From Schleiferiaceae bacterium (GTDB lineage: Bacteria > Bacteroidota > Bacteroidia > Flavobacteriales > Schleiferiaceae): DNA of 64,000 nt. The position numbers and the translations under genes were made by a program. Shown piece after piece: positions 1 to 64,000 of the stretch. How positions within the stretch are numbered: the first letter of the stretch is position 1; every line of letters begins with the position of its first letter. Below the pieces are notes generated by a model that saw only the letters and a program-made list of their open reading frames with translations, searched no databases and was not told the DNA's origin. The stretch spans positions 899,613 through 963,612 of the forward strand of contig CAVWUM010000002.1 of the NCBI GenBank assembly GCA_963758205.1, in the 5' to 3' direction.

Positions 1-100
1 AATAGCCAAAACGTTATGACCCTGCTCCGCAAATGCCTTAGCCGTAGCGTATCCTATACCCTTACTGGCTCCGGTTACAATCACATTTTTCTTTTCCATT
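1..100 (-). CDS. Short-chain dehydrogenase/reductase (SDR) family oxidoreductase; N-terminal 33 codons only, the rest lies left of the window
   Basis: The reverse complement of 1..100 reads MEKKNVIVTGASKGIGYATAKAFAEQGHNVLAI, which contains the SDR glycine-rich NAD(P)-binding motif TGASKGIG. The ATG is at 98-100. Confidence 0.5.
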
Positions 101-159
101 ATTTAAATAATTAAAAAAGCCCCAAAAAGGGGCTCTATAATATATTGATGCAATATGTT

Positions 160-1422
160 TTACAACAGTAAACTTAAGGGGTTTTCCAAAATTCCCTTAA
201 GGGTTTGTAAAAATGCTGAACCCGTGGCCCCATCCACCACGCGGTGATCACAACTTAAGGTTACACGCATTACATTACCCGGCACCACTGCTCCACTCTT
301 AACAACTGGCACCTGCTTAATGGCGCCAATTGCCAAAATGCAGCTATCAGGTGGGTTAATGATGGCGGTAAACTCTTCTATACCAAACATACCCAGGTTA
401 GAAATTGTAAAAGTGTTTCCCTCCCAGTCGGCTGGTTGAAGTTTTTTGTTTCTTGCTTTTTCGGCAAAATCCTTTACCTCTGCATTAATAGCATTAAGCC
501 CTTTAAGATCAGCATTGCGAACTACGGGTACCAGCAATCCTTCATCTACAGCTACCGCTACACCGATGTGTACATGGTGATTATAACGAATCTTATCGCC
601 CAACCAGCTTGAGTTAACCTTTGGATGCTTTTTAAGAGCCACAGCCGTAGCCTTTAATATAAGGTCGTTAAAGCTCACCTTGGTTTCCGCCACCTCGTTA
701 ATGGATTTTCTGGCAGCAATAGCCGCATCCATATCAATATCAAGAGTTAGGTAAAAGTGCGGAGCACTGAATTTGGATTCAGCCAGACGCTTGGCAATGG
801 TTTTACGCATTTGCGAAACAGCCACTTCTTCGTAGCTTTCTTCTGCACTGGCTAAGGATGGAGCAGATGCAGGCGCACTCTCCTTATAGTTATCAATATC
901 CTTTTTTACGATGCGGCCACCTTCACCGCTACCTTTTACCCGGTTAATATCAATACCCTTATCTTCAGCTAGCTTTTTAGCCAGGGGTGAAGCTTTAAGA
1001 CGAGAACCATCATTAGATACAGACTGCTGAGAATCGCTTTCACTTTTTGCGGGCTGCTCCTTTTCTTCTTTACCTGATTCCTCCTGCTCTTTTTTCTCCC
1101 CCTTCGGTTCAGGCTCTTCTTTCTTTTTGTCAGAATCAGAGTTTCCTCCTTCACCACCATTAAGGTAGCTGCTAATGTCTTCACCTTTTTCGCCCAGAAT
1201 GGCCAGAATGGAATCAACAGCGGCCGTGGCTCCTTCTTCCACACCTATATGTAAAAGCACGCCTTCCTGAAAAGCTTCAAAGTCCATTGTGGCTTTATCT
1301 GTTTCAATCTCGGCAAGCAAATCTCCTTCGTTAACCTTTTCCCCAACCTTTTTGTGCCATTTTGCTACGGTACCTTCTTCCATGGTATCGCTAAGGCGGG
1401 GCATATTTACTACTTCAGCCAT
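160..1422 (-). CDS. 2-oxoacid (pyruvate-type) dehydrogenase complex E2, dihydrolipoyllysine-residue acyltransferase
   Basis: The N-terminus is a lipoyl domain (LAEIETDKATMDFEAF). A Pro/Ala/Glu/Lys-rich linker follows, then the catalytic domain ending in the DHRVVDGA active-site motif. Confidence 0.9.
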   Translation of the reverse strand: MAEVVNMPRLSDTMEEGTVAKWHKKVGEKVNEGDLLAEIETDKATMDFEAFQEGVLLHIGVEEGATAAVDSILAILGEKGEDISSYLNGGEGGNSDSDKKKEEPEPKGEKKEQEESGKEEKEQPAKSESDSQQSVSNDGSRLKASPLAKKLAEDKGIDINRVKGSGEGGRIVKKDIDNYKESAPASAPSLASAEESYEEVAVSQMRKTIAKRLAESKFSAPHFYLTLDIDMDAAIAARKSINEVAETKVSFNDLILKATAVALKKHPKVNSSWLGDKIRYNHHVHIGVAVAVDEGLLVPVVRNADLKGLNAINAEVKDFAEKARNKKLQPADWEGNTFTISNLGMFGIEEFTAIINPPDSCILAIGAIKQVPVVKSGAVVPGNVMRVTLSCDHRVVDGATGSAFLQTLKGILENPLSLLL

Positions 1423-1439
1423 GTGGGTCTGTATTTTCT

Positions 1440-2438
1440 TTAATGATTTTTGATAAACGGATAATTCTCTTCCGAGTAAACTCCTTTGTACAAATCTTCA
1501 GGATCCGGAAAGTCTGAGTCTTCGCCAAACTGAACGCACTCATTAACCAAATCCTTTACTCTTTGATCTATCTCTTCTAATTCTTTTTTAGAAGCATACT
1601 TTTTATCCTCGATAACTTTTTGGACTAAGGTAATAGGATCGCGCTCCTGGTATTGGGCCACTTCATCTTTAGTACGGTAATGCTGGGCATCACTCATGGA
1701 ATGGCCTTTATAACGGTAAGTTCTTACTTCAAGCAAGGTTGGTCCGCCACCACTGCGCGCCCGGTCAACAGCTTCCTGCATGGCTTCATACACTTTTACA
1801 GGATCCATCCCTTCTACAGGTGCGCAAGGCATTTCATAACCCAAACCAAGTTTCCAGATATCTTCATGATTGGCTGTACGCTTTACAGAAGTACCCATGG
1901 CGTAGCCATTGTTTTCGATAATAAAAACAACTGGCAGATTCCATAGCATGGCCAGGTTAAGGGTTTCGTGAAAGGCGCCCTGCCTCACAGCACCATCACC
2001 CATATAACATAGGGTTACATGTTTGTCGCCTTTATATTTATCGGCAAAAGCCAACCCGGCACCTAGTGGAATTTGTCCACCTACAATACCATGTCCGCCA
2101 TAAAAATGATGCTCTTTTGAAAACATATGCATGGAGCCACCCTTTCCGTTGGAGGTTCCCGTTTTTTTGCCCATCATCTCGGCCATAATTTTACGAGGGT
2201 CTTCACCCAGGCCTATCGGCTGAACGTGGTTACGATAGGCTGTAATCATTTTGTCGCCCTTTTCCATGGCGAAGAGAGAACCGGCCAATACTGCTTCCTG
2301 ACCATTATATAAATGCAGAAATCCTCTGATTTTTTGCTGGATGTACAAAGCCGAACATTTATCTTCAAACTTTCTCCAAAGCAACATATCCTCATACCAT
2401 TTCAGATATACGGCCTTTGTAATTTTCTTTTTGGGCAT
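1440..2438 (-). CDS. pdhA: Pyruvate/2-oxoacid dehydrogenase E1 component alpha subunit, thiamine-diphosphate dependent
   Basis: The sequence has the TPP-binding region GDGAVRQGAFHETLNLAMLWNLPVVFIIENNGYAMGT, typical of heterotetrameric E1 alpha subunits. It sits directly upstream of the E2 gene. Confidence 0.88.
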   Translation of the reverse strand: MPKKKITKAVYLKWYEDMLLWRKFEDKCSALYIQQKIRGFLHLYNGQEAVLAGSLFAMEKGDKMITAYRNHVQPIGLGEDPRKIMAEMMGKKTGTSNGKGGSMHMFSKEHHFYGGHGIVGGQIPLGAGLAFADKYKGDKHVTLCYMGDGAVRQGAFHETLNLAMLWNLPVVFIIENNGYAMGTSVKRTANHEDIWKLGLGYEMPCAPVEGMDPVKVYEAMQEAVDRARSGGGPTLLEVRTYRYKGHSMSDAQHYRTKDEVAQYQERDPITLVQKVIEDKKYASKKELEEIDQRVKDLVNECVQFGEDSDFPDPEDLYKGVYSEENYPFIKNH

Positions 2439-2596
2439 TGAATCTTTAATTAAAATAAAGCGGCCACAAATTTATAATAATACCCTACAAATAAAGAGTT
2501 TGAAATAGGGAGATTGGAATTTTGGAAAACAACACTGATTACAAAGGCTTTAGCCTCATCATACTCAAGATCACCAACACTTAAGCCGCAGGCCTG

Positions 2597-3076
2597 CTAT
2601 TGATCTAAATGAGATTTTTTAAAGGCAAAGGGAAGAAGGTTTTCCACACCCTTGCTTAACAGAACCTCGCTGGTATTGGGATGTACCATTAAAATATCGA
2701 TGGGTTCGGATTGCTTTTCCTGAAATTCGGAGATAACCTGCAGGCATGAACCACATGGAAAGGGAAAGCGACCAATAGGGTTTTGCACCACCACGGCAAT
2801 AGCCCTGATTTTTGTTTTTGGATGCGAGGCTCCCGTAAAAAAGAGAGCCGTACGCTCTGCACATAATCCGGATGGATAAGCGGCATTCTCCTGGTTAGAG
2901 CCTATTACCACTTCGCCATTATGCAATAGTACAGCCGCGCCAACCGGGAAGTTACTGTATGGAGCATAACTACCCTTTAGGGCCCCCTGTGCTTCAGAAA
3001 TAAGACTTTGGTATTGTGTGGCCATCTCACCTTGTTGAAATTTGGTGAGCTCTACCTGACTTTTTAGTATCTCCAT
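2597..3076 (-). CDS. cdd: Cytidine deaminase
   Basis: The zinc-binding motifs CAER and PCGSC are present. The length, 159 aa, is typical. Confidence 0.85.
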   Translation of the reverse strand: MEILKSQVELTKFQQGEMATQYQSLISEAQGALKGSYAPYSNFPVGAAVLLHNGEVVIGSNQENAAYPSGLCAERTALFFTGASHPKTKIRAIAVVVQNPIGRFPFPCGSCLQVISEFQEKQSEPIDILMVHPNTSEVLLSKGVENLLPFAFKKSHLDQ

Positions 3077-3085
3077 TAAGAGGTA

Positions 3086-4327
3086 TTACTTATCCTGAGA
3101 GGAAAAGTTTTCGAAATCAAACAGGAGTGAAAAGCGCAAGGTGTTTTCCAGCGGGCTTCTAACCGTAGCGGAAGCCGGAATGAGGTAAGCAAAATCGAGA
3201 CCGAATACGTTGAACTTAATACCCAGACCCATGGTAAAATACTGGCGTCCGCCCTTTTCCGGATCTTCATACTGATATCCGCCCCTCAGTGCAAAACGGT
3301 CATCGTACCAAAACTCTGCTCCTACGTTAATCACTACTTCTTCAAGCTCTTCGCTACCACCACCCGGGGCATCATTAAAAGATTGAAAAATTCCCTGGAA
3401 CGAATTCACATCGTCATCCTTACCTATAAGTACTTCCCGGTCATTTTCTCTGCCATTATCATTCTGGTCTCCGGTAAAGTTCTCATCTCCCTCACGGATG
3501 GGTGGAGTAGGAACCAGTAGCTTATTAAGATCTACAAAAAATGAAAGCCTGTTGTACTCATCAAAACGCAGGTGATAGCCACCACCAATACGCAGGTTGG
3601 TTGGAATAAAGTCGGCATCAGCATCATTACCATAAGAGATTTTACCACCTACGTTGGAAATATTCAAACCGAAAGAGGCAGATTGTTTCATTCCCCCTTC
3701 CATATTATACTCGCGGCTTTTATAGTAGTAGCCCAAATCTGCTGCAAATGACTGTCCGGGGTTTGTTTCGGCCCCATTTACCGCCACCCCTTGGGTAAGA
3801 TCGCTAAATATATAGCGAAGACCAACGGCCAGCCCCATGTTATCATTCAACTTAAGGGAGTAGGCTCCATTTAGGGTGAACTCGTAAGGCTTTCTATCAC
3901 CAAGGCTGTTATTCTGATCATCTCTAAAATTAATGGTGCCTAATGAAAAATAGCGCAACGCGAAGCCCATACCCTGATTGTCACCCATCTTAAATACATA
4001 GGATACATAGGCCAGGTTAATATCATTTACCAGCTTATTGAGCCAGGGCGTATAAGAAAGCGATAGCGTGCGAGCGCCATCATCTAAAAAAGCAAGTTTT
4101 GCAGGGTTCCAAAACAGTGAAGCTGCATCAGGCGAAGTAGCTGCACCAACATCACCCATTGCCCCTGAGCGGGAGTCGGGCGAAATAGATATAATAGGAA
4201 CTGCAGTAGAAATGGTTCTTAGTTCATTAAAGTATGGACTATCAGACGTTAGTTGACCTATTTGGGCCGAAACCGGTGCAATGGCAGCAAATACGGTGCA
4301 AACAATAAACGCAAAACCTTTTTTCAT
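3086..4327 (-). CDS. porV: T9SS outer-membrane shuttle protein PorV (LptO), a FadL-like beta-barrel
   Basis: It has a signal peptide ending in VSAQ and an aromatic, glycine-rich beta-barrel profile. Its N-terminal region (SPDSRSGAMGDVGAA) resembles PorV. It lies immediately downstream of the porU-like gene, as porV does in Flavobacterium. Confidence 0.75.
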   Translation of the reverse strand: MKKGFAFIVCTVFAAIAPVSAQIGQLTSDSPYFNELRTISTAVPIISISPDSRSGAMGDVGAATSPDAASLFWNPAKLAFLDDGARTLSLSYTPWLNKLVNDINLAYVSYVFKMGDNQGMGFALRYFSLGTINFRDDQNNSLGDRKPYEFTLNGAYSLKLNDNMGLAVGLRYIFSDLTQGVAVNGAETNPGQSFAADLGYYYKSREYNMEGGMKQSASFGLNISNVGGKISYGNDADADFIPTNLRIGGGYHLRFDEYNRLSFFVDLNKLLVPTPPIREGDENFTGDQNDNGRENDREVLIGKDDDVNSFQGIFQSFNDAPGGGSEELEEVVINVGAEFWYDDRFALRGGYQYEDPEKGGRQYFTMGLGIKFNVFGLDFAYLIPASATVRSPLENTLRFSLLFDFENFSSQDK

Positions 4328-4377
4328 AAGGGTGTAATTAGGAGGGCAAAAATAGTACTATTAGTTAAATGAGTGGG

Positions 4378-7300
4378 CTAACGTAAAATTACCAGCTTTT
4401 CGTATTTGTCGGCCGTTGAATTATCCAATTGCGAGCGGATTTTAATGCGGTACACATAAACTCCCTTACCGATTTTATCCCCGTAATCATCAAGCCCATT
4501 CCAGGTTACTTTAGATTGCACCCGGTTACCTTCTGAAACCACAAGTTGGTTAATGGTTTTTACCAGCTTACCCGATACGGTAAAGATTTGCACCTGCACC
4601 TCCAGGGGCTGATCTGCCCTATTGTGTTCAAATTGAAAATCAGTAAACGTGGTAAATGGGTTTGGATAGTTAAGCACCCGCTTTAAAGCCAGCTCGGCTG
4701 ATTCGGCTACAATAAATTCCGTCTCGGCTTCTGCCGGATTGTTATATACATCAGAAACTTTAATTTTTAGAGTGTGTTCACCTTCTTCCAAATCGTAAAA
4801 CGGGTAACGCACAGTACCACTCTGGTAACTATTTAGGTCAGATTCATAATACTCATTAATGATATAGGATTCGCTTGTGTTACCATCAAGAGTAGCCACA
4901 AGGTTGTGCCCAACCCCATTGCCTACAGTATTAATGCCTGAAGAGTCAGCAATAATGGCATAAAGCTCAGGGTCTTCATCTGTTATACCTCCGCGCACAA
5001 ATGTTTCATCGTTTATAAAAAGCCTCACGGATGGCCCTTCTTCATCAAGTGGCGCATTTTCATTAAAGCCGCCAATTACAATAGTATCATTATAGCCCCA
5101 TGCATCCGTTTTGTTATTGGTAGCATACATGCTGATCTTTCCATATCCGAACTGATAGGCAATAGCCTTTGGCACTAAAAATTCAAACTGAAAATCGCCA
5201 TCCTTCACCTCTACCTTACCGCGATAAATAAGGCTTTTACGCTCCTTAAAAGGTATTGGGCTGCCAACACCATCATTCACTTTGGTTTCCTGGTTAGATA
5301 CCTTATCGTAAACAGAAATATCTGCTATGCCATTAAAGCTGCTTATCTTACTGTTGTTAAAATCATTTACCTGGCCTGTGATTTTCACCTTGGTAAGGGC
5401 CTGAAGTGTATCCACGTTCCCCTGACTTACAGGTTTACCGTTCACATCATTCACCACCATATTGTAATACGGCAGGGCCAGTTTTAATGCAGGATCACCA
5501 AAAAGAGAAAACTTAAGCCTTGTACTTCCTCCCGACTGATTATTCTTGGCATCCTTAACCACGCTACCCAATGTTTTGGGTTCATTGTCAGGCCTTATAA
5601 AAATGGTGTTAAATATGGCCCTGTTAAGTGAAATTGCCGTAGATGCTCCAACAACCCTTGTGGTAGATATTAGGGCTATGGCACCCCCATTAGGATTTAA
5701 GCATAATTGCTCACCTGCCGATAACCTTTTTGGATCATCGAGCCTCGTAAATTCACAAGTGATGGTCATAAAAATCGTCATGGCGTCAATATTAGTCCAT
5801 CCGTTTACATCTTTAAGTCCAAGAAATTTTTCTGAGGCCAATCCTATTTCACCACCATGGCCAATGTAATTGGTAAGTAGGTTACCCTGCTGTACCTTTC
5901 TAAACATATCGTTACTTGCTTCCGGGTAGGTTTCGCTTCCTGTGGTACTTACCTGGTCATAGGCATCCAGATATATTTTATCAATATTAAAGGACTCACT
6001 AGCCGCTGAAATTTTATTGGCAAACTCTTCAGAACTGGTCACAAAAGTTCGTTCCCAGCCACCAATGTCATCCATATCATCCGCCATAAGCAACACTCTG
6101 TTTCTCCAGTCGCCAAATCGCTTAGTTCCAGTGCTATAATGCAGCACCTTATCTACGTAGCTCTGCGCCTGTCCTATTGATGAGCAGGGTATACGGCCAA
6201 CTGATATATCCATTATCTGGTTGGCAAAAGTTCCTGAGCCTTCTGATGAATCCAAGAATGCATAGAAATCATCCGTAATAGATGAAACCTCAAGGTTTAA
6301 CGAACTTTGTGACTCCCAGATAGGAACGTAATTACTATTGCTGGTAATTATGTCTTTATAGTCATACGAAGCATCGCCCAGCAATAAAAGATAATTGAAG
6401 GCCGAACTATCCTCATTTGCCTTTTTATAATTATGAACGGCAAAATCACGAATGGCAGCGATATCCTGCCCCCCGCTACTGTATTCATTATACACCTGGT
6501 CAGTAGTTACTACTACCGTTGAAATTCCATCCTTATTTACGTGAAAGTCCCGTAATCGTTGAGCAGCAGCTAAAAAGTTGGGATGGGTAACGATAATCAT
6601 TTCCCTGGCACCAAGGGCATGCAGGTTTTGTGGCGCAATCACACCAATAAACTCAGGCTCGGGAAAAGAACTACCACTAAAAGCTACAAATTCCCTCAGC
6701 TTTTCGGCCCCCGCCTTAAACGTGAGTTGGTTATTGATTAGAGTTGTAGGCATGGCTTTAATATCGTTTTGATCGGTCACATCCCATACAATCAAGTCGT
6801 TATTCGCATTAGTAATAGTGTACTCAGCAACCTGTCCATTACCCGTTATTGAGCCATCTCTGAAAAAGAGCATATCACCACTGTAAGTTAACCTGCGCAC
6901 TACCTGCAGTTCAATAAAATCGAGCCAGGCTACCCCTGATGGATTTGCTGAATTGTTGTACTCCAGTAAAATGCTGAAACCACCACTATTGCTATTCAAC
7001 GAAAAAACATCATCTGCCACCTCCACATAAGGTGAGGTATCAAAGGTTTTATAAGCATCGAAATTCAATGTACCAACCTGAGAGGCCCCATTTCTTATTG
7101 ATAAGAAGGTATTGCCTGAAGAAGCCCTGGCCCCTGCACTAACCCTGAGCCGGGCAGGCTGGTTTGTCACGATATTCTGAAAGTTAAAGCTGTAGCTGTA
7201 TTGTAGGGTAAAGTCAAAAACATCACCAAACCACTGGCGGCCGGTGCCTACCAGATTAAATTTTTCATCTTCCACAAACTGGTAGTCATCAAAAGTATTA

Positions 7301-8244
7301 ACCTGCACCGTGGCCGGCAGAGCTACTGCTGAAGCTGCAGGAACCTGGGCTGTATTACCATTGGTTACCGTAATGAAATAGAAATTCTTTTCTCTATAGG
7401 TGTTTATGGTGTGCGTAAAAGCATCCGTGGTACTGTTGTAACTCCAGGTATGAGGGCTACGGGCAAAAAACACAGCATAGTCCGATCCGTTAAAAATTCC
7501 ATCATTATTCTGATCAAAAACCTTAAGCTGTACCTCCTGTACATCATCAGGGCGAGGAGCTCCCACCCTCTCGGGCAACATACCTACACCATTGCCAACC
7601 ACCCTTATTTTATCTATGCCCACCGGGGTTGAGCTGATACCATTTCTTGAAAGATAATCAGGGGTAATTTTAAAAAGTCCGGATTTTTCAACGGCAATTT
7701 TGTACCATCCTTCTGCATCCAATACAGAGCTACTAACATTAGTAGTAGTTTTTTTAATTCTTGTGTTTGCCTCTACCCTGGCCGCTGCTGCCGGATTTTC
7801 AGTAATCACCAAATTGTATGACCTGACTTTTAACAGTTGTCCATTTTGCGTTACATAGGGATAAAAGCACACAGAAAGTTTATTTCCCTTTATTGATTGA
7901 CCAAAACTTTTCTCAATAATAGGGGTACTTGCCAGGGGGATGCCTTTAATAGCGGATACTTCAGAAGAAGGCACCGCCATGTATTGCACGTTGGCAAAAC
8001 TAATTTCATAAGAGGTGGCAGTGGCCCGGCCTATATTTATGCTTTCACATTTTTTAGGAATTGATGGATTTTCGAGATCGTAAGAAGCACTCTCAAATGA
8101 GGGACTTGCTATTCCTGAAGCAGATTTTATGGATTCTTTCCATAAAATTTCTCCGGAGATACTCCTCTGAGCCCTCGAAATATAAAATACTGATAACAAA
8201 AGAAGTACGGTCAGCCTGAAAGTAACAGTCGGTTTTATTTTCAT
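4378..8244 (-). CDS. porU: T9SS C-terminal signal peptidase PorU, a gingipain-like C25 peptidase family protein
   Basis: This is a large secreted protein with a C25-like catalytic region (VIIVTHPNFLAAAQRLRDFH...LLLLGDASYDYKD). The likely start is the internal Met at 8244 (MKIKPTVTF...), which is followed by a signal peptide. The gene is adjacent to porV. Confidence 0.75.
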   Translation of the reverse strand: MKIKPTVTFRLTVLLLLSVFYISRAQRSISGEILWKESIKSASGIASPSFESASYDLENPSIPKKCESINIGRATATSYEISFANVQYMAVPSSEVSAIKGIPLASTPIIEKSFGQSIKGNKLSVCFYPYVTQNGQLLKVRSYNLVITENPAAAARVEANTRIKKTTTNVSSSVLDAEGWYKIAVEKSGLFKITPDYLSRNGISSTPVGIDKIRVVGNGVGMLPERVGAPRPDDVQEVQLKVFDQNNDGIFNGSDYAVFFARSPHTWSYNSTTDAFTHTINTYREKNFYFITVTNGNTAQVPAASAVALPATVQVNTFDDYQFVEDEKFNLVGTGRQWFGDVFDFTLQYSYSFNFQNIVTNQPARLRVSAGARASSGNTFLSIRNGASQVGTLNFDAYKTFDTSPYVEVADDVFSLNSNSGGFSILLEYNNSANPSGVAWLDFIELQVVRRLTYSGDMLFFRDGSITGNGQVAEYTITNANNDLIVWDVTDQNDIKAMPTTLINNQLTFKAGAEKLREFVAFSGSSFPEPEFIGVIAPQNLHALGAREMIIVTHPNFLAAAQRLRDFHVNKDGISTVVVTTDQVYNEYSSGGQDIAAIRDFAVHNYKKANEDSSAFNYLLLLGDASYDYKDIITSNSNYVPIWESQSSLNLEVSSITDDFYAFLDSSEGSGTFANQIMDISVGRIPCSSIGQAQSYVDKVLHYSTGTKRFGDWRNRVLLMADDMDDIGGWERTFVTSSEEFANKISAASESFNIDKIYLDAYDQVSTTGSETYPEASNDMFRKVQQGNLLTNYIGHGGEIGLASEKFLGLKDVNGWTNIDAMTIFMTITCEFTRLDDPKRLSAGEQLCLNPNGGAIALISTTRVVGASTAISLNRAIFNTIFIRPDNEPKTLGSVVKDAKNNQSGGSTRLKFSLFGDPALKLALPYYNMVVNDVNGKPVSQGNVDTLQALTKVKITGQVNDFNNSKISSFNGIADISVYDKVSNQETKVNDGVGSPIPFKERKSLIYRGKVEVKDGDFQFEFLVPKAIAYQFGYGKISMYATNNKTDAWGYNDTIVIGGFNENAPLDEEGPSVRLFINDETFVRGGITDEDPELYAIIADSSGINTVGNGVGHNLVATLDGNTSESYIINEYYESDLNSYQSGTVRYPFYDLEEGEHTLKIKVSDVYNNPAEAETEFIVAESAELALKRVLNYPNPFTTFTDFQFEHNRADQPLEVQVQIFTVSGKLVKTINQLVVSEGNRVQSKVTWNGLDDYGDKIGKGVYVYRIKIRSQLDNSTADKYEKLVILR

Positions 8245-8458
8245 ATAAGTAGGTGATGAGCAGATGAAACGTGTAAAAGGCAAATGTATTATTATCAATT
8301 AGTGAACGTTAAATATTTCAGATTCAGCGACAAATTTCAGCGAGAATAGCGATTATATTTAGAAAAATAGCATATTTGTCTTCTTGAACTATTAAAAATG
8401 TTGTAAGCCGATACTCTATAACTTTTTGTAATATTGTCATTTGAAACTCCTTCCAGGG

Positions 8459-9445
8459 ATGAAAGAAATAAAACTAACTCTCTTATCATTTGTCTTTCTC
8501 AGCTTGGGTTTTTCTGCTTTTGGGCAGGATGCTCATTTTACGCAGTACTATGCTAATCCATTGTACTTAAACCCTGCATTTGCAGGTTCCAGCAAATGTC
8601 CAAGAGTCACGCTCAACTACAGAAATCAATATCCTGTACTCAATAATGTTTATCAAACATTTTCCGGTTCGTATGATCAATACGTAGAAAACCTTAATGG
8701 CGGATTGGGTTTACTCATTATGCGTGATGAAGCTGGTGGTGGTGCACTTAGCGCAACTGAAATCAGCGGTATTTATTCATATCACCTTAAAGTAACTCGC
8801 AAGTTTACCATGCTAGCAGGTTTTCAGGCAACACTTCGCCAAAGAGCATTAAACTTTGACGGATTCACTTTCCCTGATCAAATCGAGCCTTTTTACGGAT
8901 TCGTGAAATCAACAAACGAGGTTCCTCCTGGCAACAACACCAACACACGTTTAGATGTAAGCGTTGGAATGTTAGGATTTACCGAGAAGTTTTACATCGG
9001 TGCTTCGGTTCACCACCTTACGCAACCAGACGAAAGCTTTTACCGCACTTCTAAATTGCCAATGAAAATTACTGCGGAAGCAGGATTTACCATTCCATTA
9101 GGCAGACAACGTCTTCATAACGAACTACAGAATTATCTTTTACCAAATATTGTTTACCAATTACAGGGTCCTTATGATCAACTTACGGTAAGTACAGCTT
9201 TTAACCGAGGCCCTATCAGTGGCGGTTTAGGTTTGAGAACAAGTACCGTAAACCCTGATGCCATAGTGGTATTATTAGGATATACTCCAACTGACTTTGC
9301 CTGGAAAATAGGTTACAGTTATGACATTACAATCTCATCTATTGCCAACAATCTCGGTGGTGCTCATGAGATTTCACTCTCCTACCAATTCCCATGTAGG
9401 ACACCCAGAAAAAAACTTCAGGCAATAACTTGCCCCAAATTTTAG
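8459..9445 (+). CDS. PorP/SprF-family type IX secretion membrane protein
   Basis: After a signal peptide the N-terminus reads QDAHFTQYYANPLYLNPAFAG, the PorP/SprF family signature. The protein is about 330 aa and beta-barrel-like. The ATG at 8459 is preferred over the TTG at 8441. Confidence 0.8.
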   Translation: MKEIKLTLLSFVFLSLGFSAFGQDAHFTQYYANPLYLNPAFAGSSKCPRVTLNYRNQYPVLNNVYQTFSGSYDQYVENLNGGLGLLIMRDEAGGGALSATEISGIYSYHLKVTRKFTMLAGFQATLRQRALNFDGFTFPDQIEPFYGFVKSTNEVPPGNNTNTRLDVSVGMLGFTEKFYIGASVHHLTQPDESFYRTSKLPMKITAEAGFTIPLGRQRLHNELQNYLLPNIVYQLQGPYDQLTVSTAFNRGPISGGLGLRTSTVNPDAIVVLLGYTPTDFAWKIGYSYDITISSIANNLGGAHEISLSYQFPCRTPRKKLQAITCPKF

Positions 9446-9480
9446 TTTGATACTTGCTCAATCTGATTATTTCAATCATT

Positions 9481-11073
9481 ATGAAAAAAACAATCATTAA
9501 TAAGTTTCTATTACTCGGCCTTACGGTTGGAGCTGTTGTAGCTACAACCTCCTGTAACAAAACGCACAGTAACACTACTGGCTGGGCTTACAATGATAAA
9601 GGCAATGGTGGTTTTAGTATTTCAAAAGACTTTGATGGCCAGGAAACAGGTCCCGGACTTGTATTTGTAGAAGGAGGAACCTTTACCATGGGTCGTGTTG
9701 AAGAGGACTTTTATAAGGACTGGAACAACGTACCACGCCAGGTAACGGTAAACTCTTTTTACATTGATGAAAACGAGGTAACTAATGTGGATTATCTGGA
9801 ATACCTATACTGGATTGGACGTGTGTTTGATCTTGACTATTATCCTGAAATCTACACCAGCGCTTTGCCGGACACTTTAGTTTGGAGGGATGAGCTTTCG
9901 TACAACGAAACCATGGTGGAAAACTACCTTCGTTATCCTGCATACAGATATTACCCCGTAGTAGGTGTTAGCTGGATACAGGCTATGAAGTATTGCTCAT
10001 GGAGAACAGATCGTGTTAATGAGCAAATCCTTATTGATGAAGGTATTTTTAACGAATTTCCTGACCAGCGTGATGCAGACCACTTTAACACTGAAGTTTA
10101 CCTGTATCGTCCAATGGATTACACCCAGCAAAACCGTGGAGGTTTAAGAGATAATAACCCAAACAGTATGTATGGTAAAGAAGGTCGTCCGGTGAACCGC
10201 ACAGACGGTATTCTTTTACCAAAGTATCGCCTACCAACAGAGGCTGAGTGGGAGTATGCTGCTTATGGAAACGGGGGTAACCGTATTTACAACAGAACTG
10301 TAGATGGTAATAAATACACCTGGAGTGGAGCATCAACCCGTAACCCTGACAAAAAGGAAAGAGGTGATATGCTCGCCAACTTTAAAAGGGGACGTGGTGA
10401 TTATGCCGGACTTGGTGGTTGGTTGAATGACCAGGCTGCTTATACCATGCAGGTTAAATTTTACCCTCCAAATGATTTTGGTCTTTATGATATGGCTGGT
10501 AACGTAGCGGAATGGGTATTGGATGTTTACCGTCCTTTATCTCCGGAGGATGTTACTGACTTGAACCCATTCAGGGGTAACCAGTTTATGAGCTATGATG
10601 AAAACTACCAGGATCTTGGTGCTCTTGAAGTATTACAAGAGCCTCAAAGAGACACTGATAGTAACATCGTTCGCTTGCCGGGTGAATATCCCGTACGCCC
10701 TGTAACTGAAGAGGAAAATCTTAATAGAAGAAACTACAAGAAGTCTGATTACAGGAACTTCCAGGATGGTGATAAGGAATCTTCTATTTACTATGATAAA
10801 CAGGTAGATGAAGGTGAAGCACTTATGTATGACTATGCACAAACAACATTGATTGGTAACACAACCCGCGTTTACAAAGGTGGTAGTTGGAAGGATCGTG
10901 CCTACTGGATGAGCCCGGGCACGCGGAGATATCTTGAGGAAGATCAGGCTACCGATTTTATCGGATTCAGATGTGCGATGGACAGGTTAGGTTTTCAGAA
11001 TCCCAATCCTGAACGGGATAAAGAACCAACCAAACCCAAGCGTGATAAATTTGAACGGTATAACTACAACTAA
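9481..11073 (+). CDS. gldJ: Gliding-motility lipoprotein GldJ, with a formylglycine-generating-enzyme/sulfatase-modifying-factor-like domain
   Basis: A lipoprotein signal with Cys (VATTSC) is followed by an FGE-sulfatase domain carrying the motif RLPTEAEWEYAA. The gene lies next to porU/porV and is followed by murF, as I recall for Flavobacterium johnsoniae. Confidence 0.8.
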   Translation: MKKTIINKFLLLGLTVGAVVATTSCNKTHSNTTGWAYNDKGNGGFSISKDFDGQETGPGLVFVEGGTFTMGRVEEDFYKDWNNVPRQVTVNSFYIDENEVTNVDYLEYLYWIGRVFDLDYYPEIYTSALPDTLVWRDELSYNETMVENYLRYPAYRYYPVVGVSWIQAMKYCSWRTDRVNEQILIDEGIFNEFPDQRDADHFNTEVYLYRPMDYTQQNRGGLRDNNPNSMYGKEGRPVNRTDGILLPKYRLPTEAEWEYAAYGNGGNRIYNRTVDGNKYTWSGASTRNPDKKERGDMLANFKRGRGDYAGLGGWLNDQAAYTMQVKFYPPNDFGLYDMAGNVAEWVLDVYRPLSPEDVTDLNPFRGNQFMSYDENYQDLGALEVLQEPQRDTDSNIVRLPGEYPVRPVTEEENLNRRNYKKSDYRNFQDGDKESSIYYDKQVDEGEALMYDYAQTTLIGNTTRVYKGGSWKDRAYWMSPGTRRYLEEDQATDFIGFRCAMDRLGFQNPNPERDKEPTKPKRDKFERYNYN

Positions 11074-11085
11074 AAAAATTAATTT

Positions 11086-11118
11086 AGCCCCCTCGGTTCA
11101 GCCGAGGGGGCTTTTTTT
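11086..11118 (+). terminator. Rho-independent terminator: GC-rich hairpin (agccccctcgg/ccgagggggct) followed by T7
   Basis: There is a perfect 11-bp stem with a 5-nt loop, then TTTTTTT. It sits between the gldJ stop and the murF ATG, which begins at 11119 directly after the T-run. Confidence 0.65.
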
Positions 11119-12393
11119 ATGAGTACAACTGAACTTTACAAGATTTTCCTTTCTTCCACAGGAGTTTCAACAGATACCCGGGCCATAAAGCCTGGTAATA
11201 CTTATTTTGCCCTTAGAGGCGATAATTTTGACGGGAATAAATTTGCATCTGACGCCATAGCCGCTGGTGCAAGTAGTGCAGTAATTGATGATGAGACTTA
11301 TGCCAGTGCAAAAACAATTTTGGTGGATAATGTACTTGAAACATTACAGGAACTGAGTAAGCATCACCGTAAACAACTCACCATACCTGTGATAGGCCTT
11401 ACCGGGAGCAATGGAAAAACCACCAGTAAAGAACTTATAGCGGCCGCCCTTGCAGAAAAATACAAAGTTGCATTCACAAAAGGGAATCTAAACAACCATA
11501 TAGGAGTACCCCTTACCCTCCTTTCCATTACTAGTCAAGATGAAATAGCCATAGTGGAGATCGGTGCCAATCACCAAAAGGAAATCGAGTTTTTAAGCTC
11601 ACTATGCCAACCTGACTACGGATATATCACCAACTTTGGTAAGGCCCACCTTGAAGGCTTTGGAGGTGTTGAAGGAGTAATTAAAGGCAAAAGTGAACTG
11701 TACGACTTTTTAAGAGAGAATAATCGGAAAGCTTTTGTGAATATTGATGACCCTAAGCAAATTGAAAAAAGTGCGGGTTTAAACACAATAACTTTTGGAA
11801 CAGACTCAGGGGCCAACTATAAAATAGAATTAGTGGATAATACAGCCGATGCCATTGCTGTATACTTTGAGAACCAAACCATCAAAACAAACCTCACTGG
11901 TAACTACAACTTTAGTAATATAGGTGCTGCCATTGCCATGGCTAAGTATTTTGATGTGCCCATAGAGGCAATCAAAAAAGGAATTGAAAGCTACTACCCT
12001 CAAAATAATCGCTCACAAGTACAAAAGACCAGTAAAAACCTTTTAGTGGTGGATACCTACAATGCCAACCCAAGTAGCATGGAGCAGGCATTGCTAAATT
12101 TCAGTTCTTTTCCCGGGAAGGGTAAGTGGGTGATACTTGGCGATATGTTTGAAATGGGCGAATATGAAGCCGAGGAACATCAGAAAATTGCTCAATTGGC
12201 AATAGGACAAGGGTTTGAAAAAACCATACTGGTTGGTAAAGCCTTCGCGAAAACTGCTACCGCCAATGCTCAGCTTTTTGAAACCACTGATGAACTACTC
12301 AACTACCTAAAAACGGAAGCGCCCGAAAACAAAACCATTCTACTAAAGGGTAGCCGAGGCATGCGCATGGAGCGAGCTATTGAGTTTTTATAA
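11119..12393 (+). CDS. murF: UDP-N-acetylmuramoyl-tripeptide--D-alanyl-D-alanine ligase
   Basis: This is a Mur ligase with the ATP-binding P-loop GLTGSNGKTTSKE. Domain order and length (424 aa) fit MurF. Confidence 0.88.
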   Translation: MSTTELYKIFLSSTGVSTDTRAIKPGNTYFALRGDNFDGNKFASDAIAAGASSAVIDDETYASAKTILVDNVLETLQELSKHHRKQLTIPVIGLTGSNGKTTSKELIAAALAEKYKVAFTKGNLNNHIGVPLTLLSITSQDEIAIVEIGANHQKEIEFLSSLCQPDYGYITNFGKAHLEGFGGVEGVIKGKSELYDFLRENNRKAFVNIDDPKQIEKSAGLNTITFGTDSGANYKIELVDNTADAIAVYFENQTIKTNLTGNYNFSNIGAAIAMAKYFDVPIEAIKKGIESYYPQNNRSQVQKTSKNLLVVDTYNANPSSMEQALLNFSSFPGKGKWVILGDMFEMGEYEAEEHQKIAQLAIGQGFEKTILVGKAFAKTATANAQLFETTDELLNYLKTEAPENKTILLKGSRGMRMERAIEFL

Positions 12394-12561
12394 TTGCGAC
12401 TATTTTTCTTTTGGAATAATTAAGTAAGATGCGGGCTTCGACTATCGCTCAGCCTGACATGCTTAAAACCCTATAAAAAAAAGCCACTCCGGTTGCCCGA
12501 AATGGCTTTTCTTAAGCTTTAGTATCAATCAATGTACAGTGTACATCAATCAAAATATATT

Positions 12562-13704
12562 TTAGTCTTTCAAAATATCTCTTGAGATTACAATCTTTTG
12601 GATTTCAGAAGTACCCTCATAAATCTGCGTAATCTTAGCATCGCGCATAAGCCGCTCAACATGGTATTCTTTTACAAAGCCGTAGCCACCGTGTATTTGC
12701 ACGGCCTCTACAGTAGTTTTCATTGCTACACTGGATGCAAACAATTTGGCCTGTGCACTTTCACGGTCAAAATTCATTTTATTATCCTTAAGCCAGGCGG
12801 CTTTTAAACACATTAACCTGGCTGCTTCAATTTCGGTAGCCATATCAGCCAGTTTAAAGGCAATAGCCTGGTGCTTGCCGATTTCTTTACCAAAGGTTTT
12901 ACGCTCTTTAGAATATTTAAGAGCCAGTTCATAAGCACCGGATGCAATACCCAAAGCCTGTGAGGCAATACCAATACGGCCCCCGCTAAGCACTTTCATG
13001 GCAAAGGTGAATCCAAAACCTTCATCACCAATTCTATTTGACTTAGGCACTTTTACATCCTGAAACATCAATGAATGTGTATCAGAACCACGGATACCCA
13101 GCTTATCTTCCTTTTTTCCAACTACAAAACCTTCCTGATCTTTTTCTACAATAAGGCAGTTTATGCCACGGTGCTTGGCTTCAACATCAGTTTGCGCCAT
13201 TACCAGGTAAACAGAAGCTGTGCCTCCATTGGTAATCCAGTTTTTGGTTCCATTTAAAAGGTAGTAATCGCCTTTATCAATGGCAGTAGTTTTTTGCGAA
13301 GTGGCATCAGAGCCGGCTTCGGGCTCACTTAAACAAAATGCTCCGATTATTTCACCAGAGGCCAATGGCTTCAAATACTTTTCTTTTTGCTCCTCGGTTC
13401 CAAACTTTTCAAGACCCCAGCATACAAGGCTGTTGTTAACTGACATTACCACAGAGGCGGAGGCATCAACCTTTGAAATCTCCTCCATTGCCAATACATA
13501 AGAGATGGTATCTAAACCACTACCATTGTATTTCGGGTCCACCATCATGCCCATAAAACCAAGCTCACCCATTTTCTTTACCTGCTCGGTTGGGAATTTT
13601 TGCTGGTCATCACGCTCTATAACACCCGGTAACAAATCATTCTGGGCAAAATCTCTTGCCGCCTGCTGTATCATCAGATGTTCTTCTGTCAATTGAAATT
13701 TCAT
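12562..13704 (-). CDS. Acyl-CoA dehydrogenase (short/medium-chain type)
   Basis: The protein aligns over its full length with the ACAD family. It has the FAD-binding region ITNGG and a C-terminal catalytic region (IYEGTSEIQ). Confidence 0.9.
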   Translation of the reverse strand: MKFQLTEEHLMIQQAARDFAQNDLLPGVIERDDQQKFPTEQVKKMGELGFMGMMVDPKYNGSGLDTISYVLAMEEISKVDASASVVMSVNNSLVCWGLEKFGTEEQKEKYLKPLASGEIIGAFCLSEPEAGSDATSQKTTAIDKGDYYLLNGTKNWITNGGTASVYLVMAQTDVEAKHRGINCLIVEKDQEGFVVGKKEDKLGIRGSDTHSLMFQDVKVPKSNRIGDEGFGFTFAMKVLSGGRIGIASQALGIASGAYELALKYSKERKTFGKEIGKHQAIAFKLADMATEIEAARLMCLKAAWLKDNKMNFDRESAQAKLFASSVAMKTTVEAVQIHGGYGFVKEYHVERLMRDAKITQIYEGTSEIQKIVISRDILKD

Positions 13705-13742
13705 GTGAATATGAATTTATTTAGCACATTATCTTTGGAAGG

Positions 13743-14846
13743 ATGGCAAATGTAAGGCATACACGCGAAAAAATGGAGCAAAACAGATGGAGGGTATTGG
13801 GAATAATGAGCGGCACATCGCTGGATGGGGTGGATTTATGTCTTTGCGATATTGAACAGCATAATGAAAAATGGAGTTTCAGCATTATTGAGGCGAAGAC
13901 CTATCCCTACCCTGATGTGCTCGCGGAAAAGCTAATCTTTAATAAAGATCTTAGCGCCCCGGATTTAATTCACCTTGATCATGAGCTGGGCTCGCATTTT
14001 GGCCACCTGGTACTTCAATTCTTTAAAGATTGTAATATTGATAAAGATTCCGTGGACCTGATTTCTTCTCATGGCCATACGCTGTATCACCAACCGGATA
14101 AAGAAATAACCTTGCAAATAGGTAATGGCCCTGAAATATTTGCTATAACCGGCATGCCTGTAGTTTGCGATTTCAGAAAACAGGATGTGGCCCTTGGCGG
14201 GCAGGGCGCTCCTTTAGTCCCCATTGGTGATAAGCACCTCTTTGGGGAATATGATGCCTGCACAAACCTGGGCGGCTTTGCCAATATTTCTTTTGACAAA
14301 GCCGGAGAGCGGCTGGCTTTTGACATTGCACCCGTAAATTTTGCCATGAACCGACTGGCTCAAAAACTCGGTAGCTCTTATGATGCCGAAGGTGCATTCG
14401 CCCGTAAGGGAGCAATAAATAAAGATTTGCTGCACAACCTGAACGGGTTGGAGTACTACACTGCACCTATCCCAAAATCGCTTGGCGCTGAATGGGTTTG
14501 GGAGGTGTTTAACCCAATACTCTGGCAATATTCAGATACTCCTGAAAACCTTTTGAGAACGCTCGTAGAGCATATCAGCACACAAATAGCCAGTTGCCTG
14601 AATACGTATCAGCTTAAGCAATGCCTGCTTACGGGTGGCGGGGCTTTCAACACCTTTTTGGTGGAACAGCTAAGGCAAAAAACCGATTGCCGCCTTATCA
14701 TTCCCGATAAGGAAATAATAGATAATAAGGAGGCTTTGATATTTGCCTTTATGGGTGTACTGCGGGCAAAGGGGGAAATTAATGTGTTGAAATCGGTAAC
14801 AGGAGCCAGCAGAAATCATAGTTCGGGCATTACCTATGGCCTTTAG
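13743..14846 (+). CDS. anmK: Anhydro-N-acetylmuramic acid kinase
   Basis: The N-terminal motif is ...LGIMSGTSLDGVDL, and the fold is Hsp70/actin-like. The true start may be the internal Met at 13776. Confidence 0.85.
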   Translation: MANVRHTREKMEQNRWRVLGIMSGTSLDGVDLCLCDIEQHNEKWSFSIIEAKTYPYPDVLAEKLIFNKDLSAPDLIHLDHELGSHFGHLVLQFFKDCNIDKDSVDLISSHGHTLYHQPDKEITLQIGNGPEIFAITGMPVVCDFRKQDVALGGQGAPLVPIGDKHLFGEYDACTNLGGFANISFDKAGERLAFDIAPVNFAMNRLAQKLGSSYDAEGAFARKGAINKDLLHNLNGLEYYTAPIPKSLGAEWVWEVFNPILWQYSDTPENLLRTLVEHISTQIASCLNTYQLKQCLLTGGGAFNTFLVEQLRQKTDCRLIIPDKEIIDNKEALIFAFMGVLRAKGEINVLKSVTGASRNHSSGITYGL

Positions 14847-14933
14847 ATTACCATTATTAATAGAGAATTAACCACTCGCTGCACTTTCATCCCACCTTGG
14901 TTTTGTTATTTTTGCGCGCATTAAAATCCAGTA

Positions 14934-16160
14934 ATGAAAGACCTCCTTAAGATTTACGAAACCAAAGCTCCTGAAATTGTATTCCATTGGCATGACAGCG
15001 AAACCATAGCTGAGGGCTGGGTTGTGATCAATTCATTAAGGGGTGGTGCTGCCGGTGGCGGTACCCGTATGCGCGAAGGTCTTAATGAGCATGAGGTACT
15101 ATCACTGGCCAAAACCATGGAAATTAAGTTTACCGTTGCCGGCCCTCCCATTGGTGGTGCCAAATCGGGCATAAACTTCAACCCCAATGATCCCCGCAAA
15201 AGCGGAGTACTGGAAAGATGGTACAAGGCCGTAAAGCCCTTGCTTAAAAATTATTACGGTACAGGTGGTGATTTAAATGTAGATGAAATTCATGAGGTAA
15301 TTCCTATTACCAATGATTTGGGCATTGACCACCCGCAGGAAGGTGTACTTACCGGTCACTATAATCCTAATGAGGCTGACAAAGAGCGTAAAATTAAACA
15401 ACTGCAACAGGGTGTACTTTTTCCGGTAACCCAAAAAGACTTAACGCCTGCAGCCAATAAAGACTATACCGTAGCGGATATGATTACGGGTTACGGTACG
15501 GCAGAGTCTGTTCGTCATTTTTATAATATTTATGGTGGCGACCTGAATGGCAAGCGCGTAATTATACAAGGCTGGGGAAATGTGGCAGCAGCAGCAGCTT
15601 ATTACCTGACTCAAAGTGGCGCAAAAGTGGTTGGTATTATTGACCGTGTAGGCGGATTGCTGAACGATAAAGGCTTCACCTTTGAGGAGATTACCAAACT
15701 GTTTAACGCCAAAACGGGTAACTACCTGGTGGCTGATAATATTATGAAGTTTGATGAGGCCAATGAGCGCATCTGGACAATTGGCGCTGAGATATTTATT
15801 CCGGCTGCAGCCTCGAGGCTGGTAAATAAAGAGCACCTGGACAAGATGATTGACAACGGACTGGAAGTGATATCATCTGGTGCCAACGTACCGTTTGCCG
15901 ATAACGAAATTTTTTACGGACCTATTTCTGAATATGCAGATCAGAAGGTAAGCTGTATACCTGATTTTATATCTAACTGCGGCATGGCCCGTGTGTTTGG
16001 ATATCTGATGGAAGACAATATTGAATTATCCGATACTGCCATATTTGGAGATACCTCCGAAACTATAAAAAAGGCTCTTGAAAATTGCTATAGACGCAAC
16101 AAGGATAAAAAGCAACTTACTAAAACGGCCTACGAAATCGCTTTAAAACAACTCGTTTAA
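14934..16160 (+). CDS. Glu/Leu/Phe/Val-family amino-acid dehydrogenase (glutamate dehydrogenase-like)
   Basis: The catalytic glycine-rich region (GGAAGGGTRM, IGGAKSG) and a Rossmann NAD(P)-binding domain (IQGWGNVAAAAAYYL) are present. Confidence 0.8.
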   Translation: MKDLLKIYETKAPEIVFHWHDSETIAEGWVVINSLRGGAAGGGTRMREGLNEHEVLSLAKTMEIKFTVAGPPIGGAKSGINFNPNDPRKSGVLERWYKAVKPLLKNYYGTGGDLNVDEIHEVIPITNDLGIDHPQEGVLTGHYNPNEADKERKIKQLQQGVLFPVTQKDLTPAANKDYTVADMITGYGTAESVRHFYNIYGGDLNGKRVIIQGWGNVAAAAAYYLTQSGAKVVGIIDRVGGLLNDKGFTFEEITKLFNAKTGNYLVADNIMKFDEANERIWTIGAEIFIPAAASRLVNKEHLDKMIDNGLEVISSGANVPFADNEIFYGPISEYADQKVSCIPDFISNCGMARVFGYLMEDNIELSDTAIFGDTSETIKKALENCYRRNKDKKQLTKTAYEIALKQLV

Positions 16161-16173
16161 TACCCCCTGTACC

Positions 16174-17598
16174 ATGTATATATTAATGGTTGTAATTTTT
16201 GTTCTGGGTTATGCTGCCATAGCCTTCGAGCACAATATTCGTATTGATAAAGCTGCATCTGCCCTTATTACCGGAGTACTCTGTTGGACAGTTTACGTAC
16301 TTGGTGCACAGGGCATTGTTGATTTTGAAAGCATACCGGCCTATATAGCAGAAGTCTTCTTTCACAACCCTGACCATAGCGCTGCGCCCAACGCTGCCGA
16401 AAAATCTGAAATAATTACCCATTACGTTACAGAGTTCCAGATACTGGAGCACCTTGGCGAGATTGCCTCTATCCTTTTCTTCCTTATGGGAGCTATGACC
16501 ATTGTCGAGTTAGTCGATGGCCATGAGGGTTTTGCGGTGATTACAGACCGGATTAAGGCCACTAAGAAATCAAAGCTGATATGGATTATTGGTATTATCA
16601 CTTTCTTCTTTTCCGCTGCGCTGGATAATCTTACTACATCTATAGTAATGATATCGCTCCTGCGAAAGCTCATTGACGATAAAAACGACCGTTGGATGTT
16701 TGCCGGACTGGTGATTATTGCCGCCAATGCCGGTGGTGCATGGTCGCCCATTGGTGATGTAACTACTACCATGCTTTGGATTGGTTCGCAGGTAACGGCC
16801 GGTGCCATAATCATAAAACTTATTATTCCCAGTTTGGTGTGTTTGGCTGTGCCGCTTATTGTACTCTCCTTCACCATGAAGGGAGATGTAAAACGCCCCA
16901 TGAAATCAGAAGGGCTTGAGCATTACTCTAACCCAACTACGCCACGCGAGCGCAACATTGTTTTTATAGCCGGTGTAGCCGGGTTGCTGTTTGTACCCGT
17001 TTTTAAAACCTACACCCACCTGCCCCCTTTTATGGGCATGATGCTGAGCCTTGGTATTTTATGGGTAATTACTGAAATTATGCACCGCAGCAAAAACCAG
17101 GAGGATAAAACCCACCTCAGTGTAATTGGTGTACTTCGCAAAATTGATACCGCCAGCGTTCTCTTCTTCCTGGGAATCCTTTTAGCAGTAGCCAGTTTAC
17201 AGTCAGCCGGGCAATTGCGCACATTAGCCGCCAGCCTGGATACCAGTATAGGTACAGATCATGAAACCGGCATTTACGCCATCAGTATGATTATCGGTTT
17301 ACTTTCGGCCATTGTGGATAACGTGCCATTGGTAGCTGCTTCTATGGGTATGTATGACATCAGCCCTGTGGCGGGCACTTTCTTTTCACAGGATGGTTTG
17401 TTTTGGGAGTTTTTGGCCTACTGTGCCGGTACCGGTGGTAGCGCCCTAATTATTGGCTCTGCCGCGGGTGTGGCCGTAATGGGGCTGGAAGGCATTCCAT
17501 TTGGCTGGTATCTTAAAAAAATCTCTATTCTGGCCCTTATCGGCTATTTTGCCGGAGCGGCTGCTTATATTGTGCAGGAGAGTGTTTTTCATTTGTAA
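16174..17598 (+). CDS. nhaD: NhaD/ArsB-superfamily Na+/H+ antiporter
   Basis: This is a polytopic membrane protein of about 12 TMs with conserved NhaD-like motifs, including SAALDNLTTSIVMISL. Confidence 0.7.
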   Translation: MYILMVVIFVLGYAAIAFEHNIRIDKAASALITGVLCWTVYVLGAQGIVDFESIPAYIAEVFFHNPDHSAAPNAAEKSEIITHYVTEFQILEHLGEIASILFFLMGAMTIVELVDGHEGFAVITDRIKATKKSKLIWIIGIITFFFSAALDNLTTSIVMISLLRKLIDDKNDRWMFAGLVIIAANAGGAWSPIGDVTTTMLWIGSQVTAGAIIIKLIIPSLVCLAVPLIVLSFTMKGDVKRPMKSEGLEHYSNPTTPRERNIVFIAGVAGLLFVPVFKTYTHLPPFMGMMLSLGILWVITEIMHRSKNQEDKTHLSVIGVLRKIDTASVLFFLGILLAVASLQSAGQLRTLAASLDTSIGTDHETGIYAISMIIGLLSAIVDNVPLVAASMGMYDISPVAGTFFSQDGLFWEFLAYCAGTGGSALIIGSAAGVAVMGLEGIPFGWYLKKISILALIGYFAGAAAYIVQESVFHL

Positions 17599-17622
17599 AG
17601 ACTCAATTACTCATCAAAGCCA

Positions 17623-18060
17623 TTGAATCTCCTGATATTAGGAAATAAAAACAAAGTTGATCGACTTTACAGGGTTGGTAGCTTATGGGTTTTAGGTATC
17701 AGTCTTCTAGCTGTATTATTCTCCTTTGCTCAAGCCATCTCTTTTACTGAGGGTTTCATTCTGGCTATCGCCTTTAATTTGGCTTATCACCTAATGTATC
17801 ACTTTATTAGTATCCTGTATTACGAGTTATTAATTTGGGTAAAGAGAAATGGAACTATACAAATTGCTCTTCTTGCAAAACTCATGGTTTGGCTCTTTGC
17901 GTATGCATTTCTTTTAGGTTCATATGGATTAATGGTATTTCTAATTATAAGAGCAATAATATCATCGGACTTTACTTATCTACTCCCAATTCCGATACTA
18001 GCCGGACCTATTCTTGGGAGTAATAAGTTAATTATCAAGTTAAAAACCAAGACTGGCTAG
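17623..18060 (+). CDS. Hypothetical small integral membrane protein (4 predicted TMs)
   Basis: An ORF with hydrophobic segments. It is clearly AT-richer than its neighbours and has no recognisable motif. Confidence 0.3.
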   Translation: MNLLILGNKNKVDRLYRVGSLWVLGISLLAVLFSFAQAISFTEGFILAIAFNLAYHLMYHFISILYYELLIWVKRNGTIQIALLAKLMVWLFAYAFLLGSYGLMVFLIIRAIISSDFTYLLPIPILAGPILGSNKLIIKLKTKTG

Positions 18061-18178
18061 TTCACCTCTCAATCTACCAATCATTAAAAGTGTAAACTTT
18101 CAATTGTTAATTTTTCTTTTGGGGCTTATAATCTGCGCTTAGCTAAGCCGTTATCTTTGGAGGTAAAATAAACCTTTC

Positions 18179-18892
18179 ATGAACATACCCTTTTTGCAGA
18201 TATCCATGCCCGACACCTCTGCCGTAAGCAACGGAGCTGAGGATATTGAGCCCGTAGAGAAAACCCTTTCTATAATAGATTTAATAACCAGTGGTGGTAT
18301 TGGTGGCCAGCTTATCATGGCTGTGCTGTTTATCCTCTCAATAGTGGCCGTTTACATTTTTATTGAGCGTTTTAATGCTATTAAGCGCGCCAATAAGGTA
18401 GATGCCAACTTTATCAATAATATTAAAGACCATGTAAGTCATGGAAGGCTTGATGCCGCCCGAGCCCTTTGCCAAAGCCAGAATACCCCTGTGGCCCGCA
18501 TGATCCAAAAAGGAATATCGCGTATTGGTAAACCCTTAAAGGACATTACCTCAGCCATAGAAAACACAGGTAAGCTGGAAATTACCCGCCTCGAGAAAAA
18601 CCTGGCCAGTATGGCCACCATAGCGGGTGCGGCACCTATGATTGGTTTCCTGGGTACAGTAATCGGTATGATACTGGCCTTCCATGAAATGGCGGCTGCC
18701 GGTGGTCAAATTGATATTGAAATGCTGGCCGAAGGTATTTACACTGCTATGACCACTACTGTTGCCGGACTGATTGTTGGTATCATCGCCTACATAGGTT
18801 ACAACCTTTTGGTAACGCGTGTGGATAAGGTAGTTTACAAGATGGAAGCCAACACAGTTGAATTCCTTGACCTGCTAAACGAACCCGCTTAA
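18179..18892 (+). CDS. exbB: MotA/TolQ/ExbB proton-channel family protein
   Basis: It has three TMs and the conserved C-terminal TolQ/ExbB region (AAPMIGFLGTVIGMI...TTVAGLIVGI). It is followed by exbD and tonB. Confidence 0.85.
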   Translation: MNIPFLQISMPDTSAVSNGAEDIEPVEKTLSIIDLITSGGIGGQLIMAVLFILSIVAVYIFIERFNAIKRANKVDANFINNIKDHVSHGRLDAARALCQSQNTPVARMIQKGISRIGKPLKDITSAIENTGKLEITRLEKNLASMATIAGAAPMIGFLGTVIGMILAFHEMAAAGGQIDIEMLAEGIYTAMTTTVAGLIVGIIAYIGYNLLVTRVDKVVYKMEANTVEFLDLLNEPA

Positions 18893-18893
18893 G

Positions 18894-19286
18894 ATGGATT
18901 TAAAGAGAAGAAACAGAGTAAGTGCAGAGTTCAGCATGAGCAGCATGACGGACATCGTGTTTCTGCTGCTTATATTTTTTATGATAGCTTCTACCTTAGT
19001 TACCAGTTCGGCTTTGGATTTAATTTTACCTAGCAGCAAGGCTCAGGATGTAAACAAGCCCAATATTTCGGTGAGTATTACTCCAGACTTAAGATACTCT
19101 GTTGGTAAAACAGAAGTGCCTGAATCAGGTCTTGAAGCTTTGATTCTCAATGAGGCCAAAGGAAGTAAAGATGCAGTACTAATGCTTTTTGCTGATAAAT
19201 CGGTACCTTACGAAAAGGTGGTTCTGGTAATGGATATTGCGTATAGGAACAAGCTGAAAATGATTGCAGCCACTAATTCCAAATAA
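18894..19286 (+). CDS. exbD: Biopolymer transport protein ExbD/TolR
   Basis: A single N-terminal TM (MTDIVFLLLIFFMI) and an ExbD periplasmic domain. It is translationally coupled to exbB with a 1-nt gap. Confidence 0.85.
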   Translation: MDLKRRNRVSAEFSMSSMTDIVFLLLIFFMIASTLVTSSALDLILPSSKAQDVNKPNISVSITPDLRYSVGKTEVPESGLEALILNEAKGSKDAVLMLFADKSVPYEKVVLVMDIAYRNKLKMIAATNSK

Positions 19287-19288
19287 TT

Positions 19289-20107
19289 ATGTTTAAAGAG
19301 ATATGGAACGATAAAGACCGAAGGAAAGGGCTGATTGGCTCTATAGTTTTCCATGCTCTTTTGTTACTGCTGTTTTTATTTGTAGGATTAAAATACATGG
19401 AGCCTAAACCCGAAATAGGCATTGTGATCAATTTCGGTAGCTCTGAAACCGGTATGGGCGATCAGGCGGATGGTGCCCAAACGGCCGTTTCGGAACCTAC
19501 CCCCCAGCAAACCAATCCTGACCCGGTAGAAAACCCCATGGAAGCCGAAACGCCTGTGCAAACACAGGATGCTGTAGAGGCCCCATCGGTGGAAACCAAA
19601 AAGAATAACAAGCCCAAAACCGAAGAAAAACCCAAGGTGCAGGAACCTGAAAAGCCCAAACCCAGCAGTGAGCTGGAAAAAATGCTGCAGAGTGTAAAAA
19701 GCTCTAAATCGGGTGGCGAGGGCGAAAAAGAAGGCTCCGGTGACCAGGGCAGCCCCGATGGTGATCCAAACAGTAAAAACCGTACAGGTGGAAGCATTGG
19801 TGGCGGTGGAACCGGAGGTAGCGGGAATTATCTATTAGATGGCCGCCAGGCCCTGAGTAAGCCCAAACCAGATTACCCCTGTACGGATGAAGGTAGAGTA
19901 GTGGTAAAGATTTATGTAAACCAAAGTGGCAAGGTAACCAATGCCATACCCGGTGAGCGCATACCTGGTGGTGCCGCCAGCACCACAGCTAGCGGTTGTC
20001 TGTACGATAAAGCCAAAGCAGCAGCATTAAAAACCACTTGGCAACCGGATAATAGTGCTCCAAGCACTCAAATCGGATTTATCATCTACAACTTCCAAAA
20101 ACAATAG
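19289..20107 (+). CDS. tonB: Energy transducer TonB
   Basis: An N-terminal TM is followed by a Pro/Glu/Lys-rich spacer and a C-terminal TonB domain. It is coupled to exbD. Confidence 0.75.
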   Translation: MFKEIWNDKDRRKGLIGSIVFHALLLLLFLFVGLKYMEPKPEIGIVINFGSSETGMGDQADGAQTAVSEPTPQQTNPDPVENPMEAETPVQTQDAVEAPSVETKKNNKPKTEEKPKVQEPEKPKPSSELEKMLQSVKSSKSGGEGEKEGSGDQGSPDGDPNSKNRTGGSIGGGGTGGSGNYLLDGRQALSKPKPDYPCTDEGRVVVKIYVNQSGKVTNAIPGERIPGGAASTTASGCLYDKAKAAALKTTWQPDNSAPSTQIGFIIYNFQKQ

Positions 20108-20118
20108 ATTAACTGCTT

Positions 20119-21402
20119 TTGAAAGAGCAAGGGAAAACTGAATCACCTGAGGCCAGGTCCCCCTTAGGGGGAATTAGGGGGCAAACATACCAGGAGTGCC
20201 TGGATTGGCTGTTCGCCCAATTGCCCATGTACCAGCGTGTGGGGGGTGCGGCCTACAAAGCCGACCTCAGCAACACTTTGCAGCTAATGGAAATATTGGA
20301 GCACCCGGAAGCAAAATTCAAAAGTGTGCATGTGGCCGGCACCAATGGTAAAGGCTCAGTATCTCACATGTTGGCAGCTATATTTCAAAAGGCCGGCTAC
20401 AAAACCGGACTGTACACCTCCCCTCACCTTAAGGATTTCAGAGAACGCATCCGCATAAATGGAGAGATGATTCCTGAAGAAAAAGTGGTGGCCTTTGTTG
20501 ATCAGTATAAAGAGAACTTCACTTCACTTGGTCTTTCCTTTTTTGAAATGACTGTAGGCATGGCGTTTCAATATTTTGCAGATGAAAAGGTGGATATTGC
20601 CATAGTAGAAGTAGGCATGGGCGGCCGGCTGGACAGTACTAATGTGGTTACGCCCCAGCTTAGCGTCATCACCAATATCAGTTTGGATCATACCCAGTTT
20701 TTGGGAAATACTAAAGCCCTGATTGCCGCTGAAAAAGGAGGCATTATAAAGCCCGGCATTCCTGTAGTAATAGGTGAACGGGATGAGGAAAGCAGCCCTG
20801 TATTTGAAAAAATCGCTAAAGAACGTAATGCCCCCATTTTGTTTGCTGAGGACCTTATTCCATGGCGCACCGTAGATGCCCTTGATTTAAAAGGCCTTTA
20901 TCAGGAAAGAAATATCAGAACCGTATTGGCTGCTGTAAACGTGCTTTCATCGCAGGGCCACAACCTGCACATTCATTTGGAAGAAGCGCTGAACAATACG
21001 GCCAAACTAACCGGCCTGCGCGGACGCTGGGAGCAGATTGGAAGTAAGCCTAAAATTATTTGTGATACCGGTCATAACGAGGCAGGAGTGCAAATGGTAT
21101 TGGATCAACTGAAGCGGGAAAGTTATCGCCAGCTACACATTGTTTGGGGCATGGTGGGCGATAAAGACATCAGCACCATTTTGCGGATGCTACCCAAGCA
21201 TGCTATTTACTACTTCTGTAAACCTGATATTCCCCGTGGTAAAAATGCAGAAGAACTGGGCCGCGAAGCGGTTCGTTTTGGCCTTTCGGGAAAAAGCTAC
21301 TCATCGGTAACTAAAGCGCTGGACGCTGCGCGCTCTCATACTTTATCTGACGACCTGATTTTTGTTGGAGGGAGTACGTTTGTAGTTGGGGAGGTGATAT
21401 AG
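20119..21402 (+). CDS. folC: Bifunctional folylpolyglutamate synthase/dihydrofolate synthase
   Basis: A Mur-ligase-family P-loop (HVAGTNGKGS) and the FolC-like order of central and C-terminal domains. The real start may lie downstream of the listed Met. Confidence 0.85.
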   Translation: MKEQGKTESPEARSPLGGIRGQTYQECLDWLFAQLPMYQRVGGAAYKADLSNTLQLMEILEHPEAKFKSVHVAGTNGKGSVSHMLAAIFQKAGYKTGLYTSPHLKDFRERIRINGEMIPEEKVVAFVDQYKENFTSLGLSFFEMTVGMAFQYFADEKVDIAIVEVGMGGRLDSTNVVTPQLSVITNISLDHTQFLGNTKALIAAEKGGIIKPGIPVVIGERDEESSPVFEKIAKERNAPILFAEDLIPWRTVDALDLKGLYQERNIRTVLAAVNVLSSQGHNLHIHLEEALNNTAKLTGLRGRWEQIGSKPKIICDTGHNEAGVQMVLDQLKRESYRQLHIVWGMVGDKDISTILRMLPKHAIYYFCKPDIPRGKNAEELGREAVRFGLSGKSYSSVTKALDAARSHTLSDDLIFVGGSTFVVGEVI

Positions 21403-21435
21403 GTTCGTTTAGGTATCTTTGAGTTTGAAAATCGA

Positions 21436-21675
21436 TTGATGATGGAAGTAAAGGTTGACATGGATTTTAAAGCCATTCTGAAATTAATATCTCAGTTGCC
21501 TGATGAGAAGGCCAAAGAATTATTTTCATTCTTAAAAGGAAGACTTCATTCAAAAAACACTGGTGGTAAAAATGACCTGAAAAAGTTAGTCCTTGCAGCC
21601 CCGACCTGGGACGATGCTCAATTTAATCTCATGCAGGAAGCCCGGGATTCAATAAACAGCTCCAGACTTGCATGA
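21436..21675 (+). CDS. Type II antitoxin, VapB-like partner of the downstream PIN toxin
   Basis: A small 79-aa ORF whose stop overlaps the vapC start (ATGA overlap), the usual TA gene arrangement. Sequence similarity is weak. Confidence 0.5.
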   Translation: MMMEVKVDMDFKAILKLISQLPDEKAKELFSFLKGRLHSKNTGGKNDLKKLVLAAPTWDDAQFNLMQEARDSINSSRLA

Positions 21676-22046
21676 TACTGCTGGACTCTTCAGTTCTCAT
21701 TGATCTTTTCAGAAAAAAGAAGAAAGAAAACTCATATTTCTATAAAAACCTGTTTGAGTTTGAAGATTTTGCTATTTCAACCATTACCCATTACGAAATA
21801 GGCATTGGAAATAGTTCAACATTTCCGGATTACTGGAAAACACTTACAGATAATTTATCAGTGCTTCCATTGGACAAGAAGTGTGCGGAAGTGGCTATAG
21901 ATATTTATCTTGAATTAAAACGTAAAAGTAAATTGATTGACCTTGCGGATATTCTTATTGCGTCAACGGCCATTTCAAACTCGGTTCCTCTCGCTACATT
22001 AAATAAAAAACATTTTACAAGAATTTCAGATCTGGAAATTCTTTAA
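21672..22046 (+). CDS. vapC: Type II toxin-antitoxin toxin, PIN-domain ribonuclease (VapC family)
   Basis: The N-terminus MILLDSSVLIDLF is PIN-like with conserved acidic residues, and the length is 124 aa. It overlaps the upstream small ORF by 4 nt. Confidence 0.75.
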   Translation: MILLDSSVLIDLFRKKKKENSYFYKNLFEFEDFAISTITHYEIGIGNSSTFPDYWKTLTDNLSVLPLDKKCAEVAIDIYLELKRKSKLIDLADILIASTAISNSVPLATLNKKHFTRISDLEIL

Positions 22047-23524
22047 CTCCCGGACTTCTCCACCAATCTGGTTATTTGCCGTCCGCCAATGTCAATACTA
22101 AGCAGGTACATACCTGTGGCGTAATCCGAAATATCTATTTCCGTACTACGGCTATTAGTTTCTATAGATTTCAGTTTACGACCCGTCATATCAAGTAGTA
22201 TAACTTTTTCAGGAATACTCTCCCTGGTGAGCAAAATGAAGCGGTTTTGCGTGGGATTTGGGTAAATGGATATTTGATCAGCTATATCCTTTTCATAAAT
22301 AGAGGTTGTATTACAATCTGAAACAACGAAATACAAGTAGTCATCAGGGTATTTATTTCCACACGGTGTATAATAATTTCCATTTTTTATATACAGAAAA
22401 TACACTCCATTCTTAAGGGGTGCTCTATGTAGCTCTAACCAAACTGAATCTGAAATCAGAGCTGGGTTTGAATTAGTAGATGCTTTTACAACCGGTCTTA
22501 AAATACTGTCAGGGCCAACAATCCTAAATTCGCTGGCATCAATCGAAATCCCATTTTCAGAAAATGTATTTGTTCCAAAAGAAATAATAGTGTCATTACA
22601 CCCTACCCCATAAAGGGTATCACTTTTTATTAGACCTCCGTCATGTGAGGCATATAGATAGTCTGCGCAAGTATCGCGAACTACTACGTTTATCTCCTGA
22701 TTTATAGAGCCAACCATTACATAAGTACCAATGGTTTGAATATATCGGTATTCCTCTATACGCACTACCGTAGAATAGATGCCAGCTGCTATAGGCGTAA
22801 AACTGGTAGGTGAATAACCATTAGATGTAGGCAGGGGGTTATTTAAATTGAATCCCGGTGTGTAACCTACGGCTCGTCCGTTTGAGTCGAGAATGGGAGC
22901 ATTGATAAAATTTAATGAATCTCCATCTGGCTCAGATGCCCAGATAGTTAATCTTACTTCCTGGTTTTTGCAGAACATATAACGTGGAGGATAAGTAGAT
23001 AATTCTGCCGAGGAATTTGGGCCATATGTATTATTTAATGAGGCTCCAAGAAAGAACTTCGTACTATCTGGTTGAATGATGTTATTTACGAACTTGTTTC
23101 TACAGCATTGGGCATACCCGATCTCAAAATCAGAACATATACCAGGTAGGACTACGGTATCCTGATAATAATAGGCAAATAGCCCGATACTATCCGAGTT
23201 TAGGGTATCCATACAATTAACAGATGGAGGCCATTGAACTCCACCATGGCCGGAGACTGGCGCTCCAATAGGAACAAATGGTTTTAGATTTAATACCTGG
23301 CGGGGAAAACAGGATGAAGTAATGACTGCCTCCTGATTAGTGTAAGCGGAGGTATCAACGGTTTTAAAAATTGTTAATGTAATTATATAGTGATGCGGAA
23401 TAGCAGTTCTTTGTCCAATATATTCATATGTCAACTCCCCACCTGAGGGGGGAATGCTTTGCGATATTGATTCGCTGGAAAAGAATAATACGAGTGAAAA
23501 CAGGAATATAAGACGGCTGGCCAT
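22043..23524 (-). CDS. Secreted hypothetical protein with a T9SS type-A C-terminal sorting domain
   Basis: It has a signal peptide. The C-terminal roughly 80 aa (ISIYPNPTQNRFIL...GMYLLSIDIGGRQITRLVEK) match the Por secretion CTD. Confidence 0.7.
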   Translation of the reverse strand: MASRLIFLFSLVLFFSSESISQSIPPSGGELTYEYIGQRTAIPHHYIITLTIFKTVDTSAYTNQEAVITSSCFPRQVLNLKPFVPIGAPVSGHGGVQWPPSVNCMDTLNSDSIGLFAYYYQDTVVLPGICSDFEIGYAQCCRNKFVNNIIQPDSTKFFLGASLNNTYGPNSSAELSTYPPRYMFCKNQEVRLTIWASEPDGDSLNFINAPILDSNGRAVGYTPGFNLNNPLPTSNGYSPTSFTPIAAGIYSTVVRIEEYRYIQTIGTYVMVGSINQEINVVVRDTCADYLYASHDGGLIKSDTLYGVGCNDTIISFGTNTFSENGISIDASEFRIVGPDSILRPVVKASTNSNPALISDSVWLELHRAPLKNGVYFLYIKNGNYYTPCGNKYPDDYLYFVVSDCNTTSIYEKDIADQISIYPNPTQNRFILLTRESIPEKVILLDMTGRKLKSIETNSRSTEIDISDYATGMYLLSIDIGGRQITRLVEKSGS

Positions 23525-23627
23525 TTCAATTGGTTTGTGGTTCTATTTGTGAAGTACCACAAAATGTGAGCACTACAAAACACCAAATTTGTAAAGAAAG
23601 GCTTTCGCAAATTTGCCGTAGTGCTTT

Positions 23628-24503
23628 CTACCTAAAAACTTCCTCTTTTTCCTCTTCCCTCCTTTCGGGCATAGTACCGTTGCGGAGTTTCCACTCCCGC
23701 TGCTTTTTAAAGGGATGAATTAATAGCATCCAGAATTTATTGTCGGCATTTTCGCGATAAGCCGGTACGCCAATAATGATTTTGTCCTGTTTAATATTGA
23801 GGCGTTTGGTACCATGTAGCCTGTCCCACCAATTGAGTACGGTGCTGTAGTTGCTATCTGTTTCATCTTTTACAATAGAGTGGTGAATACCGTGCATACG
23901 GGGGGTTACAATAAACTTAACCAGGGCGCCCTCAAGCCAGCGTGGCAGCTTTATGTTGCTATGGTGAAAAAGCGTGGCCGACTCAAAAACGATCTCGTAC
24001 ACCAGCAACATCATGGGTGAAACTCCTGAAATAGCAATCACAATCAACCTGAATGGTATTGACATAAGCAACTCACCAAAATGAAAGCGAATAGCGGTGG
24101 AAATGTCCATTTCAGTATCGGCATGGTGCACATTGTGGAAGCGCCATAAAAAGGGTACCCGGTGATTGAGTCTGTGCCAGATGTAAATGGCATAATCGAG
24201 TGTTAATAATCCTAGCGTCCATTGTAGCCAAGCAGGTAACTCCACCAAATTGAGAATACCAATGTTATTTTCACCAAAATAGTAAGCCGCATATACCGTA
24301 ACTGGCAATAGCAGAAGCCTGGCCAATGGTAAGCCCGTAACTGATAGCAGTGCGTTATGTATCCATCTCGGAAATCGTTTGGCTTTCCAAGGACGTAACA
24401 CAATAAAAAACTCCAGCAGCGCTAACACGGCAAACACTCCAATCAAAATGGGGAATGCCACATTATCCATAAAGGGGAGATCGAATAGATTGTCTTTATT
24501 CAT
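23628..24503 (-). CDS. Sterol desaturase/fatty-acid hydroxylase superfamily membrane protein
   Basis: The histidine boxes HRLNH, HNVHH and HGIHH sit in a polytopic membrane protein. Confidence 0.75.
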   Translation of the reverse strand: MNKDNLFDLPFMDNVAFPILIGVFAVLALLEFFIVLRPWKAKRFPRWIHNALLSVTGLPLARLLLLPVTVYAAYYFGENNIGILNLVELPAWLQWTLGLLTLDYAIYIWHRLNHRVPFLWRFHNVHHADTEMDISTAIRFHFGELLMSIPFRLIVIAISGVSPMMLLVYEIVFESATLFHHSNIKLPRWLEGALVKFIVTPRMHGIHHSIVKDETDSNYSTVLNWWDRLHGTKRLNIKQDKIIIGVPAYRENADNKFWMLLIHPFKKQREWKLRNGTMPERREEEKEEVFR

Positions 24504-24592
24504 ATTGCTTTTTGCAGAGGCGTCAAAAGTAAAACAATGCCGGCCAGCCGTTGGTGATAAAGGTTACTCACCCCGCCTTAGCCGAGTATTTA

Positions 24593-27316
24593 CTAATTGT
24601 CTTTGAGATATCTTACTAATTCTTCTTTACATTCCTCTCTCCTCAATTTCCAGAAGGAATAGGCAAGTGGAAAAACTGAAACTCCGGCACGACCTAAAAT
24701 TTTAAATCGTTCTACAGTAAGCGCTTCGCGATACTGCCCGGGGTATCCTATAAGGTCAATGCCCTTAAGTCCTGCCTTTGTTTTCAGCAAAATATCTATG
24801 GGCACACCAGCTATTGAAAAGTAAACCCATGTTTTGAGCTCATGCCCGGCCACAAACGCCATTACTTCAGCCAAAAATAAATCGTGAGATTGTTGAGCCT
24901 GATCAGATACGGAGGTCACCGTACGGATATCCTCCAGGTACATTCGGAGGTAATGATCTGTGGCAAGCTGTTTCGGCTCTACAGAGTGCAGCACATACTG
25001 CCGCCCCTTAGCCCGGGTGATAGAAACATTAAATATATCGGGCTTATTGATATGTACAAATGCCGAATGGTGGCTTTCCATATCCACAGCAAAAGAAAGA
25101 AACATCACATCCCGCTCTTCTCCCTGAAAGGCATAAGCCGTACCCACTGTAAGTCTATGGTTTTGCATCTGCTCAACACTCAATTGATTGCTTAACTGGG
25201 CAGAAATAAAATCAGCCTGATCCCGTAAAGGAGACAACACACCAATACTACTCTTTATCGAGTTTTCAAGCTCAGCCTCGTTTAGTATAATTTCATCTAT
25301 CCTTTTGATGATCTCCTCAGCCTCCTTTTCATTCACGCCCTTTTCATTTCTCCTGCCGTTTACCTTTATTTCAAAATGGCCCAGACCTTCAGTCTTTAAG
25401 GGCCGCTCATTCATAACCCTTAGTGAGTTGCTGTAAAACTCTTTATTTGAAAACCTTATAATTTCAGGTACAGAGCGGTAATGCTCATCAAGAAATGACA
25501 CCTGTTCCTGACTCTGCAGTTGACGACTAACCATATCCAGAAAACTTGTTTCACGAAAGTTGTAAATGGAAAGGTAGCTTTCTTTAAGACCTGACCTCAA
25601 AAGCAATTGCAGCATTTTGTTTTTTGATAAAAACGAGGAATGGCGAAGTTGGTTAGGGTCACCACATACAACCACCCTTTTAGCCCTTTGCAGGGCAGCC
25701 ATACTGGTAGCCATATCGCATTGGCTTGCCTCGTCAATTATCACTAAATCAAAAAGTTCTTTTTGTTGAGGCAGTACTCTATACAAATCAGCCAATTTGC
25801 ACAACCAAATCGGGAAGGCCCTTACTATTATTTTATGATTCAGGTTCTCAAAAATATCCTCACGGTCGCTACTACGGGTTTTCTTAAGTCCCTGGTTTAA
25901 GCCTTCAAGAGTTTGTCTATCATATCGTAATATGTCCTTTATACGCTTATGGTAGTCATTGTAAATTGCCTTTCGGCCAAACTCGATCCGCTTATCTAAA
26001 AGTTCTTCTAAATCCTTAAGCAATTGCCAATGTGGTTTGTACCACCTATGTATTGTTTTAATAATTAAAGATTTGTACTTATCCGAGAGTCTATCCCCAA
26101 GTAACCTTTCTGACCATTCCAGCTCCAGGTCCAATCTCTCTTTTAGCTTTAGTTCAAGCTCTTGAATCTGAGAATTTATGAGTTTTAAATCTGATTGGGT
26201 AATACCAAAACTTTCTACGGTAATAGGCCTGGTTAAGAAATTTCGAAGAGTTGCTTTTAGTTTCCGAAGATTACTTTTTGCCCCACCCCTTATCATTACT
26301 TCATCGGTATGAAGTAACTCCTCAATTTTACGAGCCACTACATCTACAGCTTCATCCTGCTTTGAAGTTATCAGTACAGACTCACCCCTCATCAGATGAT
26401 CCAGCGCCATACAGGCTATGGTATATGATTTACCGGTACCCGGAGGACCAACCACCAATGATAAAGTTTCGGAGCGGGCATTTAATAGAGCGCTTTTTTG
26501 CCCGTTATTTAAAATGGCGGGTAAATAAGGAGGAGTTGTATTTTTCCCCTGGTTAAATGGTGTTTCACCAAAAGTGGCCCTTAATGAACGTGAATAGTCT
26601 TGTGCTCCTGCCAGCTCTTCGAGTTCTGAGAGAATTCCATAGGTTTCTGCGGACTTAGCCACTACGCCAAGCCCTGAAGCCGGTACTAATTTAAAGGTCG
26701 AAATCTCAGCTCTTTGCTTTGGTTGCAATTGTCTTTTTATTCGGGTTTCCTTCCACAGTTCAGGATACATCAATAGCGAATCCGTATCGAGCTCTGGGAA
26801 ATATTTCTTTAGCAGCCTTCCCATATTACCTACCTCACCGTATCCAAATGGATAATTGGGCAGTTCTTTCATAATTTCACTTTCCACTAAACTGCCTTCA
26901 ACACCCTCACCTAAAAGAGTTAGAATTGAGGGGTTTAATCTCCAATTATCTTTTTCAATGTACAGAAAGTAGTGACCCTTCTCAAATTTTATGTAAGCGG
27001 GGAAAAGCAATAATGGAGCACATACCTTTCGTGTTTTACCAAGGTTTGATTCTGAGCCCAACATAAAAACAGCACCGTATAGCAGCTCTTTTTCCTTTTG
27101 ATAGAGCTGCACCATTTTTATAATCCGATCCGCATATTCCTCCGATAGTGCAACCTTAGGCGAGGCATCGTTCAGAAGCTCCTCATTCCCTTCAAACACT
27201 ATTAAATGCTCTACTTTACGGGGATTTAGGTAGTCAGATAATTTAAGTTGCCGATTATCGGCTACATAGCATTGATGTAAATAGGATAAAAGAGCAGGTA
27301 TATCAGAATTCTTCAC
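24593..27316 (-). CDS. Upf1/DNA2-like superfamily-1 helicase (AAA_11/AAA_12) with an unknown N-terminal domain of about 270 aa and a C-terminal restriction-endonuclease-like domain
   Basis: The SF1 motifs are present: Walker A VVGPPGTGKSYT, motif II VIIDEASQ, motif III VVCGDPNQL, motif IV HYRSVPEI, and motifs V/VI GTAYAFQGEERDVMF and VSITRAKG. The C-terminal roughly 120 aa resemble the REase-like tails of DNA2/NAM7-family helicases. Confidence 0.8.
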   Translation of the reverse strand: MKNSDIPALLSYLHQCYVADNRQLKLSDYLNPRKVEHLIVFEGNEELLNDASPKVALSEEYADRIIKMVQLYQKEKELLYGAVFMLGSESNLGKTRKVCAPLLLFPAYIKFEKGHYFLYIEKDNWRLNPSILTLLGEGVEGSLVESEIMKELPNYPFGYGEVGNMGRLLKKYFPELDTDSLLMYPELWKETRIKRQLQPKQRAEISTFKLVPASGLGVVAKSAETYGILSELEELAGAQDYSRSLRATFGETPFNQGKNTTPPYLPAILNNGQKSALLNARSETLSLVVGPPGTGKSYTIACMALDHLMRGESVLITSKQDEAVDVVARKIEELLHTDEVMIRGGAKSNLRKLKATLRNFLTRPITVESFGITQSDLKLINSQIQELELKLKERLDLELEWSERLLGDRLSDKYKSLIIKTIHRWYKPHWQLLKDLEELLDKRIEFGRKAIYNDYHKRIKDILRYDRQTLEGLNQGLKKTRSSDREDIFENLNHKIIVRAFPIWLCKLADLYRVLPQQKELFDLVIIDEASQCDMATSMAALQRAKRVVVCGDPNQLRHSSFLSKNKMLQLLLRSGLKESYLSIYNFRETSFLDMVSRQLQSQEQVSFLDEHYRSVPEIIRFSNKEFYSNSLRVMNERPLKTEGLGHFEIKVNGRRNEKGVNEKEAEEIIKRIDEIILNEAELENSIKSSIGVLSPLRDQADFISAQLSNQLSVEQMQNHRLTVGTAYAFQGEERDVMFLSFAVDMESHHSAFVHINKPDIFNVSITRAKGRQYVLHSVEPKQLATDHYLRMYLEDIRTVTSVSDQAQQSHDLFLAEVMAFVAGHELKTWVYFSIAGVPIDILLKTKAGLKGIDLIGYPGQYREALTVERFKILGRAGVSVFPLAYSFWKLRREECKEELVRYLKDN

Positions 27317-27365
27317 GACCCAAATATGAGCGAATTAACTTGACTTTTGATTACAAATGAAATCA

Positions 27366-28055
27366 TTAAAAGAGTAACTTCCATAGCCGCTCAAACTCCC
27401 TTTCATACGATTTGAATACACCCGGATCCTGCAGCATTATGAGGTTTTCATAATTGTGATCAGCAGCAGAGCGGGTCCAATTATAGCTGCCGGTTAGGAT
27501 AGTCTCCTCATCAAATAAGGCAAATTTGTGATGCATGTGTACGGGCGAACGATCAGTAATTACCTTCAAACCCGCTCTTTCAAGTCTTTTTATATCGGAA
27601 CCAAGATCAAAGGATTTATCATCATCTGTAATAATATTGATCGTCACCTTTCTCCGGTGAGCTGCCAAAAGTTCTTCCGTTATTTCATCATCGCTGATGG
27701 TAAATACACATATGCGAATCTTGATTTTAGCAAACCTTATTTGTGAACATATAGCTTCCCTACAAGCTGTTCCGGGGCTGAAATACACCCTAGGTTTACC
27801 GTGAGTAACTTCACCTTTATCGCCCAAAAGTTTAAAAATTTCGAAGAGCCAATCCAATAACAACTGACTTCGGTGAGAATCTGTCCTTTGCTGCGCTAAT
27901 GCCCTGGCTTCGCTTAACAGAAGCTTTCGCTGATGCTCCGTAAGGTAGATTTCAGAGAGCATCCTTCGTAACTCACCTCGCTCCTTTCTTGTAATAACAA
28001 AGTCATCAAAAGAATTTATCAATGCATTTTTAAGAGTGCTAAAATTTTCATCCAT
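27366..28055 (-). CDS. Phospholipase D-family (Nuc-like) nuclease with a single HKD motif and an N-terminal helical extension
   Basis: The HKD motif HHKFALFDEETILTGSYNWT is present, and the length is 229 aa. There is a 46-bp gap upstream of the helicase gene on the same strand. Confidence 0.8.
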   Translation of the reverse strand: MDENFSTLKNALINSFDDFVITRKERGELRRMLSEIYLTEHQRKLLLSEARALAQQRTDSHRSQLLLDWLFEIFKLLGDKGEVTHGKPRVYFSPGTACREAICSQIRFAKIKIRICVFTISDDEITEELLAAHRRKVTINIITDDDKSFDLGSDIKRLERAGLKVITDRSPVHMHHKFALFDEETILTGSYNWTRSAADHNYENLIMLQDPGVFKSYEREFERLWKLLF

Positions 28056-28060
28056 AGCTT

Positions 28061-28840
28061 TTACTTACTACTGCTTCGGGCCTTTAATAAGCTCAGTTCA
28101 TTTTCTACCTCGCGCATTTTTGTGCTTAATTTATTCTCAGAGCCAATATTTTTAGTAATTATCTTTTCAACCTGCCAAACGCCCTTAAAATCCTTTAAGC
28201 CAAACGTCTTTTGGTACGAATTAAGACTGGCACCCTTAAGCACAACCTGACTTAATGATTTGGAAACAACCCTGCGCAATAGGATTTCGCTGGAGGTTTC
28301 AAAGAGATAGACTTTATCGCTTTCGGTTTGTCCAACGTCAAACTTGTCAGGGCAAACACCTATTACTATATCACCTGCCTCAGGCCCCAAACCGTTGTAG
28401 TTCATAGTGTTGTCACTAATTTCAAACGCGCGGTATTTTTTACCTTTTATAAGCGGGATGCTGATATAGGGTAAGGATGATACGGCTATTGCATCAGTTA
28501 AGTAGGCCCCCTGATTGTTCCAGTCTACGAGTGGAACCGGTACCATATCCACCGGAGCCGACTTCGGTACCAAATTATGGATAGCCTGGTCATTCAGATC
28601 TTTGCGAAATATATCAAATCGATAAAGATCATTAACACTTAGCTCTTTCGTGAGCAGGTCATCAAGGCTAATGCTAAAATAATTAGCTATATCCATGATT
28701 GTTTCTATTTTTGGCTCTGCCCTGCCCTCTTCATAAGCACCAATTGCACCTCGCTTCAAATTGAACAAGTCAGCAAAATCGCTCTGATTAAGCTTTTTCA
28801 CTCCGCGAATCTTCCTGATGTTATTCCCTATATGTGACAT
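28061..28840 (-). CDS. XRE-family HTH transcriptional regulator fused to an S24 (LexA/CI-like) peptidase-like C-terminal domain
   Basis: The N-terminal helix-turn-helix reads IRKIRGVKKLNQSDFADLFNLKRGAIGAYEEG. The C-terminal beta-rich domain has a GDIVIGV segment like S24 peptidases, but the catalytic-Ser motif is atypical. It ends 5 bp upstream of the PLD gene on the same strand. Confidence 0.65.
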   Translation of the reverse strand: MSHIGNNIRKIRGVKKLNQSDFADLFNLKRGAIGAYEEGRAEPKIETIMDIANYFSISLDDLLTKELSVNDLYRFDIFRKDLNDQAIHNLVPKSAPVDMVPVPLVDWNNQGAYLTDAIAVSSLPYISIPLIKGKKYRAFEISDNTMNYNGLGPEAGDIVIGVCPDKFDVGQTESDKVYLFETSSEILLRRVVSKSLSQVVLKGASLNSYQKTFGLKDFKGVWQVEKIITKNIGSENKLSTKMREVENELSLLKARSSSK

Positions 28841-29045
28841 CTGATTTGAAAATTTATGCTAATTTTATTGGTAATACCATTTTTATTAGTATATTCGTCT
28901 TGTAAAGCTAACTAAATTAACATGAACCTCCCAACTTATATTTTATCCCTACCCCCACCTTGATTAAAAAATCACATATATTGGCATGGATAAACCATGC
29001 TAATCAAACTTTTAATTTGAACCCAAATAATTAACACCTATAAAA

Positions 29046-29441
29046 ATGAGCGACCATTTTAACAAAGTTCGGGAGTACCTCCTTGAATTAGACTATGACA
29101 TTAAAACAGAAAATACTTCTGACGAGGTTTTTGTAATTGAGAACGAATCTTCCGGAGTGCGCAACCTTGTAATTGCTTGCGCTGACCCTATCCTGATTTT
29201 AGAGCAGTTTATGTTTGAGCTTAAAGCCTCCTCTGAGGAAATACTCCGAAGCCTGCTCATAAAAAACCGGGATATAGTGCATGGGACTTTTGCGCTTGAT
29301 GAGACAGGTAAGAAGGTAATTTTCAGAGACACGCTTCAACTGGAAAACCTGGATTTCAACGAACTTGAAGGATCCATTAATTCTCTTAGCCTTTTGCTAA
29401 GTGAGTATTCTGATAAACTGATTGAATTTTCAAAACATTAA
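29046..29441 (+). CDS. YbjN-domain protein (putative sensory transduction regulator or chaperone-like)
   Basis: A small acidic protein of 131 aa with YbjN-like sequence. It is in the usual position upstream of pspA-like genes. Confidence 0.6.
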   Translation: MSDHFNKVREYLLELDYDIKTENTSDEVFVIENESSGVRNLVIACADPILILEQFMFELKASSEEILRSLLIKNRDIVHGTFALDETGKKVIFRDTLQLENLDFNELEGSINSLSLLLSEYSDKLIEFSKH

Positions 29442-29453
29442 AAAAATAAAACG

Positions 29454-30187
29454 ATGAACATCTTAAAAAGACTTTTTAGCATAGGGAAAGCCGAAACCCA
29501 TTCGGCCATTGACAAACTGGAAGACCCCATAAAAATGACGGAGCAAGGGTATCCGTGAACTTAAGGAAGACCTTGACAAGGCCCTACATGCCCTGGCTGA
29601 AATAAAGGCACTAAGTATCCGTGCACGTAATGATGTGGAAACATTTGGAAATAAGGCCAGCAGATTATGAAAAGAAGGCCATTATCCTTTTGCAACAAGC
29701 CGAAAAAGGAGACCTGGACACGACCGAAGCTGACAGACTGGCTCAGGAAGCTCTTACTAAAAAAGAGGAAAACCTACAGCAAGTAGCTCGCAGTAAAGCA
29801 GACCGTGAGAAGTTTGAAGGCAATATCTCTTCCATGGATACCAACATCAAAAGGCTTAGAAGCCAGATCAGCCAGTATGAAAACGAACTGAAAACGTTGA
29901 AAGCCCGCGTAAAAGTGAGCTCTGCCACCAAGAATATCAATAAGCAAATGGCTCAGATTGATTCTACCGGCACAGTGAGTATGCTGGAGCGCATGAAGGA
30001 AAAAGTAGCCCAGGAAGAAGCCCTTGCTGAGAGCTATGGGGAAATTGCCAACGAAAGCAGAAGTGTGGACGAAGAAATTGATAAAGCCATCGGTGATGCC
30101 GATAAAGTTAAAGCGGCTGATCAGCTTGCCGAGCTTAAAAAGAAGTTGGGAATGAACAAAGATGATAATGCCCAAAACCAGGGATGA
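29454..30187 (+). pseudogene. pspA: PspA/IM30-family (phage shock protein A/Vipp1-like) gene disrupted by two +1 frameshifts
   Basis: The N-terminus MNILKRLFSIGKAETHSAIDKLEDPIKMTEQG is interrupted; reading continues in the next frame as IRELKEDLDKALHALAEIKALSIRARNDVETFGNKAS, then in the third frame as DYEKKAIILLQQAEKG... through to the end (the 188-aa ORF). There are single extra bases near 29548 and 29662. Confidence 0.7.
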
Positions 30188-30828
30188 GCGAGTTTATTAA
30201 CCTGATCTTTAGTGGAGCCAATGCCTTACCCACAGCGCTGCTACTGTTCATATTCCTTTATTGGATTATTGTTATTCTGGGATTTGTAGGTACCGATTTT
30301 TTGGATATCGACATTGACATAGATGGCGACAACGATCTGGATATGGATGGTGCTTCAAGCGGAGATTTGTCATGGCTCAATAAAGCCCTGCTCTTCTTCA
30401 ACCTGGGCAAAATTCCGCTAATGATATGGCTCACCTTCGTAGCCTTTCCGCTTTGGTTTATCTGTGTAAACGTAAACGGACTGCTCGGCATCGAAAATTT
30501 CTTCTTAGGACTAATTGTATTTATTCCGGCCTTTATTGCCAGTGTATTTCTTGCCAAGTTCCTAACATGGCCCTTTGTTAAGTTTTTTATGAAAATAGAG
30601 GAAGACAGTAAGGAGAAGGAAATAATTGGCAAAATGGGAACTGTGATACTTGCCGCAGATCACCTAAGGCGCGGACAGGCTGAAGTGAATTACCGTGGTA
30701 GCTTTTTAACCTTCTACATAAAAACCCGTGAGGGAGATACCGTGGAAAAAGGGGATAAAGTGCTGTTTATCAAAAATCTTGATAGTGAAGGCTTTTACAT
30801 TATAGAGCCTTATCGCGAGATTGAATAA
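30184..30828 (+). CDS. NfeD/YqiJ-like membrane protein with a C-terminal OB-fold
   Basis: N-terminal TM helices, an acidic DIDIDIDGDNDLDMD loop, and a C-terminal soluble beta domain. Its position directly upstream of a flotillin gene parallels yqiJ-yqiK. Confidence 0.6.
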   Translation: MSEFINLIFSGANALPTALLLFIFLYWIIVILGFVGTDFLDIDIDIDGDNDLDMDGASSGDLSWLNKALLFFNLGKIPLMIWLTFVAFPLWFICVNVNGLLGIENFFLGLIVFIPAFIASVFLAKFLTWPFVKFFMKIEEDSKEKEIIGKMGTVILAADHLRRGQAEVNYRGSFLTFYIKTREGDTVEKGDKVLFIKNLDSEGFYIIEPYREIE

Positions 30829-30926
30829 GCAACTCGTTCATAGGATTTCTATAAGTTGAAAAACTAACAATAACTAACATGCCACCAGCCCCACCGGGGT
30901 CTGGCGGCCTAACTTAAAAACATAAA

Positions 30927-33074
30927 ATGGATTCAATATTTCAAAACACCACTATGGTCATCATAATAGCTGTAGTGGTACTCGTACTGGGGCTATTAGC
31001 GATGATTTCGCGCTGGTACCACAAGGCCACCCAGGGCCAGGCATTGGTAAAAACCGGGGTTGGTGGCATTAAAGTTTCCTTTAATGGAATTGTGGTCATC
31101 CCCGTGCTGCACCGGCTGGAGGTAATGGACATTTCCCTTAACACCATCACCATCGACCGTAGAGGAAAGGATGGTTTGGTATGTAAGGACAACTTACGTG
31201 CGGACATCAATGTAGCCTTTTACGTAAGGGTAAACCAAATGGTGGATGACGTAAAAAAGGTAGCCCAATCGGTGGGTTGTAATCGTGCTTCTTCAAAAGA
31301 GGCGTTGCGCCTGCTGTTTGACGCTAAATTTTCTGAAGCCCTAAAAACCGTTGGTAAGAAGTTCGACTTTGTGGATCTCTACAACCAGCGTGATGAATTC
31401 CGTAAGGAAATAATTGACATTATCGGAACTGACCTGAACGGTTACATTCTGGATGATGCGGCCATTGACTTTCTGGAGCAAACCCCTCTTGACTCTTTAG
31501 ATCCGAATAATATTCTTGATGCCGAGGGTATTAAGAAGATTACTGAAATCACTGCCAAAGAATTGGTGAAGGCCAACTTCATACAGCGTGATAAGGAAAA
31601 AACCATTAAGCAACAGGACGTAGAAGCCCGTGAAGCAATTCTGGTTTTAGAACGTCAACTGGCGGAAAGTGAAGAGAAGCAGAAGCGTGAAATCGCCAAT
31701 GTGAAGGCTCGTGAAGAAGCTGAAACCGAAAAGGTAAATCAGGAGGAAAGATTAAAAGGAGAGCGTGCCCGAATTGCTACAGAAGAGGAAGTTCAGGTTG
31801 CTGAAGAAAATAAACTCCGCCAGATAATTGTTGCTGCCAAAAGCAAGGAGCGTACTGAGGCCGTGGAGACCGAGCGCGTGACAAAAGATCGTGACCTGGA
31901 AGCAACAGAGCGCGAAAAGATTGTAACACTGGCACAGATTGAAAAAGAAAAGTCTGTAGAAGTAGAGAAGAAAAACATCCAGGAAGTTATCCGCGAGCGT
32001 GTGGCTATTGAGAAAACGGTGGTGGATGAAGAAGAGAAGATTAAGGACACCCGTGCTTACGCAGAAGCCGACCGTAATAAAAAGGTAGCGGTAACCAAGG
32101 CTGAGGAAGATGCAGAATCTGCATTGGTACAGGAAATCAAGAAGGCGGAGGCTGGAAAACAAGCTGCGGAGTTTATTGCCAAGCAGCGCATTATTGATGC
32201 CGAGGCTGAGAAGCAAGCCTCTACTCAAAAGGCAGAAGCCATAAAAGTACTGGCCGAAGCTGAGGCTGCCAGGTTTGCAGCATCTGGTTTAGCAGAGGCC
32301 AAAGTAATGGAAGCCAAAGCGGAAGCTCGTGAGAAGCAGGGAGAAGCGGAAGCCTCTGTACTGGAAGATCAGGCCATGGCTGAAGCTAAGGGCATTGAAG
32401 CCAAATCTCAGGCACAAGCCGAGGCTGACCTTAAATTAGGTAACGCTGCCGCAGAAGTAGAGCGTGCCAAAGGACTGGCTGAAGCCGATGTTACCTTTAA
32501 GAAAGCTGAAGCTGACAAAGAGAAATTTGCAACAGAAGCTGATGGTATAGAGCGTAAGGCTGAGGCCATGAAAAAACTGGATGGTGTAGGAAAAGAGCAT
32601 GAAGAGTTTAAGCTCCGTCTCAACAAAGACCTTCAGGTTGATCTGGCTCAAATCAATATACAAAAAGCCATTGCTGACGCCCAGGCGGAAGTACTTAGCA
32701 ATGCATTGAAATCTGCGAAGATTGATATTGTAGGTGGTGAAAATGTGTTCTTTGATAAGATAGTAAGCTCTATTACCCAGGGTAAGGCCTTTGACCGTGC
32801 CGTAAATAATAGCGACACTTTTACACAGGTAAAAAACCAGCTGTTGGATAACTCTAACGGAAAGAATTTGCTGGATAAGGTGAAAGACCTCATCAAGGAT
32901 TCTGATGTGGATAGTGAGGATATTAAAAACCTCTCTATTACCGCGCTCATCGTTAAGATGATGAGCCAGACCCAGAACAAGGAGAAGAAGAACATGCTAC
33001 AGCAATTGTTGGATATAGCGCGTGGCTCCGGATTTGGCGATCGTTCGGCAGAGGATTTGGGATTGATTGAGTAA
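30927..33074 (+). CDS. Flotillin-family SPFH/band-7 protein with a long Glu/Ala/Lys-rich coiled coil (YqiK-like)
   Basis: An N-terminal TM plus SPFH domain, followed by about 400 aa of EA-rich heptad repeats and a C-terminal flotillin-like region. Confidence 0.8.
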   Translation: MDSIFQNTTMVIIIAVVVLVLGLLAMISRWYHKATQGQALVKTGVGGIKVSFNGIVVIPVLHRLEVMDISLNTITIDRRGKDGLVCKDNLRADINVAFYVRVNQMVDDVKKVAQSVGCNRASSKEALRLLFDAKFSEALKTVGKKFDFVDLYNQRDEFRKEIIDIIGTDLNGYILDDAAIDFLEQTPLDSLDPNNILDAEGIKKITEITAKELVKANFIQRDKEKTIKQQDVEAREAILVLERQLAESEEKQKREIANVKAREEAETEKVNQEERLKGERARIATEEEVQVAEENKLRQIIVAAKSKERTEAVETERVTKDRDLEATEREKIVTLAQIEKEKSVEVEKKNIQEVIRERVAIEKTVVDEEEKIKDTRAYAEADRNKKVAVTKAEEDAESALVQEIKKAEAGKQAAEFIAKQRIIDAEAEKQASTQKAEAIKVLAEAEAARFAASGLAEAKVMEAKAEAREKQGEAEASVLEDQAMAEAKGIEAKSQAQAEADLKLGNAAAEVERAKGLAEADVTFKKAEADKEKFATEADGIERKAEAMKKLDGVGKEHEEFKLRLNKDLQVDLAQINIQKAIADAQAEVLSNALKSAKIDIVGGENVFFDKIVSSITQGKAFDRAVNNSDTFTQVKNQLLDNSNGKNLLDKVKDLIKDSDVDSEDIKNLSITALIVKMMSQTQNKEKKNMLQQLLDIARGSGFGDRSAEDLGLIE

Positions 33075-33134
33075 CGATGGTACGCACCCGCCCGGATGAA
33101 CACCGTTCGGACGGGGATAACGCAGATTAGGCGG

Positions 33135-33680
33135 ATGAAAACGGATAAGCAGGAAATCAGGATAAGTAAGTTTTTAAGTCTGGTGCTAAGACACAAGCCC
33201 GAAACCATTGAATTGCGTTTGGATGCAAGTGGCTGGACCCATACTAACGAGTTGCTGGAAAAGCTGAACTCAAACGACTTTGAAATTTCCATTGAAGATC
33301 TGAAGCAGGTGGTCGCTAACAACGACAAAAAGAGGTTCCAGTTTTCAGAGGACTATTCCAAAATCAGGGCCAGCCAGGGCCACTCGCTAAAAGTAGATTT
33401 AGCCCTGGAGGAAAAAACTCCGCCTGACCTACTTTATCATGGAACGGCAGAGAAGAATCTTACTTCCATAAAAAAGCAAGGTCTGCTTAAGGGTCAAAGG
33501 CATCACGTTCATCTTTCATCTGATGCTGTAACCGCTCGCAGAGTGGGAATGAGGTATGGCAAACCTGTGGTATTAAAGGTGGATTCCAAACGGATGATGG
33601 AAGAAGGCGTTACGTTTTATCAATCCGCGAATGGTGTGTGGCTCGCAGAGCACGTGCAACCAGAATACCTAAATGAGTAA
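33135..33680 (+). CDS. kptA: RNA 2'-phosphotransferase KptA/Tpt1 (NAD+-dependent)
   Basis: The protein aligns end to end with E. coli KptA (SKFLSLVLRHKPE..., LYHGT, HVHLS). The start is the internal Met at 33135. Confidence 0.85.
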   Translation: MKTDKQEIRISKFLSLVLRHKPETIELRLDASGWTHTNELLEKLNSNDFEISIEDLKQVVANNDKKRFQFSEDYSKIRASQGHSLKVDLALEEKTPPDLLYHGTAEKNLTSIKKQGLLKGQRHHVHLSSDAVTARRVGMRYGKPVVLKVDSKRMMEEGVTFYQSANGVWLAEHVQPEYLNE

Positions 33681-33784
33681 ATATAAATAGATTGATCCAA
33701 GGCTCGGAGCAGGCGGTTTGTCGCCTAAGCGGTCTGCTCTGGATTTGGGTTTCAAACAATGAAATGCTATAATTAAATTCTTAC

Positions 33785-34940
33785 ATGCACATAGTAGAAC
33801 CGGCAAAAGTGTTTATATCATATTGCCATACAGACGAAGAATTAAAAAAGAAGTTTCTATCCCACTTAGCTTCCTTAAGACAGTTAGGGGTTATTAAAGA
33901 CTGGCACGATCGAAAGATTAGTGCAGGTGAAGAATGGGACGGAAATATTAAACAAGAACTCAGAAGATGCCGATATCATTATACTTCTTATCAGTTCTGA
34001 TTTTCTTAATTCTGAATATTGTAGAGAGGTTGAAATAAAAGAAGCTATGGAAAAGCACGAGCAAAAAAGTGCTATGGTTGTTCCTGTAATTCTAAGACCT
34101 TGCGATTGGAAAGATTTCCCTTTTGGCAAGTTACAAGGATTGCCCCAGAATGTTACTCCCATAACAAAATGGAAAAATGAGGATGAGGCATTTTTAGATG
34201 TAGTTGAAGGAATTAAAAAGCTACTTACGCCACTAACAGTTAAAACTGAAGACACCTCATCCAAATTTATTCACTTCCAGCAAGATACAGTATTGGTAAA
34301 ACTACCACGTGGATATGTAGTAATTCATGATATTGAATTTAATGAAGATTCGGGTTGGGCCGTAACAGCCCATCACTACCATTACGATTACGATTTATAT
34401 GGAGGGACTCATTTTCATGAAAGCTATCAAAGAACATGGGAAACTCTCGATGGAAAATATTATCAGTGTTTAAAACTAGGAATACCAAAAGGGGATTGGA
34501 ATTACGCCTTAGATTTTTTAAGTCTTATGGTGGAAATCAGGACACGAGATAAAGCCACCAACCTTGAAGACTTAATCGAACTTGAATCCACTGATGATCA
34601 TCTAACATATCATAAAAAAGGCACAAAGATTCTGACACCCACTACGCCTCAATCGTTTAAAAAAGACAACAAGACTGGAGATTTAAGAGATATTATTGCA
34701 GAACTTGAATTGAGCCCTTGGAAGAACTACGAACTTGAAACTCTGCATAAGGAATTTGAATCTTTAAGAAGAACTGCTCACTTGACTTCATACGATTTGT
34801 TGCAACCCGACCATCCGGCCCTCCAGTATGTCAAAGAAATAGCTGAAGATTATAAAAGAAGTTTTGACTTGGATAATCTAAAGAAATGGACAGAACGATT
34901 GAGTGATGCATTGTATGACGTGATTAAATATGTCAGATAA
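33785..34940 (+). pseudogene. TIR-domain protein with an unknown C-terminal domain of about 230 aa; the reading frame is broken by a +1 frameshift inside the TIR domain
   Basis: ORF A (33785..34000) encodes the TIR strand-A and helix-A region, KVFISYCHTDEE...DWHDRKISAGEEWDGNIKQEL. ORF B (33921..34940) continues the TIR domain in the +1 frame, EDADIIILLISSDFLNSEYCREVEIKEAMEKH...VPVILRPCDW. One extra base is present near 33962. Confidence 0.75.
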
Positions 34941-37900
34941 TACCTCTGAAGCGCAGCTAATGACCCAAATGAAAGAAAACAACCAAAACATAACCCTCGA
35001 ATCCGGCACTTACGAAATCATCCGTGACCGGCTGCTGAAACATGGGGGAGATCTGCGAAAGCGCATCAGTAGGCTAAATGAATCCCGTAAGGAGGTGTTT
35101 GGTTCTATTGAAACTCAACTGGTTTCCACCGAAAGGATTTCTACAGAAAACAACTGCATTGCTCGTGACATTGTGCCTTTGGGTCAGAACCGTTTTTTGT
35201 TTGGCTACAACGTACACATGGGGCTTAAAACCGAAACGCTGTTTTCTGATGTATTCAGCCTGTACACCTACAATCCAGAAGACCACACATTTCTGAAGGA
35301 AGAGCAAATCCCGTTTTTTGACAACGAAACTTTTCAGGTTGATTTTGCCAACCTTTACAAATATTACCGCGACACCCGCTTTGCGAAGTTTGCCGAAATA
35401 GGCCAGTTTATTTTTATGGTTTTCCAGGTGGGGAAAACGCCCAACGACATCAAAACCTTTAAGTGGGCCAAAACCGATGGCGGCCTGCAATACCTCAACA
35501 GCCGCAGCGATCATGAGTTTGTGTTCCCTGACCAGCACGAGTTCATATGGAAAAGAGCCACACGCGATATGCAGCGCAAGGGGCAACATCCGCACATCAG
35601 CGTTGAAGACAAAGTGTTTGTGGAAACCGTGGGTGGCGACCTCACCATAAAGGTGGAAGACAACACCGCAAGCGGCCGCGGCATTTATGCCGAAGAGGTG
35701 GACGACCCCGATCAGACACTGGATGATGCCGAGATTTTTTATGCCGTAATCGGTAACCTGGTGGTGCTTAAAATACTTCCCTATCAAGAAACGAAATACC
35801 GTTACATTGTTTTTAACCAGAAAATTCAGGAGGCCATTCGTGTAGATGCACTGGAGGATTCCTGTGTTTTGTTGCCTGACAGTCAGGGAATAATTTTCGC
35901 CAAAGGTTACTACATACAAACCGGGGAGTTTAAGTTGTTTGACAATCAACTGGAGGACATGCTCTTTGAAAAGCGAATCCCCTCCCCTAATGGTGAAGAT
36001 TTTCTGTATGTTTTTTACCAGAAGAAAACCGGCATTTATGCCCTCCTCCCCTACAATATCATCAACCAGGAGGTGGCCACGCCTATAATCTGTAGCGGTT
36101 ATTCCATTTTTGATGATGGTGAACTGATTTACTTCCGTGCAGAAGATGAGCAAAAGCGTCATCACAGTATCCAGATTTGGCAAACGCCTTTTTACTCGCC
36201 CAACAAAACCATTGAGGTAACCAACAGCTCCTACCTTTTTAAAATTGGAAATAAGGAAGTGGTGCGGGCTATGGCCGAGGCCAGTGAGTTGGTGAAGCTG
36301 ATTAATAAAGAGGACAACTACGCCAACCTTTATGTGGATTTGGTAAAGATGGCTACCGACCTGATGGATGCCTATCATTGGTTGAATCACCAGGAGGCCC
36401 AGCAATTGAAGGAACCTTTACAGGAGATAAAAAAATCGGCCTCTACGGCCATTGAGGAGTATGAAAAGGTAATCCGGATAAAGAAAAATACCCGCGAAAA
36501 AAGTGGCGAAATTACCGGACGGGCGGATGATATTATTTCTCGCGCCAAGCGCGGAACAGCCGCAACTATTGATGAATTTGTAGAGAGACTATCTCAACTG
36601 CGCACTTCAAAAGGAGAAATAATTTCGCTAAAGAAACTGCGCTACATCGATAACGATATTGTAGCTAAATATGAGAAGGAACTTTCGGAAATAACCGATT
36701 TGGTTTCTGAACGAACGGTGCATTTCCTGCTAAAGAAGGAAGCCCTGCAGCCATACCGGGATAAGGTAGAAAAGCTGAACAAGCAGCTGGAGAAGGTCAA
36801 GAAAGTGGTGGATGCCAATGAACTGGAAAAGGAAATTATAAAAGTTTCTGGTGAACTGGAGTTGCTGATTGACATTGTGAGCAACCTGAAAATTGAAGAT
36901 GCCACACAAACTACGCGTATTATTGATGGTATTTCGGGCATCTACTCTCAATTTAACCGCATAAACGCTGCGCTTAAAAAGAGGCGCAAGGAACTAATTG
37001 GCCAGGAAGGCGAAGCTGAGTTTAACTCTCAGCTAAAGTTAGTTAACCAGGGGTTGACCAACTATCTGGACATTTGCGATACGCCTGAAAAGTGCGAGGA
37101 GTACCTCAACAAACTGATGGTGCAACTGGAGGAACTGGAAGGCAAGTTTGCGGAGTTTGACAAGTTCTTGGTGAAAATCACCGAGAAGCGCGAGGAGGTT
37201 TATAATGCTTTTGAATCTAAAAAGGTGTACCTCACTGAGGCCAAAAACAAAAAGAGTCTGGCGCTGCAACAATCGGCAGAGCGTATAGTAAGTGGTATTC
37301 AAAAGCGCCTTTCGGGGATGGATTCCGTGCAGGAAATCAATTCTTACTACGCCTCTGACCTAATGGTGGACAAAGTGCGCGACCTCAGCAAGCAACTGCT
37401 GGAAATGGGCGATTCAGTGAAGGCCGATGACATCCAAAGCAAACTGAAAACGGCTTACGAAGAAGCCACCCGCCAACTGAAAGACAAGAAAGAACTGTTT
37501 GTGGATGGCGAGGATGTAATCCGCCTGGGCAAACACAGCTTTAACGTAAACACTCAGAACATTGACCTCTCGCTGGTCACCAGGGATGGGCAGATGTACT
37601 TTCACATTACCGGCACTAACTTTTTTGAGAAGGTGCTATCGGAGGAATTTTTGGCTACCAAAGAAGTTTGGGCGCAATCACTCGTAAGCGAGAATGAAAA
37701 AGTGTATAGAGCCGAATATCTGGCGTACAAGCTTTTCAGCAACAGCCTGAATTACCGCAAAAACGGTGATAAGGATTTGAAGTCGGCAGACGAGTTGCAC
37801 CAAATGAGCGACCAGGCTTTGCAAGGATATGTGCAGAGGAGGATGGCACTACGCTACGAAGAAGGCTACATTAAAGGTGTGCATGATAAGGATGGGATGC

Positions 37901-39918
37901 TGATTCTTAAAAACCTCAACAACTTATATCATAGCATTGGACTTTTGCGCTACCCTGCCCACAGCCGTGTGCTGGCCTACCTATACTGGCAATACCTTAT
38001 TGATGCTGAAGCCAAAAAAGAATGGCCAGAGCATTTCAGAAGCATAAGGAGTATTCTTAAGGTTTTTCCCAATAGCCGAAGTTTTGAAACCACCATTCGT
38101 GAACTAAAGGAAGAGCTGGAAAAAGCTTTGGCCGTAAACGGTGTGCAGCATGAATCCAACACAGCCGAGGCTGCGGAGTATCTTTTCCATTTCCTTACGG
38201 AAGAAAATGAGTTCATTTTTTCAATGGAAGCGTGGGAGCTCTCGGAGCATTTTCAGACTTTCCTGAAAAAGAACCGCTCCATGAAGGAGTTTGAGACCAG
38301 CTTAAAAGCCACAAACGGTCAGTATCTGGAAAAACTTGACATTATCAAAAACTGGCTAAAAAGCTATGTTCTTCACTCGGAAGCTGAAAGCGGTGAAGAA
38401 CTACAAGAGACGGAAGAGGCAGCTTTGATTCTGATGGATCGATCGGCACAAAACCCCACAGAACATCGTGTGGTACTGCATGCCGAAATTTCGGGTTTGC
38501 AAGGAGATCATTCTGTAGTAAAGGATGGAAAGTACCACCTGCATTACAATCATTTCATGGAAAAGCTTCAGCAGTTTGATCGCCAGCAGGTAATAGCTTA
38601 CCAGCGGTTTACTGAAATGAAAAAGCAACTGCTGGAGGGTGCCAGGCAGGAAATGAGGCTGAATGAATTCAAACCCCGGGTAATGAGTTCCTTTGTTCGC
38701 AACCAGCTTTTGGATGAAGTTTATTTACCTCTTATCGGGGATAACCTGGCCAAACAAATTGGCGCTGCCGGAGATAGCAAACGTACCGACCTTATGGGAA
38801 TGCTGTTGCTAATCTCCCCTCCCGGTTACGGTAAAACCACCTTAATGGAATACATCGCCAACCGCTTAGGATTGGTGTTTATGAAAATTAACGGACCAGC
38901 TATTGGACACGATGTCACCAACCTGGATCCGCAATCGGCAAGTAATTCCGCTGCACGCGAAGAGTTGCAAAAGCTAAACCTTGCTTTTGAATTGGGTGAT
39001 AACGTGATGATTTACGTGGACGACATTCAGCATTGTAATCCGGAGTTCTTACAAAAGTTTATTTCGCTGTGTGATGCTCAGCGTAAAGTCGAAGGGGTTT
39101 ACAAAGGTGTAAGTAAAACCTACGATTTGCGCGGTAAAAAAGTGGCTGTAGTAATGGCCGGAAACCCTTATACCGAAAGTGGAGAAAAATTTCAGGTGCC
39201 TGATATGCTGGCCAACCGCGCTGACATTTACAATCTGGGAGACATTATTGGCGGCAAAGCACGTGCCTTTGAATTGAGCTATTTGGAAAACAGCATTACT
39301 TCCAACTCTACCATGGCGCGCCTAAGTGGCAAGAGCCAGAAGGATATCATCACTTTAATAAAAGTAGCCGAAACCGGAAACCAGGAAGGGATTGAATTTG
39401 AAGCCAACCACAGCCCAGAGGAAATCAATGAGTACGTGAATCTCCTGAAAAAAATGATTCGCGTTCGTGACATTATCCTTAAGGTGAATGAGCAATACAT
39501 CCGCTCGGCAGGTATGTCGCCTGAGTTTAGAACGGAGCCATCCTTCCGTTTGCAAGGCTCCTACCGCGATATGAATAAAATTGTAGAGAAATTAAGCCCT
39601 GTGTTGAATGATAAGGAACTGGACACCATCATCCTGTCTCATTACGAAAATGAATCGCAGACCCTTACCAGTGGTGCAGAGTTTAACTTCCTAAAGTTTA
39701 AGGAAATGTTTGGAGCCATCAGCAAAGAAGAAGGGGAACGGAAGGCAGAAATCATTGACACCTTTAAGCGAAACCAAAAGCTCAAAGGCCTTGGAGGTAA
39801 TCAAATGGGCCATGTATTGGAGCAAATGGAATTAATTAGCCGGGGGTTGCAGGATATCGTTAAGGTTTTTCAAATGCCTGCACCTAAGGAAAAGGCGGAA
39901 GGGAAGGCAAAGGAGTAA
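34930..39918 (+). CDS. Giant 1,662-aa protein: an unknown N-terminal region of about 1,250 aa with coiled coils plus a C-terminal MoxR/AAA_5-type ATPase domain
   Basis: Walker A LLISPPGYGKTTL, Walker B VMIYVDDIQ, and sensor/Arg-finger region VVMAGNP...DMLANRAD as in MoxR/RavA AAA_5. Its start overlaps the TIR-gene stop by 11 nt. Confidence 0.7.
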   Translation: MSDNTSEAQLMTQMKENNQNITLESGTYEIIRDRLLKHGGDLRKRISRLNESRKEVFGSIETQLVSTERISTENNCIARDIVPLGQNRFLFGYNVHMGLKTETLFSDVFSLYTYNPEDHTFLKEEQIPFFDNETFQVDFANLYKYYRDTRFAKFAEIGQFIFMVFQVGKTPNDIKTFKWAKTDGGLQYLNSRSDHEFVFPDQHEFIWKRATRDMQRKGQHPHISVEDKVFVETVGGDLTIKVEDNTASGRGIYAEEVDDPDQTLDDAEIFYAVIGNLVVLKILPYQETKYRYIVFNQKIQEAIRVDALEDSCVLLPDSQGIIFAKGYYIQTGEFKLFDNQLEDMLFEKRIPSPNGEDFLYVFYQKKTGIYALLPYNIINQEVATPIICSGYSIFDDGELIYFRAEDEQKRHHSIQIWQTPFYSPNKTIEVTNSSYLFKIGNKEVVRAMAEASELVKLINKEDNYANLYVDLVKMATDLMDAYHWLNHQEAQQLKEPLQEIKKSASTAIEEYEKVIRIKKNTREKSGEITGRADDIISRAKRGTAATIDEFVERLSQLRTSKGEIISLKKLRYIDNDIVAKYEKELSEITDLVSERTVHFLLKKEALQPYRDKVEKLNKQLEKVKKVVDANELEKEIIKVSGELELLIDIVSNLKIEDATQTTRIIDGISGIYSQFNRINAALKKRRKELIGQEGEAEFNSQLKLVNQGLTNYLDICDTPEKCEEYLNKLMVQLEELEGKFAEFDKFLVKITEKREEVYNAFESKKVYLTEAKNKKSLALQQSAERIVSGIQKRLSGMDSVQEINSYYASDLMVDKVRDLSKQLLEMGDSVKADDIQSKLKTAYEEATRQLKDKKELFVDGEDVIRLGKHSFNVNTQNIDLSLVTRDGQMYFHITGTNFFEKVLSEEFLATKEVWAQSLVSENEKVYRAEYLAYKLFSNSLNYRKNGDKDLKSADELHQMSDQALQGYVQRRMALRYEEGYIKGVHDKDGMLILKNLNNLYHSIGLLRYPAHSRVLAYLYWQYLIDAEAKKEWPEHFRSIRSILKVFPNSRSFETTIRELKEELEKALAVNGVQHESNTAEAAEYLFHFLTEENEFIFSMEAWELSEHFQTFLKKNRSMKEFETSLKATNGQYLEKLDIIKNWLKSYVLHSEAESGEELQETEEAALILMDRSAQNPTEHRVVLHAEISGLQGDHSVVKDGKYHLHYNHFMEKLQQFDRQQVIAYQRFTEMKKQLLEGARQEMRLNEFKPRVMSSFVRNQLLDEVYLPLIGDNLAKQIGAAGDSKRTDLMGMLLLISPPGYGKTTLMEYIANRLGLVFMKINGPAIGHDVTNLDPQSASNSAAREELQKLNLAFELGDNVMIYVDDIQHCNPEFLQKFISLCDAQRKVEGVYKGVSKTYDLRGKKVAVVMAGNPYTESGEKFQVPDMLANRADIYNLGDIIGGKARAFELSYLENSITSNSTMARLSGKSQKDIITLIKVAETGNQEGIEFEANHSPEEINEYVNLLKKMIRVRDIILKVNEQYIRSAGMSPEFRTEPSFRLQGSYRDMNKIVEKLSPVLNDKELDTIILSHYENESQTLTSGAEFNFLKFKEMFGAISKEEGERKAEIIDTFKRNQKLKGLGGNQMGHVLEQMELISRGLQDIVKVFQMPAPKEKAEGKAKE

Positions 39919-39926
39919 AAACCAAA

Positions 39927-39958
39927 AAGTCCCCGAAAACTTCTGTTTTCGGGGACTT
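39927..39958. terminator. Bidirectional rho-independent terminator between convergent genes (stem aagtccccgaaaac/gttttcggggactt)
   Basis: A perfect 14-bp inverted repeat with a 4-nt loop, flanked by an A-run on one side and a T-run on the other. It lies between the stop at 39918 (+) and the stop at 39982 (-). Confidence 0.65.
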
Positions 39959-39981
39959 GTGGGATTACATAAAATAAACTG

Positions 39982-41715
39982 TTATTGAACTACAATACGC
40001 TTTTGCTGCGTTCCGGCATCGCCACTAATGTTTAGGAGATAGATACCCGATGGCAACTGAGACAGGTCAACGGTGGTCTCATCTGTAATAGATATATCCA
40101 TCAGTTTCTTACCATTTAAATCAAATAGTATAGCGCTGGCCTCTTTTATTCCCAATTCGGGTTTTAGCGTAAGCTTACCAGCTGTAGGGTTAGGGTAAGC
40201 CTGAACAAGTGAAACTTCAGTTCTTCCAAACTCCTCAATACTCACAAACCTATTGATAGTATTAGTTGCAGTATTGGTAATGATTGGCGGGTTGTAGTCG
40301 AAGAAAATACCTGCTGTGTTCTCAATTTTAGTACCCTCAGGTAGTGCGGCTTTCTGATCTATAGTAAAGCTTACAAACCCATGACTTTCAGGTTCATTAC
40401 TATTACTGTCAGGTAACATAATGTTATTAAAACTGAATTTCAGAAGGTTATTATCAATAACACGCAATTCCATTTGGTGACTGAATTCAAGCACTTCAAG
40501 TGTGTTCATATCCAATACCTGGTCATCAATGGTATCAAGGATGTAAATGTTGGTAGCCATAAAGTTACCGGTGTTCTGAAAGTGTACTGTATAGAGCATG
40601 GTCTGATTGGGCTTAATATCGCCTGATGCACCAACACCACTAGGGTAAACTGTTTTCATGTTAGGATCATAAGAAGTCCTTACTTCCACACATGGATTAA
40701 TGGTGTTGTTGGCTGCATTGGCATCTCCGATAGTTGGAGTTGAAGACATGCTCATGCATACAGTATCATTTACGGTAAGGGTAGTGTCTCCTTTAAGCTT
40801 TACGCGGATATCCAATTGGCCATTAATCCCCAGATTGCTGTAACTGAAGTAAAGTGTACTCCCTACTACGCTATCAGGTGCCGTGTAATATGAGCTGGGA
40901 GATGGTACATAGGTAACCTGTGGCCCAAGTGTCAAAGCACTCACTCCGGTTGCCGGTGCGCACATATTATTTTGAACTCTGAAATAAACGCTACGCTCTA
41001 CTCCGGGTACAATAAAGCCACCTGTGTACTTGCTTTCCACATCAAATTGAGAAGTAGGACACGTCATTGCAAAATCAAGATTGGCAGCTGGTAAACTACT
41101 TACATTATGCACACCCGAGGCCGGACATACGGTATTTAAAATTGCATTGCTGGTTTCTACGGTATAACTTAAACCTGCCACTGCTGTAAATTCATAATCT
41201 CCTGCTGAATCTGTAATAGCATAGGAAACAACCTGAGATCCCAACTTTAGCTTAACGGTGCGGTTTGTAAGAGCTACATCACCAGTGTTGAAGCTACAGT
41301 CTGAATTATTATCCAGATAGAGCTTTCCGCTGATGTTGCCACAGGAGGAACCTATAATTACTTCATTGGGTACGGTGAGGGTATCGCTGGCCAAATCAGG
41401 AGCTGTAACAACATACTGCACTGTATATAAACCGGGCAGTAGATATTTATGCTCTGCCCAGGCACCCCAGTTAGTGCCGTTAAAGATGCTTATCTTAAAT
41501 GTGGTATCCTGACCATCGCCAAAGGCCACAAATACGTCAAGCGAATCATTTTGGGTATATCCGGAAGCTGTACCTCCTATTATAAACCCTATCCTTTGAG
41601 GATAAACACAAGGACTCCCTAAAGAATCGCTTGCCCAACCAATAGTGACCGTTCCCGCAAAGGCGGACGATCCCATAAACAACAATAAACTAAATGCGAG
41701 TAATAACTTTTTCAT
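39982..41715 (-). CDS. Secreted hypothetical protein with a T9SS type-A C-terminal sorting domain
   Basis: It has a signal peptide. The C-terminal CTD reads VQAYPNPTAGKLTL...SGIYLLNISGDAGTQQKRIVVQ. Confidence 0.7.
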   Translation of the reverse strand: MKKLLLAFSLLLFMGSSAFAGTVTIGWASDSLGSPCVYPQRIGFIIGGTASGYTQNDSLDVFVAFGDGQDTTFKISIFNGTNWGAWAEHKYLLPGLYTVQYVVTAPDLASDTLTVPNEVIIGSSCGNISGKLYLDNNSDCSFNTGDVALTNRTVKLKLGSQVVSYAITDSAGDYEFTAVAGLSYTVETSNAILNTVCPASGVHNVSSLPAANLDFAMTCPTSQFDVESKYTGGFIVPGVERSVYFRVQNNMCAPATGVSALTLGPQVTYVPSPSSYYTAPDSVVGSTLYFSYSNLGINGQLDIRVKLKGDTTLTVNDTVCMSMSSTPTIGDANAANNTINPCVEVRTSYDPNMKTVYPSGVGASGDIKPNQTMLYTVHFQNTGNFMATNIYILDTIDDQVLDMNTLEVLEFSHQMELRVIDNNLLKFSFNNIMLPDSNSNEPESHGFVSFTIDQKAALPEGTKIENTAGIFFDYNPPIITNTATNTINRFVSIEEFGRTEVSLVQAYPNPTAGKLTLKPELGIKEASAILFDLNGKKLMDISITDETTVDLSQLPSGIYLLNISGDAGTQQKRIVVQ

Positions 41716-41866
41716 GGATTAGATTTTTAATGAAACTTCGTATTTCATTTAGTAATACGAACGACAGCCTATCCTTAGGACAGACTTGGCCTGCGCTTTA
41801 GTAATAGGCCCTGTAGCCAAAGTCTTCGGCAGCTGATCTTATTCAATAATTGCAAATGATTTTATC

Positions 41867-42940
41867 TTACCTCAACCCACACCTGAAAAGCGTATGGCCA
41901 CCACGGCCAATGTCATCTATATCCTTTTCTACTACCAGCCCGGCCTCTTGTACCAGGCGTATCATATCTTTTGAGTGATACATGCGGCTGTTGCCGTTGG
42001 CAATGGCCGTAAAGTAAAGTGACGTGGCATTAAGGCTATAGCTGGCAGCATCAAAGCGCTGGCGGTCCCAGTACGTCTCTAATATATAGAGTTTTGCATC
42101 TTTATCCATGCTAGCTGCGGCCCGCTTAAGGATGCTCAAAATTTCATCTTCAGCAAAGCAATCCAAAAACTGGCTCATCCATATTACATCTGCACCTTTT
42201 GGGAAGGGTTGGGCATCATCAAGCATGTTTATTTCATAGCCTTTTATACGATCTTCAAAACCCCGCTCCCGCGCATTGGCCATGGAGTCTCTCAGCTGGC
42301 CGGGCAAATCCAATATGGTTACTTCTACATCGGGATCATGCTCCACACAAAGCAAGGCCCACTTGCCGGTATTACCACCAGCATCAAAAAGTTTTTTGGG
42401 CTTATCGGCAAAAACAATTTTCAGCAATTCAGGAAACGAGCCATCCGAATAGAAGTGATCAAACTCAAACCAGCTCTTCCTGAGTTTATCAGGTAATTCA
42501 GAAAGACCCTCATACACCGTTGACCAATCTCCCAACTCCTTAAGCCCGGCAGGTTTTACCTCTCGGATGGCTTCCTCAAGATGAAACATGCCTTTATAGC
42601 ATACATCATGGGTAAAATCCATGTTTACCTGCGTCATTTTATCATTTACTATAAAGTGCCCGGTTTTTAAAAGAAAGAATTTGCCATCTTCCCACTTCAC
42701 CAGCTTCATACTTGTGGCCATATCCAGTAAAACCTTCACGCCATATTCTGAAATCCCTGTTTTATTACTTATCTCAGCAACGGTTACACCAGCGCGCCTG
42801 GCATCACCTACGGCCTTTAGTATCCCGGTGTTTCTGAGCGTAAGGGCACATTGAAATGTAATGGGTGCAAATGCAATTTTTTGAGCTTCAAACTTGGCAT
42901 CAAATGCCGATAGTTCTTTTTCGGGCGCTGTTTCTTTCAT
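41867..42940 (-). CDS. Class I SAM-dependent O-methyltransferase (family 2, with an N-terminal dimerisation/winged-helix domain)
   Basis: The SAM-binding motif LFDAGGNTGKWAL is present. Overall it resembles CrtF/COMT-type O-methyltransferases. Confidence 0.65.
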   Translation of the reverse strand: MKETAPEKELSAFDAKFEAQKIAFAPITFQCALTLRNTGILKAVGDARRAGVTVAEISNKTGISEYGVKVLLDMATSMKLVKWEDGKFFLLKTGHFIVNDKMTQVNMDFTHDVCYKGMFHLEEAIREVKPAGLKELGDWSTVYEGLSELPDKLRKSWFEFDHFYSDGSFPELLKIVFADKPKKLFDAGGNTGKWALLCVEHDPDVEVTILDLPGQLRDSMANARERGFEDRIKGYEINMLDDAQPFPKGADVIWMSQFLDCFAEDEILSILKRAAASMDKDAKLYILETYWDRQRFDAASYSLNATSLYFTAIANGNSRMYHSKDMIRLVQEAGLVVEKDIDDIGRGGHTLFRCGLR

Positions 42941-43013
42941 GGGCGCAAAATAAGGCTAAGCCCGTATTAATAAAAAGCTTAAAAGCGAATTCATCGCATT
43001 TTTTGAATAGTTT

Positions 43014-43628
43014 TTACTTCGCCACATTAAACGTAATGATTATAGGCTTCTCAGTAATGGTGCGGGTTACTGAGGCACCTGAAACTGATTTAACCTGAGG
43101 GGAATAACTGTCCACCACAAAGTCAATAACCTTTACATCCGCTGCACCTTTGGGTAACTTAACTTCAAAATTCGGAGCTTTAAGATTGTTGGCCGTAGCT
43201 TTAAATACCACCAGCGCATAGTACTTTTCCTTTTCGTTGTAGGTGAGGTACGATTTTATCTTTTCCTCCTCATTAAGCCATTGCCTTTTTACGGCCACGT
43301 TATCACCCAAAATTTTCTTCATATTATGAAAAGCGTAAGCCGATGTTTTGGCCGGGTAGCCTCCGTTTCCAAATCGCGGATTGCCATAGAGGCCCATCCC
43401 GGTAAAGGTGGTATAATCATTTTTTGCCTCTGTCATCCACTTTTTATTATGATCGGGCATCAGTTTTCCGGTAGCCTCATCCAAAGTAAAAATGTCATAA
43501 TAGCCGCCTTTGTCGGCCATCCAGTATTGCGCAAGTTTATCAAGCCCGGAGAACCATATTTCAAGGCTCCCTCTAATCAGCCAATTGGCTTGTTGGTAAA
43601 ACATCCCGGCCTCATCGGGCATATCCAA
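43014..43628 (-). CDS. 204-aa ORF without a signal peptide or ATG start; likely the frameshifted C-terminal part of the preceding 998-aa secreted protein
   Basis: It overlaps the upstream ORF by 17 nt in another frame. Its called start is TTG. Removing one A from the A6 run at the junction fuses the two frames (…DREISRLKNQKPLDMPDEAGMFYQQ…). Confidence 0.45.
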   Translation of the reverse strand: MDMPDEAGMFYQQANWLIRGSLEIWFSGLDKLAQYWMADKGGYYDIFTLDEATGKLMPDHNKKWMTEAKNDYTTFTGMGLYGNPRFGNGGYPAKTSAYAFHNMKKILGDNVAVKRQWLNEEEKIKSYLTYNEKEKYYALVVFKATANNLKAPNFEVKLPKGAADVKVIDFVVDSYSPQVKSVSGASVTRTITEKPIIITFNVAK

Positions 43629-46608
43629 AGGCTTCTGATTTTTTAAGCCTGCTAATCTCCCTGTCCAGCTTGGCTATGGCTCCCTTATCGGGCACGGCTG
43701 TAGCCTTCAACTTCTCCTTCTGCTGCTCAAGCTCTTTTACCATCCTGTCTCTTTCAGCAACCGCATTGCTACTTTCCACACCAAAATCCTGCTTCAAAGG
43801 AGAAAACTTTCCGCCAGTGTGAGTGCCATAGCCCCATTCCGTAATCGTGGTTTTTACCTGTGGGTAAAATGATTTTAACCAGGAAGTTTCCTCGCGTATT
43901 GTTTCATATATATCATCATCCGTTGCTGTAAGCCCTTTTTCATCCTTATCATACGGAAAGCGCAAATACTGAGCACTGCGCTGCCCACCACTGGTGCCTG
44001 AGTAATGATGCCAGTTTGCCCAAAAATTGGGTGGCAAAATATAAAGCGGCATGCCGTTACCGGGATGTTTGGTTACCCCTTTGTCATTAAGCTCTTTTTT
44101 ACGTTTGGTGCGGATGGCCACAAGGGCATCAAGTGCGAGCTTAATATCGTAACAACCATCCTTTGTAGTACCCTGGTAAAGAAAATCGAGCAAGGGTGCG
44201 GCACACATATAACCAGTAATATTATTGTTTAATGGACCGGAGATTTGCCCCATATTTCCATCCATAATAGCACTCATGTAAGCTGCGGCCCATTGCGGCC
44301 ACATGTGCGCCAAAGGCCCATGCCAGGTTTGGTCGGTTTCATTTTCCCACTCCAGCATGTCCATGGTCCCTTGCCCTGTTTTTTCAACCTGACCTGGCTG
44401 CACCCACAGGGTTTTCATATCTACTTTATTGGGGCCATGCACTGCTGTGAGGTTATAAAAAAAAGCTGCATCATAGGCGTAGGTTCGTGGGTCAGAGAGT
44501 ACACTATCCCTCTTATCGGGATCCGCCAGGGCCTTGTGCTTATCCCACGGTATACGCATACCACGGTTGTAAATCTGTGTATTGGGATTTTCAGGATCAG
44601 TAACATCAAAATAGCTTGCAAGCCATGGTGAAACTTTTCCATCCTTCGTCCAATATTCAAGTACTTCCTTTGACTTTTCATAACCCTCGGGGTTAACCCG
44701 GTACTCTGTAACCTTTGCCTTTATATCTTCAGTCCGCTGGCTTTGCGCTCCTATCCCCCCTTCTCCCGTAAGGAGGTATGATGTGGTGGAGTAGGGTAAA
44801 AAATCTTCCGGATAGTCAATTTTGCCATTGCCATTCTGGTCCTTATCGTAATACCAGCCACCCTCCTGTTTGGCTTTTTGGTTAACATACCAGTTGGCGC
44901 CTTGCTGTATGCAGTATAAAATCTTAACATCAGGGTTAAGCGCTTTCACCTTTTTATTTCTGTAAATAATGTCATTCTTAAGCCAGCGTACGGCATTGCC
45001 ATCCTCACCCTCATGCTTTATGTAATCATAATGAGTGTTGTACTGTCCGTTGGTATTTTGATTGATAAAAAACTTACCCCCTATTTCATTGCTAAAGTCG
45101 CCATAACTCATATAGCAGCGCAGGTAATTAAACTTAGCACGCAACGTATCAGGGTCAGAGTTAAAGCAATTAGTACCAAAAAAATCATTAAAGGTGTTTT
45201 TGGTTTCCACTGCCGTGGGAAGATCTTCGGGCTTCATAAAACTGGTAATGTAACCGCCCCTGTATTTACCCGAGGCCACTATTTTTATCAGGGCTGAGTT
45301 TGTTTTACAATCGTTATACATATTGGGGTCGCTACTAACAATCTTAAGCCGCAAATAGCAGTAATAGTTTGGGTCATTAGTTAGATATCCTTTCCATCGG
45401 TTGGAGCGGTCAAACTCCAGGCTGTCAATAATCTTAGTCCAGCTGAAGTTATCTGTACTGCCGTATAAGGCGTACCAAAAATTGCAGGTAGCACCAGGGT
45501 TTATAGGGCGATTGTCCATCTGGTAAAATACTACCGTATCGAGCCTTGTTTCGCGATTCATGTAATAATAGGTACTCAAATCCTTCCACGGCTGCTTTAC
45601 GTCCTGAAACCGCTGCTTGAAATAGTACTCAGGTTTACCTGTACTAATTCCACTTAGCTTTCCATCTTTCCAGCTCACGTCATCCAGTTTCCAGGCTGAT
45701 TCAGGGTCGTGCACATTAGCAGTTGCCAGCGATTTATTATCCAGATCTTTCCAGTCCACCTCATAGCCCCCATACATTTCAATGGCATGATTTCTTGGAT
45801 CGTGATCCGGCCTTACCAGCCTGCTTTTACTTATCCTAGCCTCCTCATTCACCAGGGCATCGCAAAAATTACTAACCGGTTTTTTTGCTACCTGCTTCTT
45901 AGCTTCCTTACGGGATTCCACAGGCGCTGAGTTGCTCAATACGATACTCTCACTTTCAAATACCTCTGGTGCATGATAGTTATCCCGGGCATCCTCCACC
46001 ACCAAAGCTGCAATACTACTAACACTGCCATCTACCTTATTCACCTTTACCAGGATATTACCTTTAGAGTTGCTCTTAATGCTCACCTTAAAAGTGCGGC
46101 TGCGATTACCGGTTACACCGCTATAGCGAACGGCCGTGCCGTTTATCTCAATGGCAATTTCATTGCCCTCATAACCCCGCTGAGTGCTTAAAAATGTGAG
46201 CGTATAGAGGTAGTCTGGCTTTAAACCTGCAAGGCGAAATGCCCAGGCCTCTTTACTCCCCCAGCCTCTCCAAAGCACTTTATCTTCAAAAGCAGCTTCA
46301 ACCGGCTTGCCGTCATACTCTGTGCGATAAAAGGGAAAAGTAGTGGCAGCCTCCATAAAAATATCAACGGTGGTAGAATTGCCATTTTCATCCTTTAAAT
46401 TTTCAGCCAGCAAGCCCGTTGTTTTAGAGTCTGCGGTGATGTTATTCCAGGGTTTACCTGCCCCTTCCGCAAATCTTACCGGGTTGATATATATGGCGGG
46501 CTCTTTGGTTTGTGGAAGTTCATCACCGTAAGGATAAGCATATAGACCTACAATTAAAGAACTTACAAGTGAAAGAAGCAGGGAAATTTTGGGCAGCGAT
46601 AAGCTCAT
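43612..46608 (-). CDS. Large secreted hypothetical protein (998 aa as called); it probably continues into the downstream 204-aa ORF
   Basis: It has a signal peptide and the composition of a beta-rich extracellular protein (discoidin-like or carbohydrate-active?). It ends in a short coiled coil right at a T6/A6 homopolymer. Confidence 0.6.
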   Translation of the reverse strand: MSLSLPKISLLLSLVSSLIVGLYAYPYGDELPQTKEPAIYINPVRFAEGAGKPWNNITADSKTTGLLAENLKDENGNSTTVDIFMEAATTFPFYRTEYDGKPVEAAFEDKVLWRGWGSKEAWAFRLAGLKPDYLYTLTFLSTQRGYEGNEIAIEINGTAVRYSGVTGNRSRTFKVSIKSNSKGNILVKVNKVDGSVSSIAALVVEDARDNYHAPEVFESESIVLSNSAPVESRKEAKKQVAKKPVSNFCDALVNEEARISKSRLVRPDHDPRNHAIEMYGGYEVDWKDLDNKSLATANVHDPESAWKLDDVSWKDGKLSGISTGKPEYYFKQRFQDVKQPWKDLSTYYYMNRETRLDTVVFYQMDNRPINPGATCNFWYALYGSTDNFSWTKIIDSLEFDRSNRWKGYLTNDPNYYCYLRLKIVSSDPNMYNDCKTNSALIKIVASGKYRGGYITSFMKPEDLPTAVETKNTFNDFFGTNCFNSDPDTLRAKFNYLRCYMSYGDFSNEIGGKFFINQNTNGQYNTHYDYIKHEGEDGNAVRWLKNDIIYRNKKVKALNPDVKILYCIQQGANWYVNQKAKQEGGWYYDKDQNGNGKIDYPEDFLPYSTTSYLLTGEGGIGAQSQRTEDIKAKVTEYRVNPEGYEKSKEVLEYWTKDGKVSPWLASYFDVTDPENPNTQIYNRGMRIPWDKHKALADPDKRDSVLSDPRTYAYDAAFFYNLTAVHGPNKVDMKTLWVQPGQVEKTGQGTMDMLEWENETDQTWHGPLAHMWPQWAAAYMSAIMDGNMGQISGPLNNNITGYMCAAPLLDFLYQGTTKDGCYDIKLALDALVAIRTKRKKELNDKGVTKHPGNGMPLYILPPNFWANWHHYSGTSGGQRSAQYLRFPYDKDEKGLTATDDDIYETIREETSWLKSFYPQVKTTITEWGYGTHTGGKFSPLKQDFGVESSNAVAERDRMVKELEQQKEKLKATAVPDKGAIAKLDREISRLKKSEAFGYAR

Positions 46609-46680
46609 CTAAGATTAGGTTTTTCGACTGTGGTAAAGATGAGAAACGAAAATCGGAGCAGCAAAGTTTGAGTGGAAGGA

Positions 46681-46745
46681 ATTTCCTTCCAATTAGCCCG
46701 TACTTCAATGCGAGATATTTGCCTTGTGACACTTACTGGATTATT
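46681..46745. repeat. Degenerate direct repeat of the tRNA-Val(GAC) 3' end plus about 35 nt of its 3' flank, 180 bp away
   Basis: attagcccgtacttcaatgcgagatatttgccttgtgacacttactggatt matches attagcccgcatttccgtgcgagacatttgccttgtgagacatactggatt at 46861-46911, roughly 80% identical. Confidence 0.6.
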
Positions 46746-46895
46746 TCATGATCCAAAAGGAGAGCCTCTTGTACCCAAGTCAAATGCCTACTTCGCTTCG
46801 CTCGTACTTAATTTTTATCTCTTACTCTTTGGCAAACAAGTTTACCAGAGCATAGATAAAATTAGCCCGCATTTCCGTGCGAGACATTTGCCTTG

Positions 46896-46970
46896 TGAGA
46901 CATACTGGATTCGAACCAGTGACCCCTACCCTGTCAAGGTAGTGCTCTGAACCAACTGAGCTAATGTCTC
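46896..46970 (-). tRNA. tRNA-Val (anticodon GAC), 75 nt, no encoded CCA
   Basis: The reverse complement GAGACATTAGCTCAGTTGGTTCAGAGCACTACCTTGACAGGGTAGGGGTCACTGGTTCGAATCCAGTATGTCTCA folds into a cloverleaf. The 7-bp acceptor stem, D-arm, TTCGAAT T-loop and anticodon loop TTGACAG were all identified. Confidence 0.85.
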
Positions 46971-47038
46971 GTAATAAAGAGACATTAGTGAAGTTGCCTG
47001 TCCCGTTTACTATCGGGGAGCTAATGTCTCAAAAGTAG

Positions 47039-47060
47039 GATGAGCACCTAGGTGCTCATC
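47039..47060. terminator. Perfect 22-nt palindrome (gatgagcacctaggtgctcatc) 19 nt downstream of the S9-peptidase stop; putative terminator hairpin
   Basis: The sequence is self-complementary, but the U-run on the minus-strand side is short (4 nt), so it may be only a stability hairpin. Confidence 0.4.
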
Positions 47061-47078
47061 ACTCACTTGTTATTAATA

Positions 47079-49523
47079 TTAATTGGTACCGCTTGCCTCG
47101 GTATTCTCCTCCCTGTTTTTTACATGCTTTTCCAACCATTCATCCTGCTCCCAAAGCAAATGCAAAATACTTTCCTTAGCCCTGTAGCCATGGCTTTCTT
47201 TGGGTAGCATCACCAGGCGTGCCGGACCACCAAGACCTTTAAGTGCATTAAAGTAGCGCTCGCTTTGCAGCGGATAGGTACCGCTGTTATTATCAGCCTC
47301 GCCATGTATAAGTAAAAGTGGAGTTTTCATTTTATCCGCATGCATAAAGGGCGACATGGTATTATACACTTCAGGTGCCTCCCAATACGAGCGCTCTTCA
47401 CTTTGAAAGCCAAATGGTGTAAGCGTACGGTTGTAGGCACCACTGCGTGCAATACCCGCTGCAAACAAATCTGAATGACTCAGAAGATTTGCCACCATAA
47501 AGGCCCCGTAAGAGTGCCCGCCAACGGCTACCCGGTTCCGGTCAATATATCCAAGATCGTCCACAGCATCAATGGCCGCTTTGGCATTGGCCACCAACTG
47601 TTTTCTAAAAGAGTCGTTTGGCTCCTCCTCGCCCTCACCCACTATGGGGAATGAGGCATCATCCAACACTACATACCCACGTGTAACCCAATAAATGGGC
47701 GAACCATAATAGGGATACGTAAAATCATTGGGGTTTGAAGTGTTCTGCCCGGCATTGTCTTTATCCTTATACTCCACGGGGTAAGCCCACATTATCATAG
47801 GCAGCTTAGGCTTTTTCTTCATATCATAGCCTACCGGCAGATATAAGGTGCCTTCCAGCTCAAGGCCATCGTCCCGCTTGTACTTAATAACCTCCTTGTG
47901 TACATTTTGTATGCTCTTAAACGGGTTTTCAAAATCAGTAATGGTGGTAAGCTTATTCTTTTTGGTAATATCCCTGAAGTAATAATTAGGGTACTCACTT
48001 GCCGACTCAATCCTTACCAAAACCTTACCCTTGGCGGGATCTATCATATCGCGGATATCCTCCTTTTTATCGGTGTATTTAGATTGATAGAGGCGGTTAG
48101 TTTTGCCTTCGGCCAATAGATATTCATCCACAAAAGGAAACTGGCCTTTTTCTGAATAGCCATCTCCCAGCAAATAGGCCTTACCATCATTCATCATCAA
48201 AACCCTTTCGTTAAACTCATTACGATGTGTACTAAAGTTGCCCGGATCGCTGTACCTGTCCTGGTAATTTCTATCGTAAATAATGGACGCTTCTTTTGAA
48301 GCATCCGAAGGATCAAATAGATAGGTTTTAGTGTTACGGTTGTTCCACCAATAATCATAAGCTATGGCTACATCCTGGTTACCCCAGGTAATGCCACCAA
48401 AGCGGTTTTTGGTTTTCAACATTGATTTTGGCTCTCCATTAAAAGGGGCATCCAGTTGAAAAACCTCATCCCGGTATTCAGCCTCTTTTTCAGGATCGCC
48501 ACCATCAAGGGCCTGGGCCCAGTAAAGTGTGGAGGGTTTGTCAGAGCGCCAGCCCAGGCTGCGCCTACCTTCCCTTACAGCCATAAAGCCCTTGGGCAAC
48601 ACTTCAGTAAGGGGAGCAGAGTTTACCACCTGTACCACTTTACCGGATTTATCATACACGGTGCTTTCGCTGGGAAAGCGGTAGTAAGGCACCAGATAAG
48701 AAAAGGGACGTTTTACCTTGCTTACCATCACATAATTTCCATCTGGCGAAAAGTCCATATCATCATACATACCGGGCTCTGGCAGCCATTGAGAAGAAGT
48801 ACCATCAAGGTTCACCTTATATATTACTGAATAGGCGAGCTGCTCAAAATTGGATTCATCAGCAGGGTTTTTCAATAAATCCTGGTAAGTACGGTTTTGA
48901 GCTTTTTCGCCTGTACTAACTGATACCACGGGGCCGGTTGGTACAGCTTCAGCGGTATTTATGAGCGCCTTTCTGTTTTTTGGAAGCATCCTCACCAAAA
49001 GGGCACTACCATCTTTAAACCACTCCATGGGGTTGCCCATGTTGGCATTTACTGCAGCATTGGTAAGTTTACGGGCAGTGGCTTTTTCGATATCCATTAC
49101 CCATACTTCTACTTTGTCATTAGTAGTGTTTGTAAAGGCCATCATTTTTTGGCTGGGAGACCAACTAAAGTTGGATAACCTGGCGTCTTCAGGGAGCCCT
49201 GTTACATCTCTAACCTCTTTGGCCGTAGCCTTTTTTACTTTAAGATTGTTGTAATAATTAGTACGGCTACCAATATTGGTTTTAGGATTAATCCTCAAAC
49301 CGGCCAGCCGCATTTCGTTTTCTGATAGCTCTGCGATGGATTTATAGGGATCCCGGTAAAACAAAACTACATTTTCACCTTCGCTATCCATATTTACCCC
49401 GGGGGCGAGGGGCACATCAACCAGGTCAAGAATTTCTTTAGGCGGTTTTTGATAGCCTAATTCGGTTTGGGCAAAAAGTGGCAGGCAAAAAGCAACCGCC
49501 AGCAGTACGCTAAGTTTTTTCAT
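47079..49523 (-). CDS. S9-family serine peptidase (prolyl oligopeptidase/dipeptidyl-peptidase-like) with an N-terminal beta-propeller
   Basis: It has a signal peptide and the nucleophile elbow GGHSYGAF. The C-terminal alpha/beta hydrolase carries a downstream Asp and His (LIHGEADNN, ESHGY). Confidence 0.85.
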   Translation of the reverse strand: MKKLSVLLAVAFCLPLFAQTELGYQKPPKEILDLVDVPLAPGVNMDSEGENVVLFYRDPYKSIAELSENEMRLAGLRINPKTNIGSRTNYYNNLKVKKATAKEVRDVTGLPEDARLSNFSWSPSQKMMAFTNTTNDKVEVWVMDIEKATARKLTNAAVNANMGNPMEWFKDGSALLVRMLPKNRKALINTAEAVPTGPVVSVSTGEKAQNRTYQDLLKNPADESNFEQLAYSVIYKVNLDGTSSQWLPEPGMYDDMDFSPDGNYVMVSKVKRPFSYLVPYYRFPSESTVYDKSGKVVQVVNSAPLTEVLPKGFMAVREGRRSLGWRSDKPSTLYWAQALDGGDPEKEAEYRDEVFQLDAPFNGEPKSMLKTKNRFGGITWGNQDVAIAYDYWWNNRNTKTYLFDPSDASKEASIIYDRNYQDRYSDPGNFSTHRNEFNERVLMMNDGKAYLLGDGYSEKGQFPFVDEYLLAEGKTNRLYQSKYTDKKEDIRDMIDPAKGKVLVRIESASEYPNYYFRDITKKNKLTTITDFENPFKSIQNVHKEVIKYKRDDGLELEGTLYLPVGYDMKKKPKLPMIMWAYPVEYKDKDNAGQNTSNPNDFTYPYYGSPIYWVTRGYVVLDDASFPIVGEGEEEPNDSFRKQLVANAKAAIDAVDDLGYIDRNRVAVGGHSYGAFMVANLLSHSDLFAAGIARSGAYNRTLTPFGFQSEERSYWEAPEVYNTMSPFMHADKMKTPLLLIHGEADNNSGTYPLQSERYFNALKGLGGPARLVMLPKESHGYRAKESILHLLWEQDEWLEKHVKNREENTEASGTN

Positions 49524-49940
49524 GAATTTGGATTTTTATTTGGCTTAAGCAGAAGTATAAGGCCGTTCTTACAGAGCCTCTAAGATATAAAAACCAATTT
49601 TTGACTTTCGCCTGATTGGGCTACTTATAATCCATAAAAAACTAATTCAGGAAATATTAAAAATGGTAACCGTAGGGGTAATCTGTATTTCTAAAGCATT
49701 GGAAGACAGTCACTACTGCTTTAAGACAATTACGCATAGGTAACTCTATTAAGACACATTACCGGCTCCGTATCCGCCATTCAAATTATTTACACTCTAA
49801 CTTTTTCTACAAAATTAAGTCGCTCGATGATCTAGTGTAACTATTTAATTTTCAATAGATAAATTCATTTTACATCTACCTAATCTTACATTTCAATTGA
49901 TACCTGTTTCTATATTTATGGCGCACATACAACTCTACTC

Positions 49941-50279
49941 ATGAAACAGATTATTAAACAACTGGAAGCTATAAAGCGGGATATTGCCACTACTACAAAA
50001 CCTTCGCCCGCTTCATTACTGAAAAAGGCTGCACTGGCCTATTCATTACTCAATGTGTTTTATTCTCACAATAGTCTTGAGAATTTTGGGCCGGGTGAAT
50101 TTCAAAAAAAGTCGCTGGGGAAAATGGAACAGCTCATCCACAACTCCGACCAAATAATTGATGTAAAAGGCATCGACTTTTTAAAGTCGGAATTGCTGAC
50201 CCTGCTTAGCCTTCTTATTGTTATGGCGGATAGTGACTCAGAGTCAATAGAAGATAATGGCCTTGGAATGACCGGCTAG
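49941..50279 (+). CDS. Hypothetical protein (112 aa)
   Basis: An ORF with ordinary codon usage that follows a 416-bp AT-rich intergenic region. No motif was recognised. Confidence 0.3.
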   Translation: MKQIIKQLEAIKRDIATTTKPSPASLLKKAALAYSLLNVFYSHNSLENFGPGEFQKKSLGKMEQLIHNSDQIIDVKGIDFLKSELLTLLSLLIVMADSDSESIEDNGLGMTG

Positions 50280-50356
50280 GGTTATTCAATTTACAGCAAG
50301 CAAAAATCCCCTGGGCACTATGTGCCCAGGGGATTTTTGCTTTATAATTCCTAATA

Positions 50357-51058
50357 TCAATCTCTACTCAAAAAGAAGGAGATAACATACCAAAGTAAAA
50401 GCATAAAAGAGGCAAACAAACCAAGTGCCGCCACTACATGTTGAGTGTGATGATACTTATGTACAATGTTGGAAGTTTGATAAAGGATTGAAGCCGCAGC
50501 CAGTAAAATCATACCACCTATAAACACCAACCCTAAATCAAAGCCGAAGAGCATACCTGCCACAATTATTACAAGAGCAGTAATGCCACCTACCATAATA
50601 GCTGTGCGCAGAAAAGAGAAATCCTTACCGGTGAAGAAAACCACAGCCGTTAATGCCGTAAATAAACCGAGGGTAACGGTTAATGCCTTTTGCAGCAAAA
50701 GTGGGTCTTCAGCTACATTCATAGCAATATAAAGTAATGGCACAAAAATGAAGGCCTCGGCCACAATGTAGAGTACAAAACCTGCATATTGCATTTGCGG
50801 ATTATCCGTACCGGCAGCCCACCGCTCGGCAAAGTTGGTAACAAGCATAAAACCGCCCAGTACTATCAGCCAGGTGTAGCCCTGCGTCATGCTCAAGCCC
50901 ACGTTGATAATGGCCTCCGAGCTCAGAAATACCACTTCAATAAGTACAAACAATAAAAAAGCCAAAGCCAGGTGGCCATAGGTTTTCTTATAAAAAGCCG
51001 CGCGTACCTCCGCGCTGCTTTCAGCCAGGCCCAACTGTGGGTTATCAAAATTTTCCAT
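50357..51058 (-). CDS. Bax-inhibitor-1/YccA-family membrane protein
   Basis: Seven TMs and BI-1-like N- and C-terminal regions (AFYKKTYGHLALAF...). The length is 233 aa. Confidence 0.8.
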   Translation of the reverse strand: MENFDNPQLGLAESSAEVRAAFYKKTYGHLALAFLLFVLIEVVFLSSEAIINVGLSMTQGYTWLIVLGGFMLVTNFAERWAAGTDNPQMQYAGFVLYIVAEAFIFVPLLYIAMNVAEDPLLLQKALTVTLGLFTALTAVVFFTGKDFSFLRTAIMVGGITALVIIVAGMLFGFDLGLVFIGGMILLAAASILYQTSNIVHKYHHTQHVVAALGLFASFMLLLWYVISFFLSRD

Positions 51059-51146
51059 AAAGCGATGTTTTTAATTAGGGAGGGAAAATAGGGAAATGAT
51101 CAATGCCTCTATCACGCATTTCTTTAGCTACTAAATTCGCGCTTGT

Positions 51147-51366
51147 GCGAAATGTATGTAAAACATTTCTGAAATAAAAGTTGCAAAAAAAAAAAAACGA
51201 TTCTACTTTGGCTAAATGTTTAATCAATTAAATACATTTAGTATGAAAACAAACCTTTTAAAAAGCACCCTTATAATGGGAGGTATAGCTTTAATCTCTT
51301 TTACTACTTCCTGTAGTAAAGATCAATCAATGGCTGATGCGCCAAAAATTAAGAAAGATAGTGACT
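51147..51366 (+). repeat. Copy 1 of a roughly 220-bp near-identical block: promoter/leader plus lipoprotein signal-peptide coding region of the duplicated cassette
   Basis: It is identical to 53996..54213 apart from the A-tract length (13 vs 14) and a 4-bp CAAT unit (2 copies vs 1). Confidence 0.85.
51170..51215 (+). promoter_or_regulatory. Putative Bacteroidetes sigma-A promoter (TTG ... A13 spacer ... TACTTTG) upstream of lipoprotein copy 1; an identical element lies at 54021..54067
   Basis: gTTGcaaaaaaaaaaaaacgattcTACTTTGg approximates the -33 TTTG / -7 TAnnTTTG consensus with a spacer of about 20 nt. Its conservation in both cassette copies argues that it is functional. Confidence 0.35.
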
Positions 51367-52352
51367 CAATAGTCCTATTAATTGAAAACTTCATTGATGA
51401 TTATAATGATCATATGGAAAATGAATCAGGCTCTACAACACCTTCAATTGAGTACGACCACGCAATATGGTTACTAGAGGCAACTCTAAACTATCAAAAT
51501 GCGATTGATCCAGAAGGTTCTACCGTTTACGTTAATCCATCATCCCCTTTTAGCTCAACCGCACTAATTGATTGGACTGTTGGAGGAGGAGGAGGAACTG
51601 CTCTGGTAAGTGAAGCAGATTTATTTGAACTGTACGATGATATCTTTGAGAGCTATAGTGGTAAGGCTCCAATTACAGATATTGAGTTACTTGAAAATTC
51701 ATCATCCTAACTTACATTATCTATCTCAGGGTTTGATCTTACCACCACTTTACCCAATACAATAAATCCAATAACATCAAATGATGCTTTCCTGGCGGCA
51801 ATTGTTGGAACCTGTAACCCTGCACTACCTTCAGGAAGTGGCAATGCAAACCTCTCTGGAACCCGAAATGCAGCTGACAGAATAACAGAGGCCTTTGGAC
51901 CCTATTATCTTCAAAACCCTACCACCCTACCTCCGGGTTGGCGCATTGTTGGCTTTTATCATACTATTCTCTCTCATAGCGTTGGAGTCTCTCAAACCCC
52001 ACTGGTTATCCCAAGTTCTTGGGATTGGAAAAGCATACATATTCAAAGAGATCCATTTAACAACTATATAATTACACCCTCTGGAACAAATCAGGTGCAG
52101 CATTCAAAATTGTGGGGCGCAACACCAGAACACCTAAGTGGTACAATTGCTGACCCGTACGAATGCATGGGTAGCGTAAAGTTATTAGATTGGAAAGGTA
52201 AAGCAGAGGCACTTTGTCAAGGCGAAGTCAATACTTTCGGGGGAACCGTAGTTTCCATCGAATTATCAGCGTATCATGGTGGTGGCTTTCCATATTATAA
52301 CTATCATCGAATGGCGTGGAAGTCAGGAATATACTCTGATGACTTAGATTAA
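51216..52352 (+). pseudogene. Cassette copy 1 lipoprotein of about 378 aa (unknown function) interrupted by a single in-frame TAA at 51708-51710
   Basis: The ORFs at 51216..51710 and 52095..52352 are in the same frame. The 384 nt between them have no further stop and encode sequence homologous to copy 2 (AADRITEAFGPYYLQNP...). The lipobox reads SFTTSC. Confidence 0.7.
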
Positions 52353-52361
52353 TAAAATAAA

Positions 52362-53924
52362 ATGAAGAAATCCCAAATTTTATTATTATTAGGAGTTGCA
52401 GTTCTGCAACTCCTAATATTCAGCACCAATAGTGCGGGTCAAATGCTATATGATGGTGGCAGAGAAGATAGAGCAGGCAATTATATGCTCTATCAACAGG
52501 CCAGTTCTTTATATCATTTAGTGAGTTTTGAGCATGATCCCCCACCGTACGTAAACCCTGCGATAACATTTGAACATTTAGAATTTGATAGAAACTTACT
52601 TTTCCAAAGCTCCAGTAAGATTAGCTTACCTGTGCCTTCAGGTTTTCAATACAATGACTACCAACGCTTACGATCAGCCAATAACCGACTGCTAATGGCA
52701 CGTATTAATGCATCTAAGCCATCAGCTCCACCTTTTTCCAAATTTAAATTTTTAACACACTGGGAATTTTGCCGTTACAGAAATGACTCTGTAAAAGATT
52801 GTATGCAACTAACTCCAGATTCAGCTTACGGCACTCGCCTCTTGTCTCACTGGTTTTTGCCGAGAAATGATACACTGTATGCTATTGCGAGACTTTCATT
52901 GGGTGCAAACGATACCAATTCGCGAGAATACTTTATAAAACTGGATACCCTTTCTGGTAATGTTAGTCAAAGGGAGTTAAACCTCAGTTATAGCGGTGGA
53001 AAAGTTTATTTCGGGTCATCACCTATTGTTCATCCCAATGGGAATTTAATGATGGTAGGCTCTATTGATCAACGCCAACCCAGGCAGTTATATACCGTTT
53101 TGCTGGAAGTTGATAAAAATTTAACAACAGTTTATAAGAGCCAGGGCATTACCAGTCCGCTCTCCAATCTATATAAATTGTGGCGTATAGGTAATAAGGC
53201 CGTAGTGTTTTCCAGAAGTATATTTGACAACCCCAATCTACAACCCAACTACTCCTTTGCCATGTCATTTGAGGTATTTGATTTGGTAAATGATAGCTTA
53301 ATAGCGGAGTATAAATATCAGTTGAGCAAACCCTCAAACGATTACGATGCTCATGAAACTGCGGGGCCGGGAGTCTATTTTGATGGTAAATATTTTATAC
53401 TTTCCGGGACTATAAAGGACAGCTCGGTAAACTATCAAAGCTATCGCTCGGTAATCTTTGCTGTGGACACCAATTTCAGGTTATTAAACCACATTTCATT
53501 TGGAGATAGCTCTCGTTACAACCTCTCTTTTGTAAGCGCTATTATCCCTGAGCCAGACAGCGCGCACAACTTTATTTATGCAGGAAGCATACAAGGTGCG
53601 GTAATCAACAATGCACAATTTGATGTAACCTGGGGGCGCTTTAAAGTGAAAGATCCTTATGTTTCCTTGCCTGAAATTAACTGGAGAAGGACAGAGGTTT
53701 ATTTCTACCCCAACCCCTCCTCTACTCATGTAAATGTTTTAATAGACTCCGATAAGTTAAAACCCTACCAACTGGAGTTTTACAACCAAAAGGGGCAAAA
53801 GGTGTTGGAGGCTGAAACGGATGGTCTTAAAACCAGAGTAGCACATAATCTGGCGGCAGGGGTTTATACCGTGGTGGCTAGTAATGGGGTTAATAGGGAG
53901 GTGCTGAGTTTGGTAGTGAAATAG
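52362..53924 (+). CDS. Cassette copy 1 secreted protein with a T9SS type-A C-terminal domain
   Basis: It has a signal peptide and the C-terminal CTD VYFYPNPSSTHVNVLIDSDKL...GVYTVVASNGVNREVLSLVVK. It is paralogous to 55242..56801. Confidence 0.75.
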   Translation: MKKSQILLLLGVAVLQLLIFSTNSAGQMLYDGGREDRAGNYMLYQQASSLYHLVSFEHDPPPYVNPAITFEHLEFDRNLLFQSSSKISLPVPSGFQYNDYQRLRSANNRLLMARINASKPSAPPFSKFKFLTHWEFCRYRNDSVKDCMQLTPDSAYGTRLLSHWFLPRNDTLYAIARLSLGANDTNSREYFIKLDTLSGNVSQRELNLSYSGGKVYFGSSPIVHPNGNLMMVGSIDQRQPRQLYTVLLEVDKNLTTVYKSQGITSPLSNLYKLWRIGNKAVVFSRSIFDNPNLQPNYSFAMSFEVFDLVNDSLIAEYKYQLSKPSNDYDAHETAGPGVYFDGKYFILSGTIKDSSVNYQSYRSVIFAVDTNFRLLNHISFGDSSRYNLSFVSAIIPEPDSAHNFIYAGSIQGAVINNAQFDVTWGRFKVKDPYVSLPEINWRRTEVYFYPNPSSTHVNVLIDSDKLKPYQLEFYNQKGQKVLEAETDGLKTRVAHNLAAGVYTVVASNGVNREVLSLVVK

Positions 53925-53995
53925 TGCAACCTGAAAGTCTCAGGTAAAAATTCAAGTTGGAAAATATCTTAAAGGGGCACTTTATTATTCACGCC

Positions 53996-54213
53996 TGTGC
54001 GAAATGTATGTAAAACATTTCTGAAATAAAAGTTGCAAAAAAAAAAAAACGATTCTACTTTGGCTAAATGTTTAATCAATTAAATACATTTAGTATGAAA
54101 ACAAACCTTTTAAAAAGCACCCTTATAATGGGAGGAATAGCTTTAATCTCTTTTACTACTTCCTGTAGTAAAGATCAATGGCTGATGCGCCAAAAATTAA
54201 GAAAAGCGGAGCG
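53996..54213 (+). repeat. Copy 2 of the roughly 220-bp promoter/leader/signal-peptide block
   Basis: See 51147..51366. Confidence 0.85.
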
Positions 54214-55227
54214 GATTCTGCTGCCTCTTTGGTGGAAGACTTCCTTACGGATTATGAGGCATATGATGGTGGAACCGAGTTTTCTGATGACCCCACCGTC
54301 CCATACGAACACGCCATCTGGTTGATAGAAGCAGCCATTAATTACAGAAACTCTGTGGATCCAGTTGGTGACACAAAATATGTAGATTATTCGCAATCAT
54401 TTACAACCACCACCACCTTGCAATGGGGATATTCCTCAGGCGGTGGAGAAGCCTTGGTGAGCGAAAATGACATGCTGGATGTATTGGACGGCTTGGTGAG
54501 CGTTACAGATGGCAAAGCACCGATAAGTGATTTAGAAATTACTGGAAGTGATGGTTATATTATGAATTTACAGGTTAAGGGTGTGGACATTACCTCCGTA
54601 CAACCGGCTATTAATCCATTAACATTCAATGATGCTTACACAGCCGCCATAGGAGGTACCTGTAACGCAACGTTACCTTCTGGGCTAAACAACTATGTCC
54701 AGAGCCCAAAGGATGCCGCTGAAAGGATTACAGAGGCTTTTGGACCCTACTACCTGCAAAACCCCAACCTGCCTCCCGTGGGGTGGGCGATAACAGGATG
54801 GTATCATACCATCAAACAAAACAAAGTATTGAGGCCTTTCAATGGTGGTACATTACCTTATATGTGGCATTGGGTAAGCTTTTATGAAGAATATGACCCT
54901 GTTCTTCAAATGAATACTCGAACAGCCACCGGAACTGCAACACGTCAGCACGCCAATCTTTGGGGTGCCACAGAAGATTTCAATAATTTACCTTCAAGAT
55001 CGCCCCATGAATGCATGGGCTATATTATAGGAACCAATGAAAAATTGAATACCTGGAAAACCAGGGCTGAAAATTTAGCACAGGCGGAGGTCAATACTTT
55101 CCCTTATGGCGGAAGGGTTTTGGAAATTAAACTACTTTCTTACCAAAATGTGATCGGAAACCCTCTAGGTTCTGCTTTTCACTACATGCAATGGAAGTCG
55201 GGCGTATTTCAAACCCATGGCTTTTAA
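54068..55227 (+). pseudogene. Cassette copy 2 lipoprotein of about 385 aa, split by a 4-bp deletion between the signal peptide and the mature domain
   Basis: The signal peptide MKTNLL...SFTTSCSKDQ is in frame A and the body MADAPKIKK... is in frame B. Copy 1 has gatcaatcaatggctg where copy 2 has gatcaatggctg. Confidence 0.7.
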
Positions 55228-55241
55228 AAGGTACCTTAGTC

Positions 55242-56801
55242 ATGAAACAAAACATTCAATTAAAATCAATACTATGGGGAGTTGCAATCTTGCAACTCTT
55301 CTTTTTCATTGATGCCTATTCTCAGAACCAGTCACTGTATGATGGAGGAAGGGATGACCGCTCAGGCGATCAATTTTACTACGATTCTAAGACAGACCAA
55401 TACAAACTCTTGGCTTATGACCATGATATTCCGTTGTGGTTTGACACCACCATTACCTTTCATACACTTTCCTTTGATCGCGGCCTAAATGTAGTGAGCA
55501 CCCAAAAGACGGAAGTACCAACCCATCCAGGCTTTCACTATTATAGATATAATAAAGTAACCTCATCTAATTCGCTCCTTTTAATGAACCGGGTAAACCC
55601 CACCAACCGAGGCTATTTACCACAGACTTATCTGGAACATTGGGACCTGTGTAAGTACACGCCTGATTCTATTAAAAACTGTATAAAGCTTACCCCGGAC
55701 TCTACCTACGGTGTAAACATTTTTGACCATTGGTTTTTACCACAAAACGATACGCTGTACGCCATTGTGGAGTGCGCTATTGGCACCAACGACAGTATAG
55801 GCCGAACCATTTTAATAAAAATGGACACACAGACTACCGTAGTGACACATCAAGAAATAGAACTCTTCTACAATGGGAAAAGAATATTTTTTTCCAGTGG
55901 CCCTGCAGTTCATCCCAATGGAAATTTGCTTTTTACGGGAGAGCTATATGATACCACCAAAAAATCTTCATATGCGGCAATCGTAGAAATAGACAAAAAT
56001 TTCAGCATAGTGTACAATAGCTTTGCATTGTCCCAAGGGCTTACCCTTAAATATATTTGGGTGGTTAATGATAAAGCCGTGGTTTACATGAGGGGGGTGT
56101 ATCCGCATTCGGGCATGCCAAACCCTTATACCTACGCCATGTCAATGGAAGTTTTTGATTTAAAGAAAGATACGCTCCTTAAACGCTATCAGTTTCAAAT
56201 GGTACGTCCAACCAGCGATTTCGATTTAGGAGAAGTTGCCGGTTATGGTACTCACTTTGACGGGGAACGCTTTGTGCTATCGGCCACGCTTAATGAAGCA
56301 GACCAGAGAAATCGTCAGTACAAAACCTTTGTTTTTGCCATTGATACAACTTTTCAGCTGTTAAACAACATTTCTTTTACTGACAGTACTACACGATTCT
56401 ATTCGTATGTTTCGGCAATAATCCCTGAGCCTGATAGTGTAGGTAATTTTATTTACGAAGGCAGCCTTGCAGGGCCAAATATTAACAATGGCCAGTTTGA
56501 CATTATGTGGGGCCGTTTTAAAGCAAACCCAACTGGAATTTCACTCCCGGAAATGGCGTTCAGAAAAGCTGAAGTCTACTTCTACCCCAACCCTTCATCC
56601 ACTCATGTGGATGTTTTGGTAGACTCCGATAAGATAAAACCCTACCAGCTGGAGTTTTACAATCAAAAAGGCCAAAAGGTAATGGAAGCCCAAACGGAGG
56701 GCCGAAAAACCAGGGTGGCGCATAACCTGGCGGCAGGGGTTTATACAGTGGTGGCCACCAATGGGGTTAATAGGGAGGTGCTGAGTTTGGTAGTGGAGTG
56801 A
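55242..56801 (+). CDS. Cassette copy 2 secreted protein with a T9SS type-A C-terminal domain
   Basis: A signal peptide follows the Met at 55242. It is a paralogue of copy 1, with a divergent body and a CTD more than 85% identical. Confidence 0.75.
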   Translation: MKQNIQLKSILWGVAILQLFFFIDAYSQNQSLYDGGRDDRSGDQFYYDSKTDQYKLLAYDHDIPLWFDTTITFHTLSFDRGLNVVSTQKTEVPTHPGFHYYRYNKVTSSNSLLLMNRVNPTNRGYLPQTYLEHWDLCKYTPDSIKNCIKLTPDSTYGVNIFDHWFLPQNDTLYAIVECAIGTNDSIGRTILIKMDTQTTVVTHQEIELFYNGKRIFFSSGPAVHPNGNLLFTGELYDTTKKSSYAAIVEIDKNFSIVYNSFALSQGLTLKYIWVVNDKAVVYMRGVYPHSGMPNPYTYAMSMEVFDLKKDTLLKRYQFQMVRPTSDFDLGEVAGYGTHFDGERFVLSATLNEADQRNRQYKTFVFAIDTTFQLLNNISFTDSTTRFYSYVSAIIPEPDSVGNFIYEGSLAGPNINNGQFDIMWGRFKANPTGISLPEMAFRKAEVYFYPNPSSTHVDVLVDSDKIKPYQLEFYNQKGQKVMEAQTEGRKTRVAHNLAAGVYTVVATNGVNREVLSLVVE

Positions 56802-57180
56802 TGTGAGCGAAAGGAATACTTTCTCTTTTAAATTTTGAAAAAGATGTTCAAATCGATACTGATTTCATCTGACTCAACGGAACTATTTCAATTACCGGGT
56901 TTTTTATACGTCCTTTTTTCTTGATAAAAAATGGACCAAAAAATCAAGGCTTACAAACAAATAGTAACCTGCTTTTCATCAAGCCTAACTGCGGCTGGGT
57001 GATCCCCGAAATTCATAGGGGCTTCCCAGTCTTAGTAAGCCTTGATTTTAATCAGAACCCTATTTGTTTGAAGGCCGTTCTAAAAATTGCTTCGCAATTT
57101 TAAAGTAGAGAGGCACAGGAATACAACCGAAGCTGGACATTAATGGAAGGGCAATCAATTCAAAGGTTTCTCAAAACGCA

Positions 57181-57212
57181 AAAAAGGCATCAACTTTCGC
57201 TGATGCCTTTTT
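57181..57212. terminator. Bidirectional rho-independent terminator (A5-ggcatca-loop-tgatgcc-T5) just 3' of tRNA-Val(TAC)
   Basis: A 7-bp GC-containing stem with an 8-nt loop, flanked by an A-run and a T-run. It lies 13 nt past the tRNA 3' end. Confidence 0.6.
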
Positions 57213-57224
57213 CTGTTTGAAGAG

Positions 57225-57299
57225 TGGGAGCTGAGGGATTCGAACCCCCGACCCCCTCGGTGTAAACGAGATGCTCTGAACCAACTGAGCTAAGCTCCC
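57225..57299 (-). tRNA. tRNA-Val (anticodon TAC), 75 nt
   Basis: The reverse complement GGGAGCTTAGCTCAGTTGGTTCAGAGCATCTCGTTTACACCGAGGGGGTCGGGGGTTCGAATCCCTCAGCTCCCA folds into a cloverleaf. The anticodon loop is TTTACAC. Confidence 0.85.
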
Positions 57300-57365
57300 T
57301 TCATTTTTCGGACGGCAAATATAGAGCATAAAATAGTTCACCAACCAACTTTTTCTTCTAAATTT

Positions 57366-59399
57366 TTACTCAAATTTTAAAATTCTAAACTCAGTCCTTC
57401 TATTGTATTGATGCTCAGGCTCAGAGCATGCAATACCATCCTCACATTGGTTGGTTAACTGCATTTCGCCATAGCCCTTTCCGCTAATACGGCTGGCACT
57501 TATACCATGGTTAATGATGTACTTCATACTGCTCTGTGCCCTGCGCTGCGATAAATCCTGGTTGTAACCATACTGCCCGCGGCTGTCGGTGTGGCTGGCC
57601 ACCTCTATCACCATACCCGGGTTTTCCTTCATAATCTTTACAATCTTATCTAGTTCGCGGGCTGCATCGGGGCGTATGTTATCGCGGTTATAGTCAAAGT
57701 AAATAGGGTTAATATTGAGCATTTTACCCAAATCCTTTACCATAGGTATTTTTATCAGCCCCCCGGTTTCCGGTATATTTTTCATTTCCACCAATACGCG
57801 GTTACTGCTGTAATCCTCATAAAAGGCAATAAAGCGTAATTCCCCATTGGGGTAATTATGGCTGATGCGATTGGTTCCGTCACCTTTCATCTGCACCGCA
57901 TTGAGTAGCACCCCGCGTTTGTCAAATATGTTGATGGTAGCATTAGGCAATCCCTTACCGCTAATCTGATCATACACCTGCAGTTGAATACCGCCTGTAG
58001 CCACCACCGTAACCCGGCCGGGACCTTTTGCACCACCGGGATTATTAATTACCGGTACACTACTGGCCACAACAGGCATATTAGTAGTATCCATTATTTC
58101 CTCATAACGGAATTTAGCATTTTGCTTTACATCAAAACCATAAATATCATCGCGGCCCTGTCCGCCTTCGCGATTAGATGAAAAGTAGCCCCTCTTACCT
58201 TTATCATCCAGTATAAACCCAAAGTCGTCCATGGCATCATTAATAGGATAACCCAGGTTGGCCGGGTACGTATAATCAATAGCAGAGGTTACAAAAACAT
58301 CAAGCCCGCCAAGCCCCAGGTGGCCGTTACTTGAAAAGTACAGGAGGCTATCCTTATAAATAAACGGAAAAACCTCATCGCCACTGGTATTTACATTACT
58401 ACCCAGGTTTTTGGGCTGCCCCCAGCTCCAGCCTCTTTTTTCGCACACGTATAAATCCATACCGCCAATGCCACCGGGCATATCGCTGGCAAAGTACAGC
58501 TTGCGCCCATCCTTACTAAGGGCAGGGTGCTGGCATGAGTAGCCACTAATATTAAAAGGAAGTTCCTTTGGCTCGGACCAGGCTGTATTGCCTCCATCGC
58601 TTACCTTTTGGCTACTGAATATAGAAAGGCGAACCGTGCTTTTATCGTCTGCTAAGAGTTTACCATTGGGGTGTGAGGTATTCCTGGTAAAGATTACCAA
58701 ATCACCATTGGGGCTGAATGTAAGCGGACCATCATGATAAGGCGAATTGAGATAGGGATAGGATTCCGTTCTCTTCAACTGGCCATCGGTTTCTTTTTCG
58801 GCAATAAAATAATCCAGGTAATAGGTATCATTCCAGCTATGCTTGCGCTTTACCAGTTCCTGATCAGGCCGGTTAGAAGTAAAAATAATGTAATCACCAT
58901 ACCAGGCCGGGCTAAACTCATCATACTCGGTATTCATCTTGAGCTCAAAAAGCTCATAGGTACTTTTATCCTCATACAGGTCGGATACCTTTTTTACGGA
59001 GTAGTTGCTGTAGGTAAACGCCCTGGAGTCTGTAGGCACTATTTCCCTGTATTTATCAAACCATTGCTGGGCCTCGGCAAATTTCTTTTCAGACTCCAGC
59101 ACTTTAGCATAATGGAAATATTCTACCGGCTCTACCCTTTCAAACTGCACCAGCTTAGCATACCAGATAGAGGCGTTGGCATAATCGCCCTGCAGGCGAT
59201 ACCCATTGGCCAGGCGCTTCATTAAGTATTGTTGGTTTTCGTGCCCATGCTTTAGCGCGTATTTGTAGCGCGATATAGCATCAGGGTAATTGTAATTTTC
59301 ATAAAAATTGTCTGCACGGGTTATAACCGCGGTTTCAGAACAACTGCCAATCGCAATAACAGCCAGACAAAAAAACGGGAGTTGGAGTAGCTTTTTCAT
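57366..59399 (-). CDS. PorE-like T9SS-associated lipoprotein: TPR + TolB-like beta-propeller + CRD-like domain + OmpA_C peptidoglycan-binding domain
   Basis: A signal peptide with Cys (AIGSCS), N-terminal TPR repeats, WD40/TolB-type repeats, and the C-terminal OmpA motif (NIRPDAARELDKIVKIM...SHTDSRGQYGYNQDLSQRRAQS). The domain order matches P. gingivalis PorE, and it sits next to a porP/sprF gene. Confidence 0.7.
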   Translation of the reverse strand: MKKLLQLPFFCLAVIAIGSCSETAVITRADNFYENYNYPDAISRYKYALKHGHENQQYLMKRLANGYRLQGDYANASIWYAKLVQFERVEPVEYFHYAKVLESEKKFAEAQQWFDKYREIVPTDSRAFTYSNYSVKKVSDLYEDKSTYELFELKMNTEYDEFSPAWYGDYIIFTSNRPDQELVKRKHSWNDTYYLDYFIAEKETDGQLKRTESYPYLNSPYHDGPLTFSPNGDLVIFTRNTSHPNGKLLADDKSTVRLSIFSSQKVSDGGNTAWSEPKELPFNISGYSCQHPALSKDGRKLYFASDMPGGIGGMDLYVCEKRGWSWGQPKNLGSNVNTSGDEVFPFIYKDSLLYFSSNGHLGLGGLDVFVTSAIDYTYPANLGYPINDAMDDFGFILDDKGKRGYFSSNREGGQGRDDIYGFDVKQNAKFRYEEIMDTTNMPVVASSVPVINNPGGAKGPGRVTVVATGGIQLQVYDQISGKGLPNATINIFDKRGVLLNAVQMKGDGTNRISHNYPNGELRFIAFYEDYSSNRVLVEMKNIPETGGLIKIPMVKDLGKMLNINPIYFDYNRDNIRPDAARELDKIVKIMKENPGMVIEVASHTDSRGQYGYNQDLSQRRAQSSMKYIINHGISASRISGKGYGEMQLTNQCEDGIACSEPEHQYNRRTEFRILKFE

Positions 59400-60313
59400 C
59401 AGAAGTATCGTGGTGATTGAATTCTTTTTTCCTTAAAAATGAAATCGTAGGTAATGCCTATTTCATGCGAACCGGTATTGTAATTCTGCAGTTCGGTAAG
59501 CGTATAATCATAGGAGTAACCCACCTTAAGCTGTGGCGTAAAATTGTAATCCAGCAAAACACCAACTGATTCGCTCAACCTGTAATAGCCACCAAGCCAA
59601 AAGCGATCATCAAATATAAAAGTGGCCGTGGCATCAAATGATAGTGGCGAACCACCCACCATACGCGCCATTACCGTTGGCCTGAATTTTACCAGTGGCG
59701 ACATTTCCAAAACGATGCCTGAGTTTACAAAGAGGTGCCTTTTTTCGGATACGGCTCCATCCAGGCTACCATTATCATAAAGTTGATTTTTTATGATTTT
59801 GGGCATGGATACACCCAGGTAAAATTTATCAGTATAGTAATACACCCCCACCCCCACGTTAGGCATGGTTCGGTTTACGTTTTCACTAAAATTACCATCA
59901 CCGCTGTTGGCGAGTATAAGCTCAGTAAGGTTGGAGTTAAAAAAATTGGCCCCGATTTTTACACCACCTGCCAGGTAGCCTCGTTCGCTCACTTTTACCC
60001 TTCCGGATAAATCACCATAGATACCGGTTTGCCTTGTTGGGCCTACCCTATCATGTATAAGCGAAAGGCCAAAGCCAAGTTTCTCTGAAGCTAAGGGACC
60101 ATGCACGGCAATGGATTGGGTAGTTGGAGCACCTTCTATACCCACCCATTGGCTGCGGTGCAATAAATTAAATGTTAGCGCCTCGCGGCTGCCTGCATAG
60201 GCGGGGTTTACCGTAAGCATATTGCTTCGGTACTGGGTAAACAGCGGATCCTGCTGTGCCCAAAGGGCACTGCAAATCACACTGATGGTTAGAGTAGAGA
60301 GTAGTTTTTTCAT
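59399..60313 (-). CDS. sprF: PorP/SprF-family type IX secretion membrane protein (partner of the upstream type-B CTD adhesin)
   Basis: After a signal peptide the N-terminus reads QQDPLFTQYRSNMLTVNPAYAGS. It lies directly downstream of a gene ending in a type-B CTD, as sprF does with sprB. Confidence 0.8.
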   Translation of the reverse strand: MKKLLSTLTISVICSALWAQQDPLFTQYRSNMLTVNPAYAGSREALTFNLLHRSQWVGIEGAPTTQSIAVHGPLASEKLGFGLSLIHDRVGPTRQTGIYGDLSGRVKVSERGYLAGGVKIGANFFNSNLTELILANSGDGNFSENVNRTMPNVGVGVYYYTDKFYLGVSMPKIIKNQLYDNGSLDGAVSEKRHLFVNSGIVLEMSPLVKFRPTVMARMVGGSPLSFDATATFIFDDRFWLGGYYRLSESVGVLLDYNFTPQLKVGYSYDYTLTELQNYNTGSHEIGITYDFIFKEKRIQSPRYF

Positions 60314-63300
60314 CGTTTCAAGTAGATATAACCAGTGAGCGGTTTAGAGCCATCACCCAAATCCAGAATGTAGAAGTAGGTGCCGGCCGGCAAGTATTGA
60401 TCTCCGTTTATCACTCCGGATTCCGAAGCTTTACCGTCCCAGGTATTGTCATAAGGTTTTTTAGCGTAAACCTTATTCCCCCAGCGGTTAAAGATCATTA
60501 AGTTGTTTTCAGGATAATCAAATAGCTGCGGTATTACCAGGTAATCATTCAGCCCATCACCATCTGGCGAAATACCCTGCGGCACATACACCTCGCAGTT
60601 ATCAGGGTCCAGCCAGTCAGGTATCCCATCCCTGTCGCAGTCGTCATCAGTTTCAATTGTATCAGGTACGCCATCGCCATCCGAGTCAAGATCGCGGAAA
60701 TCAGGTATTCCATCGCCATCCGTATCACGTGGCCTGTCTGGTTCAGGTCCGCGCTCGTCTGTATCTGAGCGGCCGTCATTATCCGAATCCAGGTCGCGGA
60801 AATCGGGCCACCCGTCTCCATCGGTATCTACAGGGTTACTTTCAAGATAACCACCGTAATCAGAATCATAGGCATCATCGATACCATCACCATCGGCATC
60901 ATTACCTGTTGGTAATACAATTACAGTAGAGCGTTCCACATAATCCGGTATACCATCGTTATCCGAATCTATATCACGAAAGTCCGGTATACCATCGCCA
61001 TCAAAATCCATAACCGTTGGGAAACAAATATTGCGGATGGGTGATGCCTCGGTCATATCAAATATGCCATCGTTATCAGAGTCTACATCATTATAATCGT
61101 TTCTTAAATCGCCATCGGTATTTATGGTAAGGGTTTCAAAGCTATCCGAAAGACTATCCTGATCGGTATCTGCAGGCTGTACAAATATGTACACCCAGGC
61201 ACTGGCACAGCGCGTTGGAAAACCGTTATCACATATCTGGTATAGTAATGAATCAGGACCGCAATACGTAAGGTTGGCCCTGTATGCTACAGTTGTATCT
61301 CCGGACGTAGCCTGGCCGTGACGTGGCTGCGTAAGTACTGAAATGATTAACGAATCGCCTTCAGGGTCAAAGTCGTTCCAAAGCACCTGCACATCAAACA
61401 ACTGGTTGCTAAACACACCTATGGTATCATTAATGGCTACGGGCGGGTCGTTTTTAGGATCAACAAAAACATAAACCCAGGCCGTAGCACAAATTGGTGG
61501 TGTGGGTACACCTATATCACAAATCTGGTATTGCAGGCTATCAAAACCTATAAAACCATTGGCTGGTGTGTAAGTGAGCACACCGTTTAGGTACTGCACC
61601 ATTCCATTAACGGGAGACACAAGTACCTGAAATGAAGTTGTATCAAGGGTTGAATTATCAATACTATCTGAATCATTAATAAGCACAGAAATCTGCACCG
61701 GGGCATTAACCCCGGTACTGGCTGAATCATTTAAGGCTTCAGGCGCATCATTTACCGGAAGTATAGTAACGTAAAGCAGTAAGGTATCACAGCCATTGGG
61801 GTTGGCGTTATCGCATACTACCACCTCTACTGAATCAGCACCATTATAGTTAGGGTTAGCGGTGTAGGTAAAGCAGGTGTCAGCACCAGCCAAACCACTA
61901 ACCTGCCCATGGCCACCTAAAACGTTGGCATAATTTACTGATAGTGGTTCATCATCAGCATCAGTTGCACTGACGCAATATTTAAAAAACGAATCTTCAA
62001 AAATTACTATGCTATCGCGATCCATCGGGTTGCCCATTCCATCATCAATAATGGGGTTATCCTGCCCGGGTATTACCGTAATATATACTGTAGCTACATC
62101 GCATAATGGGTTAGGCGAGGTGGTATCGCATACTTCATACACCAGCGTATCAAAGCCATTATAATTACTGAATGGCGCGTAGGCCAGGGTTCCGTTGGTG
62201 ATGGTAACGAAGCCATGTTTTACATTGCTGATAATGCTGTAGGTAAGTGGGTCATAATTGGGGTCAAAATCATTAGCCCCGATATGATGCGTTAAAGGCA
62301 CATCCTCAAAGGTGGAAACGGTATCATTGCCGGCAACCGGGGGCAGGTTATTTTTAGGAAAAACAATTACGTAGTGCCCAATGGAACATAAAACGGGCAT
62401 ACCTGTATCGCATACGCTATAGGTTACCGTATCCACACCATAAGGATACAGCGCGTTAGAGATATACCTGATGCTATCGCCTACTACTTTGGCAGTTCCA
62501 TATTTTGGGCCATTAACTATGGTGAATGAAAGTGTTTTGCTTTCAATGTCATAGTCGTTTTTCATTACCAGCTTGGCAACAGAATCTCCGGGGTTTACGG
62601 CACTCACATCAATAATAGCCGCAGGAGGATCATTAACCGGAAGTACATTAATAATAATGGTAGCGGTATCGCAGCCTGAAGGCAAACCATCATCACAAAA
62701 CACAAGTGTTAAGGTATCCGCACCATTAAAATCGGGATTGGGGTAATACGTGAAACAACTGTCACCAGAATTAATGTAGCTGGTATAGCCCGAAGCCGGA
62801 GGGTTCAGCACAAGGCTTATATCCCCGGTGTCAAATTCAATATCATTTACATTGAGGCATACCACCAGGCTGTCATCCTCATTTACCGTAAGGGTTGCAA
62901 TGGTATCATTTACAGAAGGTACTCCGTTACCGGATAGTATTACTGGCGGATCATTTACCGGTAATACATTAATAGGTATAAAAACGGTGTCACACCCGGC
63001 AGGGGTTTGGTTATCACATACTTCAATAATCAGTGTATCGGGGCCGAAATAATTAGCGGTGGGAATATAATTGAAGCATGAGTCGCCATCAAAAATATTA
63101 GCCAAAGTACCATGCTGTGGCCCTTCTGAATACTCCGGTAATAGTAACGGTATCGTTATCATACTCCACCCAACCGAGGCAAATATTCAAGGTGTTATCT
63201 TCCAACACATTAAGCACGGCAGAGGAGTCATTTACTACCGGAAGCCCATTCACGGTTACTACATCAGGCTCAAGGTTGGCATCATATACTGTAATATAAA

Positions 63301-64000
63301 TATAGGCCGTATCACATCTTGGTACCGAGAAGGTATCGCACACCTCATAGCAAATACGGTCAACTCCTTTAAACCCAAGATTTGGAGTATAGGTAAAAGT
63401 ACTGGTGAGTGTATCAAATACCACAGTACCATTGGCAGGGCCTCCTTTTATAGAAAGTGAAAAAGGGTTTAACTCATTTAATACGGCAACATCATTTATC
63501 AGGGGGTTTATGTTAACCGATTTGCCTTCGTTTACCGAAGCGGAATCATCAACCGATTCTGGCGGACAAAACTCAAACCGTATGTTGGTAAACTGAAGCC
63601 TTTGCTCAAAGGCAGCACTCCAGGTATTTATAAACCTTTCATTACCATAATTATTGATGTAATCGCGGCAAGGCAATGTGGTACAACCGGTAAGGTTTAC
63701 ATTGCTCGAAAACCTTGAATCATCCCAATACAAAGGCAAAACAGTTTTTTGTGAAGGCCCGCGGTACCTTGAAAAGATATACCCATTGGGGTGATGCTCA
63801 GCATCATATATCGGGATATGTATGAGCCCCGCCTGGTAGTGCATATCAACAGCAATATTGGCGCTACGGGCGGTATCGCCCAGGCCATCAAGGCCATCCC
63901 ATGGTATGCAGTTGGCCCCTTGAAAAACCCTGCTGAAAAGTATCCTGTCTTTCCCGCCAGATTGGTATCCGGCTACAGTATCCATATCTAAAATAACAGA
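60310..64000 (-). pseudogene. Giant SprB-like cell-surface adhesin, 5' end outside the window: tandem repeats of about 95 aa with paired Cys and VNDPP motifs, thrombospondin-type-3 Ca-binding repeats, and a T9SS type-B C-terminal domain. The frame is broken near 63140-63160
   Basis: The C-terminus IFNRWGNKVYAKKP...GTYFYILDLGDGSKPLTGYIYLKR matches the gliding-motility-associated CTD. DxDxDG repeats precede it. ORF 63098..63985 continues into ORF 60310..63162 only after a -1 shift (…DNDTVTIT / LLPEYSEGPQ…). Confidence 0.65.

Follow-up and report, generated by a model that had tools for sequence, protein, structure and literature searches.

Does the organism behind the window (the whole 64-kb stretch of DNA analysed here) carry a broken TIR-domain gene, or does the break exist only in the deposited sequence? 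The gene in question, called TIR-X below, is split within the window into a 71-amino-acid ORF1 and a remainder in the +1 frame (Table 1). The initial annotation had set inactivation of the gene beside an assembly indel without choosing between them. An intact contig from sequencing run ERR12040027 now favors the second explanation and leaves inactivation as the rival: the deposited contig most likely contains a consensus error that splits the gene, and the organism probably carries an intact 384-amino-acid gene.

The split itself is present in the deposited sequence, well beyond chance. ORF1 begins MHIVEPAKVFISYCHTDEE and stays in frame up to GNIKQEL, after which it runs out of frame to its C-terminus, ...GNIKQELRRCRYHYTSYQF. 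ORF2 is open in the +1 frame from 33888, has a GTG at 33921 and continues ...DADIIILLISSDFLNSEYCREVEIKEAMEKHE... to the stop at 34940. Both ORFs match Pfam TIR_2, ORF1 at profile positions 1-53 (E 1.2e-5, 26.2 bits) and ORF2 at positions 44-104 (E 1.1e-6, 29.6 bits), and deleting one base yields a 384-amino-acid protein with a full match to the profile (PF13676, positions 1-104, 61.7 bits, E 1.3e-16; gathering score 28). These matches confirm the earlier claim of a frameshift within the TIR domain, and the original-frame stop proposed 13 codons on was found at 33998-34000, 13 codons past Leu59. A single extra base had been placed around 33962; one extra base it is, but comparison with the intact allele assigns it to one A of 33964/33965, where the sequence reads CTC AGA [A] GAT GCC and gives ...KQELRDADII... 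Strand A and helix A had been assigned to the first half, which holds, but in the predicted structure ORF1 would also include strand B and the BB loop, and the second half would start with strand C.

Table 1. Positions in the window of the split TIR-domain gene, its neighbors and the other one-base insertions.
Feature	Position	Strand	Remarks
PspA gene	29454..30187	+	operon member; two one-base insertions relative to three relatives
PspA site A	29547-29549	+	GG to GGG; absent in three relatives at ~80% nucleotide identity
PspA site B	~29662	+	one extra base relative to the same three relatives as site A
KptA/Tpt1, RNA 2'-phosphotransferase	33096..33680	+	upstream neighbor; PF01885 E 4.8e-53; NF002014 257 bits (cut-off 239)
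Conserved intergenic hairpin	33695..33750	+	just upstream of the cargo position; -30.7 kcal/mol, z -3.5
Low-GC cassette carrying TIR-X	33756..34959	+	bounded by alignment breakpoints; close relatives have 127 bp there
TIR-X gene as in the window	33785..34940	+	1,156 nt against 1,155 nt in the intact allele (384 aa plus stop)
ORF1, 71 aa	33785..34000	+	predicted TIR strand A, helix A, strand B and BB loop; then 12 out-of-frame codons and stop
Extra-base site	33964..33965	+	AA in the window against a single A in the intact allele (CTCAG-AGATGCC); 1436/1437 identity, one gap
TIR-X remainder, +1 frame	33966..34940	+	predicted strand C, helix C with Glu83, strands D and E; conserved C-terminal domain of ~225 aa
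DUF3686/AAA+ ATPase gene	34960..39918	+	downstream neighbor; 1,652 aa from ATG 34960, as in relatives
Gene of ~1,197 aa, no Pfam match	43014-46608	-	TT to TTT at 43627-43629
Big_9/cadherin adhesin lesion	~63117-63131	-	one extra base (GTATTCAGAAGGGCC)

The comparison with orthologues that the initial annotation had proposed found the two-ORF arrangement in none of them. A search of 5.8 billion proteins returned 15 full-length orthologues (P0002-P0016; 385-395 amino acids, 42-53% identity, 98-99% coverage), every one a single ORF in which the junction aligns without a gap as IKQEL-x-D[A/S]DII; a search of a genome-contig collection found only two full-length relatives, at 37% and 48% identity. 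The window gene retains all 62 family-invariant positions, including Glu83, and has ~325 open codons 3' of the shift with no further stops, so that neither extra stops nor lost invariant residues mark it as a degenerating pseudogene. The orthologues also bear on the idea that the two halves are made as separate polypeptides, a 71-amino-acid N-terminal one and a C-terminal one starting at GTG 33921 or Met88, which would reassemble or leave the C-terminal domain alone. Both ORFs are open, and the gene calls of the source contig include the two of them (P0121 and P0001), but no orthologue is split, the same strain has an intact allele (described below) and the predicted break lies inside the central sheet. 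Because it falls between helix B and strand C, neither fragment is predicted to be able to fold alone, and production of separate polypeptides is extremely improbable.

Programmed +1 ribosomal frameshifting or transcriptional slippage would offer another route to a full-length TIR protein by rejoining the ORFs. In its favor, a +1 shift between Leu59 and Asp61, where tandem AGA AGA codons lie, would be enough to regain the conserved protein. However, AGA, at 17% of Arg codons, is too common to be a rare 'hungry' codon; the site, CUC AGA AGA, has no stop or rare codon, the next in-frame stop lying 13 codons further on; after a +1 shift, re-pairing is impossible for both the CUC and the AGA tRNA; and no A or T run is present on which transcription could slip. 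Neither hallmark of a prfB-type +1 site was found, that is, a conserved two-ORF arrangement or a shift-prone codon combined with a stop or rare codon. The single ORFs of all 15 orthologues and of the same-strain intact allele likewise stand against recoding, for which we see scarcely any chance; the initial annotation had also thought it unlikely, a view that the orthologues, the frequency of AGA and the lack of a stop at the site support.

The intact allele was found in Logan, which consists of assemblies of public sequencing runs. Aligned with window 33713-35149, contig ERR12040027_2236203 (L085, 1,436 bp) agrees at 1436 of 1437 positions, and the sole difference is one A fewer at 33964/33965 (CTCAGAGAT against CTCAGAAGAT), giving AGAGAT for AGAAGAT (...CTCAGAGATGCC... 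in the intact form and ...CTCAGAAGATGCC... in the window). This contig encodes the intact 384-amino-acid protein P0125. One A fewer in sequence data is what the initial annotation had named as evidence against a real lesion. Two further contigs of the same run, L086 and L092, match window 32675-33741 and 48126-51173, respectively, at 100% (4.1 kb together), and the three contigs combine to 5.5 kb with no substitution and one indel, the TIR A. Judged by this identity, the ERR12040027 contigs are from the same strain as the window. A literature search for the run returned no papers.

The intact allele was hidden in the first homology search because the representative of its cluster is an unrelated protein: at 90% identity, the 71-amino-acid P0121 and the 384-amino-acid P0125 are grouped under the 51-amino-acid P0122, and it was the cluster listing that revealed P0125. 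The 1,848,660-bp NCBI/ENA source contig is the only place where the split products, P0121 and P0001 (297 amino acids), are recorded; they were never found in the read-derived Logan assemblies. Thus, the lesion does not recur in the independent sequence of the lineage, the ERR12040027 contig being intact.

A consensus error is indicated because the sole difference over 5.5 kb is an indel, while real strain divergence would give mostly substitutions. The same conclusion is favored because the split products are confined to the source contig, the only independent sequence of the strain is intact and the TIR gene is free of decay. We infer that the extra A arose as an artefact and is not a real minority variant, although the intact contig could come from a co-existing subpopulation, ERR12040027 and the reads behind the assembly being two possibly separate read sets.

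At least four further one-base insertions split conserved genes in the window, and all of them shift the frame by +1 (Table 1). Two lie in the PspA gene upstream of TIR-X, for which the gene call on the source contig is a truncated product of 185 amino acids (P0140); exact look-ups of two reconstructed intact PspA variants returned no match. On the opposite strand, ORFs 43612..46608 (998 amino acids) and 43014..43628 (204 amino acids) form one gene in an 84%-identical orthologue (P0158/L091), which aligns without a gap across the junction. In the adhesin, deleting one base restores a repeat unit and its gapless alignment with sister units; the large Big_9/cadherin/CHU_C adhesin, for type IX secretion, occupies 60310-64000 (-). 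Such lesions were not found in the CesT-like, YqiJ-like, flotillin-like or DUF3686 genes, and the other same-strand junctions flagged by a codon-score screen (1440, 16160, 18892, 19286, 21675, 28061, 30187, 55227 and 59399) proved to be normal start/stop overlaps.

Sequence context was considered as a common cause of the insertions and was rejected. The intact TIR site is CAGAG, from which two of the other sites could stem, but 97 CAGAG sites are left in the window, a number that speaks against depletion of a methylation motif. The 7-mer TCAGAAG, shared by the TIR and adhesin sites, occurs 15 times in the window. A third TCAGAAG near the 43628 junction is irrelevant, the orthologue also having CAGAAG there and the actual indel being TT to TTT.

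Because five of the five frameshifts are one-base insertions, a directional bias not expected of real mutation, a technical origin is favored. They occur about once per 13 kb, a rate in keeping with a contig that is very long (1.85 Mb), unannotated and ENA-submitted, which suggests a source assembly of long-read type. Known frameshift artefacts of long-read (Nanopore or PacBio) genomes and MAGs are alike in that single-base indels break genes that are otherwise conserved, occur several times within tens of kilobases, for the most part extend short runs of a base and are missing from independent read-derived sequence. They differ in that the change here is from a single A to AA rather than in a long homopolymer, and the platform of the source is a presumed one. 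A further point against an artefact is the clustering of three of the five insertions in one operon, for which there could be a biological reason. The mechanism proposed is that a consensus error of an assembly presumably of long-read type would have added one spurious A at 33964/33965 to the deposited contig and would thus split, on paper, a TIR-domain gene that in the organism would be intact and encode 384 amino acids.

TIR NADases being toxic, inactivation of a newly acquired copy is plausible. A genuine and very recent one-base insertion could in this way have inactivated the TIR gene and left a pseudogene or a loss-of-function allele that varies in the population; toxicity of the newly acquired NADase cassette may have favored it. 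For such an event speak the extra base in the deposited sequence, outside any long homopolymer, the foreign, low-GC nature of the cassette and the disruption of PspA in the same operon, together with lesions in other window genes, a nonsense codon and a deletion of 4 nt, that look more like true mutations. On the other hand, the only independent sequence of the strain is intact and without a substitution in 5.5 kb, the split products are never seen in read-derived assemblies, the uniform +1 insertions point to technical bias and the TIR gene has no secondary degeneration. Real pseudogenes of toxic defense effectors resemble TIR-X in having an early frameshift in the effector domain of a horizontally acquired gene. 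They differ from it in that TIR-X is without secondary lesions, the same strain has an intact allele and the same type of lesion affects unrelated housekeeping-type genes nearby. A genuine insertion is therefore unlikely, though it keeps an appreciable share of the probability; if real, the frameshift is an ordinary recent pseudogene.

The two lesions of another kind lie in paralogous lipoprotein genes. In the gene at 51216-52352 (+), an in-frame TAA at 51708-51710 is followed by 213 open codons, and in its paralogue at 54056-55227 (+) a 4-nt deletion at ~54172 has reduced ATCA from two copies to one just past the signal peptide. A Por_Secre_tail protein gene follows each paralogue, and the 5' 177 nt of the two are 97% identical, which suggests recent gene conversion. 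Neither the TAA nor the 4-nt deletion is as typical of a consensus error, a hint that this genome may contain some genuine pseudogenes. The initial annotation had also raised decay of the system. This keeps some probability because PspA, in the same operon, has two one-base insertions relative to its relatives, but the PspA insertions are in line with the artefacts proposed for the rest of the window.

TIR-X is carried by a cassette with a GC content of 36.3% and a GC3 of 29%, against ~45% and 46-53% in the neighboring genes. The cassette interrupts an operon (window 29040-39918; L087, L088 and L089 in relatives) that encodes a CesT_Tir_1-like protein, PspA, a YqiJ/NfeD-like membrane protein, a flotillin-like coiled-coil protein of 715 amino acids and a DUF3686/DUF7902/AAA+ ATPase of ~1,650 amino acids, and that is syntenic and common to the relatives at ~80% nucleotide identity. 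A look-up of the CesT-like protein returned no match, and a full-text literature search for DUF3686 returned no papers. In L088 and L089, 127 bp separate KptA from the DUF3686 gene, and L087 is without KptA and has a 379-amino-acid gene at the cargo position, which was considered as a relative of TIR-X and found to be unrelated. TIR-X is present in the window and absent from L087, L088 and L089; hence, it does not co-occur with the operon in related genomes.

The initial annotation had called the TIR gene the effector of the system. This does not hold, given that relatives with the operon lack TIR-X, its base composition is foreign and its orthologues stand alone in unrelated contexts. As judged from sequence, TIR-X is horizontally acquired cargo rather than a core effector of the PspA/flotillin/DUF3686 operon. 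Downstream of it, the DUF3686 gene probably starts at ATG 34960 and not at 34930, in which case the apparent 11-nt overlap with the TIR stop would not be real coupling. The hairpin that precedes the cargo position (51-56 nt) is 96% identical to that of L087, compared with ~80% for the flanking genes, and its pairs are kept via G-U changes in relatives; it has no match in Rfam. It is also where Logan contigs L086 and L085 end and overlap. Just upstream of the operon, the minus strand at 24593-28840 encodes an XRE-type HTH protein and a PLDc_2 nuclease-like protein, which are conserved as a pair in the relatives, as well as a 906-amino-acid AAA_11/AAA_12 superfamily-1 helicase; these genes may form a separate defense-like module.

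With the one base removed, the predicted structure of TIR-X conforms to the flavodoxin-like TIR fold. Glu83, in helix C, is invariant across 16 family members and, in an alignment with PDB 7xoz, falls on the Glu of the plant TIR 'CLD-EL' motif, which we take to be the catalytic residue and which would make Glu83 the putative catalytic residue of TIR-X. TIR-X was compared with bacterial TIR NADases and signal producers (Pfam TIR_2, ThsB of Thoeris, AbTir, SPARTA TIR-APAZ) and with plant TIR. The PADLOC ThsB1 profile PDLC00420 matches it at E 4.1e-54, over only profile positions 3-152 of 319, and with NCBIfam ThcB4 it reaches 25.6 bits (cut-off 220). Neither a ThsA-type effector (a SIR2, Macro or TM domain with SLOG) adjoining TIR-X, in the window or at five orthologue loci (L002, L081-L084), nor a conserved partner gene next to the orthologues at these five loci was found. 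Because no ThsA-like or other partner gene lies nearby, we do not assign TIR-X to Thoeris.

TIR-X further differs from known TIR systems in that Argonaute, STING, SAVED and NLR are also absent from its surroundings, here and at the five orthologue loci, and in that its C-terminal domain of ~225 amino acids has no match in Pfam or NCBIfam and no fold match in PDB; the activity of TIR-X is putative. This domain (34260-34940, +; P0002-P0016) forms a small family in Bacteroidota-type metagenomes, with many invariant residues that include PRGY, W191, THxHxSY, KTGxxRD and HPA. We infer that TIR-X is most likely a stand-alone, horizontally acquired enzyme that would cleave or cyclise NAD+ in a defense of the abortive-infection type.

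The consensus-error reading has a practical consequence, in that the 'inactivated effector' should not be read as biology. Furthermore, indel errors in the source contig probably number about one per 10-13 kb, and the other split genes of this contig need like caution. A bolder alternative takes the extra A and both PspA lesions as real, with a lineage that is silencing a fresh TIR NADase cassette and an operon that constitutes an undescribed membrane-associated defense or stress module with swappable NAD+-using effectors. This is improbable, well below a genuine insertion in TIR-X considered by itself. If the lesions were real, the cassette would sit in an exchangeable cargo position after the conserved hairpin, at which relatives carry KptA, an unknown 379-amino-acid protein or nothing. 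Two modest leads emerge for the biology of these bacteria: a variable cargo position in the conserved PspA/flotillin/DUF3686 operon, and an intact, horizontally acquired TIR family whose C-terminal domain is strongly conserved yet matches no described domain.

Follow-up and report, generated by a model that had tools for sequence, protein, structure and literature searches.

The window, that is, the whole stretch of 64,000 nucleotides analysed here, probably holds an anciently diverged two-unit tandem of an orphan operon, in a variable region flanked by Bax1-I and tRNA-Val, and subject to allele exchange; as part of the same reading, this two-gene operon is probably restricted to one lineage, the Owenweeksia clade. 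The head-to-tail repeat announced by the original prediction is present, with unit 1 running from about 51136 to 53987 and unit 2 from about 53988 to 56801. When the window was compared with itself, the repeat period was 2852 nucleotides, shifting to 2848 after an indel and to 2877 in the C-terminal sorting domain (CTD) of the second gene. Identity computed along the units followed the expected profile of near-identical ends around divergent cores. Core DNA was 40-60% identical (about 50%), and at the protein level the lipoproteins share 43.9% and the T9SS cores 43.3% identity. The CTD, for which more than 85% had been proposed, was 85.8% identical between the copies over 225 nucleotides and 84% over 79 codons, and all the peptide motifs quoted earlier were found in the sequence. 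The first 220 bp or so, described as identical, were so over the 107 non-coding nucleotides (100%), but the block as a whole contains one substitution (GGT/GGA) and one 4-nt indel. Within a unit the gap between the lipoprotein gene and the T9SS gene is 6-14 nucleotides, and the two genes overlap in the relatives L003 and L087. The features of the locus are listed in Table 1.

Table 1. Positions of the features of the tandem locus in the window.
Feature	Coordinates	Strand	Remarks
orf112	49941-50279		other boundary of the variable site, with Bax1-I
Bax1-I	50357-51058		other boundary of the variable site, with orf112
5' block, unit 1	51136-51356	+	aligns with 53988-54204, differing by 1 substitution and one 4-nt indel
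Palindrome IR-1	51149-51169		unit 1 5' block
Putative -33 TTG	51181-51183		unit 1 5' block
A13 tract	51185-51197		unit 1 5' block
Putative -7-like box TACTTTGG	51204-51211		unit 1 5' block
Palindrome IR-2	51212-51241		unit 1 5' block
Lipoprotein ATG, copy 1	51243		followed by signal peptide with lipobox Cys
Lipoprotein gene, copy 1	51243-52352	+	one frame, interrupted by in-frame TAA at 51708-51710
(TCAA)x2	51323-51330		unit 1 5' block
T9SS cargo gene, copy 1	52362-53924	+	520 aa, P0003, intact; type A CTD at 53685-53921
Spacer between units	53925-53987	+	unique; counterpart absent after unit 2
5' block, unit 2	53988-54204	+	4-nt deletion relative to unit 1
Palindrome IR-1'	54001-54021		unit 2 5' block
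A13 tract	54037-54049		unit 2 5' block
Palindrome IR-2'	54064-54093		unit 2 5' block
Lipoprotein ATG, copy 2	54095		unit 2 5' block
Orphaned signal-peptide ORF, lipoprotein copy 2	54095-54325	+	out of frame after codon 28
Single TCAA	54175-54178		unit 2 5' block; one repeat unit fewer than unit 1
Mature part, lipoprotein copy 2	54178-55227	+	349-aa ORF, P0001; without signal peptide as assembled
T9SS cargo gene, copy 2	55242-56801	+	519 aa, P0005, intact; CTD ~56562-56798
tRNA-Val(TAC)	57224-57299	-	one boundary of the variable site

The second gene of both units had been predicted to encode a T9SS substrate, and its sorting domain was recovered above the curated cut-offs of Por_Secre_tail (Pfam, 30.7 and 30.1 bits, cut-off 27) and TIGR04183 (NCBIfam, 31.5 and 32.4 bits, cut-off 23). 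In all homologues a hydrophobic N-terminus is followed by a Gln, and residues 4-19 form a helix in the AF2 model, consistent with a putative Sec signal peptide. The core of about 420 residues was modelled as all-beta (pLDDT 63.7, pTM 0.60), and Foldseek returned beta-propellers only, but with TM-scores of 0.41 or less; a beta-propeller fold is what this model suggests. T9SS machinery is also present in the genome: 2.6 kb away, at positions 59399-60313, lies the gene of a PorP/SprF family protein (268.9 bits with TIGR03519, whose cut-off is 90.55), which is adjoined by that of a PorE/CHU_0125-like protein, which scores below its cut-offs. The propeller protein would be exported by the T9SS, with cleavage of its CTD. 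When all four proteins of the two units were compared with Pfam, NCBIfam and PADLOC, the CTD was the only match and neither core was recognised, and profile searches of PDB sequences with both families gave nothing below E = 0.3.

We then considered the lipoprotein gene, which had been described as encoding about 380 residues in each unit. Neither copy is intact in the sequence as given, copy 1 carrying an in-frame TAA and copy 2 a frameshift. At the place of the TAA every homologue has Tyr or Phe. In copy 2 TCAA occurs once, against twice in copy 1 and the relative L001, and this missing TCAA puts the signal-peptide ORF in a different frame from the mature part; the mature ORF is 100% identical to the database protein P0001 (349 aa; NCBI, ENA), starting at the same ATG. 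The signal peptide carries a lipobox (...LISFTTSC, followed by SKDQ) whose Cys is invariant in five aligned homologues and aligns with a Cys of a sixth, L087. The residues that follow (CSKDQ, CSKEQ, CSKKE) include one acidic residue and do not form the K-(D/E)2 sequence at +3 to +5 after the Cys that constitutes the full surface export signal, and KD alone is reported to have failed to export SiaC (PMC5080379). Since this full signal is absent (CSKDQ), surface exposure is doubtful, and so, judging by these residues, is the assignment of the lipoprotein to the surface-exposed class. An AlphaFold model built with six sequences had a pLDDT of 44 and was unusable, and Foldseek gave no meaningful matches with it.

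Interrupted lipoprotein genes beside intact T9SS genes would mean either that a dispensable partner is truly decaying or that the assembly is in error. That both cassettes are intact in the organism, the TAA and the 4-nt deletion being consensus errors of a long-read assembly, is a serious possibility, although we would not bet on it; the two intact pairs of the original prediction would then stand. It has to be considered because at least four other genes of the window are frame-broken with respect to intact orthologues or Pfam profiles, namely PspA (two shifts within about 80 nucleotides), a TIR gene, the gene of a 1199-aa protein and a CHU_C adhesin; this amounts to about one disruption per 9-10 kb, in a contig of 1.85 Mb, and the 4-nt indel falls within a duplicated stretch, in which reads may be misplaced during polishing. 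The frameshift sites outside the tandem are at about 29548, 29625, 33960, 43630 and 63127. However, the other disruptions that were aligned with orthologues (near 43630 and 63127) are single-base insertions, whereas the lipoprotein lesions are a stop-creating substitution and the disappearance of one complete tetranucleotide repeat. We estimate at about 1-2% the chance that lesions at the background rate hit both 1.1-kb genes, and the lipoprotein is entirely absent in the relatives L004 and L005. With so many frame disruptions in the assembly of the window, pseudogene claims therefore need read support.

Each 5' block contains a putative -33/-7 promoter, assigned from the Bacteroidota consensus; on either side of this Bacteroidota-type promoter lies an AAATGT..ACATTT palindrome, a candidate operator. 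A sigma-70 promoter scan gave nothing above shuffled expectation, the sigma-70 model not applying to Bacteroidota promoters, and the RNA structure predicted for the 5' UTR together with the start region was unremarkable (z = -2.0). Scanning 49.5-57.5 kb with Rfam gave the tRNA-Val as sole match, the weak hits in the 5' block being at chance level and short of the gathering score. We rejected the idea that the block stems from a mobile element, the window containing no copies beyond the two cassette starts.

The homogenised ends had been taken to imply gene conversion or recombination-driven diversification. This stood for the 5' block and, more generally, for the role of recombination at the locus, but the conservation of the CTD was largely attributable to purifying selection throughout the family. 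Between the copies, the cores are saturated (pS 0.80-0.82, with pN 0.39-0.41). In the 5' block pS is 0.042 between the copies and 0.21-0.25 to L001, against a background of 0.68-0.81; the block thus shows both near-identity amid saturated flanks (0.042 versus 0.80) and paralogues closer to each other than to orthologues, as gene conversion would produce. The within-genome excess over the between-species identity corresponds to 1 substitution in about 217 aligned positions between the copies and about 9, plus a change in A-tract length, to L001, that is, to about 1 versus about 9 substitutions with one close species compared. Homogenisation within the genome is not the sole cause of this identity, as had been supposed, since the block and its counterpart in another species also share 94-97% identity (94.9% between unit 1 and L001), forming a spike among neighbouring genes at about 76-82% and intergenic DNA at about 40-60%. 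Selection on an element with regulatory and targeting roles also contributes. Exchange is visible in the core of the T9SS gene of copy 1, where a tract of 480 nucleotides (52842-53320) is 97-100% identical to a gene of a different species on L004, a short-read Logan contig in which an assembly chimera could mimic a mosaic tract; the flanking Bax1-I gene of that species is only 79% identical in DNA. Three-way informative sites place a partner switch at about 53753. Taken together, these comparisons support the view that recombination shapes the locus.

The situation of the CTD is different. Most of its residues do not vary among 7 proteins whose overall identity is 36-80%, and cross-genome pairs are 65-85% identical in DNA. 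Between the copies pS is 0.495 (0.43 over the last 57 codons), close to the 0.52 of the cross-genome pair win2-L002. Because half of the synonymous sites of the CTD still differ between the copies, any 3' homogenisation would be old, and a recent one was rejected (pS about 0.5). Could purifying selection alone, acting on old duplicates whose regulatory region, signal peptide and CTD are constrained, explain the whole pattern with no gene conversion? It would account for a CTD that is nearly invariant family-wide and whose pS resembles that of cross-genome pairs, for a 5' block 95% conserved between species, and for signal-peptide codons conserved even in L002 and L003. We nevertheless regard it as unlikely, given how few block positions separate the copies relative to those that separate either copy from L001, and the perfect match of their non-coding part. 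Moreover, over the last 169 nucleotides the copies are mutually closest (85.8% versus 69-78% cross-genome) despite the grouping of the copy 1 core with L004, and the 99%-identical tract common to copy 1 and L004 argues that exchange does occur.

A phase-variable switch, in which the cassette is turned on or off by slippage, either in the A13 tract with an effect on the -33/-7 spacing or in TCAA with an effect on the frame, appears improbable. The A13 tract lies exactly in the putative promoter spacer of both units, and nowhere else in the 64 kb does a run of A or T reach 9, L001 has an A16 at the same place, and the copy 2 frameshift is a change in repeat-unit number. But the tract has the same length in both units and is absent from L002 and L003, and two TCAA repeat units are too few for high-frequency slippage. 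We would give just as little credence to the idea that the 220-nt 5' block, with its palindromes, A13 spacer tract and invariant lipoprotein signal peptide, is a portable cassette-exchange handle for T9SS-associated surface proteins across loci and species, combined with a slippage- or repressor-controlled on/off switch; if this were true, divergent lipoprotein and propeller alleles would be swappable between loci and species.

The survey of copy number in relatives that the original prediction had suggested showed that the tRNA-Val-flanked site holds 0, 1 or 2 units: none in L006, the T9SS gene alone in L004, one in L003 and two in the studied genome. T9SS genes without the lipoprotein were found in L004, L005, L086, L088 and L089. 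Given these lone T9SS genes and the interruption of both lipoprotein copies in the studied genome, the pair is not obligate; it is conserved across five genomes, at two different loci. Both families are extremely rare, with about 20 relatives of the T9SS passenger family among 1.8 billion representative proteins. No family member turned up when the T9SS core was searched in GTDB species representatives, or when the lipoprotein and the T9SS core were each searched in JGI metagenomes. The persistence of T9SS genes without lipoprotein, in these five relatives and beside the interrupted copies of the studied genome, led us to reject as highly improbable an arms race that diversifies a secreted toxin or enzyme together with a lipoprotein acting as its immunity protein or inhibitor: the gene order, the close linkage between a small envelope protein and a secreted one and the fast divergence of both do resemble effector-immunity pairs, but loss of the immunity gene would be lethal or self-harming, and neither Pfam, NCBIfam nor PADLOC gave a toxin, enzyme or defence-family match.

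The reading we favour, an old tandem undergoing allele exchange, may work as follows. Both genes of a unit would be co-transcribed, the lipoprotein would go to the outer membrane, and the propeller, once exported by the T9SS, would either be set free or stay attached to the surface; when a cell has both proteins, they probably act jointly on the cell envelope. As to evolution, the comparisons show that purifying selection holds the targeting and regulatory ends, and the same ends offer homology for recombination. The 5' block became homogenised between the units after the split from the nearest sampled species, and core segments were swapped with other lineages, while the cores diverged to synonymous saturation with a pN of about 0.4. 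The outcome is allele stacking and mosaicism, as is typical for variable surface-protein loci.

If this is correct, a marine Flavobacteriales example joins the known class of recombining, copy-number-variable envelope-protein loci, and two undescribed families are defined that could be deposited, one of lipoproteins (about 370 aa) and one of T9SS propeller cargo (about 520 aa). Conserved targeting ends, variable cores and mosaic exchange are what a specialist would expect of an ordinary variable envelope-protein locus, and no long-standing question is opened. The closest parallel is the lpl cluster of Staphylococcus aureus (Tsuru and Kobayashi 2008, PMC2568036), which also consists of tandem paralogous envelope-protein genes at a variable genomic site, and in which a conserved nucleotide block serves as homologous recombination site, so that variable regions are shuffled and copy-number differences and mosaics arise. 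In lpl, however, the block is central in the ORF and the unit is one gene, whereas here the blocks lie at both ends of a two-gene unit, present in only two copies, in a Bacteroidota host and with T9SS targeting. The second gene resembles T9SS type A cargo (PF18962 / TIGR04183) in its putative N-terminal signal peptide and its sorting domain of about 75 aa above curated cut-offs, but differs from described cargo in a passenger domain of about 420 aa that matches no described family. As for the first gene, its product recalls the Bacteroidota surface lipoproteins (Lauber et al. 2016, PMC5080379) in having S-K-D/E after the lipobox Cys, so that K falls at +3 and is followed by an acidic residue at +4 (compare C-X-K-(D/E)2-X), and departs from them in that this acidic residue is the only one.

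ORF listing, repeat finding and MAFFT alignment (51100-53990 against 53952-56870) all revealed the predicted head-to-tail duplication of a two-gene unit, a lipoprotein gene followed by a T9SS cargo gene. Every peptide motif quoted in the original prediction was found in the translated sequence, and the second gene matched the sorting-domain (CTD) models Por_Secre_tail / TIGR04183 above the curated cut-offs in both copies. When the two units were compared in 60-nt windows, we observed three tiers of identity instead of uniform divergence along the whole unit. At ~51140-51300 identity was 98-100% (~87-92% where windows spanned a 4-nt gap), both gene bodies showed 35-65%, rising briefly at places like the RITEAFGPYYLQNP region, and the final ~240 nt of the second gene showed 70-93%, after which identity fell to background right past the stop codons. 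A blastn comparison gave 96.8% identity for the 5' block, which carries the putative promoter and the lipoprotein signal peptide (51136-51356 against 53988-54204), one T/A change and the 4-nt gap being the sole differences, and 85.8% over 225 nt for the CTD segment. Similar ends thus do surround diverged cores.

Homogenisation of these ends, also predicted, stood only in part. Over the first 38 lipoprotein codons, copies 1 and 2 differed by 1 synonymous change (pS 0.042; compare with 0.21-0.25 against L001, a relative's contig), and the rest of the gene gave pS 0.76-0.80 and pN 0.40-0.43. Three genes set the background between the window and L001, with pS 0.70 in the S9 peptidase, 0.68 in Bax1-I and 0.81 in orf112. 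The 107 non-coding nt of the block were identical in both copies and differed from L001 at 3 positions and in A-tract length (A13 vs A16, the latter at L001 ~9909-9924). In the window-L001 alignment the block was 94-97% identical, Bax1-I 76-86% and other intergenic DNA 36-62%; the block is thus unusually strongly constrained between species. This constraint speaks for selection alone as the explanation of the conserved ends, a rival to which we give lower weight; on the other side, the window copies of the block are closer to each other than either is to L001, which requires either that they were homogenised or that both obtained the block from a recent common source once their cores had diverged.

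The block holds a TTG element, a 20-nt spacer consisting mostly of A13, and then TACTTTGG. The Bacteroidota promoter consensus is TTG-N19-TAnnTTTG, and we take this resembling arrangement to be a putative promoter. It is flanked by two palindromes with AAATGT..ACATTT arms; only 4 such sites occur in the window, two per unit, compared with 0.17 expected by chance. These palindromes are candidate operators, which would explain the non-coding conservation of the block. Poly-A or poly-T runs of at least 9 nt occur nowhere in the window except in the cassette promoter spacers, as the two A13 tracts.

At the other end, the CTD was nearly invariant in 7/7 close family members, whose cores were 36-80% identical, and CTD DNA identity was 65-85% for every pair (84% for the window copies, 85% for the relatives' loci L002 and L005). 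The CTD similarity is thus mostly ordinary purifying selection on the sorting signal; CTD pS was 0.495 between the window copies, 0.52 between copy 2 and L002 and 0.41 between copy 1 and L004, and core pS was 0.82. A residual signal linking copies 1 and 2 remained. At three-way informative sites, copy 1 sided with L004 by 105:13 upstream of ~53753 but with copy 2 by 28:13 downstream of it, a switch with a Fisher's p of 7e-12 at a breakpoint picked post hoc. Over the last 169 nt the window copies were 85.8% identical, compared with 69-78% for cross-genome pairs. Recent homogenisation was rejected here, since this excess lay mostly at replacement sites (pN 0.053 vs 0.10-0.27) and pS was still 0.43. 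The data fit a 3' end that was shared or converted long ago, or a copy 1 core that was replaced later.

We then compared the cassette site across relatives. Cassette number, the object of the proposed survey, varied from 0 to 2 units at locus A, the site between orf112/Bax1-I and tRNA-Val. The window has two units; L003 has exactly one, with the tRNA-Val 3' end ~120 nt past the T9SS stop codon; L001 has at least one, after which the contig ends; in L004, Bax1-I is directly followed by a T9SS gene, without lipoprotein or 5' block; and in L006 orf112, tRNA-Val and an OmpA-like gene are adjacent, without Bax1-I or any unit. L006 (8864-9248, compared with window 50280-57224) belongs to Owenweeksia sp. 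EA21-07, the closest species representative, which lacks both cassettes and Bax1-I here; a distant T9SS family member, P0012, lies elsewhere in that assembly (L088). The neighbouring S9 peptidase was 86% identical to that of this MAG, the next matches (72-74%) including another Owenweeksia sp. MAG as well as further Flavobacteriales. Locus B, flanked by tsaD and a gene for adenine glycosylase, carries both genes of the pair in L002 and in L087 but the T9SS gene alone in L005.

Features of the cassette site and its surroundings in the window
Feature	Position	Strand	Observation
Cluster resembling a defence or stress island	27366-39918		PLD-like nuclease, HTH regulator, PspA, 715-aa coiled-coil protein, 194-aa protein, TIR-domain protein, 1662-aa DUF3686/DUF7902/AAA ATPase
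PspA/IM30 gene	29454-30187		two frame shifts within ~80 nt
TIR-domain gene	33785-34940		frame-broken
Gene for 1195-1199-aa protein	43014-46608		frame-broken
Hairpin	50298-50342		perfect 21-bp stem, between convergent orf112 and Bax1-I
A13 tracts	51185-51197, 54037-54049		promoter spacers
Lipoprotein copy 1	51243-52352		single frame, in-frame TAA at 51708-51710
Copy 2 signal peptide ORF	54095-54325		out of frame with mature part
Copy 2 mature part	54178-55227		product 100% identical to P0001 (349 aa; NCBI and ENA; 1.85-Mb contig)
Imperfect inverted repeat	56948-57076		52-nt arms, 71% complementary, 25-nt loop; situated in the 420 nt that separate unit 2 from tRNA-Val
Classical T9SS type-B cargo module	57366-64000	-	directly past tRNA-Val; PorE/CHU_0125-like OmpA lipoprotein, PorP/SprF family protein (TIGR03519, 269 bits), large Big_9/cadherin adhesin with CHU_C domain
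Big_9/cadherin/CHU_C adhesin	60310-64000	-	frameshifted near 63127

The hairpin is likely a bidirectional terminator. Rfam gave no match to the inverted repeat; of the 420-nt gap around it, L006 shares only the 34 nt nearest the tRNA.

Distant family members (L086, L088, L089, L090) had no lipoprotein neighbour; with the full pairs found at loci A and B, this indicates that the pair is a conserved unit of one subclade. The two genes overlap in L003 and L087, suggesting translational coupling. The lipoprotein family comprised only 4 proteins among 5.8 billion clusters, a fifth member (L087) being found through gene context (hhalign probability 100%). The T9SS core had 7 close relatives, and HMMER, run across all 1.84 billion representatives, found 21 members at E <= 0.001, most of them 504-538 aa long and with a CTD in 10/10 scanned; no member of the family was found in GTDB species representatives or JGI metagenomes. 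The propeller gene is the older, more widespread partner, independent of the lipoprotein.

Its assignment as a propeller comes from the AlphaFold2 model of the copy 1 T9SS protein (P0003, 520 aa; 7 sequences), which was all-beta (pLDDT 63.7, pTM 0.60) and retrieved only beta-propellers from the PDB with Foldseek (WD40 proteins, sialidases, CylK, paraoxonase, ulvan lyase) at TM-scores <= 0.41, which indicate a fold class only and no function. The lipoprotein model was unusable (pLDDT 44). Its mature N-terminus reads C-S-K-D-Q, and the Bacteroidota surface-export signal requires K-(D/E)2, KD by itself having failed in the published test (PMC5080379); surface exposure is thus doubtful. We give lower weight to a toxin-immunity pair, since T9SS genes persist where no lipoprotein is present. 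Neither core had a match in Pfam, NCBIfam, PADLOC or PDB sequences.

The lipoprotein gene had been taken as intact in both units; three-frame translation showed 0/2 intact ORFs. The TAA site of copy 1 is Tyr or Phe in 5/5 aligned homologues. Copy 2 reads GATCAATGG where copy 1 and L001 read GATCAATCAATGG: it has lost one TCAA unit, two codons past the lipobox, and this loss puts the signal peptide out of frame. Intact lipoproteins occur in L001, L002 and L003 (356-368 aa as recorded) and in L087 (379 aa). Length changes in the A13 tract or the TCAA repeat might also serve phase variation, a reading to which we give lower weight. At least four further genes of the window are frame-broken, as judged by intact orthologues from L001 or L006 or by Pfam profiles, giving ~1 lesion per 9-10 kb, which suggests either that indel errors remain in the assembly or that pseudogenes are common in this genome. 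Orthologue alignments of two of these lesions, near 43630 and near 63127, each showed a single-base insertion; the lipoprotein lesions differ in kind, being one substitution and one repeat-unit loss. An assembly artefact behind the double breakage is a real but lesser possibility. The lipoprotein is the dispensable partner.

Exchange was visible in the T9SS core. The copy 1 gene and that of L004 form a graded mosaic, 97-100% identical over 52842-53320, ~72-92% from 53320 to ~53800 and only 37-60% over the 5'-terminal third; their Bax1-I neighbours share 79% identity (pS 0.67). Provided that L004 is no assembly chimera, part of the core crossed between species recently, and with that proviso the predicted recombination is borne out. 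The lipoproteins of L001 (9968-11071, locus A) and L002 (8855-9958, locus B) are 70% identical, above any locus-A pair, so that cassettes do not track locus; this implies movement between loci or genomes.

Altogether, with moderate confidence, we favour an operon that is specific to this lineage and encodes two envelope proteins. Two old alleles or paralogues would have been stacked at a variable, tRNA-flanked site; their targeting and regulatory ends would be held by selection and serve as recombination homology, and their cores would diverge fast and be swapped between lineages. Among described systems, the lpl cluster of tandem lipoprotein genes in S. aureus (PMC2568036) comes closest to this evolutionary pattern.
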